DNA of 64,000 nt, taken from the NCBI GenBank assembly GCA_009914755.4, contig CP068257.2, positions 43,872,001-43,936,000 of the forward strand. Reading direction: 5' to 3'. The notes beneath the pieces were generated by a model. That model was not told the origin of the DNA and searched no databases. It worked only from the letters and a program-made list of their open reading frames with translations. The number at the start of each line of letters is the position of its first letter. Position 1 is the first letter of the stretch. Source of the stretch: the human T2T-CHM13v2.0 reference genome, Homo sapiens. Position numbers and translations under genes: made by a program. This document shows, one piece after another, positions 1 to 64,000 of the stretch.

Positions 1-206
1 AAAAATAAAATAAAAATAAAAAGGCACCATTAACAAAAACATCAGAAAGTATCGGTTAACTAGGAAGAACCTAATTAAATACGCGATCTCTACCGCGAAA
101 TGGCTAGAAGGGCCTCAGGCAAACCCACCAGTGCTGGGGGCTGCAGAGGGAACCCGGCGCTGTCAGACACCACCTCAGCGAGACCCCGCCTGTCTCTCTC
201 TTGCAG

Positions 207-250
207 GGCAGTTTCCGTTTGACTTTCTTCAGTTGGAGGCTGAAATGAAG
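207..250 (+). CDS. COL18A1: COL18A1 exon (collagen XVIII alpha-1), encodes ..(G)[14 protein letters not shown]; acceptor tctctcttgcag|, donor |gtgggt; begins in phase 1
   Basis: Translation matches my memory of the human COL18A1 C-terminal region. Canonical AG/GT boundaries. Reading frame is continuous with the next exon. Confidence 0.8.
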
Positions 251-611
251 GTGGGTGACCTCCCTGTGGGGTTGGGGGCCCCCAAGGTCCTGTACATCCC
301 GCTGGGTGGCTGCTCCCAATTTCTCGCCCCATCCGGCCCAAGCCCCCTTCCTGTTCAGCCCTGCGAGGGGCGCTGGCTCCAGAGGGTGTCGAGGGCGTCC
401 CTCAGGATGTTCCTGTCCCCGGCTCAGTTTTTGGGGGACTCGGCTGATGCAGTGGGAGGTGGGGAGTCGAGCCCTATTCTATGCAGCCAGCAGCTCCCAG
501 GCCTGGGCTCCGGAAGCTTCTGACTGCCCAGCCCTGGCTCGGGGGGATGGGAGGCCACCTGTGGCTTGTAGGGGTTCAGGGCTCCCGTGTAACAAGTGTT
601 TCCGTCCACAG

Positions 612-743
612 GGGGAGAAGGGAGACCGAGGTGATGCAGGACAGAAAGGCGAAAGGGGGGAGCCCGGGGGCGGCGGTTTCTTCGGCTCCAGCCTGCCCGG
701 CCCCCCCGGCCCCCCAGGCCCACGTGGCTACCCTGGGATTCCA
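612..743 (+). CDS. COL18A1: COL18A1 exon, collagenous Gly-X-Y segment [44 protein letters not shown] (44 codons, phase 0)
   Basis: Gly-X-Y periodicity. Acceptor tccgtccacag|, donor CCA|gtaagt. The frame joins the next exon's GPKGES. Confidence 0.88.
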
Positions 744-1320
744 GTAAGTCCCAGCCTGTGCAGGCAGAGCCCATGTCCCAGGGGTCTGGGTGCAGGAGCC
801 GAGGGCAGGTCCAGCCCGGCCTTCGACACCCGCGAAGGCCGGAGCTGCCCCTGCAAGCTCAGCAGCCCCGACATGTCCCTGTCCCCGTGTGGGGACGCAG
901 CAGGCCACATGGGTGTGGGTGCACTGACCCCGGACACCCCCCGTCCCCCTGCAGCGTTCCATGGCCTGCCCTCCTGCTGGGGCCACGTGCATCCACCTCT
1001 GCTCCTGGGCCGGGTCAGGTCAGATCAGGGTTTAGGCCCATCAGTCCTGAAAGACTCCAGAGAGCCATGGGCCCCAGCTACTGCCTGGGGGCCCACACTG
1101 TTGTCAGGTCTCTGCTGGTCTCTCCCCCGGGATCGCACCCCCAGGGAAGAAGGGGTGATGGTGTGGGGGTTTCTCAGGCTATGGCGTGGGCAGGGAGGGG
1201 ACCGGTGACTCAGAGGCTGCGCTCGCCAAGGGGGTCTTGGCAGCTGCAGTCCCACAAGCTTGCCCGCCCCCAGTCCAGGGCACGAGGTAACCAGGAAGCG
1301 TCTCTTGTCGCCGTCCGTAG

Positions 1321-1944
<624 letters not shown>

Positions 1945-2024
1945 TGAAACGGGCATTCCTTCCTTCCGCCCCTGCCCCCCGCCCTCCCCGCCAAGCCCCA
2001 CACCTCTGCATTTGGTCCCAGCAG

Positions 2025-2153
2025 GTGAGGCTCTGGGCTACACGCCAGGCCATGCTGGGCCAGGTGCACGAGGTTCCCGAGGGCTGGCTCATCTTCGTGG
2101 CCGAGCAGGAGGAGCTCTACGTCCGCGTGCAGAACGGGTTCCGGAAGGTCCAG
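2025..2153 (+). CDS. COL18A1: COL18A1 exon [43 protein letters not shown] (NC1 trimerisation/association region)
   Basis: Acceptor cccagcag|GTG, donor CAG|gtgagc. 43 codons matching the remembered COL18A1 NC1 sequence. Confidence 0.9.
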
Positions 2154-3179
2154 GTGAGCGCTCTGTGTGACGGGTTCTGGACCCGTGGAAGGGCCGAAGC
2201 CGCCTCCTGGGGCTTAAGGAAGGCGAGAGGCTCAGGCCCCGGACAGGGATGGGAGCAGGTGGCAGCCAGCGCTTGTTAAACTTTCAAACTTTTGGTAAAG
2301 TTTAGTAAAATACTTTTGTGAGCAGTTTTGGGTTTAAAGAAAAGTGAGCTCAAGCTTCTGAAAGTAGATGAACACATGGCGTGTGAGGGGCTCCTGGTGG
2401 GTCATGTCACAGTGAACGTTTACAAAGATAAATGTCACCTCACACACCCGATAATAAGACAAGGCGCCTGACGGGACGAGGCGGCAGGGGGGCTCAGGCC
2501 CTCCAGGGCCACGTGACGTCCACAGCACGGCCCCGGCTGGGGGGCAGGCTGTCCCGTGGCTCTGCACCCCGCGTTATAAACACCAAGGTGGGATGAAATG
2601 CATCCTCTCTGCTTAGCACGGGCCTTGCTCACCAGCCTGGCTCCTCAGACACACCTGGGATTGCCCCTTCCAGGACAGGCCAGCCCCTTTCCTGCTTTCC
2701 CAAAATGGTCTGGGTGGCAGGAGTGGCCGCTCTGATCCAGGTGGGTGCGGCCATGCTTGCAGGGCCCCGGGAAGGTTTACCTTCGTGTGGCAAAGGTGAG
2801 GACGGGTAGAAGCCCCATGCCACTGAAACGGCCTGTGACATCCGTGGGAGCCTCCATGGCAGAACACTGCACACTGACACAGCCCTGACTCCTGGAGCCC
2901 TCCCACCTTCCAACACACCCACCTTCCTTCTAGAGCCCTCCCACCTTCCCTCTGGAGCCCTCCCACCTTCCCTCTAGCACTCCCTCCCTCTCGCCACCGG
3001 CCCCCTCCTAGGCCTGGCCAGCCCCTGCAGCACCCCAGACAGTGAATCCCACTCCAGTCCCTTCATCTGGCCAGGGAGAGGCTGCCAGTCTCATAGCAGA
3101 TGCTGAGCTGGTGCCCACTGTGTGCCAGGTGTGCTTGTAGGCACCCGGATGCAGCCCCATCCTAACTTTCAGGGGCTTT

Positions 3180-3700
3180 GGTCCTGACAGGAGGAGGCAG
3201 GGGATGGCATCCTAGCAAACGCGTGCTGGGAGGGCTGGGTGCTGGGCAGGGAGGGCAACCTGCTGTGGACTGGGAGGGCTGGGTGCTGGGCAGGGAGGGC
3301 ACCCTCCTGTGGGCTGGGAGGGCCGGGTGTTGGGGAGGGAGAGGCGGGTGCTGGGCAGGGAGGGCACCCTCCTGTGGGCTGGGAGGGCCGGGTGTTGGGG
3401 AGGGAGAGGTGGGTGCTGGGCAGGGAGGGCAACCTGCTGTGGACTGGGAGGGCCGGGTGCTGGGCAGGGAGGGCACCCTCCTGTGGGCTGGCAGGGCCGG
3501 GTGCTGGGCAGGAAGGGCACCCTACTGTGGACTGGGAGGGCCGGGTGCTGGGCAGGGAGCGTACCCTGGCACAGGCTTGGAGGGGCAGGTGCTGGGCAGG
3601 GAGGGCACCCTCCTGTGGGCTGGGAGGGCCAGGTGCTGGGGCGGGAGAGTCGGGTGCTGGGCAGGGAGGGCACCCTGGCTCAGGCCCAGCCGCAGGTCCT
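3180..3700. repeat. 44-bp minisatellite (tgggctgggagggccgggtgctgggcagggagggcaccctcctg)n, about 12 copies, COL18A1 intron
   Basis: Periodic repeat seen. Source of the repetitive artefact ORFs at 3162-3762. Confidence 0.9.
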
Positions 3701-3725
3701 GGGTGACCCTGCTGCTTTCTTCCAG

Positions 3726-3758
3726 CTGGAGGCCCGGACGCCACTCCCACGAGGGACG
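3726..3758 (+). CDS. COL18A1: COL18A1 micro-exon LEARTPLPRGT (11 codons)
   Basis: Acceptor ctgctttcttccag|, donor ACG|gtaagg. In frame with both flanking exons. Confidence 0.85.
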
Positions 3759-4127
3759 GTAAGGAGCCTTTTTTCTGTTGAGACTGGTGGGTGGTCAGGA
3801 CATGAGGGGGTATGTGCTGTCCCCTGTTTGAGGAACAACACGTGGTCCTTTGGAGTCCTGGAGCTGAACATGTGGCTCACCATCAGCCCCTGCTGCAGAA
3901 ACTGGTGCAGGACACCCCACTACCTCTGTCTCAGCGCTGGCCCCCCAGTACCTCCGTCTCAGCTGCTGGCCTCACGAGGGAGCCCCTCTCATCCCTCAAC
4001 TTTCCCAGTTGTGTCTGCCGCTCATTGCCCTCCTCAAGGTCAAAATCCTTGGGGCCAAAATCCACATCTTGTGTCTTTGCCTTCCCTCACCCAAAGTGCC
4101 AGACACAAGAATGGATATCTCTAAGAG

Positions 4128-4722
4128 TGGTGGGTGACTGGGTGGGTGAATCAATGGGGAGGTGGATGGATGGATGGGTGGATGGAGAGGTGGGTGAGTG
4201 GATACGTAGGTAGATGGGGAGGTGGATGGATGAGTAGATGGTGGACAGGTGGGTGAGTGGATGGATGGTGGTCAGGCGGGTGAGTGGACGGGTGGGTGGG
4301 TGGATGGAAAGGTGGGTGAGTGGATAGGTAGGTAGCTGGGGAGATGGATGGATGGTGGACAGGTGGGTGAGTGTATGAATGGGTGGGTGGATAGTGGGTA
4401 AGTGGGTGAGTGGATGGTGGACAGGTGGGTGAGTGGATGGGTAGGTAGATGGGGAGGTGGATGGGTGGTTGCTGGACAGGTGGGTGAGTGGATAGATGGG
4501 CAGATGGATGGTGGACAAGTGGGTGAGTGGATGGGTGGATGGATGGTGGGCAGATGGATGGTGGATAGGTAGATGAGTGGATGAATGGGTGGATGGATGG
4601 TGGGTAAGTGGGTGAGTGGATGGGTGGATGGACAGGTGGGTGAGTGGATGGGTGGGTGGATGGATGGTGGGTAAGTGGGTTAGTGGATGGGTGGGTGGAT
4701 GGATGGGTAGAAATATTTTCGT
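4128..4722. repeat. GGAT/GGGT-rich simple tandem repeat (gtgggtgagtggatgg-like 16-bp units), COL18A1 intron
   Basis: Low-complexity periodicity seen. The minus-strand [18 protein letters not shown]... is its translation artefact. Confidence 0.9.
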
Positions 4723-5316
4723 TTTCCTAAGTGTTGCGTCCAGCTGCTGTCGGCCCCTCCTTGAGTAGAGGTCATGATTCCTTAATTGGCTCAGGAGTGA
4801 GGCCTGATGTGGAGCAGTGTCAGGGGCTCCACAGCGGCCTGTCTCCTCACAGGGTTCAGCCCAGTCTGCTCTCACTCATTTGCTGATTCATTCTTTCATT
4901 CAGCCAGTCAATAGTCATGGCCCCTCCTGTGTGCCGGGTGGCCATGGATATTGCCCTGGGTAACACACAGCCTGGCCCTGTGGAGCAGACAGTGGGGACA
5001 GCCATGTGGACAGGGTGCAGGTGGATGGCAATGGCAGCTGGGTCAGGAGGGGCTGAGGGCCGTGGGGAAAGGTGCAGAATCAATAGGGGCATCCGGACTG
5101 GGGTGCAGGCCTGGGGGCTGGGATTTCTAGGGTGGAGGTCACCTCTGAGGGAGACAGAGCAAGGCCCTGGGAGATTAGAAGGTCGAAGGTCGCCGTGTTG
5201 AGGTCAGGGGCCCTGAATTGGAGCCGCGGCAAAGGAGAGGGCAGGTCAGGGCACGTGGTGAGTGATTGCTGCGGCTTCTGAGCACGGCTGGGTCTGTGGG
5301 GCCTGAGCAGAGGTGA

Positions 5317-6048
<732 letters not shown>

Positions 6049-6051
6049 TGA

Positions 6052-6471
<420 letters not shown>

Positions 6472-6747
6472 TGACCTCTGGGGTGAACTCCCAGCGGGGA
6501 GCTCCCCTCTAGGGCCTCTGGAGGCCACCATGTTACAGACACTGGCGCCTAGGCTGGCGACTTCAGGGCAGGCTCCGGGTGGGTCACACCCCTCCAGGCT
6601 CAGGCCAGGCCTCTGCATCCCTGGGCACTGCCACCTCCCCCAGGGCATCCCATGAGGCCCCCCTGTGGCCCCTTGACCCCCCGCTCCCCCGGCAGTGCCC
6701 CTCAGAGGGTCCCATGCTGCTGGACCAAGTGTCCACACAGGTGATAG

Positions 6748-7338
<591 letters not shown>

Positions 7339-8278
7339 TAGGTTCCCAGTGCCGTGTGAGCAGCTCTGAGAGCCCCAGCCAGGGAAGGCGGGCGGGCGGG
7401 CTCCTATCTGCAGTTTCCCCCCGAGTTTTTGGACAAATCTTATACATGCTCATTACTTTAAAATTACAAAATCCAAAAGAGCATTGAGAAAAATGAGAAC
7501 TGCTCTGAGAAGTCATCATTAGCAATGCGTTTGAGAGCCAGGTAGTTGTAAGAAGGCCCCGAAGGTGCCCCCGGCCCTCTGCTCATGGCGGATAGACTCC
7601 ATGTCTCCCGGATGTCACCAAGCCTGTGGTCAGCCATGTAAGCAGCGCAGCGAGTTTATTCACCGAGAATAAACTCCTCAAAGGGCAACACGGAGTCCGA
7701 GCATGTGTGCCCTTAAAATGTTGACAGAAATTTCCAGGGTATCTAGAAGAACGCTTCGTCCCAAATGTCGCTGTGCCCTCCCCACGTGAGCGCCGCGATT
7801 CTTCCAACACTCATGCATTTAGGGGTGTCTCGGGGTGCCACACAGCGTGTCCCCAGCAGTGCCTGGCCATCTGCTGTAACGGAGATGCACCTGCCAAGGG
7901 TCTCTGACAGGAGTGCTGTGGGCAGGGCTGGGCCCCAGGGAAGGCCTGAAAGCCAGGAGCCCGGGAGGCGGAGCTGGTTCCTAGCGAGGCAGCCACAGGA
8001 AGCCTCTGCTCAGCAGGCATGAGGGCCAGGTTCACCCAGCCAGGCCAAGCCCTGGCCCCTCTCCCCTCTGCCGTGGGTGTGTCTGGCAGAAGCAGCATGG
8101 GGGGCAGTCTGGGAGATGCAGCCCCCTCCACAGGCAGCCAGCAGGGAGGCCATGTGGCCCTCCAGGTTGTGGGAGCCTCTGCAGCCCCCTGGTAACCCCA
8201 GGGCTGGCCTCCTGCCTCCACCTTTCCTGCCCGGGGAGCGGCCTCTGCCCTAAGCAGAGCAGGTCTGGGTTTGACTGA

Positions 8279-8509
<231 letters not shown>

Positions 8510-8655
8510 CCACCGCCTGGATGCGGATGGCCGGAGAGGACCGGCGGCTCGGAGGAAGCCCCCACCGTGGGCAGGGAGCGGCCGGCCAGCCCCTGGCCCC
8601 AGGACCTGGCTGCCATACTTTCCTGTATAGTTCACGTTTCATGTAATCCTCAAGA

Positions 8656-8661
8656 AATAAA
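8656..8661 (+). terminator. COL18A1: Candidate proximal polyadenylation signal AATAAA, about 150 nt after the COL18A1 stop
   Basis: Hexamer seen, followed by a T-rich stretch (gtgtattttttt). Confidence 0.3.
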
Positions 8662-9807
8662 AGGAAGCCAAAGAGTGTATTTTTTTAAAAGTTTAAAACA
8701 GAAGCCTGATGCTGACATTCACCTGCCCCAACTCTCCCCTGACCTGTGAGCCCAGCTGGGTCAGGCAGGGTGCAGTATCATGCCCTGTGCAACCTCTTGG
8801 CCTGATCAGACCACCGCTCGATTTCTCCAGGATTTCCTGCTTTGGGAAGCCGTGCTCGCCCCAGCAGGTGCTGACTTCATCTCCCACCTAGCAGCACCGT
8901 TCTGTGCACAAAACCCAGACCTGTTAGCAGACAGGCCCCGTGAGGCAATGGGAGCTGAGGCCACACTCAGCACAAGGCCATCTGGGCTCCTCCAGGGTGT
9001 GTGCTCGCCCTGCGGTAGATGGGAGGGAGGCTCAGGTCCCTGGGGCTAGGGGGAGCCCCTTCTGCTCAGCTCTGGGCCATTCTCCACAGCAACCCCAGGC
9101 TGAAGCAGGTTCCCAAGCTCAGAGGCGCACTGTGACCCCCAGCTCCGGCCTGTCCTCCAACACCAAGCACAGCAGCCTGGGGCTGGCCTCCCAAATGAGC
9201 CATGAGATGATACATCCAAAGCAGACAGCTCCACCCTGGCCGAGTCCAAGCTGGGAGATTCAAGGGACCCATGAGTTGGGGTCTGGCAGCCTCCCATCCA
9301 GGGCCCCCATCTCATGCCCCTGGCTGGGACGTGGCTCAGCCAGCACTTGTCCAGCTGAGCGCCAGGATGGAACACGGCCACATCAAAGAGGCTGAGGCTG
9401 GCACAGGACATGCGGTAGCCAGCACACAGGGCAGTGAGGGAGGGCTGTCATCTGTGCACTGCCCATGGACAGGCTGGCTCCAGATGCAGGGCAGTCATTG
9501 GCTGTCTCCTAGGAAACCCATATCCTTACCCTCCTTGGGACTGAAGGGGAACCCCGGGGTGCCCACAGGCCGCCCTGCGGGTGAACAAAGCAGCCACGAG
9601 GTGCAACAAGGTCCTCTGTCAGTCACAGCCACCCCTGAGATCCGGCAACATCAACCCGAGTCATTCGTTCTGTGGAGGGACAAGTGGACTCAGGGCAGCG
9701 CCAGGCTGACCACAGCACAGCCAACACGCACCTGCCTCAGGACTGCGACGAAACCGGTGGGGCTGGTTCTGTAATTGTGTGTGATGTGAAGCCAATTCAG
9801 ACAGGCA

Positions 9808-9813
9808 AATAAA
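9808..9813 (+). terminator. COL18A1: Candidate distal polyadenylation signal AATAAA for COL18A1
   Basis: Hexamer seen in sequence about 1.3 kb past the stop codon. Followed by a T-rich stretch (tgacctttt). Confidence 0.45.
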
Positions 9814-10819
9814 AGTGACCTTTTACACTGACTCTTGGTTTGCAAGCAGCCTTCACTGTCACAGGAAGGACACAATTCTCCAAAAGGAGTTCTCAGGAGT
9901 CTTTTATCCCTGGACTGCCCCACTGGCAGATCCCGAGTGTGCACAGGCACGCACGGTTACATGGGGTATGCATGCATGGCCATACACAGGCGTGCAGTTG
10001 TACACAGGTGTGCAGGAGCATCCATAGTGTGCACAGGTACACAGGCATGCACGGGTGTGTGGACACACACCAACACTCTTAGGTCTCTCCTCACAGCAGG
10101 ACCTGACTTGCTCCCAGCAACACTACATCCTGACAGCCATCCCTGTCCTGGTGGACGGGTGAGTGCAGGACTCAGAGGCAGGCAGGCAGTGGGTGCAGTG
10201 AGCAGGCTGCGGAGGGAGCAGGCCCTCAGGTTGGGGAGGCGCTGGGAGGAGGATTCTGATGGCGGTGTGGGCCTCCCCAGTGACGCTCTAGCCCATGGCA
10301 CAGGCCCAGCCCACCTCCACCCATCACATCCTGCTAGATCTACGAGCCCAGGAAATGGCTGGTGCAGACCCCCCCCCCAAGCAGGGTCCCCAGGGTGGCC
10401 ATGACAGAGCCCCTGGATGCACCTGGGACCATGGCCCTGTCTGACTGGCACCATCCACTGACTCGGGCCATCTTCCACGTGCAGCCTCTGCCTCAACCCA
10501 GGGTACCCCAAGATGCCTGCTCCCCTGAGCCACCTCGGGAGACCCCTGGGTCCAGCAGCTCCAGCAGCCCCTCCCCAGCCAGAGATTCTCTCCCCAGCTC
10601 TCCGTGCTGAGCAGCCAGCCATTCACCTGGGGCCGCTGAGATGTGGCAGAGGCCCCACAGGATAGGGCCGTTGACTAGGGTTGTGGGGGTGCTCAGCTCA
10701 TGGGCACCAAGGCCCTGCGTGGGCTGGAGGCGGGAGAAGGCTGGGACGCCTCTCCTGGCCTCCTCACTGACTGCTGACCCTCAACCCCCAGGCCAGGCCG
10801 GCCCTGAATCAGAAGCCCT

Positions 10820-11769
10820 GCGCACACTCACTTAAGTGTGTTTAATGTATGTGGGAAGAGTATTCACATCACATCAGATGGTCCCGCACCTGTGGGCAAG
10901 GCACTAGCGCTCCTTAGACCCTGAGGCCGCTGGGACGTACTTCCCCAGCGCCCACCACAAAGGCAGCCCCCCCAAGGCTGCCCAGCCCAGGCAAGCCTGG
11001 CACATACCAAGGCCAGCACGTCCGCGGTGACCGGGACCAGTCCCCTCCGGGCTGGCACAAGTGTGGGAGCAGCTGAGGACCCGCAGGTCAGGATGGACAC
11101 ACTTCAGAAGGACAGACAGGACCATGGAGGGCTGCCCTTAGGGTGGGAGAGAGGAACCAGCTCCGAGGACCAGAGCCGCTGCTCCCCTCTGATGACAATG
11201 TGTCTGCCGCCAACCTGAGATGGCTTTTCCACAGAGACAGAGAAGCCACATGCAGTTCTTCATTCTACGTCAGTTAAAAAAAAAAAAAGCATCTTTCAAA
11301 AAAGCAAGAGCACCAAGGATGACCAGCAATGTCACAGCTCAGCTACACCTGAGGGTCCCGGCTCCCACCCTGCCCTAGAGGGCTCACAACTCCTGTGGGG
11401 CCAGTGTCCCCTGAGCTGGTATCCAAGAGGCCACTTCACTAGCCCTGGGGGGCAGAAAGGATTTGTCTCAAGCCCCCCAAGGGGCATGAGCCAGTGAGGC
11501 CTGGTGGACGCAGAAGCCCACCACCCACCTCTTCCAGCAACAAAGCCCGCGGGGCACAGTGCAGGGACAGCATGGCCAGGCAGCTGCCCTGAGTGTCGCC
11601 AGCACGCTGTGGCCACCGCCAGAGTGCGGCACAGGGCAGGGGGAATCCTAGGGGGCCTGCTAGCAGGATAAGCGGAGGCCCCCATTGCTAAGGCAGGCGG
11701 CCCTCGAGGCAGGGGTCGTGGGGATGCACTGAGGGCCGCCTGCAAAGTTACCACAGGGGCGCCCGAGAG
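10820..11769 (-). other. SLC19A1: SLC19A1 3'UTR (extent inferred)
   Basis: Downstream of the stop codon on the minus strand. The end is placed at the ATTAAA variant signal (plus 10841-10846). Roughly 1 kb is consistent with the transcript size I recall, which is unverified. Confidence 0.4.
10841..10846 (-). terminator. SLC19A1: Candidate SLC19A1 polyadenylation signal ATTAAA (minus strand)
   Basis: Plus-strand tttaat seen. It is the only A(A/T)TAAA-type hexamer near the expected 3' end of the gene. Confidence 0.35.
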
Positions 11770-12252
11770 TCACTGGTTCACATTCTGAACACCGTCGCTT
11801 GGAAGACACTGCAAACCCAGCTTGCTGACACCAGGAGGATGGACAGCCAGCTGGGGACAAGTCTCATCTGCAGCCTCAGGGCCTGAGGCTTGGGCGGAGC
11901 ACAGAGTGCAGGGGGAAGGGGTTGTCACTGGGCTCAGGAATTCAGCTGCCTGCGGGGCCGGGGCCTGGGCCAGGTATGGGTCGCTCTGTCTCTGCTCCAG
12001 GGAGGCTGGCCCCACAGCCCCCAGGCTGTCTTCTGGGGAAAGCGGCGGGCTCTGGGCTGGCTGCAGGCCTCCGAGGCCCTTGTCCTGCACGCTCAGTGCC
12101 TGTGCTGCCTTCTCCTCCGCGGCACTCCTCAGGCCCTGGGCCGGGGGCTGCCGCGGGTGGTGGCCCCGCTGGCAGTGCCGCAGGCCATCCAGCATGGCCC
12201 CCAAGAAGTAGATGATGGACAGGATCAGGAAGTACACGGAGTATAACTGGAA
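11770..12252 (-). CDS. SLC19A1: SLC19A1 terminal coding exon: FQLYSVYFLILSIIYFLGAMLDGLRHCQRGHHPRQPPAQGLRSAAEEKAAQ...LQCLPSDGVQNVNQ*, stop at 11772-11770
   Basis: Acceptor ctctctttccag|TTCCAG. 160 codons plus stop. The five CDS segments sum to 1776 nt, which is 591 aa plus stop, as expected for RFC1. Confidence 0.92.
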   Translation of the reverse strand, partial: FQLYSVYFLILSIIYFLGAMLDGLRHCQRGHHPRQPPAQGLRSAAEEKAAQALSVQDKGLGGLQPAQSPPLSPEDSLGAVGPASLEQRQSDPYLAQAPAPQAAEFLSPVTTPSPCTLCSAQASGPEAADETCPQLAVHPPGVSKLGLQCLPSDGVQNVNQ

Positions 12253-14049
12253 CTGGAAAGAGAGGCCGGGTGAGGCGGGTGGGGAGGGCCTGGCTGGGAC
12301 ACTGGCACCCTACACCCCGACGCCTGCTCCCAGGCTCACCCTCCTCCAGCTCAGAGGCTGACCCTGAACACTGCACAGCGGTCAGAGGCCAGCCCCAGGA
12401 GCAGGTGCCACAGTGCTCACCACAGCCCCCCCGACCTCCACCACCTGGCACAGGCCTGAAGGGGGGTTCCCACCATTTCCCAAGAACCCCTCGGAACCTG
12501 GCAGGTGGCCTGCTTCTGCGTGGCCTGCGGTGTCTGCTCCCGAGTCCCCTGCTTGGTGGTGCTTGCTGCCCCCCCATGGTGCTGAGACAGCGGAAGGGTG
12601 CCCATGAGGGCCAGAACGTCCCGCCTGGCAGAGCAGGGTGAGGAGAGCCACAGCAGGTGACCAGGAGCTGATCCCCAGGGCTTCGCGCCCAGAGCAACCC
12701 CCAGCAGCCTGCACATGGAGCCCGTCTCCATCTCGGCAGCGGAAGCTGTGCTACGATGACCAGAAGGAGCAGCACCAGCATTGGCCACATCTCTCCTGAT
12801 TCTCGCAGCTGCCAGGGGCAGGAGGGACTGGAGATGTCCCTGGGACACCAGGGAGGGACCTGATCATTCCCGGAGGTGCAGAGGGTTCAGGAGGCTGCAG
12901 TGCCCTCAGGACATCCGTGGGCAGAGCCCAGTGAGTCCCGCCCAAGACCCCTGAGGCCCCAGCTCCACATCCGCAGGCCAGAATCCCTGCAGCCCATCGG
13001 CACCGGCACCCTTCCAGGACAGCTGTTTTTAAAGCAAACTGAGGAAGATGGGGCTGACACGCTTCTCCCTGCTCTTCTCCTACCCAAGACACTGAGATAA
13101 ACACCTGGGAAGACTCTGAAAGCAGGAGCGAGGAGGACAGACTGACCAGGCCCTCGGGGTCTGGGGAGCTGTGCCACACAAGGGCAGACTGGCCGGGCCC
13201 TCGGGGTCTGGGGAGCTGTGCCACGCAAGGACAGACTGTGCCACGCAGAGCTCCCTGGGGGCTTTTCTTTTCACCTCAGATATTTTGAAACTGAAGAAGG
13301 CAGCAGGCTGGAAAAGACAACAGATGCAGAAAAAAGAGCCCATGGAAGCAGCTCTCTCTGGCCTAAGACCCAGGGAAGGGTCAGCCCAACATGAGGAAAG
13401 ACCTTTCGACAGGAATCGCCCTGCTCCCCGCAAACACCAGACCTCGGCTCCACCCACCATGTCAGCAAGGACCCCCTACCCTCACCAGCCTGTAACAAGG
13501 ACCCCCGAGTCCCCTGCGGGGTGGTGTCAGACAACACCAGTGGGCACTAGAGCTTTCACTCCCACTGGTTGGTAAAGACACCCACCCTCACCCCCAAGGA
13601 GTCAGCAGAGACCACAGGGAAGCCCAAGATGTCACCCCCAAAGCCTCATGGAGTCAGTGGAGACCATGTGGGGAGCCTAGTCACCCCCGAAGCCTCACGG
13701 AGTCAGCAGAGACCATATGGGGAGCCTGGCCTCTTATCCTCACCCAGTAGTAAGAGCGTGCCTGTCCTGTCCCCCTCCATGCTGGGGGGTGTCAGAGGAG
13801 GTCAAGCGGGAGTCCAGACTTTCACCTACCCAGCAATAATGAGAATGTCCCAACCCCAGGGGCATCAAGGGGGCCACGAGGGGAGCTGGACTCCCATCCT
13901 TGCCTGGCAACAAGAAGGAGCCCCCACCCAGCCACCCACCCTCCCTCAGGTGTCACAAAGGCTGAGTGAGAGCCTGGACTTCCACCCCACCTGCCTGTAG
14001 CGAGGTGCACACCCCGCTTGACCTGCAGGAGTTGCGTCAGCCACAACAG

Positions 14050-19190
<5,141 letters not shown>

Positions 19191-20149
19191 AGCTCTAGCC
19201 CTGTCTGTCCCCCCATGCTCCATCACGGCTCCCTCCCGTCTCCAGACTCTACCCCCGACCAAGCCTGAACTCCTGGCCCAGCTGTTCTCCCCATGCTGGA
19301 GGAAAGAGAGTGGACACTCGGCACCCAGTAACAGGCACGGGGGCAAGATGAGCCCGCACCACCTCCTCTAGACCCAACAGGATGTCCAGCCATGAGCAAA
19401 ATGCCCCACTAGTTAACTTTTTAACCTAGAAATCAAACCAGCCAGAGAAAAGTCCATGTGTTTTTTTTCTATGTGACAAGAGGCAGCCAGGAACCACAGG
19501 CCAGAACCTGCCTCCACCTCCCCAGAGCTGTCTCCCCCACAGCCTCCACGGCCACACCAGGACCAGGACCAGCTAAGGAAGGGAAAGGGCTTCCTCGTGA
19601 CCAGCTCTCTGGGGAAGAACTGCTCCACCCCCTGCACCAAGCCCCCATGGGCCCTTAGAAGCCCACCGTGAGGGGTCCCCTCCACAGGGCAGCTACAGGG
19701 GAGCACACGCACAGAGTCCCTAAAGAGCCCTCAGGCATCTGCCCCTCCAGCTGCCAAGGGCTGAACAAGAGGCAGTCACAGAGGGATGGAGGTGGGGCGG
19801 CAACGGTAGTCAGGGGCAGTCAGCACCCAGAGGCAGGTCAGAAGCCAGTTCCAGCCTGGCTGGGGCCACACAGGGCCCTGAGGGTCTCCCTGGGACGGGC
19901 ACTCCCTGCCCATACATGCTGGCAGCCACTGCTGTCTGGGGACAGAGGTAACTCGGGGCTCCAAGAATGGGGAGGACCTCCTCCCGGGTGCTGGAGCCCC
20001 TCCAAAGCCAGCTGGACTGCTGCCAGCACCCCGCCCTGGGGCCATGCATTCAACAGAAGCCTTCTGGGCCCCCTTTCTGCAGACCTGAGACCAGCCCGGC
20101 CACCAGGAGGCTGTGTCCACCCAGGCCGGGCCTGGACACATTCACCCGT

Positions 20150-21040
20150 GGGCCTTGGAGACTCACCTGTCCTGAGCGTTCACCCCTGGGCTTCGGAGGC
20201 TCACCCGCCCTGAGCGTTCACCCCTGGGCCTCGGAGACTCACCTGCCCTAAGCGTTCACCCCTGGGCCTTGGAGGCTCATCACCCTGAGTGTTCACGCCT
20301 GGGCCTTGGAGGCTCACCTGCCCTGAGTGTTCACACCTGGGCCTCGGAGGCTCACCCGCCCTGAGTGTTCACACCTGGGCCTCAGAGGCTCACCCACCCT
20401 GAGCGTTCACCCCTGGGCCTTGGAGGCTCACCTGTCCTGAGCGTTCACCCCCGGGCCTCGGAGACTCACCTGCCCTGAACGTTCACCCCTGGGCTTCGGA
20501 GGCTCACCCGCCCTGAGTGTTCACCCCTGGGCCTCGGAGACTCACCTGCCCTAAGCGTTCACCCCTGGGCCTTGGAGGCTCATCACCCTGAGTGTTCACG
20601 CCTGGGCCTTGGAGGCTCACCTGCCCTGAGTGTTCACACCTGGGCCTCGGAGGCTCACCCGCCCTGAGTGTTCACACCTGGGCCTCAGAGGCTCACCCAC
20701 CCTGAGCGTTCACCCCTGGGCCTTGGAGGCTCACCTGTCCTGAGCGTTCACCCCCGGGCCTCGGAGACTCACCTGCCCTGAACGTTCACCCCTGGGCTTC
20801 GGAGGCTCACCCGCCCTGAGTGTTCACCCCTGGGCCTCGGAGACTCACCTGCCCTAAGCGTTCACCCCTGGGCCTTGGAGGCTCATCACCCTGAGTGTTC
20901 ACGCCTGGGCCTTGGAGGCTCACCTGCCCTGAGTGTTCACACCTGGGCCTCGGAGGCTCACCCACCCTAAGCGTTCACCCCTGGGCCTTGGAGACTCACC
21001 CGCCCTGAGTGTTCACACCTGGGTCGGGGGTGTTGTACCC
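20150..21040. repeat. ~38-bp tandem repeat organised into a ~302-bp higher-order repeat (about 3 higher-order copies), SLC19A1 intron
   Basis: Units such as tcacctgccctgagcgttcacccctgggcctcggagac. The marker ctcatcaccctgagtgttcacgcctgg recurs at about 20275, 20578 and 20880. Confidence 0.85.
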
Positions 21041-21928
21041 AGAGGGCTCTGTGGCACAGGGCCACGTGGCCTGCCAGCGTGGACAGGCCCTAATGACACT
21101 CTTGGGCTGAAGAATGCATTTCGATGAGTGAGCAACAGCCATCCTCACCTAACAGGCATTTGTGAGCCGAAGGGGATGCCTGCTATTGCCCGGGCCTTAC
21201 CCTGAGCTCTGGAGTCACTGAAGCTGAACAGACTCCGCACCCTCAGAGGATCAGGACTAACCCTGACAGTCCTCCTGCCCAGTGAGACCTGGGCCCCAGG
21301 TGGACAAAGCCCTTGTCCCACCCGCCAAGGGCATCTGTCTAGCTGCAGGCTGGGGCAGTCCTGAGGAGCCTGGAAGGACCTCTCACACCACGCCCACCAT
21401 GGCTGATTCCAGCTCACTCGGAGACCCGGCCTTGGCTGGGACCCTCAGGAGTTAAATGTGTGTTTTCCAGCTCTTCTCAGAAGCAGCAGAGGCCCGCGAG
21501 AGGTGGGAAAGGGGAGGGCACCCGCAGAGGCCTGCGCGCTGACACTGCTGAGTGGCTCTGCTCAGCTCTCCTTCCTGAAGAGGACAAAGGTCACGTGGCC
21601 TCCAGCCAGGGCTCAAGGACACCAAGTTCCGGCAGCCACAGGCAGAGAGCGGAGACAAGGACAGCTCCGCCGTGGCGAGCAGAGGCTCAGCTGCTCCCAC
21701 TGAGGCCCAGGGCCTGACGGAGGCTCCCGCCCACAACAACTGAGCCCCGCTAGGGTCTCTCTCACTTCCTGCTCTCGCTGGCCTGGTGTGTCCCACTGGA
21801 AGCCCCAGGCCCGCACCCTGTGCCCCCAGCCCACAGTGGGCTCCACATCAGGCGGGCACCAGGAGGCCTCAACAATGTCCCCACAAGTAGCTTCCATCCC
21901 CGAGGACGCAGGCCTGAAATGGGCTCAC

Positions 21929-22070
21929 CTGCTTGCGGACCGGGAGGCCCAGGCCCCGCACGTCCGAGACAATGAAAGTGATGATGGTCTTGACGATGGT
22001 GGCAAAGAACGTGTTGACCCCGAAGACCAGGGCACAGAGCTCTTTAGACAGAGAAGATGCAATCTGAAAG
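21929..22070 (-). CDS. SLC19A1: SLC19A1 coding exon 4: (T)FQIASSLSKELCALVFGVNTFFATIVKTIITFIVSDVRGLGLPVRKQ
   Basis: Acceptor ccgttcag|C, donor CAG|gtgagc. 1+141 nt. Completes the Thr codon carried over from exon 3. Confidence 0.92.
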
Positions 22071-22593
22071 CTGAACGGGAAGAGCGGGCAGATCAGGCGC
22101 TGCTGGGAGAATAAGCAGCAGCCACAGGGAAAAGCCTGCAGCCCGGCTCCCACCAGCCCATGACCCGCCCGGCAGCCACGGGGTCCCAGGGCACGCACAA
22201 GCCCCCCACCAGGCCCCCATCTCTCCCACACATGCCCGCCCCTGCCAGGCAGGAGCCAGCACCCAGGCCACCCTCGAGGGGCCATTCTGGGAGCTGCCGT
22301 GTCCCCCTGGCTCAGTACAGAGTGAGGGTCCCTTATCCAAAATGCCTGGGGCCAGTAGTTTTGGATTTGGGAATATTCACATGTCCATAATGAGATGTCT
22401 TGAGGATGGAACCCAAGTCTAAACACGAAATGCATTTATGCTCATATGCACTGTACACACACAGCCAGAAGGTGATTTTATATAATACCTGACAAACATT
22501 TGCAAGCCAAAGGGGTTGCCTGCTACTGCCCAGGGCCTCACCCTGAGTTCTGGAGTAATTTTGTGCATGAAGAAACTTTTGACCGTGTTCTGA

Positions 22594-23002
<409 letters not shown>

Positions 23003-23219
23003 TAGGGATGCTGAACCTATACAATGGGTGTCACAAAACACAAACTCGAGAAGATACCTGGAAGGGCTCCCATGAGCTCTGGGACAGACCAGGTCACGGG
23101 CGTCTCAAAACATTCAGAAAATCATCATCAAGAGAACCTCTGGGCACAGACAGAAAAGTCTAGAATGAAAGTCTTTCACGGTTAAATGTTTGATAAATTA
23201 GAAGAGCAGTGAAACCACA

Positions 23220-23830
23220 GAGTCGGTGAATGAGCAGCAGCCAGGCAGGGCAGGCCCTGGAGTTGAGTGGCAGCTGGGCAGAGCAGGCCCTGGAGGTGAG
23301 TAGCAGCTGGGTATGCCCGGGAGGGCCCTGGAGGTGAGTGGCAATTGGGGGGGAGGGGGGCCTGGAGGCGGGGCAGGCCCTGGAGGTGAATAGCAGCTGG
23401 GTATGCCCGGGCAGGCCCTGGAGGTGAGTGGCAGCGGGCAGGGTGGGCCCAGGAGGTGAGAGGCAGCCAGGCAGGGCAGGCCCTGGAGGTGAGTGGCAGC
23501 AGGTTAGGACGGGCCCTGGAGGTGAGTGGCAGCGGGCAGGGTGGGCCCTGGAGGTGAGTGGCAGCCAGGCAGGGCGGGCCCTGGAGGTGAGTGGCAGTCA
23601 GTTACTGCGGGCCCTGGAGGTGAGTGGCAGCCGGGCAGGGCGGGCCCTGGAGGTGAGTGGCAGCCAGTTACTGCGGGCCCTGGAGGTGAGTGGCAGCCGG
23701 GCAGGGCGGGCCCTGGAGGTGAGTGGCAGCCAGTTACTGCGGGCCCTGGAGGTGAGTGGCAGCAGGGCAGGGTGGGCCCTGGAGGTGAGTGGCAGCCAGG
23801 CAGGGCGGGCCCTGGAGGTGAGCGGTGGCA
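23220..23830. repeat. ~30-bp minisatellite (gcagggcaggccctggaggtgagtggcagc)n, about 20 copies, SLC19A1 intron
   Basis: Periodic repeat seen. Each unit contains an AG|GTGAGT splice-donor-like motif on the plus strand. Confidence 0.9.
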
Positions 23831-25539
23831 TGAACATGTCCAGGAATGAAGGCACCACATTCCTGACATGGAGAGGTGACACGCCAGGCTTCTGGTGCTC
23901 TGCAAAGAAACTAGTCTTCCGATGCAGTTCCAATTAAAATCTGCAAAGTGCTTAAAAAAAAAAAAAAAAAGAACTGGACAAAAAATGTCCTAAAGTTCAC
24001 CTGAAGAAAAAATAAACAAAAATGCCCAGGAACCCTTTGGAGAAGGGCAGAGGTGTCTGTGCTGCTGGGCACTGGAGACGGGGGGACAGTGGGGACAGTG
24101 GAGGCTCGGGGGCAGGCAGGCGGGCGGGCAGCAGGGAGGACGAGAGAAGCACACAGAGGTCCCGGTGAGCAGGTCAGTGGGATGAAGGGCAGACGAACAA
24201 CAGGGAGAACTGAGCACAAACACGAGCTTCTGGATGCCAGCGCTGGGCAGGGCAGAGCCCAGGCCAGCCCCCAGGGTGCTTCCAAGGACACTCAGAAACA
24301 CTGTGAGTTGAATTAAAGGCAGACGAGTGTGGGGCGTGATGGGGGCACAGGTGATTGAAAATACATGATACAGATGAATGCTCCCCAGATCAGCAGGGAG
24401 GAAAGCGAGTCCCAACAGAGTCAGGAGACACACAGGGGCCACTCAGTCCACAGCAGGCCGGCCGGCCTCACTCTGGTTAAGGAAAGGCTGGGAGCCCAGC
24501 CGGCCCGTCAGGGGCTCAGGGAGGGTGGGGAGGCCACTCCACCATCCTGACGGGGAGGAAGCCCGCATGCCGGCCTGCAGGATACCTGCAATATTGACAG
24601 AAACCTGCTTTCAAAAGCACGTACTCTCCAACCTGGCCATTCCCCTTCCAGGAATCCACCTGAGAGTCATTATTAGAATTTGGAAACAAAAATGTAGGTA
24701 GAAGGGCATTCATCTCAGTGTTTTCCTCGTGTAAGAAAAATGGAAATGGTGACTTTACCCATAGACTGGGGATGGGTTGTAAGGCCCACCACTCATGACC
24801 GGGAGTGACCACCTGCATCTGTGAGTGACCATCTGCATCTGTGTCTGGCATCAACCCAACACAGACAAGCAGAAAATGCTGGGATTCCCCGTAGCAAACA
24901 GCAGTTTTCTGCTTTGCACGCTGCTGCACCGTGTTGGATTTTTTTGCGATGGGCATCAATGACTTTATAACTAAAACCTTTCAGGCGTTGTCCCCCTGGC
25001 TGCAGCAATGGGACAGCACAATGGCAGAGGCCCTGGCCCTTTCCACAGTGCTGGCAGGTCAGTGGGGGGGCCCAAGCAAGATCACGCTGGGCCTTCACGA
25101 GCCAGGGACGGCAAGAGCCCAGTGTGGGCCTCGGGGAGCCTGGAGAAGGCGGCCACACAGGAGCAGAAGGGGCCCCGAGTATGGCAGGGGCGGGAGAGAA
25201 GGGTGGGCCGGGCTGCCCATGCCGGGAGACTGCTGCCTGCATGTGGGGAGGATGGGGAAGTACAGGGCCGGGCACATCCAGGCAGGATGCTGCAGGGGTG
25301 AGGCCACCGACACAGAGGGCCCAATGCAAGGGTCAGGAGGGTGCTCTCAGCTCAAACAGGCTCGTGACCAGCATAAGGCCCAGGGGGATGACCCACGGAG
25401 GGAGGGAGATAGGGCTCGGAGGCCACCCTGGAGGGGAAGCCCAGGAAGGGGAACTGAGCTGGGGCCAAAGTCCTCCCAGCGGGCAGGAAAGAGGGGGCAG
25501 GTCCAGGGAGCAGGACCCTGTGAGCACACAGGGTCAGTG

Positions 25540-26440
25540 TCTGAGTGTGTCAGTGTGTGTGGTCTGAGTATGTGGTGGGAGTGTGTCAATGTGTGGGTGT
25601 CTCCATGTGTGAGCGTGTGTCCATGTGTGAACGTGTGTGTCCATGTGTAAACGTGTGGTGTGTCCATGTGTGAACGTGTGGTGTGTGTCCATGTGTGAGC
25701 ATGTGTTGTGTGTCCGTGTGGTGTGTGTCCATCTGAGCGTGTAGCATGTCTATGTGTGCTGTGTCCATGTGTAAGCATATGGTGTGTTCATGTGAGTGTG
25801 GTGTATCCATCTGTGAGTGTGTGGTGTGTCCATGTGAGTGTGTGGTGTGTCTGTGTGGTGTGTGTCCATGTGTAAGCATATGGTGCATTCATGTGAGTGT
25901 GGTGGGTGTCTGTGAACATGTGGTGTGTCCCTGTGAGTGTGTGTGTGTCCGTGTGTAGTGTGTGTCCATGGGTAAGCATGTAGTGTGTTCATGTGAGTGT
26001 GGTGGGTGTCCGTGTGTGTGGTGTGTGTCCATGTGTAAGTATGTGATGCATTCATGTGAGTGTAGTGGGTGTCCATCTGTGAGCATGTGGTGTGTGTTCG
26101 TGTGTGGTGTGTCTGTGTGGTGTATCCATCTGTGAGCGTGTGGTGTGTTCATGTGAGTGTGCATTGTGTGTCCGTGTGTGTGTGGTGCGTCCATGTGTAG
26201 TGGGTGTCCATGTGTGATATATCCATGTGTGAACATGGTGTGTGTCCGTGTGTGTGGTGTGTTCATGTGCGATATATCCATGTGTGAGTGTGGTGTGTTT
26301 GTCCATGTGTGCACGTGTGGTATGTGTTCATGAGTGTGTGGTGAGTGTCCATCTGTGCGCATGTGGTGTGTGTTCATGAGTGTGTGTGTGTCCATGTGTG
26401 AGCGTGTGGTGTGTGTGTGGTGTGAGTGCCTGGTGTGAGT
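25540..26440. repeat. Degenerate GT-rich tandem repeat (gtgtgtccatgtgtgagcgtgtg-like units), SLC19A1 intron
   Basis: Periodic GT-rich composition. His/Thr-rich artefact ORFs on the minus strand. Confidence 0.8.
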
Positions 26441-26787
26441 GTAAGCTGAGGATGAACTCACACAGGTGCAAGCTCCCGCTCCTGCCTGGATGGGGTCTCA
26501 GCAGCCCGGGGCCTAGAGGGTGGGGTTGGGAGCAGGGCAAGGCTGTGAGCCCAGCAGGCTTCAGAGAGGAGCGTGGAGGGCCTGGGGGAGCAGCAAGACG
26601 GCACAGGAAGGGACGCCCGAGGTCCCAGGGAGAGGCAAGTGGGGACCCTGGTCAGCTCCAGGTGGCTGGCGGGGCCAGCAGTGGCACAGCCGCTGGGGCG
26701 CAGCAGGAAGGTGGGAGCACCCAGCGAAGCGCGGGGCTTGATCCTGGCGCCTGCCCGCCCCCGGCTTCCCACCCTTCTGGAACTCAC

Positions 26788-26989
26788 GTGGCGATGGGCA
26801 CGAGGAACTGGTAGGAGCCGCGGAACAGCACGAAGGCCGCATAGCACAGCCAGATGCTGCTCGGGTGGCGCGTGTGCGCCAGAAGGAAGACCAGCCCCGC
26901 CTGCGTGGCCGTGACGCCCGCGATGAGCAGCTTGGACCAGCGCGCCCAGCGGATCTTCACGAAGCCCGCGGCGAAGGACGTGATGGCGC
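26788..26989 (-). CDS. SLC19A1: SLC19A1 coding exon 3: (G)AITSFAAGFVKIRWARWSKLLIAGVTATQAGLVFLLAHTRHPSSIWLCYAAFVLFRGSYQFLVPIA(T)
   Basis: Acceptor tcccctctcag|GC, donor AC|gtgagt. Phases 1 to 2 fit both neighbouring exons. Confidence 0.92.
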
Positions 26990-27039
26990 CTGAGAGGGGA
27001 GGGATGGGGCGTTGCAGCGGCCCTGGGGGGCCACGGGGC

Positions 27040-27600
27040 AGGGGGAGGTAGCGGGAGCTTCTGAGGAAAGGTATCCACGGGGCAGGGGGCGGGGACGGGG
27101 AGCCTCCGGGGAAGGATCCACGGGGCAGGGGGAGGTGGCAGGGAGCCTCCGGGGGAAGGATCCACGGGGCAGGGGGCGGGGAGGGGGAGCCTCCGGGGGA
27201 AGGATCCACGGGGCAGGGGGAGGTGGCGGGGAGCCTCCGGGGGAAGGATCCACGGGGCAGGGGGAGGTGGCGGGGAGCCTCCGGGGGAAGGATCCACGGG
27301 GCAGGGGGAGGTGGCGGGGAGCCTCCTGGGGAAGGATCCACGGGGCAGGGGGAGGTGGCGGGGAGCCTCCGGGGGAAGGATCCACGGGGCAGGGGGAGGT
27401 GGCGGGGAGCCTCCGGGGGAAGGATCCACGGGGCAGGGGGAGGTGGCGGGGAGCCTCCGGGGGAAGGATCCACGGGGCAGGGGGAGGTGGCGGAGAGCCT
27501 CTGGGGGAAGGTATCCATGGGGCAGGGGGCGGGAGAGGGAGCCTCCGGGGGAAGGATCCACGGGGCAGGCGGAGGTGGACGGGAAGCCTCTGCGGGAAGA
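27040..27600. repeat. 44-bp minisatellite (about 12 copies; unit gggaaggatccacggggcagggggaggtggcggggagcctccgg) in the SLC19A1 intron between coding exons 2 and 3
   Basis: Periodic repeat seen. It produces the repetitive LPPEAPRHLPLPRGSFPRRLPATSPCPVDPSPGGSPPPPPAPWI artefact ORFs. Confidence 0.9.
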
Positions 27601-27626
27601 AGCCTCGGGGACCAGGGCATGCGTAC

Positions 27627-28386
27627 CCAGCAGCGTGGAGGCAGCATCTGCCGCGCCGTTGTAGACCCGCGCACTGTTGGTGGTGGGGTCCACCTCGTTC
27701 CACAGGATGTGCACGTAGTAGACCACCAGGTAGTAGCCGGCCGAGTTGAAGACCCACCAGAGGGACCACAGGCGCAGCTGCGGCCGCCGCAGGCTGTCCC
27801 CCAGCTCCCGCAGCATCCGCGCCAGCACTGAGTCCCCACAGGCCACCCGCAGGGCGTGTCCCAGCTTCCCGCCTGGGCCGGGATTCATGCGCTCCAGCTC
27901 CGAAGCCGAGGTTTCGCACCGCCCCCGGTCGTCGCGGTTGAAGAAGAGGCTGCGCTTGGGGCGCTTCAGGAAGAGGGCGAGGACCACGCTGAAGGTGAGG
28001 AAGGCCAGCGAGATGTAGTTGAGCGTGGAGAAGGAGACTCGGCCCACAGTGACCAGCAGCTGGCCCAGCACGGAGCTGGTGAACACGCCCAGCAGCACCG
28101 CAGCGCGCGAGTAGCCGGCCACACGCTGGTAGCGCGCGGGCCGCACGAGAGAGAAGATGTAGGAGGAATAGGCGATGCGCGCGGCCATGGTGACGCTGTA
28201 GAAGAGCTCCATGAGCTGCATGTGCGCCACCGAGTGGCCCAGCAGCAGCAGCAGCCACACCGACACGAAGCTGAGCCCCTGCAGCAGCAGCACCGGCGTG
28301 TAGCGCAGGTAGTCGGTGAGCAGGAACACGGGCACCAGCACGGCCAGGTAGGAGTACGACAGCACCGGCGTGATCTCGTTCGTGAC
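27627..28386 (-). CDS. SLC19A1: SLC19A1 coding exon 2 (760 nt), VTNEITPVLSYSYLAV...NSARVYNGAADAASTLL(G), covering transmembrane domains 2-7 of the major-facilitator-superfamily fold
   Basis: Acceptor ccgcag|GTCACG, donor CTGCTGG|gtacgc. It is the in-frame part of the 651-aa minus-strand ORF that the track gives at 26458..28413. Confidence 0.92.
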
Positions 28387-28423
28387 CTGCGGACAGGCGG
28401 GCGTGCGCCCCACCAGGCGTTAG

Positions 28424-29017
<594 letters not shown>

Positions 29018-32000
29018 TAAACAATATGGAAAACACAGCTGTAACCCATACACATTCACACCAGCACAAGCTCCTTCCATCCTTCCTGGAGAGAGACAAA
29101 AACAGAAGACACAGAAAGGAAGGGCAGGATCAGGGACAGCAGGTTCGTGGGAGGGACTGTTCGTGGGGGAACCCGGCAGGGGAAGAAAGACAGGAAGGGG
29201 AAGAAGGGGAAAGAGAGGAAGTGGGGTAGGGCAGAGGGCCCTGGGCTGCACACTCCCATCTCACACTTGTCCCCAGAGCAAGGTCTTTAAGGCCAGACTC
29301 CAACCCAGGAGCAGGGAGGGGGGCAAACGCCCCTGTAGCCGCCCTGCACCCTCCCAGGAGGGGGAGCACAGGCTGTCAGCCTGCCCACCCCCACCTCCTC
29401 CATCACATGTTATGTGGGAACCCAGCTCCACAGCCTTGGCCACTGAGCTGCTGGTGGACACTCCAGGCCTGGCTTCCATGCCTGTGGCCTCAACACACAT
29501 CCACCTTCCATGGGAACGTGGGCATGGGGCTGGGGGTGCTACCTCCTACAGGACAAGGTCAGAGGACACTGCCCCAGACTACTACAGGCAGGCACCAAAC
29601 GTCCTCAGTTGTCTTGGCAGGGGCCAGGGCTGCTGTGGGCACACCTGGGCACACCTGGGCACAGTCCAGAGGAAGAGGCCCCACCCCTGTGAGGCCAAGC
29701 CGCTTGCCTTGCCCCTCCCTGGGGACTGATGTGGGAGCCACCCTATGCTTGGAGCCTCCCCTGGGGCCCAGGTGCATTTTCAGCAGGTGGCCCCGCCCAC
29801 AGGCCCCACCAGACCCCACCTCAGATCCACTGGAGGTTGGTACCAGATGAGCCAGCAGGGCCCTGCTGGACTCTGGGCCTCCAGCAGGCCCCACCCGACT
29901 CAGGCCTGACCACCAGTAACCCCACAGCCCCACTCGTGCTGCCCCAGGTGACCTCAGCCCCTGCCAGCCACACTTGGCAGGACCAAACCCTGGGTCAGCA
30001 CGTGGGGTGCTGCGCCGAGCCACGCCGCCTCCCCGGGGGCTCTCAGCCTCGTGTCTGGCACACCCAAGATGTGTGGCCCGATGTGCTCAGAGCCCGGCCA
30101 CCGGCTACTGTGAACAGCTGGGCAATAGGACCCTGCAGCCAGGCCGGCATGCTGAGAAGCTTCCCAGGGGCTCAGGGGAAGGCTGCCCAGAGACCCCACC
30201 TCAGGGCACCCTGAGGTCGCACCCTGGAGCCTGCACCCTCATGGAGGCCAGGCTGACCCAAAGGCTGTGGTCCCAGCAGCACCAGGCACCCAAGGTCCCT
30301 CCGGCACTCCGTCCTGCTCAGGACATTCCGGGACACTCTGAGGGCAGGTTATGTGCCAGGAGGCTGAGTGAGCCCGCCGGGTCACAGAGAGCCTCAGGGC
30401 CAGCCATCGGCTTCTGCACTGTGTTTACAGCAATGTCCTGGGGACATCAAACAGCCCCTCTGTGGGCAAGCTCTCCTGGCTGATGGCCTGCTCGACTGGG
30501 GGAGGCTCCTCCTCAGGGCCAGCCCAGGGAACCCCTGCAGATTCCGAAAGAAGCGGCTCAGAGGCAGGGGTCCTCCTAGGACCTCAGGGACCCCCGACCC
30601 CCAGACACAGGAGGCTGCGTGGGGGCATGACAGCCCCAGCCCCTGGCCGGGGCACAGGTCCTGCCCACAGCCCAGAGTCAAAATGGTAGACAGCCAGCAG
30701 AGAGGCTCTCCCCAGACCCCACGGCTCTCTGGAAAAGGGCGGCCAGGGGTCCTAGAAGCCTCACCCACCTCCGAATGAATGGAGCATGCCTCATTTCCTC
30801 TTCCACCAGGAGCTGGCTCTGCAGGCTGGGGCCTCATCAGGCACCTCCTGGTCTTAGTTGAGGGTCTGAGCGCAGAGCTCCCCCTTGGCAGCCACCCAGA
30901 GCCCTCCCGCTCCTCTCCCTGCACCTCCTCAACGGCCCCTACTCCCTCTTCCTCAGCCTTGGCAGGCAGACAGCAGGGAGGCTCTGCCCAGAGCTGTGAC
31001 CTGCGTCCCACTTACAAGGCTGCTGGGGGAGGGGCCCTCACAACGGTCCCAGCAGGGAGGTGGCATCTGTCAGGCGGCCACGACTCTGACACGAGGACAG
31101 CCTCCTGCTGCCTGAGCCCAGCGTCGGCCCTGCTCTCCACAGGTCTTGGTTGGGGTCCAGGCTGAATGGGCAGAGTGCAGGCAGCTGCGCCCAAATCTAC
31201 GTCCAGACGGCCTCAGGGCGGCTTCTCTGAACAGGGAGGCGGGAAGGTGGGCAAGGCCCGAAGGCAGGCAGGACGCGAGGGCAGGGCCAGGCGTGGGGCA
31301 GCAGGACTGGATGCCACAGAAGGGCACCCAACAGGGGCTGGCTGGGGACGGGGCATGGGCCGCAGGTCAGGAGGGACTGCTGTGCACAGGGTCCTGGGCC
31401 GGGGGGTCTCCCTGGAGGAGGGCGGGGGCTGCAGCTCCCACCACACAGCACAGTTCCAGCGGGGGCCCAGGCAACCTCAGTGCACCCAGGAGCACCTCAC
31501 GGACTCGGCCGGGGAAAGCGCTCTCAGCTGACACTCAAAGCAGAAACCCTGGAGGGAAATTTGGCCAAATTCAAAATGACTCCAGAGAAACACCGTATGT
31601 AACACACAACCAGTCCAATCCCAAGGGCACGGGGTCCCCAGGAGGCAGAAAAGGGAACCAGGTCCGAGGAGGACAGCAACCACAGGGCTGCCAGGAAACA
31701 CTGGCCCACGGCGGGAGAAATGGCGGCAGAGCAAATGTGAGCAAAGGAAACCACGCTCCTCACAGCGGCCAGACGGCCGGCGCTCAGCAGCCCACCCGAG
31801 CTGGTGAGGGGAACGTGGGCAGCCCGTGGCAGGCTGCAGAGGAAGCAGCATTCGCCCCAGGAGTGAACTGGAAGTGCCAGCCCGGGCCAGCTGGGTCAAG
31901 GCCCACTGCCTGAGGCTGCCGGCTCGTGCTCTACCTGCAGCCATCACCTGCAGTGGGAGAAGCCGGAATCCCCTAATCACCTCCAGCAAAGCAGCAGATA

Positions 32001-32189
32001 AGCACCTTGTAGTTCAACCCAGGAGGCGCAGCTTAAGAACAGCCTCGAACCCACGTGGAACGTCTCTCAAGTCAGATTGGGCAGGAGAGCAACTTGCGAA
32101 AGCTGGGTCACAAGACACCACTTACGTGAACTTCCTAGACACAAGCCTGGCAACAACAGGGGCTGGCGAGTCCTGGCAGGCTGGGCCTC

Positions 32190-32340
32190 CCTTGCCCCCA
32201 AAGCTGCTCCCCGCCCACCTACTGGTGGCTGCCCCTGCACCCCGGCGCCCACGTGCCTGCTCCCGCGTGAAGTTCTTGTCGGGCCCCAGGAGGGAGGGCG
32301 TGATGAAGCTCTCCCCGGGCCTCTCCTGCAGCCAGAGGGG
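32190..32340 (-). pseudogene. Intronic partial copy of the 3' part of the SLC19A1 first coding exon (…PGESFITPsLLGPDKNFTREQ), plus its donor and one repeat unit: a pseudo-exon fragment
   Basis: About 75 nt near-identical to 34131-34205, including GAGCAG|gcacgt. The upstream part of the exon is absent. Confidence 0.7.
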
Positions 32341-33611
32341 CTGAGATCGGGGGCCCCACCAAGTGGCAGGTGCGCAGAGCACCTGCACCCATCGTCCCTC
32401 TGATGATATCCAAGGCCTGGTGGAATGGCTTAATTTCTGGAATCTACTTTTTAATCCGTTAATGTACAACATGAGAGGGCAGGCAGATGGGATTTAAACA
32501 TTTTTGCTCTAGAGACTTTTCTTATTTTGTTATTTTAAGGGAAACGCCACACATAATGCTCACCCCTATAAATAACCTTGGCGGTGGACAGTGGCCCTCC
32601 ACTAAGAGCAGAGATGCCATCTGGTCAGTGGGTGGCAGGGAGAGGGACGGACTGGCCAGGAGCAGAAGGCATTTCATGAGGGGTCAAGGAGATGGCTCCG
32701 CCACTCCAGCCCCAGCCCCGCCACCGACAGCCGGGGCCAGGGCAAGACCCTGTCCTCGCCTAGAAAGTGACCCAGCCTGGCGGTTAGCAGTGCTGGCCGT
32801 GGGACGAGACACAATCACACCGCACGGTGCTCTGAGCTGGGCACGCGGGAAGGGCAGCACCTCCACTGTCCCAATAGCACACTCCTCGGCTGCACATCAG
32901 TTTCACAATTCTAGGGTCTGGGAGGGTTGGGGTCCGGCTTCCGGCCAGGAGACACAGGGAACAAGAGGCATGCCGAGCGTCAGCCATGTGGGAGCAGAGG
33001 ACGGGGTCAGCGGCTGGGATGGGCAGGTGAGCAGGCCCAGGGCCCTGGGATGGGGTGTCGGGGTGACCAGCTGGGCTGGCAGCCTGTGAGAGCGCTTTTC
33101 CAGGCTCTTCCTGTGCAGATGTGCCTTATGGACAAGGACCCCACAGCTCCAGGAGGAAACTGCTTCGGATACGGCCGCTCCCGCCTCCACCGCTCATGTG
33201 ACCTGAGAGACCCGTGACTGGGCATAAGCCTATTAGAACAGTTTCAATAAGACCCTTTGTCCTCATGGCTGAGTAAAATGAAAATTCCTTCAATAATCTC
33301 TTTAGGTAAATAGCCACTAAGTCTCTGTGGAAGGCAGGTGCCCAGCAGGGTTGGACGTGGGCTTCCTCACCAGGAGGGCCGATGAGCACGGCCTGGCGGG
33401 TGGGGTGGGGCAGGCTCTCTCTCTGCAGGACACAATATCACTTTTTATCTAGCCTGGTTACTAGGCCGAAGCCAGGCCCCTCCATCTGATGGTGCCCGCT
33501 GCTGGGAGTGTGAGACCCCAGCCGGGTTCCCTCCGGGACCATATTATCAGCTGACACGGCCACTCACCCGCTCCAGCCTCAAGTGCTCACACATCCAACA
33601 GGAAAAGCGCC

Positions 33612-34130
33612 CTGGCCCCTGAAGCTGCTCCCCGCCCACCCATAGGCGGCCGCCCTGGCACCCAGCACCCACGTGCCTATTCCAGAAGCTGCTCCCCGCC
33701 CACCCACAGGCGGCCGCCCAGCACCCCGGTGCCCACATGCCTATTCCAGAAGCTGCTCCCCGCCCACCCACAGGCGGCCGCCCGGCACCCCGGCACCCAC
33801 GTGCCTATTCCAGAAGCTGCTCCCTGCCCACCCACTGGCGGCCGCCCCCGCATCCCGGCACCCACGTGCCTATTCCAGACGCTGCTCCCCACCCACCCAC
33901 AGGCGGCCGCCCAGCACCCCGGCGCCCACGTGCCTATTCCAGAAGCTGCTCCCCGCCCACCCACAGGCGGCCGCCCTGGCACCCAGCGCCCACGTGCCTA
34001 TTCCAGAAGCTGCTCCCTGCCCACCCACTGGCGGCCGCCCCCGCATCCCGGCGCCCACGTGCCTATTCCAGACGCTGCTCCCCGCCCACCCACCCACAGG
34101 CGGCCGCCCGGCACCCCGGCACCCACATGC
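33612..34130. repeat. ~64-bp tandem array (about 8 copies), each unit carrying a CACGTG E-box; the array abuts the donor site of the SLC19A1 first coding exon
   Basis: Repeated unit ...ggcggccgcccagcaccccggcgcccacgtgcctattccagaagctgctccccgcccacccaca. The last unit is continuous with the exon/intron junction. Confidence 0.85.
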
Positions 34131-34319
34131 CTGCTCCCGCGTGAAGTTCTTGTCGGGCCCCAGGAGGTAGGGGGTGATGAAGCTCTCCCCTGGCCGTATC
34201 TGCGCCATGAAGCCGTAGAAGCAAAGGTAGCACACGAGGCGCCGCCAGGACCGGAGCTCGGGGTCAGGCCCAGGTTCCACGGGCACCTGCTTCTCCACCG
34301 CTGGGCTGGAGGGCACCAT
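34131..34319 (-). CDS. SLC19A1: SLC19A1 (reduced folate carrier) first coding exon, CDS part: MVPSSPAVEKQVPVEPGPDPELRSWRRLVCYLCFYGFMAQIRPGESFITPYLLGPDKNFTREQ. The exon continues 5' to 34368 as 5'UTR (acceptor ccctccttccag|GCACAG). The donor is GC (CAG|gcatgt).
   Basis: ATG at 34319-34317 on the minus strand. The 63 codons match the remembered human RFC1 N-terminus. Codon 27 is CGC (Arg). Confidence 0.9.
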
Positions 34320-37300
34320 CCTGCTCAGGCCACGTGCAGCTCCGGAGGGGACGAAGGTGACACTGTGCCTGGAAGGAGGGGTGGAGTCAGGGCACCTTGG
34401 AAGATGGTCTGCAGGCCTCCCTACCCCACAAAACGAGGCCCAGTGCCGGCCTCCTCCTCGCCACTCAGGACCAAACGCCACCCTGGAGACGAATGCAGAC
34501 CCCAGACCCATCCTCACCCCGTAGCACCAAACTGGGAGCCACCCACACCTGAGCTGCTCCGGAGTCCCCCAGGCCAGGCTGTCACCACCTCCAGGGTCTC
34601 CGAGGCTGAGGGAAGTCTCCAGCCACATGGAGTGATTTAAGTGCCAATCAAAACCAAGTTAATTAACTAATTGACTTACTTTATTAACTAAACTAACAAA
34701 ATTTAGGGTTTGGGGCCACACTAGACTCATGGCACTGCTGGGCAGTATCTGTGGCGGTCAGGGGGCACACCTCACCCCACAGGCCTGAGGGCAGCCCACG
34801 TGCCTGCTGCTGCTCTAGCGGCACCCAGGTGGCCCAGGGAGGGCACAGGCAGGAACGGACGCTGCTGGAGGCCGGGGTCACACCACAGGTGGCCAGCGGC
34901 GGGTGGCTGCAGGTACCAGCCTCAGGTCCCCATCAGCCGCGTGCCCTGGCAGGAGGGCGTGCAGGCCAAGCCCACAGTGAGGGAAGGGCAGAGGGAAAAG
35001 CAGGTGTCCTTGAGGGGGCTGAGAGCAGCCAGGGGTGAAACACGCGTGGGAGGGAGGATGGGATGGAGCCGAGGCCCAGCCCCTGAGCCCAGGGACCCCA
35101 GCATCCCCGGCGGCAGGTTACCCTAGACGAAAGCAGCTGGCAGGAGCCATGAGTGGACCTGACACGTTCCAGATGGAGCACCCCAGACCACAGGACTTCA
35201 TCCACGAGGCAACATGCACCCAACCTTGGGGACCATCCCGCCAGCACCCCCGCCCCACACGGCCAGGGCACGTGGTGGAGCAGCAGCAGCACGAAGCACA
35301 CTCGAGGGCGTGTCTCTTTCAGTCCTGATTCTGCCCAGGAGAAAGGCTCCTCCGGTGCGGGCAAGGGCACGTCTCACCACCACAAATCGTGCCTTTCAGC
35401 TGCGGGGCAAAAGCCTGTCCACTTATCAGAATCATGTCTCCAGGTGCCACGTGGCCCTGGTTTTCCATTAAGGCCTCGGTGTAAAGTTCTCCTTCAAGTA
35501 AGTCAAAAGTGAACTGCCATAAACAAGTGTGTCAGGCGCCCACACCAAGCCAACCCCGTGAGGCCAGGACCTGGCCCTGGTCCCCCACAGGTGCACCTCA
35601 CGTCTGTATCAGCTGACCTCTGCTCCCAGAGGCCAGGCCTGGCAGAGTGCACGTGGAAAGGCCATCTGCTGCTCAGGTGGGGTGGGGATGCAGCGCATGC
35701 AGAGGGCAGCTGAGCAGCCTTGTGGGGCGGGGTCGCCGTCCCATCTGCACTGGGCTGACAGTTGGACAATTGTGCCTCGCCACAGGGCCGGCTTGGGAGG
35801 GTGGCAGGGGGTCTGCAGAGGGTCTGGATTTGAGAAGTCTCCTCCAACCCTCCAGCAGGGGCTCAGAGCATCCCTCGATGTGGGGCCAGCTTTGGGGGTC
35901 CAGGGACCCCTAGGAAAATCTGCCCCAGGCTCTCAGCATTCAGTCTTCACGTATCAGAGACCACTCAGGCTGGAAGTGCTCCCTGAACCGCCCCCAACCT
36001 GACACACAGGCTTAGGAAAAAGGTGGCCTTCAGGGACCAGAGAGAGAGACCCTCCCCAGGCCACTTAGGCAAAGCCATCAGCATCATCTGGGGTCCCGTC
36101 TTGACACCTCTACACACTCATGTCTGTGACAAAGGAACATAGGTGATGGCAGGGAAGCCCTTAAGAGGCAGAGGCTGGTGGGCTTGCAATGGGGGCCGCA
36201 GGGAAGAGGGGGAAGGGTTGGGGGAACCTCGAGGTTTCCGGAGCTCCACGGCAGGGCACAGCTGGGAAGAAGATGGGACCAGCACCCTCCATTGGAGGCA
36301 GCCAGGACCCTAGAAGTTCTCAAAGGGCCAGGATGAAAACAGCCGGCCAGGCAGGAGGAAGCGCAGGCAGGGGCCACTGCCAGGCCGAGGCAGATCTGAC
36401 GGTCGCCTGCCTCGGCCTCACCTTCCACGCCTCCTCAGGGCCTGTCAACAGCTGGGAAGATCAGTGCACAAAGGTTGGGCTCCATCACCAGGGACCCTGA
36501 TGCCCAGAGAGGCCACGGGTAGAGCTGGACATACCTCAGACCGCACCCACTCCTCCCCACTGGGAGACCCATTTGGCCCTGGGACTCCCTGTCAAGTTCA
36601 CTTTCCCACCTGTCAGCAGGTTTAGACAGGCGCACCGATCCCCAGACAACCAGAGCAACCAGATCGCCGCAGACAACGGGGAGCCATCAGGAGCTGAACT
36701 AAGCCCAGGGTCTGCGCCCACAGTCCATGGCCGCAGGAGTCAGATCCCCACCCACAGGACCCCCAGGGGCCCGGGAGCCCTGGGTACTTGGGCCCCCTGT
36801 TCTGAAAGGTGCCACCTCCAGAAGCGACCAGAACATTCCTTCCTTGGAGAGACAGCCAGAGTCTCCGCCAGCAAGGGGCTGCTGCTGGTCTTAACAGTCA
36901 GCCTCTGCTGCCAGCATACTCAACTTATGTGCCGTGAACGTAGCCCACTGACAGAGGCTTGGCCATCACGGCCCAGACCACCTCCAAGAGGAAAGATAGG
37001 GAACTTGGTCACCATCATAGAAACGCAGCCCCAAGCCAGGGGACGCCTAGACTCCAAGTGTCCAGACCCCAGCCCAGTCCCATACAGCTTGAGGCCTCTT
37101 CCCGGCATCTGAAGGAAGTCCCCGACCAGACAGGAGGGCCACGGGGAAGCAGAGAGAATCCCTGCCTTCAGGAGAAGGTTGTAACAGCCCCTGCAAATCC
37201 CCGGCCCCACTGTCCACAGTGACCAGCCCCACCCAGGCCCTGTCCTTCCAAGCACCAGAGAAGGCCAGAGACCCGCAATCAAAACACAAGCAAACGCCAC

Positions 37301-37999
37301 CTATCATTCCGTGTTTAAACCAGCTCCTACTCTGGAAGGCTAACCAAGAATGTTCGTTATGTTTTTTAGAACGCCTGCTAGTTTAAAAAGAAGAAGAAGA
37401 AAGCATTGCACACCCTCCCACCCCTGTTCAGATGACCAAGTTCAGGGTTCCTAACAGCATAATTAGACCCTCCGGCTATCACTGCTGCAGGCCCAAACAC
37501 CCGAGAAGCACTCTTTCTCATCTGTGTCCAGCAGAGATAACTGTACTATCTGGAATTATAAAAATCCACCAAAGCCCCTTCGGAAAGAAAGCAATTAGCA
37601 ATTGCAACAAGCAGTGCACAGGTGGCACCCAGGCAAAGGCGGCCAGTGAGATGCAGCCTGGCTCCCAGGCCTGGACAGGGCAGGCAGGTGCACTGGGCCA
37701 GAGGCACCTCGGCTCTGCTGATTGAATCTGGGCTGTGCGGGGATCCTCGGGTCTCCGTAGGGGGAGGCCACCTCTTTACAGGGCGGCCAACAGGCGCCTC
37801 CAAGGACTTTATCCCACCTTCCCTCTGGATGCATTCTGGATTTCGGGGCCAGCTTAGTTGGCCTGTGTCCTGAGGCCAGGCAGGCCAGACTCCCCAGGAC
37901 AGGAGTTTCCGATGGACAGGACCCTAGGGGGATGGCTTTCCTGCTGTAGCGGTGTTGGAAGGACCCACTCGGGAAAGGCTCCAGCGGCTGTCCAGGCTC

Positions 38000-39650
38000 T
38001 CTCTGAGACGCCTCGGGATTGCTCCGCTGGATCCGCACCCACAGCTGCTCCAAGGGGAAGTTGCACCTACAAAGCTTCTGGCACAGGAGACAATGGTCTG
38101 GAGATGTGCCAGGGGCCCGCCCCACGCGTGGCTGGCAGGGTTCACCCACCGGCTGGCCCGTCCCGAAGCAACACGTGCCTGGGCGCGAACGCCGGATCCA
38201 CGCTTTCCTCCAGACCCGGGGGTGGGACTTGGCGCCCCAGGATGACGCGGAGGGCAGGCTGGGGGCCGGGACTCCCCACCCCATTCGCAGGCTGCGGCGG
38301 AAAGCGAGCGGCGGGAAACCCGCTGCACAGCAACGGTTCTGCCAGGCGCCCGGGCCACCGCGACCCCCGCGGAGACCCCGGCCCACGCCCCGCACCCTCC
38401 CCAGGGCCCCCCAGACCCCAGGCTGCAGACCGCAGACCCCGGCCACGCCCCGCACCCTCCCCAGGGCCCCCCAGACCCCAGGCTGCAGACCGCAGACCCC
38501 GGCCCACGCCCCGCACCCTCCCCAGGGCCCCGCGGACCCCAGGCTGCAGACCGCAGACCCCGGCCCACGCCCCGCACCCTCCCCAGGGCCCCGCGGACCC
38601 CAGCGCCAGCCCCCACACTCACCTCACAGGGCCCTGCAAACCTCGGCCCGCGCCCCGCACTCACCCCAGGGCCCCGAGACACCCCGCAGCCCCCGACACG
38701 CGGCCCCGTGGCCCCGTTCCCCACCGGTACCTGCGACTCGGCGGGGCGGCTGCCCTGGGGCTCCCGGACCCGGCCCCGCGCACGCGGACTCCGGGACTAC
38801 AGCGCCCACAAGGCGGCGCGGCGGGCGCGCGGCTGCGGGGTGGGCGGGTCCGTCCCGCCGAACGCGTCCTGAGGGCGGGGCCTCGCGCGTGGCCGGGCGC
38901 TGCGGCAGGAGCGTCCCCACGGGGCACCCTCCCACCCACGGCCGTCTCCCAGCCCCGGCGCCGGCCTCTCCCCACCCGGTCACCGCCGGGGTCACGCGGC
39001 CCCTCGTGCTGCGGCCCTACCCCTGGGGCCGCCCCCTGACCCCGACCGCCCCTCGGGCCCCCACCCCCGCCGGCGTCAGCATCCTGGGGTGCCACTCGCG
39101 GAGGTGTCGGTCCCTCGGGCGGGCACCCTGCCATCCCTCTCCCCCGCGTTCTTCCCACCCCCGGTCCCCTCCTGACCCCCCCTCCTCGACGAGGCCTTGT
39201 GCGTTTTCCTTTTGGCACCCTGGAACACCTGCATTCCTGGCCGCAAGCTGGATCCGGGACGCGGGTCGGGCCCACGCGCCCTCAGGGGTGGCCCTGGGCC
39301 GCCTTCGTGGGGCTCCAACAGGGACACGCACAGCCTGCTCTTGGGGACCGCACGGCCCCGAACTCGGCGCCCCCGGGACCCCGCCGCCCGCCCTCCTGCC
39401 TGACCGTGACCCGTACGGGCTTGTACCAAGGAGCAAGCCGGATCCAGGACGTGGCCCGGGGCCACCAGTCCCCATCCCAGCAGGGACAGCCCGGGGGAGA
39501 CCCGCGCAGGCCTCGCAGACGGCAGCGCAGTCACACTCAGGAAGGGGGGCCTGGGCCACTCTCCCAGGAAGGCGTGGGGCTGCGGCAGACAGCACCGCCG
39601 AAAGCCCAAGGCCTGTGCAGGACACGGGGAGAAGTGGGGGGCCTCAGGGT
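38000..39650 (-). promoter_or_regulatory. SLC19A1: CpG island with GC boxes, 3.7-5.3 kb upstream of the SLC19A1 first coding exon. Most likely the major SLC19A1 promoters (hRFC-A/B) and their short non-coding first exons, whose exact boundaries cannot be resolved from sequence alone.
   Basis: Very high CpG density and GC content seen. Multiple GGGCGG/CCGCCC motifs. The 61-bp tandem repeat described in the literature for SLC19A1 promoter A lies inside it. Confidence 0.6.
38380..38640. repeat. 61-62-bp tandem repeat, about 4 copies (unit ccccggcccacgccccgcaccctccccagggccccccagaccccaggctgcagaccgcagac)
   Basis: Direct tandem copies seen. Matches the unit length of the published functional 61-bp promoter polymorphism of SLC19A1. 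Confidence 0.75.
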
Positions 39651-41539
39651 CACTTTCCCCTGGAGTTACCCAGGGCCTGGCTATGGGGAGGGAAGCCAAG
39701 CCGAGGGCTGTGGGGGCCCCAAGGCTAAGGAGGAGCCAGGAAGTCCACTGCACAGAACAGAAGGGGACGGCCACCGTGGTACCCACAGCTCAAGAGTGCG
39801 GGTCCCAGGCGAGGGGTGAGTCTGGGGCAGCAGCCCCTGGAATGTACCCCTTCCGGAGTGTAGACAGCACAATCCGCGACCTGCCTCCTGGTGTTGCGGG
39901 GGTGCTCTTGGTCTCCCGCCCACCAGCAGGGCAACCCCACCAGGAAGCCAACACAGGGCCCTTGCCCTAAATGGCCGCCTGCCCAAAGCTCTGGCCTGGG
40001 CCTTCTTTCCAGAGTCCTGAGTGTAGCAAGCCACACGAACAAATCTCAAAGGAACTTAAAAAGGATTTGTTGGCTGGAAATGGGGGATCTGGGGTAGCTT
40101 GCAGAATTTAAGGGAACACTACAGGATGGAGCGCCTCACCTGGAGGGACCCCCTGCTTTGTGGGAGCCCTGGCTCTCTCCCCTGTACTGGCCTTCTCCAC
40201 GGGTGGGCAGAACCTGGCCCTGCTGGAAGACAGGAGGGGCAACGCGGAGGAGGAGGGGCCCTTCCTTCCCTCCAGGCAGAGAGGAGCCAGCCATGGGGCC
40301 AGCTCGCCAGGGCAGCCTGCTCCCTTTACACGCAGGACAGGCCAGGAAGCCGAGGGGAAGTGGGGATGAACAGCAGCGGGGCTCCTAGACCCCTTCCCAC
40401 AGAAGGATGGCTCCCACCCCCTTCCCGCCTGGAGACAGCAAGGCAGGGAGCCACAGCCCCAAGGGGACCCCGCAGGACCCACAAAGACCAGTCCCTCACC
40501 TGTCTCTCCGGTCAGGTGTAGCCGAGCGAATCCGCCCCCGGCCGCGAGGGGCCTGCCCAAGCTGCCCTCGGGTCCCCCTGCGTGGCAGGAGTCCTGGGAG
40601 TTCCCCAGCCACACAAGGCCCAGGTTTCCTGCAGGAGCTGCTTCGGAGTGGGGAGGTAGGGCTTCTGCCACCAACAGCACTTGGCAGTTGTAATCTAGAG
40701 GCAGCTGCTCTGAGGGAAGAGCCAGGAGACTCGTGAAGAACTTACAGAAACCTCCATTGAGGACTGCGAGGAGTGGCCACAGACAGTGGGGCGTGGGCTT
40801 CCAGAGGGCTCCACCCAAAATAGAGATTTACAAACGCAGGTGACTTGGGAGTGACACTGGCATCTGGGAATGGATCCTGTGCTTGGGCCCTCACGAGCCT
40901 CCAGCGGTCCCCGTCCTTGCGTGTTTCATTATCGGTTTGTCAAATAGTTAAGTGCCTGAGCGTCAGGGATGGCAGGGAGAGCTGGTCCCTGGGAGAAGCC
41001 CTGGGTTGGAGGGATCAGCAGGGGCCCAGCAGTGTGGATCCCGGCCCTCCAGCCTGTAGGCTCCAGCCATATACAGTGATGTCTGGGGGCTGCAGGCCGC
41101 AGAGACCCCTTCCCCTCCTGGAGGGGCTCAGGTGGGCTCTGCAGCCCACCCCACAGCAGTGCCCCATCCCCAGCTCCTGGGCCCCCACTCCCCGGCAGCC
41201 TTAGCACCCATAGTCCAGGCCCAAGAAATCTCTGCCAGAGAATGAGGACCCTGCCCACCCACTGCCTTCTGAGACCAACCGGCCAGTCCTCTGCCTTGGC
41301 TGGAGAGACGCAGGGCTGTCCCTGTGGTTAAGGTCCCCGTCAGCATAGGGAGGCAGTGGCATTCGAGCAGCCCTTTCCCTCAGCTGGTGCTGTTGTGGTG
41401 GCTGTGGCTCTGGAAGCAAGGCTTGGACCAAATGCTAATACATGGACACACATGCACAGAGACACACAGATCCATGCAGACGTGCAGAGACGTGCACATG
41501 CAGATGGACACAGACATGCGCAGACACGCACACACACTG

Positions 41540-41935
41540 ATGTGGTTTGGATTCTCTGTCCCCTCCGAATCTCATGTTGGAATGTGATTCCCAGTGTTGG
41601 AAGTGGGGCCTGGCGGGAGGTGTTGGATCATGAGGACGGATCCCTCATGAATGGCTTAGCACCATCACCTTGGTGATGAGTGAGTTCTTGTTCAGTTAGC
41701 TCACTCAAGAGCAGGTTGTTTAAAAGAGTCCGGGACCCCCCCCTTGCCCTCCCCTCCTCCCACTCTTGCTATGTGACGCTGGCTCCCCGTCACCTTCCAC
41801 CATGTGTGGAAGCTTCCTGAGGCCTCACCAGGAGCAGATGCTGGCACCATGCTTCCTGTACAGCCTGCAGAACCGTGAGCCAATTACACCTATTTTCTTT
41901 ATGATACCCAGTCTCTGTGTTCCTTTATAGCAACA
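41540..41935. mobile_element. Interspersed repeat of unassigned family (…tggtttggattctctgtcccctccgaatctcatgttggaatgtgattcccagtgttggaag…cccagtctctgtgttcctttatagcaacacaaaaacag)
   Basis: I recognise this as a frequently encountered human dispersed-repeat consensus. I cannot name the family with confidence. Confidence 0.4.
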
Positions 41936-43099
41936 CAAAAACAGCCCCCCTCATACGTACACACACGTACAGACACCACCAAGACATATGCACAGATACA
42001 GAGACGTAAACATACAGACATACACATGACACAGAGATACAGAGACATACACATGCATGCTCCCGTGCAGACGGCACCCCATATGCAGGAAGACGGGCGC
42101 GGACCGGCCTGCCATGCCCCAGCATGTGCAGTGAACTGGCCTGCACATGGCCTCAGCCAGTTTTTCCTCCCACATTTCCAGACGTCTCCCCAGTCTCACC
42201 TTGCTGAATGACAGGTGCTTCTGCTCCCATCTGAATCTGCTTGGTAGAGGTGCGGTGCGCCCTGTAAATGCCTTACCTGGCTTGCTGGCCAGTGGGTCTC
42301 TGCTGCAGCTGCCCCTCTCTCCAGCCCCCACTCCCGCCAGGCCTTCGCCCCCACTTTTTCCACGAGCTGACCTCCTAACACTCCCAGCGGCCAGGGGTAG
42401 CCCATCACAAGGGCCTAGGGGCCCAAAGGTCTGGAGAAGGGGGACTGACATGGATGCCCCTGTGTCAGGCCTCCCAGCACTAGCCCCAAGCCCAGGCCTG
42501 CCTGCAGCTGTGGCCCCCATCCTCTCAGAGGCTGAGCCGGGCCACCGTCCTCAGCACCTTGTCTGTGAAGCCAGAAGCCAGAAGCCCTGTGGCAGCTGAG
42601 CGGAGAAGCAAAGCCCAGAGGAAGAAGCGTTGTCCCTGGCCTGCCTGGAGCCCCGGAGCTCCTGGCTTCCGCATCCCCCAAGTGAGCGCAGGTCCCTCAC
42701 AGCCTGTCACAGCCCCACAGCAGTGGGGCTAACCTGGGCCTGTGCCTGCCACACTTCTTCCCTGGAAGGGTGTCCCACCTGGTCCTCTGGGCATGGAGTT
42801 GAATTCTGAGCCCCACTGGGGCCCCGGACAGCGGCCCTAGCAGGCCCAGCCCCTCCCAGTTGAGCCCTGCCTGGCCCAGCAGCAGAACACTGAATCCCGA
42901 TGCCCCCAAGTCTCCCTATAGCCAGACTTTCACAAAATCATGCTTAAATAGCCCATCTTTACTAGGGAAAGGGGGAGGTTTGAACCTCTTTGGAATCACA
43001 GGCAGCTGTTTAGAATAATGTCATCTAACGAAAGAGTGTTCGAAAAACATTAAAATAACCAGTGGAAATCTGGCCTACTGCAAGGTGGAGTTTGAAGCC

Positions 43100-45600
<2,501 letters not shown>

Positions 45601-45959
45601 TGGAGGGGCCAGAGTCCAGCCTGGGAAAGTCCATCTGTAGGGGAGGGAGGCTCCGTCCTGGAAGGAGGCAGGTGAGCAGGTGCCTGTGGTGGAGGCTCGG
45701 GGTCAGTGGAATTGTTCTGTGTCTGATGGGGGTAGAGGTTAATGGTTGTGTTCATCTGTCAGACATGTTTAACAACTGCTTCTAATGGGTGCAATTTATG
45801 GCATGTGAATTGCACCTCGATAAAATTGTTTTTTAAAAGCCTGCACTGCTGGAAGTGGGGGAAAGGCCTGGAAGCAAGTCGAATGCTCCAAGCCCTCTCG
45901 TGTCTCTTGGGAGACAATCCAGGCCTCAGTTGGTTACAAGGGAGAACCCAGAACAGCCT

Positions 45960-46200
45960 CAGCCTCGGGAGAAAAGGGCAGTGATGTGGCAGGGGAGGGG
46001 CAGGGGGACAGGTAGTGGGTGGTGGGGAGGGGGACAGGTGGTGGGGGAGGGGCAGGGGGAGAGGTGGTGGGTGGTGGGGAGGGGGATAGGTGGTGGGGGA
46101 GGGGCAGGGGACAGGTGGTTGGTGGTGGGGAGGGGGACACTTGGCGGATTGTGGGGAGGAGGACAGGTGGGGGGTGGTGGACGGTGGGGAGGGGACAGCT
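45960..46200. repeat. G-rich tandem repeat (ggggagggggacaggtggtgggtggt-like units)
   Basis: Periodic G-rich units seen. The minus strand gives proline-rich artefact ORFs. Confidence 0.8.
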
Positions 46201-47513
46201 GGGCGCACACTGTGGCTCTTGGTTGCAGATGGGGTACAGGTCCAGTATGCTCCAGCCACGTAGGTCTCCATGTGACCTCCTTCACATCTTGTCCCCACAG
46301 AGACCCTCATCTCTGCCCCTTCTTAGCCCCAGGGCAGCCCTCCCAGGCTGCAGAGCCCCGAACTCTCTGGCATCTTGGGAACTGTCTCTCCCCGGCCAGG
46401 CTGGCACATGCGGATGTTGCAGCATTGGCCAAAAGTGGACAGTGGGGGTCAGTGTGGGGTACCGCCCACCCCATCCCAGCCCCTCCTGGGCTGCTGTGCA
46501 TCCTGCTCCTGCCCACCCAGCCCAGGCTGGCACCTCCTCCTGGTCTCTCCCACACCCCATGCACCGCCCTGGTCACTTCTGTGGTTTGGGGTGTTTCCCT
46601 CCTGGGGAGGCGCCTCCTGCCTGATGAGACCTCTGAGCCCCAAAGGGTCACATGAGACTGTGTCCCCAGGTGGCAGCTGTTGGTTCTCTCCAGCCCCCAC
46701 AGACACCTCAGGCCCCCGTATGCCAGACCGCTTGGAGATGGGGTCTTCTGTGCTCCCTTCTTCCCATGGGCCACCTGCCACCCCCGTCCACAAGCACAAG
46801 TGAACGTTTCCACGTGGAAAGGGCTGGTTCTCCAGCTGGAATTTCCTTGACTACACGGTCTTATTAGATCCAGAATGGAACTGCATGAAATAAACAGGGA
46901 GATTTGGGCAGGATGGAGCTCAGTTCTCCCAGCCAAGGGGAGACCACAGCCAGCTCTCCATTCACGGTTCAGGATCACAGCAGCCCCGCCGGGAGGCTTG
47001 GCCTTGCAGGCCCCGGGCTTCCGTGGTTTTGTTGCATGCAGATTTCGTCGTCTTCTTCTGAATGTTTCAGTATTCATGTGTTCCTGGATGACTGGCGTTC
47101 CCTCTCAATTTTCACACGCAGTAGTGCAGGGGCGTGCAGTCTGCAGACCCCTCTCCTCTCCTCCACCTTCTCAACCTCCCTTACCTCCACACCCATCTCC
47201 CCTCCCTGCCTCCCTCCTCTGCCTTCCTCCCCTCTCCTCCGCCTTTCTGTCCCCTTCCCTCCCACCACCGCCCCCCACCCTCCCCCCCGCCTCCCCACAA
47301 CCCTTCCCCCACCCTCCTCAACCTTCCCAGCACTGGCCCCCGCCTCCATTCTCCTCCCCACAACACCCACTTCCTCCTCTACCTTCCCCCTTGTCTTAGT
47401 CCCTTTCCTGTTCTTCACAGTCCCAGCTACGCCTGGGTTGGTTGCACTCTCTGTTCCTCTTATTTTCTTTCAAGGAACTACCTTTTGGATCTAAAAACTC
47501 AAGTTTTACTTAA

Positions 47514-47640
47514 GAGGCTGAGGCAGGAGAATAGCTTGAACCCGGGAGGTGGAGGTTGCAGTGAGCCGAGACACTGCACTCCAGCCTGGGCGACAAGAGC
47601 GAGACTCCATCTCAAAGGAAAAAAACAAAAAAAATCAAGT
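47514..47640 (+). mobile_element. Partial Alu (right monomer, 3' half) with A-rich tail
   Basis: gaggctgaggcaggagaatagcttgaacccgggaggtggaggttgcagtgagccgagacactgcactccagcctgggcgacaagagcgagactccatctc. Confidence 0.85.
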
Positions 47641-49979
47641 TTTAATTGCTTTCCAATTAATTAATTTCTGCTTTTCTCATTATTTTTTCTTTTTCCTGTT
47701 GACTTTGTTGTTCCTTTCCTGTTCTAGTTTCTGAGTTAACTGCTATGTTCCTTTAATTTGAATAAAACTAGGAATAATAAACCATTTAATAATTCATTCC
47801 TCTCACGGGGCACCTTTGGCCAGGCCCATGGACGCTGTGTCACTACACTTGTTGCTGTCAGCCTCTACGTAGGACGTGATTTTTGCTTGATTTCCTCTTG
47901 GACTCATGACTCATTACAGAGAATGATTCAAACGTTTCCAGTAGGCAGATGTTGTTGTTTGTTGGTTTAATATGTCGTTTTATAAAGTTCAGATCAAAGA
48001 ACGTGGCCTAAGCAGGTATTCATTTTGTGAAATTGTTTTGAGCTTCGATTTGTGGCTTGGTTTTGGGTTATGTTTTAAACTTTTTCATGGGCTTTCGAAA
48101 AATGCATATTCTCTATGCACATCGTGTTTTATATGAATAAAATCTAAATTGCAAATAGTGGGATTTCAATCTCTGATAGCCTCATTCATGCATTGTCTGG
48201 GGTATGTGTCAAGTTTGCCAGAGTGAAGGGCCCCGCCGTGACTGGGGTTCGCGCCTCCCTGCATGTCCACGCCTTTATGTCCGTACTTTAGGGCAGTGTG
48301 GAGATGGACCCACACCGCCTGCGTGTTCTGCCGCCACGCTGGCCTGAGACCTCGGCTTCCTGTGCGGCCTCCTTATGGCTGTTTCAGGTGCGTTCCTCAG
48401 AGCATGGGGTGGAATTTGCTTTTCTACAAAAGGTGTCTGCCCGAGTGTCTGACCCACTGTCTCGCCGCTCCATGGGGCTGGCTGTGTGGTGGGGACTGAC
48501 GGCCTCCTCAGGAGGAGACAGTGATGACCCCAGGGAGTGGGTGAGGCCACTGTCAGACCAGAGAGATCTGCGATGGGCCAAAGAAGAGGCTGGGCTGCTG
48601 CTGCTGCATCTGTGTCTGCCCAGGGGAGCTACATCCTGGCCTCAGGACCTCCCTCCCAGCCTGAGCAGCAGGGGTCAGGCTGGTCCAGCTCTCAGGAGTG
48701 TCCCAGGGAAAGAACAAAACTGCCCTCCTGTCCACTCCAGGGAGACCCACAGGCTGTGCCACCAGCAGGCAGTGTGGACATCGGTGGCTGTTGGGTCGGG
48801 GGCCCCAGGGAGAGCCCCTGGGGAGAGCGACACCCACCCGGAGGCTCAGGCCAGGCCAGGACCGCAGCCCTCGAATGTGCAGAGACCCCGGGTCCTACCC
48901 AGGCCCGGGTCTCGGGACCACGTGGAGGAGGGATTAGCGCGTGCTATAATCCGCAGTCACCAGCAGAGCAGACAGCCTCTCGCCCAGAACAGGGCACCCG
49001 GGACAGCCCCAGCCCCAGCAGAGAGGGGCTGGTCTCAGCGAAGTGGAGCGGGTCTTAGTGGGTTGGGGCCAGTCTCATCCTGGCCCTGGGTGTGTCCCAG
49101 ACCCCTAATGCGGAGCCTGCAGGTCATTCCTGGCCCATGAGTCTGACCTGACACGGGAGTCTCTGGGCTGGTCCGCCCGTCCACCCTGTCCCTGCGTTTG
49201 TGCTGATAGGAGGACACTGCTCAAAACACACGACGGCTGTGTGCTATAATCCACGGTCACCAGCAGAGCAGACGGCCTCTCGCCCAGAACAGGGCACCCA
49301 GGGCAGTGCCAGCCCCAGCTCTCCGTGGCGCCCCCCATGTGCTCACTTTTACACAAGACCTCGCGCAATGGAAGCTCTTCCTCCTGGCAAATCGCAGGGG
49401 GCAGATTCCACTAAAACAAGACTCCACCGGGCGGCAGGTGGCCAGGCTCAGGGCTGGGGCAGGACCGGAGCGGGGGCCTCGCTGGAGGCTGGGCCTGGAG
49501 GGCAGGGGCCTTTGCTGCCGTGGGTGCAGTTTTGTAAGCAGAGGCTGGGGCTGGGTCCTGCCCTGCAAGCTCTACTGGTCCTTCCAGGCACCGCGCATCC
49601 CTCCCACCGGCCTAAGGGGACGGGAGCCGCTGACCTTTAGGACCTGTGCAAGGGTCATGGTGCTGTGTGAAGGACACGACTCCAGGCCACATCCTCCCTC
49701 CAGCCCATGAGGGTCCCCGGGATAAAGTCCAGAGGAGCCACAGGGGACACGGCTCAGTGGGAGGCAGCCCGGCCCATCACAGTGCCAGCCCTAGGCCTTG
49801 CTGTTATTATTTTGTATTTTTTTTGTGGTAAAAGAGACATAAAATGTACCATGTTAACTATTTTTAACTGCACACTTCAATGGCATTAAGGACATTCACA
49901 CTGTTGTGCGGCCGTCACCCCCATCATCTCCAGAACTCTTTCGTCCTGCAAAACTGAAGCTCTGCACCCAAGACACACT

Positions 49980-51540
49980 CACCCCCAATCCCCCCGCGCC
50001 CCCCTCCTAGTCCCCCCGCGCCCCCTTCCCAGTCCCCCACACCCCCTCCCAGTCCCCCACACCCCCTCCCAGTCCCCCACGCCCCCTCCCAGTCCCCCAC
50101 ACCCCCTCCCAGTCCCCCACACCCCCTCCCAGTCCCCCACACCCCCTCCCAGTCCTCCACGCCCCCTCCCAGTCCCCCACACCCCCTCCCAGTCCCCCAC
50201 GCCCCCTCCCAGTCCCCCACACCCCCTCCCAATCCCCCACACCCCCTCCCAGTCCCCCACACCCCCTCCCAATCCCCCACGCCCCCTCCCAGTCCCCCAC
50301 GCCCCCTCCCAGTCCCCCACACCCCCTCCCAGTCCCCCACACCCCCTCCCAATCCCCCACACCCCCTCCCAGTCCCCCACACCCCCTCCCAGTCCCCCAC
50401 GCCCCCTCCCAGTCCCCCACACCCCCTCCCAGTCCCCCACACCCCCTCCCAGTCCCCCACACCCCCTCCCAATCCCCCACGCCCCCTCCCAGTCCCCCAC
50501 GCCCCCTCCCAGTCCCCCACACCCCCTCCCAGTCCCCCACACCCCCTCCCAATCCCCCACACCCCCTCCCAGTCCCCCACACCCCCTCCCAATCCCCCAC
50601 GCCCCCTCCCAGTCCCCCACGCCCCCTCCCAGTCCCCCACACCCCCTCCCAGTCCCCCACGCCCCCTCCCAGTCCCCCACACCCCCTCCCAGTCCTCCAC
50701 GCCCCCTCCCAGTCCCCCACGCCCCCTCCCAGTCCCCCATGCTCCCCCAATCCCCCGCGCCCCCTCCCAGTCCCCCGCGCCCCATCCCAATCTCCCCGCG
50801 CCCCCTCCCAGTCCCCCGCGCCCCCTCCCAATCCCCCCGCGCCCCCCTCCTAGTCCCCCCGCGCCCCCTTCCCAGTCCCCCACGCCCCCTCCCAGTCCCC
50901 CACGCCCCCTCCCAGTCCCCCACGCCCCATCCCAGTCCCCCACGCCCCCTCCCAGTCCCCCACGCCCCATCCCAGTCCCCCGCGCCCCATCCCAGTCCCC
51001 CACGCCCCATCCCAATCCCCCGCGCCCCCTCCCAATCCCCCCGCGCCCCCTTCCCAGTCCCCCACGCCCCCTCCCAATCCCCCACGCCCCCTCCCAATCC
51101 CCCGCGCCCCCTCCCAATCCCCCCGCGCCCCCTTCCCAGTCCCCCACGCCCCCTCCCAATCCCCCACGCCCCCTCCCAATCCCCCGCGCCCCCTCCCAAT
51201 CCCCCCGCGCCCCCTTCCCAGTCCCCCACGCCCCCTCCCAATCCCCCACGCCCCCTCCCAATCCCCCGCGCCCCCTCCCAATCCCCCCGCGCCCCCTTCC
51301 CAGTCCCCCACGCCCCCTCCCAATCCCCCACGCCCCATCCCAGTCCCCCACGCCCCCTCCCAATCCCCCACGCCCCCTCCCAATCCCCCGCGCCCCCTCC
51401 CAATCCCCCCGCGCCCCCTTCCCAGTCCCCCACGCCCCCTCCCAATCCCCCACGCCCCATCCCAGTCCCCCGCGCCCCCATCCCAGTCCCCCATGCCCCC
51501 CCAATCCCCCGCGCCCCCCTCCCAATCCCCTGCGCCCCCA
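49980..51540. repeat. ~1.55-kb minisatellite of 20-bp units (ccccacaccccctcccagtc)n, about 75 copies; C-rich on the plus strand and G-rich on the minus strand
   Basis: Highly regular periodicity seen, with minor G/A and A/G variants between units. It generates the 555- and 549-aa Gly-rich artefact ORFs. Confidence 0.95.
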
Positions 51541-51849
51541 TCCCACTTTCTGGCCGGGTCTGGCCACCGCGGGGCCTCTGAGTGGAACCACGCACAGGGG
51601 GCGTCCTCTTGTGCCTGGCCAGGGGCACTCAGCATCGTGTCTCCAGGTCCCTGCACGGGGCAGCGGCGTGGAAACTTCCTTTCAGGCCGGCGATCCTTCC
51701 TGTGTGCGTCTCCACATTTTGATTTTTCATTTATGGATGGACATTTGGACATCTCCTTCCGCTTGGCTGTGGTGACTAAAGCTGCTGTGCTATCATTTTT
51801 ACTATTATTGTTATGACAAGTTGACAAGTGAATCTTTCTCTTACGGTTT

Positions 51850-53000
51850 CGGTTTTTCCCATCTTATTTGCTTTTAACTGTCCAGATTCATTGAGTCCCA
51901 GCAGCGGGCCCTGTTCCCGGCTTCAGTGGCGAGGCCCCTCGCCTTCTCCCCAGAAGCAGCCCCTTTGACGACATCGGTACTTTCGGTCCATTCCCTGGGT
52001 CGATGTTTCCAGAACCCCGCGCCCAGGAGCACGTCCAGGTTATGCGTGGGGCCGCCCTGTGCGCGCGCCTGGAGGCCTCGGGTTTCCCCGACGCAACGCG
52101 GGGAGTGGCCACCAGGGGGCGAGCGGCGCCCGGAGCCTCCGCGGGTCCCAGCCCAGCAGCCTCGCGACGCAGGGGGCGGTGCAGGGGGCGGCGGGGGCGG
52201 CGCAGGGGGCGGTGCAGGGGGCGGCGGGGGCGGCGCAGGGGGCGGTGGGGGGCGCCGGGGGGCGGCGCAGGGGGCGGCGCAGGGGGCGGCGCAGGGGGCG
52301 GCGCAGGGGGCGGCGCAGGGGGCGGCGCGGGGGCGGCGGGGGCGGCGGGGGGCGGCGGGGGCGGCAGCGCTGCAGGTGGGGGTGGGGGTTGCAGGGGCGG
52401 CGGGGACAGTATGGGAGGCAGGGGCGGTGTGGAGAGCTGGGGGCCGTGGGGGGTGTTGGGGGCGGGAGGGGGATGGGGGAGGTTGTGGGGGGAAGGGGAA
52501 CCGGCTTGGGTGGCCATGCAGGCGACGCGGGTTGCAGGGAACGGAGGTGCAGGGGGCGGCGGCGGGGGCGGCGGCGAAAGGGGACGGGCTTGCGTGGCCC
52601 CGCGCGGGGGCTAAGGGGCTGCAGGCCAACCCACCGTCCCGGGCACTTGGGACTCAGGAGGGCGGGGCGGGGCGGGGCGGCCCGCGTGGGGAGTGCCTGA
52701 GGCTGGCCTAGGCCCTGGGACCGTAGCCTCCCGAGCAGGGTGGGCTCCACGCGAACGGCGGGCGCTGGCAGAAAGCGACCCACGCAGAGTTCCGCGCCAG
52801 CCGAGGGGCCCGGCTGCCGCCCATGCGCGGTCCTGGAGGTGCCGGGAGGGGGTCGCGGACCCTGAGGCAGGATCCACGTGGTCCCTGCGGGCCCAGTGAG
52901 TGACATCACCGCGACGCTGCGCATGGAGCAAGCTCTACACCCGGGAGATGGCCACGGTGCGCATGCAGCAAGGTCTACTCCCGCGAGGTGACCACGGGAC
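51850..53000. promoter_or_regulatory. Second CpG island containing a (GCAGGGGGCGGC)n-like GC-rich repeat at about 52130-52400. Candidate upstream alternative promoter or non-coding first exon of SLC19A1, or an unannotated TSS.
   Basis: High CpG density and GGGCGG motifs seen. Lies about 17.5 kb upstream of the SLC19A1 ATG, inside the region where additional non-coding 5' exons of this gene have been reported. Confidence 0.4.
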
Positions 53001-53879
53001 AGACGATCCTCTGAGGTTTCCAGGAAGACCCCCGCCCTAATCCTCTGAAGGTCGGAGGTCACAGGTCAAAGCCGAGAACAGAAGCTGGGGTGGGGCACAC
53101 AGAGGTGGAAAGAGGGGCCTGAGCATCGGGCGGCCACCAGCAGGGTCCCCTCCTGGCCACAAGGACGCTCCCGTTCCAGTCCCCGGAAGAGGGTGGCTGC
53201 AGCCACCCCGGGGATGACCAGCAGAGGTCCTCACGGCCTGCGGCCCGGGGAGACCTGAGACTCCTAAGCTGAGCACGTCAGCGTCTCTACCTCCACCGCA
53301 GACAGAAAGACCGGGCGGACCCAAGACTGCAAGCTCAAGCCCTGGCGGCAGGGCAGCGGGGCCTGTGAGGGCCGAGGGTGGACGCTGCTCTGAGCCAGAC
53401 CCGCTCGTCAGCAGCTCGGCCTCCCCCGCTGCTCCCCACCAGCGCCCGGGCTTGGGTGTTTGGTGCTTCCAACTTTTCAAGAGAAGCTTGAAATCTGTAA
53501 TTCTTATGTGAAATCCTGCCTTTCTTAACTAATTAAAGACTTAAAATTAGCTAGTTAAAATTAATTAAAATTGATTAAATTTGTACTAATTAAAACTAAC
53601 TGAATTCTTCTCAAAACACCGTGCAGACGAAACCAGTCAGTGACACACCTGTCTGCAGCCATAGCACCAGGAGACATGGGGTGGGGGCCAGGGACATGGC
53701 CGGAGCTGCCACAGACAGGACAGAACAGGACGTTGTCAAGCGCTCTGTGGCTGATCTGTCTCTGTTGCACCAAAGTATTTTAAATGTTCTCTCACGTCCT
53801 CTGGAAGATCTTGGATGGGGAGAGAGGCGGGGTGGAGGGTGGCATGGGAGTCCTGTGGCCGGGGCTTCCTGGGGGCCCT

Positions 53880-54010
53880 GCACAGCAACCGGCCTGCACG
53901 TGTCTCCTGGGACGGCGACTCAGATGCATGTGTCACCTGGGACGGCACCTCAGACGCATGTGTCTCCTGGGACGGCGACTCAGATGCATGTGTCTCCTGG
54001 GACGGCGCCT
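53880..54010. repeat. ~31-bp tandem repeat, 4 copies (gcatgtgtctcctgggacggcgactcagat)
   Basis: Direct tandem copies seen. Confidence 0.85.
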
Positions 54011-55824
54011 CAGAGGCCTGGCTACTCCGAGAGGCCTCTGGACACCATGTAACCTCCCCTGGGCTCAGCCCTGGCCTGGCCAGTGCCCTGGTACCAGGAC
54101 TTGGGCACCAGCCACTGCCTCCCCACGTGTCAGCTCCTTGCACAATGGCACCCGCTGCATGGAGCTGCCCAGGACTCAGGAAGAACGGAGCTGGAGGCTG
54201 GGCCCTGGGGCTGCTGAAGCCCTGGCAGCAGGAAGGGATTTGAGATAGAGAACCCGAGGCCAGAGCACTGGGGCTCAGACAGCGGCCCGGGAGATGGGTC
54301 TTCCCTATCAGTGGAGACAGACCTTGGCCTCGTGACACCCTGGAGTCCCCGGCTTTGACCCCGTAGCCCGTGCCACATTCTCCTGAGGCTTCTCGTCTGC
54401 TCTGGGTGAACCAGGTGCTGGCCTGTGCCTTGTGGCCCCAGCCTGGCCCTGAGCCCCGGGTCCTGCACACCTTGCTGGTAGTCTCTGTCACAGAGACGGT
54501 TGGGCCCGGAGGCTGCTGGCATGTGAGTGTCCGCCTGGAGTGTCCTGCTCCAGCCACAGCCCTGCAGTGGTTCATGGCCAGAGCAGAGGAGCGAGGGCTG
54601 GGGGTTTGTGCAGTGACCAGGACCAGGGTGCAGGGGCCCAAACCAAGGCCACTCACTGCCCTGAATTGAGCAGAAGGGATGCTCTGAGGCTCCCGGGGAG
54701 CCTCAACCCTCCACCACACTCAGACAGTGTGCCTCTCTTGGACCGTGTCCTGCGCTCTGGTGACTCTCGGGGATGCTAGTGAGGAGCTTGTCCCGGCTCA
54801 GGCTGAGCCCTCTGCTCAACTAACAGCACAGACGCAGCCCAGACAGTTGCGGAGGGGAAGCAGGTGTGGGGGTGGCCGTGCCCTCGGCACTCGGACTTGG
54901 CCTCCTGAGCCCAGTGGCGTGGGGAGTGATAGTGTGATGCTCACCTTTGCCTCCTGCGTGTCTGACGGAATCATTCCTGTTTAGACATGAGCTCCATTCT
55001 TCGGAGGGCATGACCAGGAGGCCACCTATTTGGGGATATTTTTAGAGTCATGCCATCCAAGGCAGTCTGTGCCGAGTGGCTCCATATTCAGACAGCGGCG
55101 GCATCGTCTCCAAGCCTGGGCTCAGTGGTTAGCACGTCCCGTGCTGACGAGAGACTGGAGGCGGCTTCTGAAAACCCTTCGGGGCCAAGGCTCTCTAGTC
55201 GGACTCCACACGGCTGGTGACAGATCAGGCCAGACAAGTGCATGACACCCACCATCCAAGACGACAGGCTGAGACCCCCCAAGTCCAGGTGGGCCACGGC
55301 TGGCTGGACCTCAGCTGGGACTCGGACATGCTGGCTCTGCAGCCTGGCCCCAGGGTGTGGGCCTGCAGCTCTGGCTGCTGAGAAATCCCCAGTGGGCCCT
55401 TCAACCTTTGAAGGATTCGCCCCATTGTCACTGCAGTGAGACCCCCTGAGAACCCGGGAAGGCAGTGGTGCCGCAGAAGGGGTGCTGGCCGGCGAGCCTT
55501 GGGGATCTTCCCAGGGATGCAGCAGGTGGGGCTGTGACCAGGCTGCAGAGGGTGTTTCTTCTTCGTATGTGGCCAGTGTGACTTGAGTTCAGCCCCAGAA
55601 ATAAATGTGTGAGAGGACTGCGTTTGGTTTGAGCGAGGGCAGGCACAGGTAGGGAGCGGAGCTGCTACAGGAAGCCCTGCGGCTGGGAATCTGAGGGAGT
55701 CGGGGCAGCCTTGTTGCCAGGGCAGGACAGAGTACGGCCACCTGGTTGCTTGGAACAAGGTGGAGCTGTGTTCCAATTTCTCAGCACACAGGGAAACACA
55801 TTTCAGTTAAATTGAATTTTCTTT

Positions 55825-56127
<303 letters not shown>

Positions 56128-57343
56128 TAAATTGAATTTTCATGTGGAAGTCAATAACTACATAAATTTGGGAATGTCAGTGGCAGAAATCACAAAGGAA
56201 AAGATGAGTAGATGTGCTTGCATCCAACCTAAAAACATCTTTAAGTCAAAAAGCACCATGAAGAACTGCCAGCCCCTCAGCTGTGTGGAAACATCGCAAC
56301 GTTGAGGCCGGGTGAGTGTCGGTGTCCTGGGTCCATCAGGGAATTGCCCCCATCTGTGTATTTAGGTCGGTGAGGTGTCACCACGCACCGACAAGGAGAC
56401 AAACACACACACTGAAAATGGCCAGGGGTGTGGGCGAGTCCCCCATGGGGACCAGCGGTAGGCAGCATCCTCCGGAGACCACGGGAAGGCCAGGTCTTCC
56501 AGCTCCAACTTGCAAAGATTTGCTAAGATTTATATTTTTTTCCAGTTGTTTTTCAGTCTTTATTTTATTGAGGCCCCTGCAGGTACCTGTGGATTCTGAT
56601 TTGCAGCTCTGTCCAGGGAGCATCCGGCCAAACCTGGAGCCCGGGGCGTGCGGATGGACCTCTGGACGTGGGGCCACACCTGTGCGCGAGTTTTCTCACT
56701 TACTGGCTCGGAGGTGGTTCCACATCAGCACACGCAGAGCTTCCGTGTTCCTTATTAACAGCAGTGAAGAACTAGTCATTCAAATGCGCATCATTCCCTC
56801 ACACAGGGTATTTTTAAGAGAAATTGCTAGACATGGAGTTTGCTGTCAAAATGGCCCCCAGTGTGACAAGCAGATTTATTTTTACTGTGACATCCATTTC
56901 TGATGATGATGGGGGCAGACAGCCCTCCACATGGGCAGTGGGCACAGCTGAACCTCAGGCAATCGGCCACAGCCCCAGAGACAGGATCCGCATGTGAACA
57001 GACCACCAGCAGGGGCCAAAACGTCGGAAATGCAGCTTACTCTGCAGAAGGCAGCACGTCACACCCCCCAGCTCCCAAAATGTAGGAAACTGGCTCGTGC
57101 CAGGTGTGGCTAGAACGTGGGCATAGGGGAGCCCTGGGGTCACTCATGGAGCATAAACCGTGCAGCCTTCCTGGGGAGCGGCCTGGCCCTGAGAGGTGGG
57201 GACGCCAGGGCCCGGCAAAGTCCTCTCCAGGATCCACCCCCCAAGGACTCCTCCCACAGCCACACAGGGCCCACACAGGGACGTGCCCACGGCTCAATGA
57301 GGCCAGCAGGAGCGGGACACTCCATGTCCATCACCTTGGGAGG

Positions 57344-57545
57344 GTCAGGCAAAGCGCACTGGGTGCCCACTATGGCCCCCACAGGAGCTAATCCACCATG
57401 CAGCAGGGAGGGGTCTTGGAGACGCTATGTGGGAATGGGATGTGGCACTGGCACCCCCGCTAGGGTGCCCACGGTGGCGCCCACAGGAGCTAATCCACCA
57501 CGCAGCAGGGAGGGGTCTTGGAGACGCCATGTGGGAATGGGATGT
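57344..57545. repeat. Tandem duplication, ~97-bp unit ×2 (…cccacaggagctaatccaccatgcagcagggaggggtcttggagacgctatgtgggaatgggatgtggcactggcacc…)
   Basis: Two near-identical adjacent copies seen. Confidence 0.85.
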
Positions 57546-58498
57546 GGCACTGGCACCATGGTAGGAAGCGAAATCAGAGTCCAAACAAAGAGACACACAC
57601 TCCTCCAGAACAGGAGGGAAGAGACAACACCAGCAAGGACGGCCGCACACGGCGGGGCAGGGGAGCGGAGGTTGGAGTTGGGAATGAGGATTTGAAGGAC
57701 CAAGAAGAGGAATGACAAAGGTGAGGTGCCTTGCGGAGTGGTGACAACAGTGGCCAAGTGCCAATGAGGAGGACGAACCCAATGCTGGGCTGAGGCCAAA
57801 CAGACAAACAAGAAGAGCAGCACCCAGGCTTGGAGCTGAGGGAGGCCCGAGCCCCGGAGAATCGGCGCTGTCCTCTGAGCTGGCCTCTCTGATGCTGCTT
57901 TCTCCATGATAAAGAGGCGCTCTCACGGCTGGCGGAGGGAATGCTCATGGCCTGGCTCAGCCTCAGCTGCTGCTCTTACAACTGCTGTGGTCATTCCCTG
58001 CCCTTAGAAACGAAGCTGCTTCCCAGCCACCCATGTGCAAAGGAAGAAGGAAAGAACGAGAATAAACGACCAAGCCTAATCCACTTTCCCTGCCTTGCGA
58101 ACCACAGTATTTTCTGCTGCCGTGCACTTGGAGAGAGCAAATGTCACCGAGTCTTGTTGAGAAGACAAGAGAGGCAAGAGGTCTGAACAACACCCAGCTG
58201 GGGGCAAATGCCTTCAGACAAGCACAACCAAAGTAAAACAGGAACGAGCAATGACCCTAAAAGATGTGCTAGAAATAATTGACCAAGTATAAAATAAATA
58301 TTTGAGTATTCTATTGCAGTAACTTGCCATGCCATTCACTTGTAATAAATGAACCTCTTTCAAGTTAGAACATGTTGCGTTTGTGCAGCCAGGATTAAAT
58401 ATGGTAGGTCTGGGGCCCGGAGCGTCTCCCGGTGTTCCCACTCCTGGCCTGGTGGGTTCCAGCTGCAAGTGCTGGACTCTGCATTGGAAGTGAGGGTG

Positions 58499-58825
<327 letters not shown>

Positions 58826-58871
58826 AAAGTGAAGGTGGGAACCTGCACAGCAAAGAAAGATAAGACTTCCA

Positions 58872-59169
<298 letters not shown>

Positions 59170-59744
59170 GACAAATCCAGAAATGCACACTAACTCCAAA
59201 GGGTTTCCTTTTAATCTTAAGACAGTTATCAGTCAGAGAGCTCAGGCATGAACCAAAATCTATGTTTGTGGAAAATGATACACAGACAACACTCACCACA
59301 CAGGTGCATCACACTGACACGACACCACACGCATTCACCACATCGGCATCGTAAAGGGAAGCCCCAGTGACTACGGAACATTTGTGACTGTCTCTGGGAA
59401 GTTTTTCAAAAGGCCAGTTCTGAAAACTTCCACTAACAGCCTGGGAGGAACAGAACCTAGACTCACTCTCCCCCATGAAACAACTGAAAAAAACAGGCAA
59501 ATATGTGAAGCAAAATGTTTTCAGAGCCTGGTCTCCGGCAGCGTGGTGCAGTGCTCCCTGAGAGACGTGAAACAAACGGGTTGAGACCTAGAGCTGCCGG
59601 AGCTCATGACCAGGAGAGAGTTTCCAGGATGCAGCACAGGGAAAAGGAATCCAGGCAGAACCACGGTTTCCTACAGCTGAGGAAACACAGCTGGGAGCCT
59701 GCTAGGCAAAGATGGCCATAAACCACAGGACGGAGTCCCAGACA

Positions 59745-59960
59745 GAAAGGAGCTGTACTTACGGTAGATTCCAACAATCCGCAGAAGATCCTCCTCCGGT
59801 ATCTAGGTGTGAATGGATCAGAGGGGAAGGAGCTGAATTTACGGTAGATTCCAACAGTCCATGGAAGATCCTCCTCCAGTGTCTAGGTGTGAATGGATCA
59901 GAGGGGAAGGAGCTGAATTTACAGCAGATTCCAACAGTCCGTGGAAGATCCTCCTCCGGT
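59745..59960. repeat. ~62-bp tandem repeat, about 3.5 copies (…acggtagattccaacagtccatggaagatcctcctccagtgtctaggtgtgaatggatcagaggggaaggagctgaattt)
   Basis: Direct tandem copies seen. Confidence 0.85.
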
Positions 59961-61013
59961 ATCTACGTGTGTACGGATCTGTGCAGGTGTGAGAGGCAAA
60001 TACTCAAGGCCAGGGAAAGACCATCAGAAAGAGAAGCAGAAGTGACCCTTAGAGCTCATGCACAGGCAGGAATGTTGCCTGTTCCGCCAGTCAGAGCAGA
60101 GATCTCATGGCCCATGGGACGTGGAGTGGAGCACTCAGAAGGCTTTGCCACAGTAGGGGAGATAAACTCGTTCTAGGCTAAAAACTGTTCTGACCTTGCC
60201 TGAAACGTTCAAAGCAAGCCTCGGGAGAAACAAACTGTTTCCATGTAACTTAATTGCATTCCAGAACAAAGCTCAAGAATATTTGTAGGAAGACAAAAAT
60301 GTCAATTATTTAACAAAGTAAACTCAGAATATCTGGCGTGCAATCAAAAATTAGTGGGCATGCAAAAAAGAAAAAGAAAACGTAACCCAAAATGAGGATA
60401 TAAATTAATCCATAGAAACAGATCTAGAAATGACAAAGAAGGTAGATTTAGCAGAAAAGGACATTAAAACAATTATTGTAACTATATTTTTATGTTCAAA
60501 ATGGTAAAGAAAAGAGTGAGTATTAGGAGGAGACACATTGAAGATTTAAAAAAAAAAACACAAATCAAACTTCTAGAGATGAAAACTACAACGTCTGAGG
60601 TGAAAAGTACACTGGATGGGATCCCCGCAGATTAGACATTGAAGAAGAACAGATGCGTGAACCTGAAGACACAGCAACAGCAATAGAGACTGTACAAAAT
60701 AAAACACACAGAAAAAAATACTTAAAAAATGGACAGAGCATCAGTGAGCTACAGGACAACTTAAAGTGCCCTAATGCGTGTGTAATATTAAGGCACTTTA
60801 AGTTGTAAAACAAGGATTTGAACAAGGTAAACCCACAAATCCAAGAATCTCAGTAAACCCCAAGCACAAGAAATATTAAGAAAACAACACCAAGTCACAT
60901 TATAATCTAACTGCTCAAAACTTGTGTTAAAGAGAAATTTCTTAAAACCAACTAGAGGGAGGGAAAACTTCACATACAGAGGAATGAAGATAAGGATAAG
61001 GATGGATTTCTGA

Positions 61014-61390
<377 letters not shown>

Positions 61391-61720
61391 GAAAGTACCA
61401 ACAGATTTTTAAAAAGTGTTAGAATTCTATACCCGAGAAAAGCATCTTTTAAAAATGGAGGTGAAATAGACTTTTTTAGGAATCCAAAGACTGAAAGATT
61501 TCATCAACAGTAGACAAATGTCATATGACATGTTAAAGGCAGTCGTCGGACAGAAGGACAATCTGAAGCTGGACAAAGGAATAAAAAGTATTGGAAATGG
61601 AAAATATGTGGACGAATATTAAAAACTTACTTTTAAAATATCCTTAAAAGATAACCAACTGCTTAAAACGAAAAGAAAAAACCTAATGATGTATTGTGAG
61701 GTTTAAAAATGTGTGAGGTT

Positions 61721-62025
61721 GGCCAGGTACGGTGGCTCACACCTGTAATCCCAGCACTTTGGGAGGCCGAGACGGGCGGATTGCTTGAGCTCAGGAGTTT
61801 AAGACCAGCCTGAGCAATGTAGCAAAACCCCATCTCTACAAAAAATACAAACAATTAGCCGGGCATGGTGGCACATGCCATAGTTCCTGCTACTCGGGAG
61901 GTTGAGGTGGGAGGACCTCCTGTGCCCGAGAGGTCAGGGTGGCAGTGAGCCATGATCGTGCCATTGCACTCCACAATCCAGCCTGGATGACAGAGTAAGA
62001 AAGACCCTGTCTCAAAAAAAAAAAA
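61721..62025 (+). mobile_element. Alu SINE with 16-bp target-site duplication
   Basis: GGCCAGGTACGGTGGCTCACACCTG… The flanking gtgtgaggtttaaaaa is duplicated on both sides. Confidence 0.95.
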
Positions 62026-62915
62026 AGTGTGAGGTTTAAAAACGTGTGAGTTTTAAAAATGTTTGACAACAGCAAAAAAGGTGTGAGAGGGGATGGAAAG
62101 ATGCTATTTTAATATCACATTACTGCGTAAGTTAAAGATACATACTATTTATCTTAAAGCTACAAATAAAAGAAAAAACAAGAATTATAGCTAATAAGCC
62201 AACAAAGAAGATAAATGGAATTAAAAACACAATGCAAAAGAAGGCAGAAAAAAGAAAAAATAACAGATGGAACAAATATAAGAAGAAAAGTAAGATAATA
62301 GATTTAAACCCAATCATATTAATAATCACAGTCATGTTCTAATTGCCCAAACAATTCAACTGGGGCAGAGATTATATGATTAGATAAGAAAGCCAGACTC
62401 AACTTTATGTTGCTGACAGGGAAAAACACTTTAAATATAAATATATAAAATTGGCTTAAAATCAAAAGATGGAAAAATATATACCATCGCACTATTCAAA
62501 AGATGGCCAGAGTGGCTATTACAATATCAAAGTAGATATCAGATAAGTAACATTGTAAGAAATAAAGAGGATTTTTTATAATAATAAAGGGATTAGTTCA
62601 TCAAGAGATCTTAACAACCCTAACCATGTACGCACCTAATAAAGCTTCAAAATACATGAAGCAGAAACAGCTAGAATGTAAGGAGAAGTACACAAACCAA
62701 CAATTACAGTCAGAGAGTTCAACACCTCATTTCAATAACTGATAGAACAAATTGATAGACAACTTAGTAAAGGCAGACAAGACTTGAAGGATACTATCAG
62801 CCAAATTAATATTTATCAAATATGTCACCCAGCAACAGGAGAATACACATTCTTTTCATCTGTACACAAACAATTTACCAAAATAGGCCGTATTCTGGGT
62901 CATAAAACAATTCCC

Positions 62916-63249
<334 letters not shown>

Positions 63250-64000
63250 TCATGGTATGTTCTCTGGCCAATCGGAAATATATCAGGTATTAATAATACA
63301 AAGATTTCTGAATAATCTCTAAATATTTACAAACTGAAAACAGATATCTGAATAACCCACCAGTCAAAGAAACGACGAACAAGGAAATTAGAAAGTATTT
63401 TAAACTGGTTGAAGATGAAAACACAATTTGAGATTCTTTTTCTGCCTTCTCTGGTTTTAACTGAGCATCTTACATGATTCTGTACACATTCCATGTATTT
63501 CTTTTCTTTGCATATCAATTTTTATTAAAAAATTTTTAAGGTGTTTTCCTAGAGTTTGCAATATACACTTACAACTAATCTAAATCCACTTTCAAATAAC
63601 GCTATGTTGCTCCACATACAAGTATCTTGTAACAGAATATTCCCAGTCCTCTCCCATCCCTTACCACATTGCTGTCATTTGTTTTACTTACCTATATGCT
63701 ATAATCACCCAATATCATTATAATTATTACTTTTAATAAATAGTTGTATTTTAGATCAACTAAGAATAAGGGGGGGAGGATTTTATATTTATTCATCCTC
63801 AAACACTTAGTTTCTTTATATAGATTCAAGTTTCTGACCTATATAATTTCCTTCTTCCTAAGGAACTTCTTCTAATATTTCTGGTAGAGCATGTCTGCTG
63901 GTGATTAATTCTCTCCATTTTTATTTGTCTGAGAACATTTTTATTTTTCCCTTACGCTGAAGAATAATTTTACTGGATATAGAACTCGAAGTTGGTGGAG

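What the first reader, a model, noticed from the sequence alone, without database searches (positions are those of the whole stretch)
49980..53000. 1.5-kb C-rich 20-bp VNTR immediately flanking a second CpG island with GC-rich internal repeats: possible distal alternative promoter with strand-asymmetric G4 / i-motif potential
About 75 perfect-to-near-perfect copies of ccccacaccccctcccagtc sit next to a CpG island (about 51.85-53.0 kb) that itself contains (GCAGGGGGCGGC)n-like repeats. The minus strand is GGGGAGGGGGTGTGGGG-rich. That is the transcribed-strand sense for SLC19A1, so transcription through the array could form extensive G-quadruplex/R-loop structure. SLC19A1 is reported to have several far-upstream non-coding first exons, and this island is a candidate for one of them. 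The giant Gly-rich ORFs in the track are artefacts of the repeat.
Basis: partly seen in the sequence, partly recalled or inferred. Interest (0 to 1): 0.5.

Follow-up and report, generated by a model that had tools for sequence, protein, structure and literature searches.

The report
L1-derived G-quadruplex minisatellite upstream of SLC19A1
A 1.5-kb, 20-bp tandem repeat about 16 kb upstream of the human folate-carrier gene SLC19A1 is an ordinary GC-rich minisatellite that grew out of the G-rich tail of an old L1 retrotransposon; the neighbouring CpG island is real, but nothing available here shows that it is a promoter.

Summary
TRF finds a 20-bp array at 49991-51545 (76.9 copies, 91% matches), and a 1280-bp CpG island lies at 51831-53110 with a 12-bp G-rich array inside it.

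The window is the human SLC19A1 locus with the gene on the minus strand. G4 potential is extreme and one-sided: 55 motifs on minus, 0 on plus, G4Hunter 2.37. It follows from 69% G rather than from the arrangement of the bases.

The new result is the origin. The two flanks are colinear halves of one 5'-truncated L1 3' end on the minus strand. The array sits exactly at that L1's 3'-UTR G-rich tract, a known quadruplex site.

The island's own G-runs lie on the opposite (plus) strand. Literature held here places SLC19A1 promoters A1/A2, A, B and C about 4-6 kb upstream, in or near the other island (38.0-39.6 kb).

Whether the 52-53 kb island is a far-upstream SLC19A1 first exon could not be tested, because no transcript, CAGE, chromatin or population data were reachable.

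Verdict: an ordinary member of the G4-forming, GC-rich minisatellite class. Interest is low.

The parts
49991..51545 (-). 20-bp GC-rich minisatellite, about 77 units. The G-rich strand is minus, which is both the L1-sense and the SLC19A1-sense strand.
   Evidence: TRF; unit parsing; 54 matches at up to 2 mismatches against 0.01 expected; G4Hunter -2.37 with 55 G4 motifs on minus and 0 on plus.
50034..50740 (-). Left, homogenised domain made of CACA and CACG unit types. It is CpG-depleted (o/e about 0.5).
   Evidence: lag-20 identity 95%; best lags 120, 200 and 320 at 97-98%.
50990..51450 (-). Right domain: an 82-bp higher-order repeat of four units (20+22+20+20 bp). It is CpG-rich.
   Evidence: 91.6% identity at lag 82 against 77% at lag 20. 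Unit string FDCC repeated. CpG o/e 1.07 for 50741-51545.
49800..49990 (-). Distal part of the L1 3' UTR, with an A-rich tail at about 49800-49826.
   Evidence: The recalled L1 3'-end consensus, positions 1-172, aligns to 49839-50008 at 80.8%, E 9.5e-38. The A-rich run is visible in the sequence.
51546..51830 (-). Remnant of the L1 ORF2 C-terminal coding region plus the first part of the 3' UTR. It is 5'-truncated near 51790-51830 and heavily GC-enriched.
   Evidence: Consensus positions 147-453 align to 51507-51789 at 62.8%, E 1.5e-17. The consensus translation matches ORF2p residues 1127-1271, E 1e-66. AT-to-GC against GC-to-AT changes are 46:7.
51831..53110 (.). CpG island. It is an 'orphan' as far as can be told here.
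   Evidence: 1280 bp, GC 0.73, o/e 0.80, 130 CpG; still qualifies without its tandem repeat.
52164..52405 (+). 12-bp (GCGGCGCAGGGG)n array with a 33-bp higher-order period. It is G-rich on the plus strand.
   Evidence: TRF; GC 0.91, skew +0.52; 5 G4 motifs on plus, 0 on minus.
52660..52681 (+). Run of overlapping GC boxes (GGGGCGGGGCGGGGCGGGGCGG).
   Evidence: Motif scan; sequence. This is a consensus match only.
52875..52997 (.). Non-G-run part of the island. It holds CACGTG (52875), TGACATCA (52901), two GCGCATG sites (52919, 52959) and a 40-bp x2.1 repeat (52914-52997).
   Evidence: These are consensus matches only, not evidence of binding.

Best explanation
**What it is.** The array is a GC-rich, G-quadruplex-prone minisatellite of the kind that clusters near human chromosome ends. 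It arose by tandem amplification of the G-rich tract that lies about 40 nt after the ORF2 stop in the 3' UTR of an old, 5'-truncated L1 element. That L1 lies on the minus strand, in the same orientation as SLC19A1. The array sits 15.7-17.2 kb upstream of the SLC19A1 start codon and about 10.4 kb upstream of the gene's main promoter island.

**How it grew (inferred).** Growth and turnover were by replication slippage and unequal exchange or gene conversion. Evidence for this is the block duplication, the 82-bp and 120/200/320-bp higher-order periods, and the homogenised left domain. The unit series CGCG to CACG to CACA looks like methyl-CpG decay copied along the array. The surrounding L1 remnant has drifted strongly from AT to GC, as expected in a high-recombination, GC-biased region.

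**What it does (inferred).** Most likely it has no dedicated function. Its physical properties are a very G-rich minus strand and a C5-tract plus strand. It could therefore form G4, i-motif or R-loop structures if transcribed in the SLC19A1 sense or when replicated. The adjacent CpG island is a separate unit whose promoter status is open.

**Shown and inferred.** Shown: the anatomy, the strand asymmetry, the L1 flanks and the gene orientation. Inferred: the growth mechanism, length variability, methylation and the lack of function.
For: - **Array and domains:**
- **L1 flanks:** the flanks align colinearly to one L1 3'-end consensus. Positions 1-172 map to 49839-50008 (81%, E 1e-37) and positions 147-453 map to 51507-51789 (63%, E 1.5e-17). 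The array therefore replaces consensus positions of about 146-178, the C-rich (antisense) tract.
- **Check on the consensus:** Its translation matches solved human L1 ORF2p residues 1127-1271 at E 1e-66. It also aligns to another in-window L1 copy (18492-18933, E 3e-31), which itself hits ORF2p at E 1e-8.
[quoted passage not shown] It cites Howell and Usdin 1997 for the polypurine tract.
- **G4 measures:** G4Hunter -2.37; 55 motifs on minus, 0 on plus. ViennaRNA with G-quadruplexes enabled gives -135 and -99 kcal/mol per 120 nt with three G4s, against -12 and -15 without them.
- **GC-biased drift:** AT-to-GC against GC-to-AT changes are 19:3 and 46:7 in the two flanks.
- **Gene orientation:**
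Against: - The L1 assignment rests on a consensus recalled from memory. Dfam and RepeatMasker were not available.
- The right-flank translation gives no significant ORF2p hit on its own (tblastn E 1.9).
- The flanks do not align significantly to the other L1 copies in the window.
- G4 stability is not above composition-matched shuffles (-103 +/- 20 and -99 +/- 17 kcal/mol). The regular repeat adds little beyond G-richness.
- Length polymorphism, methylation state and absence of function were not tested.
- If a minus-strand TSS exists in or beyond the island, the array is transcribed and could matter for distal SLC19A1 transcripts.
Confidence: 0.7

Rival explanations
1. The 51.8-53.1 kb island is a distal alternative promoter or non-coding first exon of SLC19A1, for example one of the far-upstream exons D or E. 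Its minus-strand transcripts run through the array, where G4 or R-loop formation modulates them.
For: - It is a strong CpG island.
- It is the only strong one between the main promoter island and the window end; only a weak 320-bp segment lies at 54951-55270.
- The literature reports seven non-coding exons for the gene (Whetstine 2002, cited in PMC2387170 and PMC4122975). From my memory they map over about 35 kb upstream.
- The array's G-rich strand is the sense strand for such transcripts.
- GC boxes, an E-box, a CRE-like site and GCGCATG sites are present.
Against: - No transcript, CAGE or chromatin evidence was reachable.
- Promoters A1/A2, A, B and C are placed about 4-6 kb upstream, at the other island (PMC3669122).
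- The island's skew (+0.3 to +0.55 over 52.0-52.8 kb) and all 8 of its G4 motifs are on the plus strand. A minus-strand promoter here would be the minority 'reverse-skew' type: 2099 against 8332 co-oriented promoters in PMC3787257.
- No strong splice donor was found, but that scan is uninformative.
Confidence: 0.25
2. The island is not a promoter. It is a CpG-rich segment produced by GC-biased evolution plus amplification of GC-rich short repeats, as is common in this kind of region. It meets the formal criteria without being a transcription start.
For: - The adjoining L1 remnant has been driven from about 36% to 60% GC, with a 46:7 AT-to-GC bias, and already has CpG o/e 0.64.
- The right half of the minisatellite alone passes CpG-island criteria (o/e 1.07).
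- About 240 bp of the island is a 12-bp tandem repeat with 91% GC.
- The window holds about 35 tandem-repeat loci and many GC-rich stretches.
Against: - The island keeps o/e 0.75 over 1038 non-repeat bp. That is hard to maintain if it is methylated in the germline.
- In contrast, the left half of the array has decayed to o/e 0.51.
- A cluster of promoter-type motifs lies in its non-repetitive part.
Confidence: 0.3
3. The island is the promoter of an independent plus-strand (or bidirectional) non-coding transcript heading away from SLC19A1. The array is merely its upstream neighbour.
For: - Positive GC skew and plus-strand G4 motifs start near 52.0 kb and run for about 800 bp. This is the co-oriented pattern of the commonest CpG-island promoter class (PMC3787257).
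- The skew changes sign between the array and the island.
Against: - No transcript evidence.
- No Rfam family at 44-64 kb.
- No protein-family signal in ORFs of the island.
- Much of the skew is carried by one 12-bp tandem repeat.
Confidence: 0.2

Closest known systems
Human GC-rich, G-quadruplex-forming minisatellites CEB1, CEB25 and HRAS1 (PMC2673046, PMC3486850)
   Same: A tandem array with a 10-100 bp unit, GC above 50%, strong G/C strand asymmetry and many tandem G4 motifs. It has 55 motifs, which would place it within the class of 504 arrays with at least 30 motifs counted in PMC3486850. It lies in a gene-rich distal chromosome region.
   Different: The unit is shorter (20 bp against 39, 52 and 28 bp). 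The G-tracts have five Gs. Neither instability nor G4 folding has been shown experimentally for this array. Its origin from an L1 3' UTR is specific to this locus.
Insulin-linked polymorphic region (INS VNTR), unit ACAGGGGTGTGGGG (PMC2691825, PMC11336075, PMC12852952)
   Same: The minus-strand unit ACTGGGAGGGGGTGTGGGGG shares the GGGGTGTGGGG core. Both are G4 on one strand and i-motif on the other, tandemly repeated upstream of a gene.
   Different: The INS array lies within the proximal promoter and has documented effects on transcription and length classes. This array is about 16 kb upstream of the SLC19A1 ATG and about 10 kb from its main promoter, with no functional or population data.
L1 3'-UTR polypurine/G4 tract (Howell and Usdin 1997 as cited in PMC4407331; PMC4407331)
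   Same: Same position in the element (just after ORF2), same sense-strand G-richness and the same motif type.
   Different: Here the tract is amplified about 77-fold into 1.5 kb in a dead, truncated element. It is no longer acting in retrotransposition.
The 61-bp tandem repeat in the SLC19A1 promoter-A region (window 38373-38603; recalled as Whetstine, Witt and Matherly 2002, not checked here)
   Same: A GC-rich tandem repeat, G-rich on the minus strand, at the same locus.
   Different: It has 3.8 copies inside the main promoter island and a reported effect on promoter activity. The 20-bp array is far larger and far from known promoters.

Membership tests
GC-rich G4-forming minisatellite (CEB1/CEB25 class) | Head-to-tail array with a 10-100 bp unit | tested here: met
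   Period 20, 76.9 copies, 91% matches.
GC-rich G4-forming minisatellite (CEB1/CEB25 class) | GC content above 50% with G/C strand asymmetry | tested here: met
   GC 0.77, skew about -0.8 on plus; minus strand 69% G.
GC-rich G4-forming minisatellite (CEB1/CEB25 class) | Many tandem potential G4 motifs (at least 30 in the strict subclass of PMC3486850) | tested here: met
   55 non-overlapping G3+ (loop 1-7) motifs on minus and 0 on plus; 35 with G4+ runs. Shuffles give 32 on average, so the count is largely compositional.
GC-rich G4-forming minisatellite (CEB1/CEB25 class) | G4 folding demonstrated in vitro | not testable with these tools
   Prediction only: ViennaRNA with G-quadruplexes enabled places three five-layer G4s per 120 nt.
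GC-rich G4-forming minisatellite (CEB1/CEB25 class) | Length polymorphism or instability (being a true VNTR) | not testable with these tools
   No other human or primate allele could be retrieved. The higher-order repeats and block duplication suggest recent turnover.
GC-rich G4-forming minisatellite (CEB1/CEB25 class) | Location in the terminal part of a chromosome arm | not testable with these tools
   The locus is SLC19A1, reported at 21q22.3 (PMC4122975). The distance to the telomere, about 1.2 Mb, is from memory only.
Tandem repeat derived from an L1 3' UTR | Both flanks colinear with one L1 3' end, with the array at the G-rich tract | tested here: met
   The consensus was recalled from memory but validated against ORF2p.
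Tandem repeat derived from an L1 3' UTR | A recognisable ORF2 coding remnant in the flank itself | tested here: inconclusive
   No PDB hit at E up to 10. tblastn of the ORF2p C-terminus gives 51824..51732 at E 1.9, in the expected place and order.
Tandem repeat derived from an L1 3' UTR | Poly-A tail and target-site duplication | tested here: inconclusive
   An A-rich run on the minus strand lies at about 49800-49826. Target-site duplication was not searched for.
CpG-island promoter / SLC19A1 alternative first exon | Meets CpG-island criteria | tested here: met
   1280 bp, GC 0.73, o/e 0.80. Robust to removing the tandem repeat.
CpG-island promoter / SLC19A1 alternative first exon | GC skew co-oriented with SLC19A1 (minus-strand) transcription downstream of the TSS | tested here: not met
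   The skew within the island is positive on plus, with 8 G4 motifs on plus and 0 on minus. Co-oriented skew appears only once the array is reached.
CpG-island promoter / SLC19A1 alternative first exon | Mapped transcript 5' ends and a splice junction to the ATG exon | not testable with these tools
   No human transcript or CAGE resource was available. The donor scan is uninformative, because true SLC19A1 donors score 3.3-10.3 on the same scale.
CpG-island promoter / SLC19A1 alternative first exon | Unmethylated with active-promoter chromatin | not testable with these tools
   No data. Indirect evidence only: CpG o/e is retained in the island and lost in the left half of the array.
i-motif-forming sequence | Four or more C-tracts of at least 5 C with short loops | tested here: met
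   32 non-overlapping C5+ x4 motifs (loops 1-12) on plus and 0 on minus. The rule is from memory and folding was not tested.

The most novel reading that the evidence does not exclude
The L1-derived array and the island's plus-strand G-rich repeat could be the two oppositely G-skewed arms of one bidirectional orphan promoter centred near 51.6-52.0 kb. In that case the SLC19A1-sense arm would be a length-polymorphic G4/R-loop element. Its copy number would tune the use of far-upstream SLC19A1 transcripts, and so folate and antifolate transport. It would be an INS-VNTR-like regulator built from a retrotransposon's quadruplex tract.
Probability: 0.07. Interest if true: 0.55.

Novelty: already known. 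Interest (0 to 1): 0.15.

Why it matters
As it stands, this matters little. GC-rich G4-forming minisatellites are common near human chromosome ends and have been counted genome-wide, and CpG islands away from known gene starts are also common.

Two points are of modest use. First, the locus is a clean example of a retrotransposon's 3'-UTR quadruplex tract being amplified into a 1.5-kb array. Second, SLC19A1 is a pharmacogene (methotrexate and pemetrexed uptake) with a complex 5' region. If array length varied and affected distal transcripts, it would be a variant invisible to SNP panels. That second point is untested.

Tried and rejected
1. **Exon-mapping papers.** Whetstine 2002 (PMC1222932), Payton 2007 (PMC1963461) and three Matherly reviews are not held.
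2. **Literature on this array.** Searches for SLC19A1 with VNTR, tandem repeat or long-read returned only TYMS-VNTR or unrelated papers.
3. **Pfam on the L1 remnants and on an in-window L1 copy.** No family, including DUF1725.
4. **Memory-free test of the L1 origin.** Aligning the flanks to other L1 copies in the window gave nothing significant, because both sides are too diverged.
5. **Does the L1 continue into the island?** An extended consensus gives score 12 against 10.5 +/- 1.0 for shuffles. Rejected.
6. **Other alleles or orthologues.**
   - The array motif is absent from the metagenome and prokaryote genome collections.
   - Exact-protein look-ups for P0001 and two window ORFs found nothing.
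   - A homology search with the L1-remnant plus array ORF found nothing.
7. **N-terminally extended SLC19A1 isoforms, to locate upstream exons.** The search returned only short fragments.
8. **Rfam on 44-64 kb.** Nothing.
9. **Splice-donor scans.** No strong site, but known donors of this gene also score low, so the scan is uninformative.
10. **Genome-wide G4-minisatellite table of PMC3486850.** The stored file is truncated and contains no chr21 rows.
Full report
[quoted passage not shown] These are aa 1-66 at 34319..34122, 62-317 at 28392..27625, 314-384 at 26999..26787, 384-431 at 22072..21929 and 431-591 at 12255..11773, at 94-100% identity. The first 160 residues are 100% identical to an NCBI protein named 'solute carrier family 19 member 1, partial [Homo sapiens]'. 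So the window is the human SLC19A1 locus, and 'upstream' of the gene means higher window coordinates. The array starts 15.7 kb upstream of the ATG, and the island starts 17.5 kb upstream.

**Checking the observation.** TRF reports one array at 49991-51545 with period 20, 76.9 copies, 91% matches and consensus CCCCCACGCCCCCTCCCAGT. It is the highest-scoring of about 35 tandem-repeat loci in the window.
The chance expectation is 0.01.
- Parsing gives about 77 units of about 20 types.
- A sliding scan finds a CpG island at 51831-53110: 1280 bp, GC 0.73, o/e 0.80, 130 CpG. It contains a 12-bp array, GCGGCGCAGGGG x17.5, at 52164-52357.
- The island still qualifies after that array is removed (1038 bp, GC 0.69, o/e 0.75).

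Only the left half of the array is near-perfect. The island is 286 bp from the array. The right half of the array itself satisfies CpG-island criteria (o/e 1.07).

**Anatomy of the array.** It is not uniform.
- The left domain (50034-50740) consists of CACA and CACG unit types. It is 95% self-identical at lag 20 and 97-98% at lags 120, 200 and 320.
- An irregular block follows (50741-50990).
- The right domain (50990-51450) is an 82-bp higher-order repeat of four units, with 91.6% identity at lag 82 against 77% at lag 20.
- The first 70 bp of the array recur 69/70 at 50827-50896, so a large internal block was duplicated.
- The unit variants form the series CGCG, CACG, CACA. CpG o/e falls from 1.07 on the right to 0.51 on the left. 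I read this as methyl-CpG decay captured and spread by amplification; that is an inference.

**Origin of the array.** The sequences on either side of the array looked like the 3' end of an old L1.
It aligns at positions 147-453 to 51507-51789 (62.8%, E 1.5e-17).
- The two flanks are therefore colinear parts of one element. The array occupies exactly the C-rich tract (antisense) at consensus positions of about 146-178.
- Because the consensus came from memory, I checked it. Its translation matches solved human L1 ORF2p residues 1127-1271 of 1275 at E 1e-66. It also aligns to a second L1 fragment in the window (18492-18933), whose own translation hits ORF2p at E 1e-8.
- The G-rich tract lies about 40 nt after the ORF2 stop.

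The element lies on the minus strand. It is 5'-truncated near 51790-51830 and ends in an A-rich run at about 49800-49826. [quoted passage not shown] It cites Howell and Usdin 1997 for the polypurine tract. The array is thus an amplified L1 3'-UTR quadruplex tract.

There are three weak points. The right-flank translation is not significantly similar to ORF2p on its own. The flanks do not align to the other in-window copies. An extended consensus does not reach into the island.

Relative to the consensus, the flanks show AT-to-GC against GC-to-AT changes of 19:3 and 46:7. GC rises from 36% to 45% in the left flank and to 60% in the right flank. This fits GC-biased evolution.

**Structure potential.**
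- G4Hunter averages -2.37 over the array, meaning G-rich on minus. There are 55 G3+ motifs on minus and none on plus.
- The array is the longest such region in the window.
- ViennaRNA with G-quadruplexes enabled folds 120-nt minus-sense RNA segments into three five-layer G4s at -135 and -99 kcal/mol. Without G4s the values are -12 and -15 kcal/mol. The plus-sense RNA is essentially unstructured.
- Mononucleotide shuffles of the same segments reach -103 +/- 20 and -99 +/- 17 kcal/mol. Shuffles of the whole array still give 32 motifs. The potential is therefore a consequence of 69% G, not of the particular arrangement.
- The plus strand carries 32 C5x4 motifs.

**The island.**
- Its skew is opposite to the array's: +0.32 to +0.55 over 52.0-52.8 kb, with 8 G4 motifs on plus and none on minus.
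- In PMC3787257, 8332 CpG-island promoters have G-skew co-oriented with transcription and 2099 have reverse skew. By that rule the island looks more like a plus-strand start, or one arm of a bidirectional one, than a minus-strand SLC19A1 promoter.
- By contrast, the main SLC19A1 island (38001-39560) is G-rich on minus, co-oriented with the gene.
- Consensus matches in the island include stacked GC boxes (52660-52681), CACGTG (52875), TGACATCA (52901) and two GCGCATG sites. These are not evidence of function.
- Splice-donor scans found nothing strong, but true donors of this gene score as low as 3.3 on the same scale. The scan says nothing either way.

**What the literature allows.**
- PMC2387170 states that a region of about 1400 bp including promoters A and B is a CpG island. 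This fits 38001-39560.
- PMC3669122 places 'several promoter regions' about 4 kb upstream. It assigns its assays between -8 kb and the ATG to promoters A1/A2, A, B and C.
- The paper describing seven non-coding exons (Whetstine 2002) is not held. My recollection that they map over about 35 kb is unverified.
- So four of the six known 5' regions are accounted for elsewhere. D and E remain possible candidates for the 52-53 kb island.

**ORFs.** The 555-, 549-, 325- and 274-aa Gly-rich ORFs on the minus strand and the 280-aa Pro-rich ORF on the plus strand exist because the main unit types contain no stop triplet in any frame on either strand. They have no Pfam family and no homologue.

**Comparison with known systems.**
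- The array fits the class of GC-rich, G4-forming human minisatellites exemplified by CEB1 and CEB25. PMC3486850 counts 504 arrays with at least 30 G4 motifs, mostly near chromosome ends.
- Its minus-strand unit ACTGGGAGGGGGTGTGGGGG shares the GGGGTGTGGGG core of the insulin VNTR unit ACAGGGGTGTGGGG. That VNTR forms G4 and i-motif structures and affects INS transcription.
- Unlike the insulin VNTR, this array is far from any known promoter and has no functional or population data.

**Verdict.** The promoter part is untested and somewhat disfavoured by the island's strand bias. The feature is an ordinary, already catalogued kind of human repeat. The one added insight is its birth from an L1 3'-UTR quadruplex tract. 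Interest is 0.15.

Noticed in passing
window 32240-32335 (minus) compared with 34105-34205 (minus): About 95 bp comprising the 3' part of the first SLC19A1 coding exon, its splice donor and the first intron bases is duplicated about 1.9 kb further into the intron. The exon part is about 93% identical and is preceded by ...ctgcag. It could be a pseudo-exon.
   Followed up: partly
window 38373-38603: A 61-bp x3.8 tandem repeat (97% matches) lies inside the main SLC19A1 promoter CpG island and is G-rich on the minus strand. From memory this is the known 61-bp promoter-A polymorphism of hRFC.
   Followed up: no
window 33621-34132: A 64-bp x7.9 GC-rich array begins right at the donor of the first coding exon. 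A tamarin 'hypothetical protein' (P0055) reads from that exon into a repetitive Arg/Gly-rich tail, which may be the equivalent intronic repeat; I did not check this.
   Followed up: no
window 20141-21023 and 27031-27610: Two further large intronic minisatellites of SLC19A1: 38 bp x23 with a 303-bp higher order, and 44 bp x13. The second is strongly G4-prone on the plus strand, antisense to the gene.
   Followed up: no
window 18475-18933 (+) and about 45300-45600: Other old L1 ORF2 C-terminal and 3'-end fragments. The 18.5-kb copy keeps an unexpanded G-rich tract just after ORF2.
   Followed up: partly
window 51546-51830: The L1 remnant between the array and the island has been pushed from about 36% to 60% GC, with 46 AT-to-GC against 7 GC-to-AT changes. 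The remnant on the other side of the array is much less altered (19:3, 45% GC).
   Followed up: partly
window 45986-46197 (+) and 47188-47379 (-): Two more short G4-dense tandem repeats of opposite strand bias lie a few kb on the SLC19A1 side of the array.
   Followed up: no
window 52914-52997: A 40-bp x2.1 direct repeat in the non-G-run part of the island. Each copy carries GCGCATG and a CCCGSGAG element.
   Followed up: no
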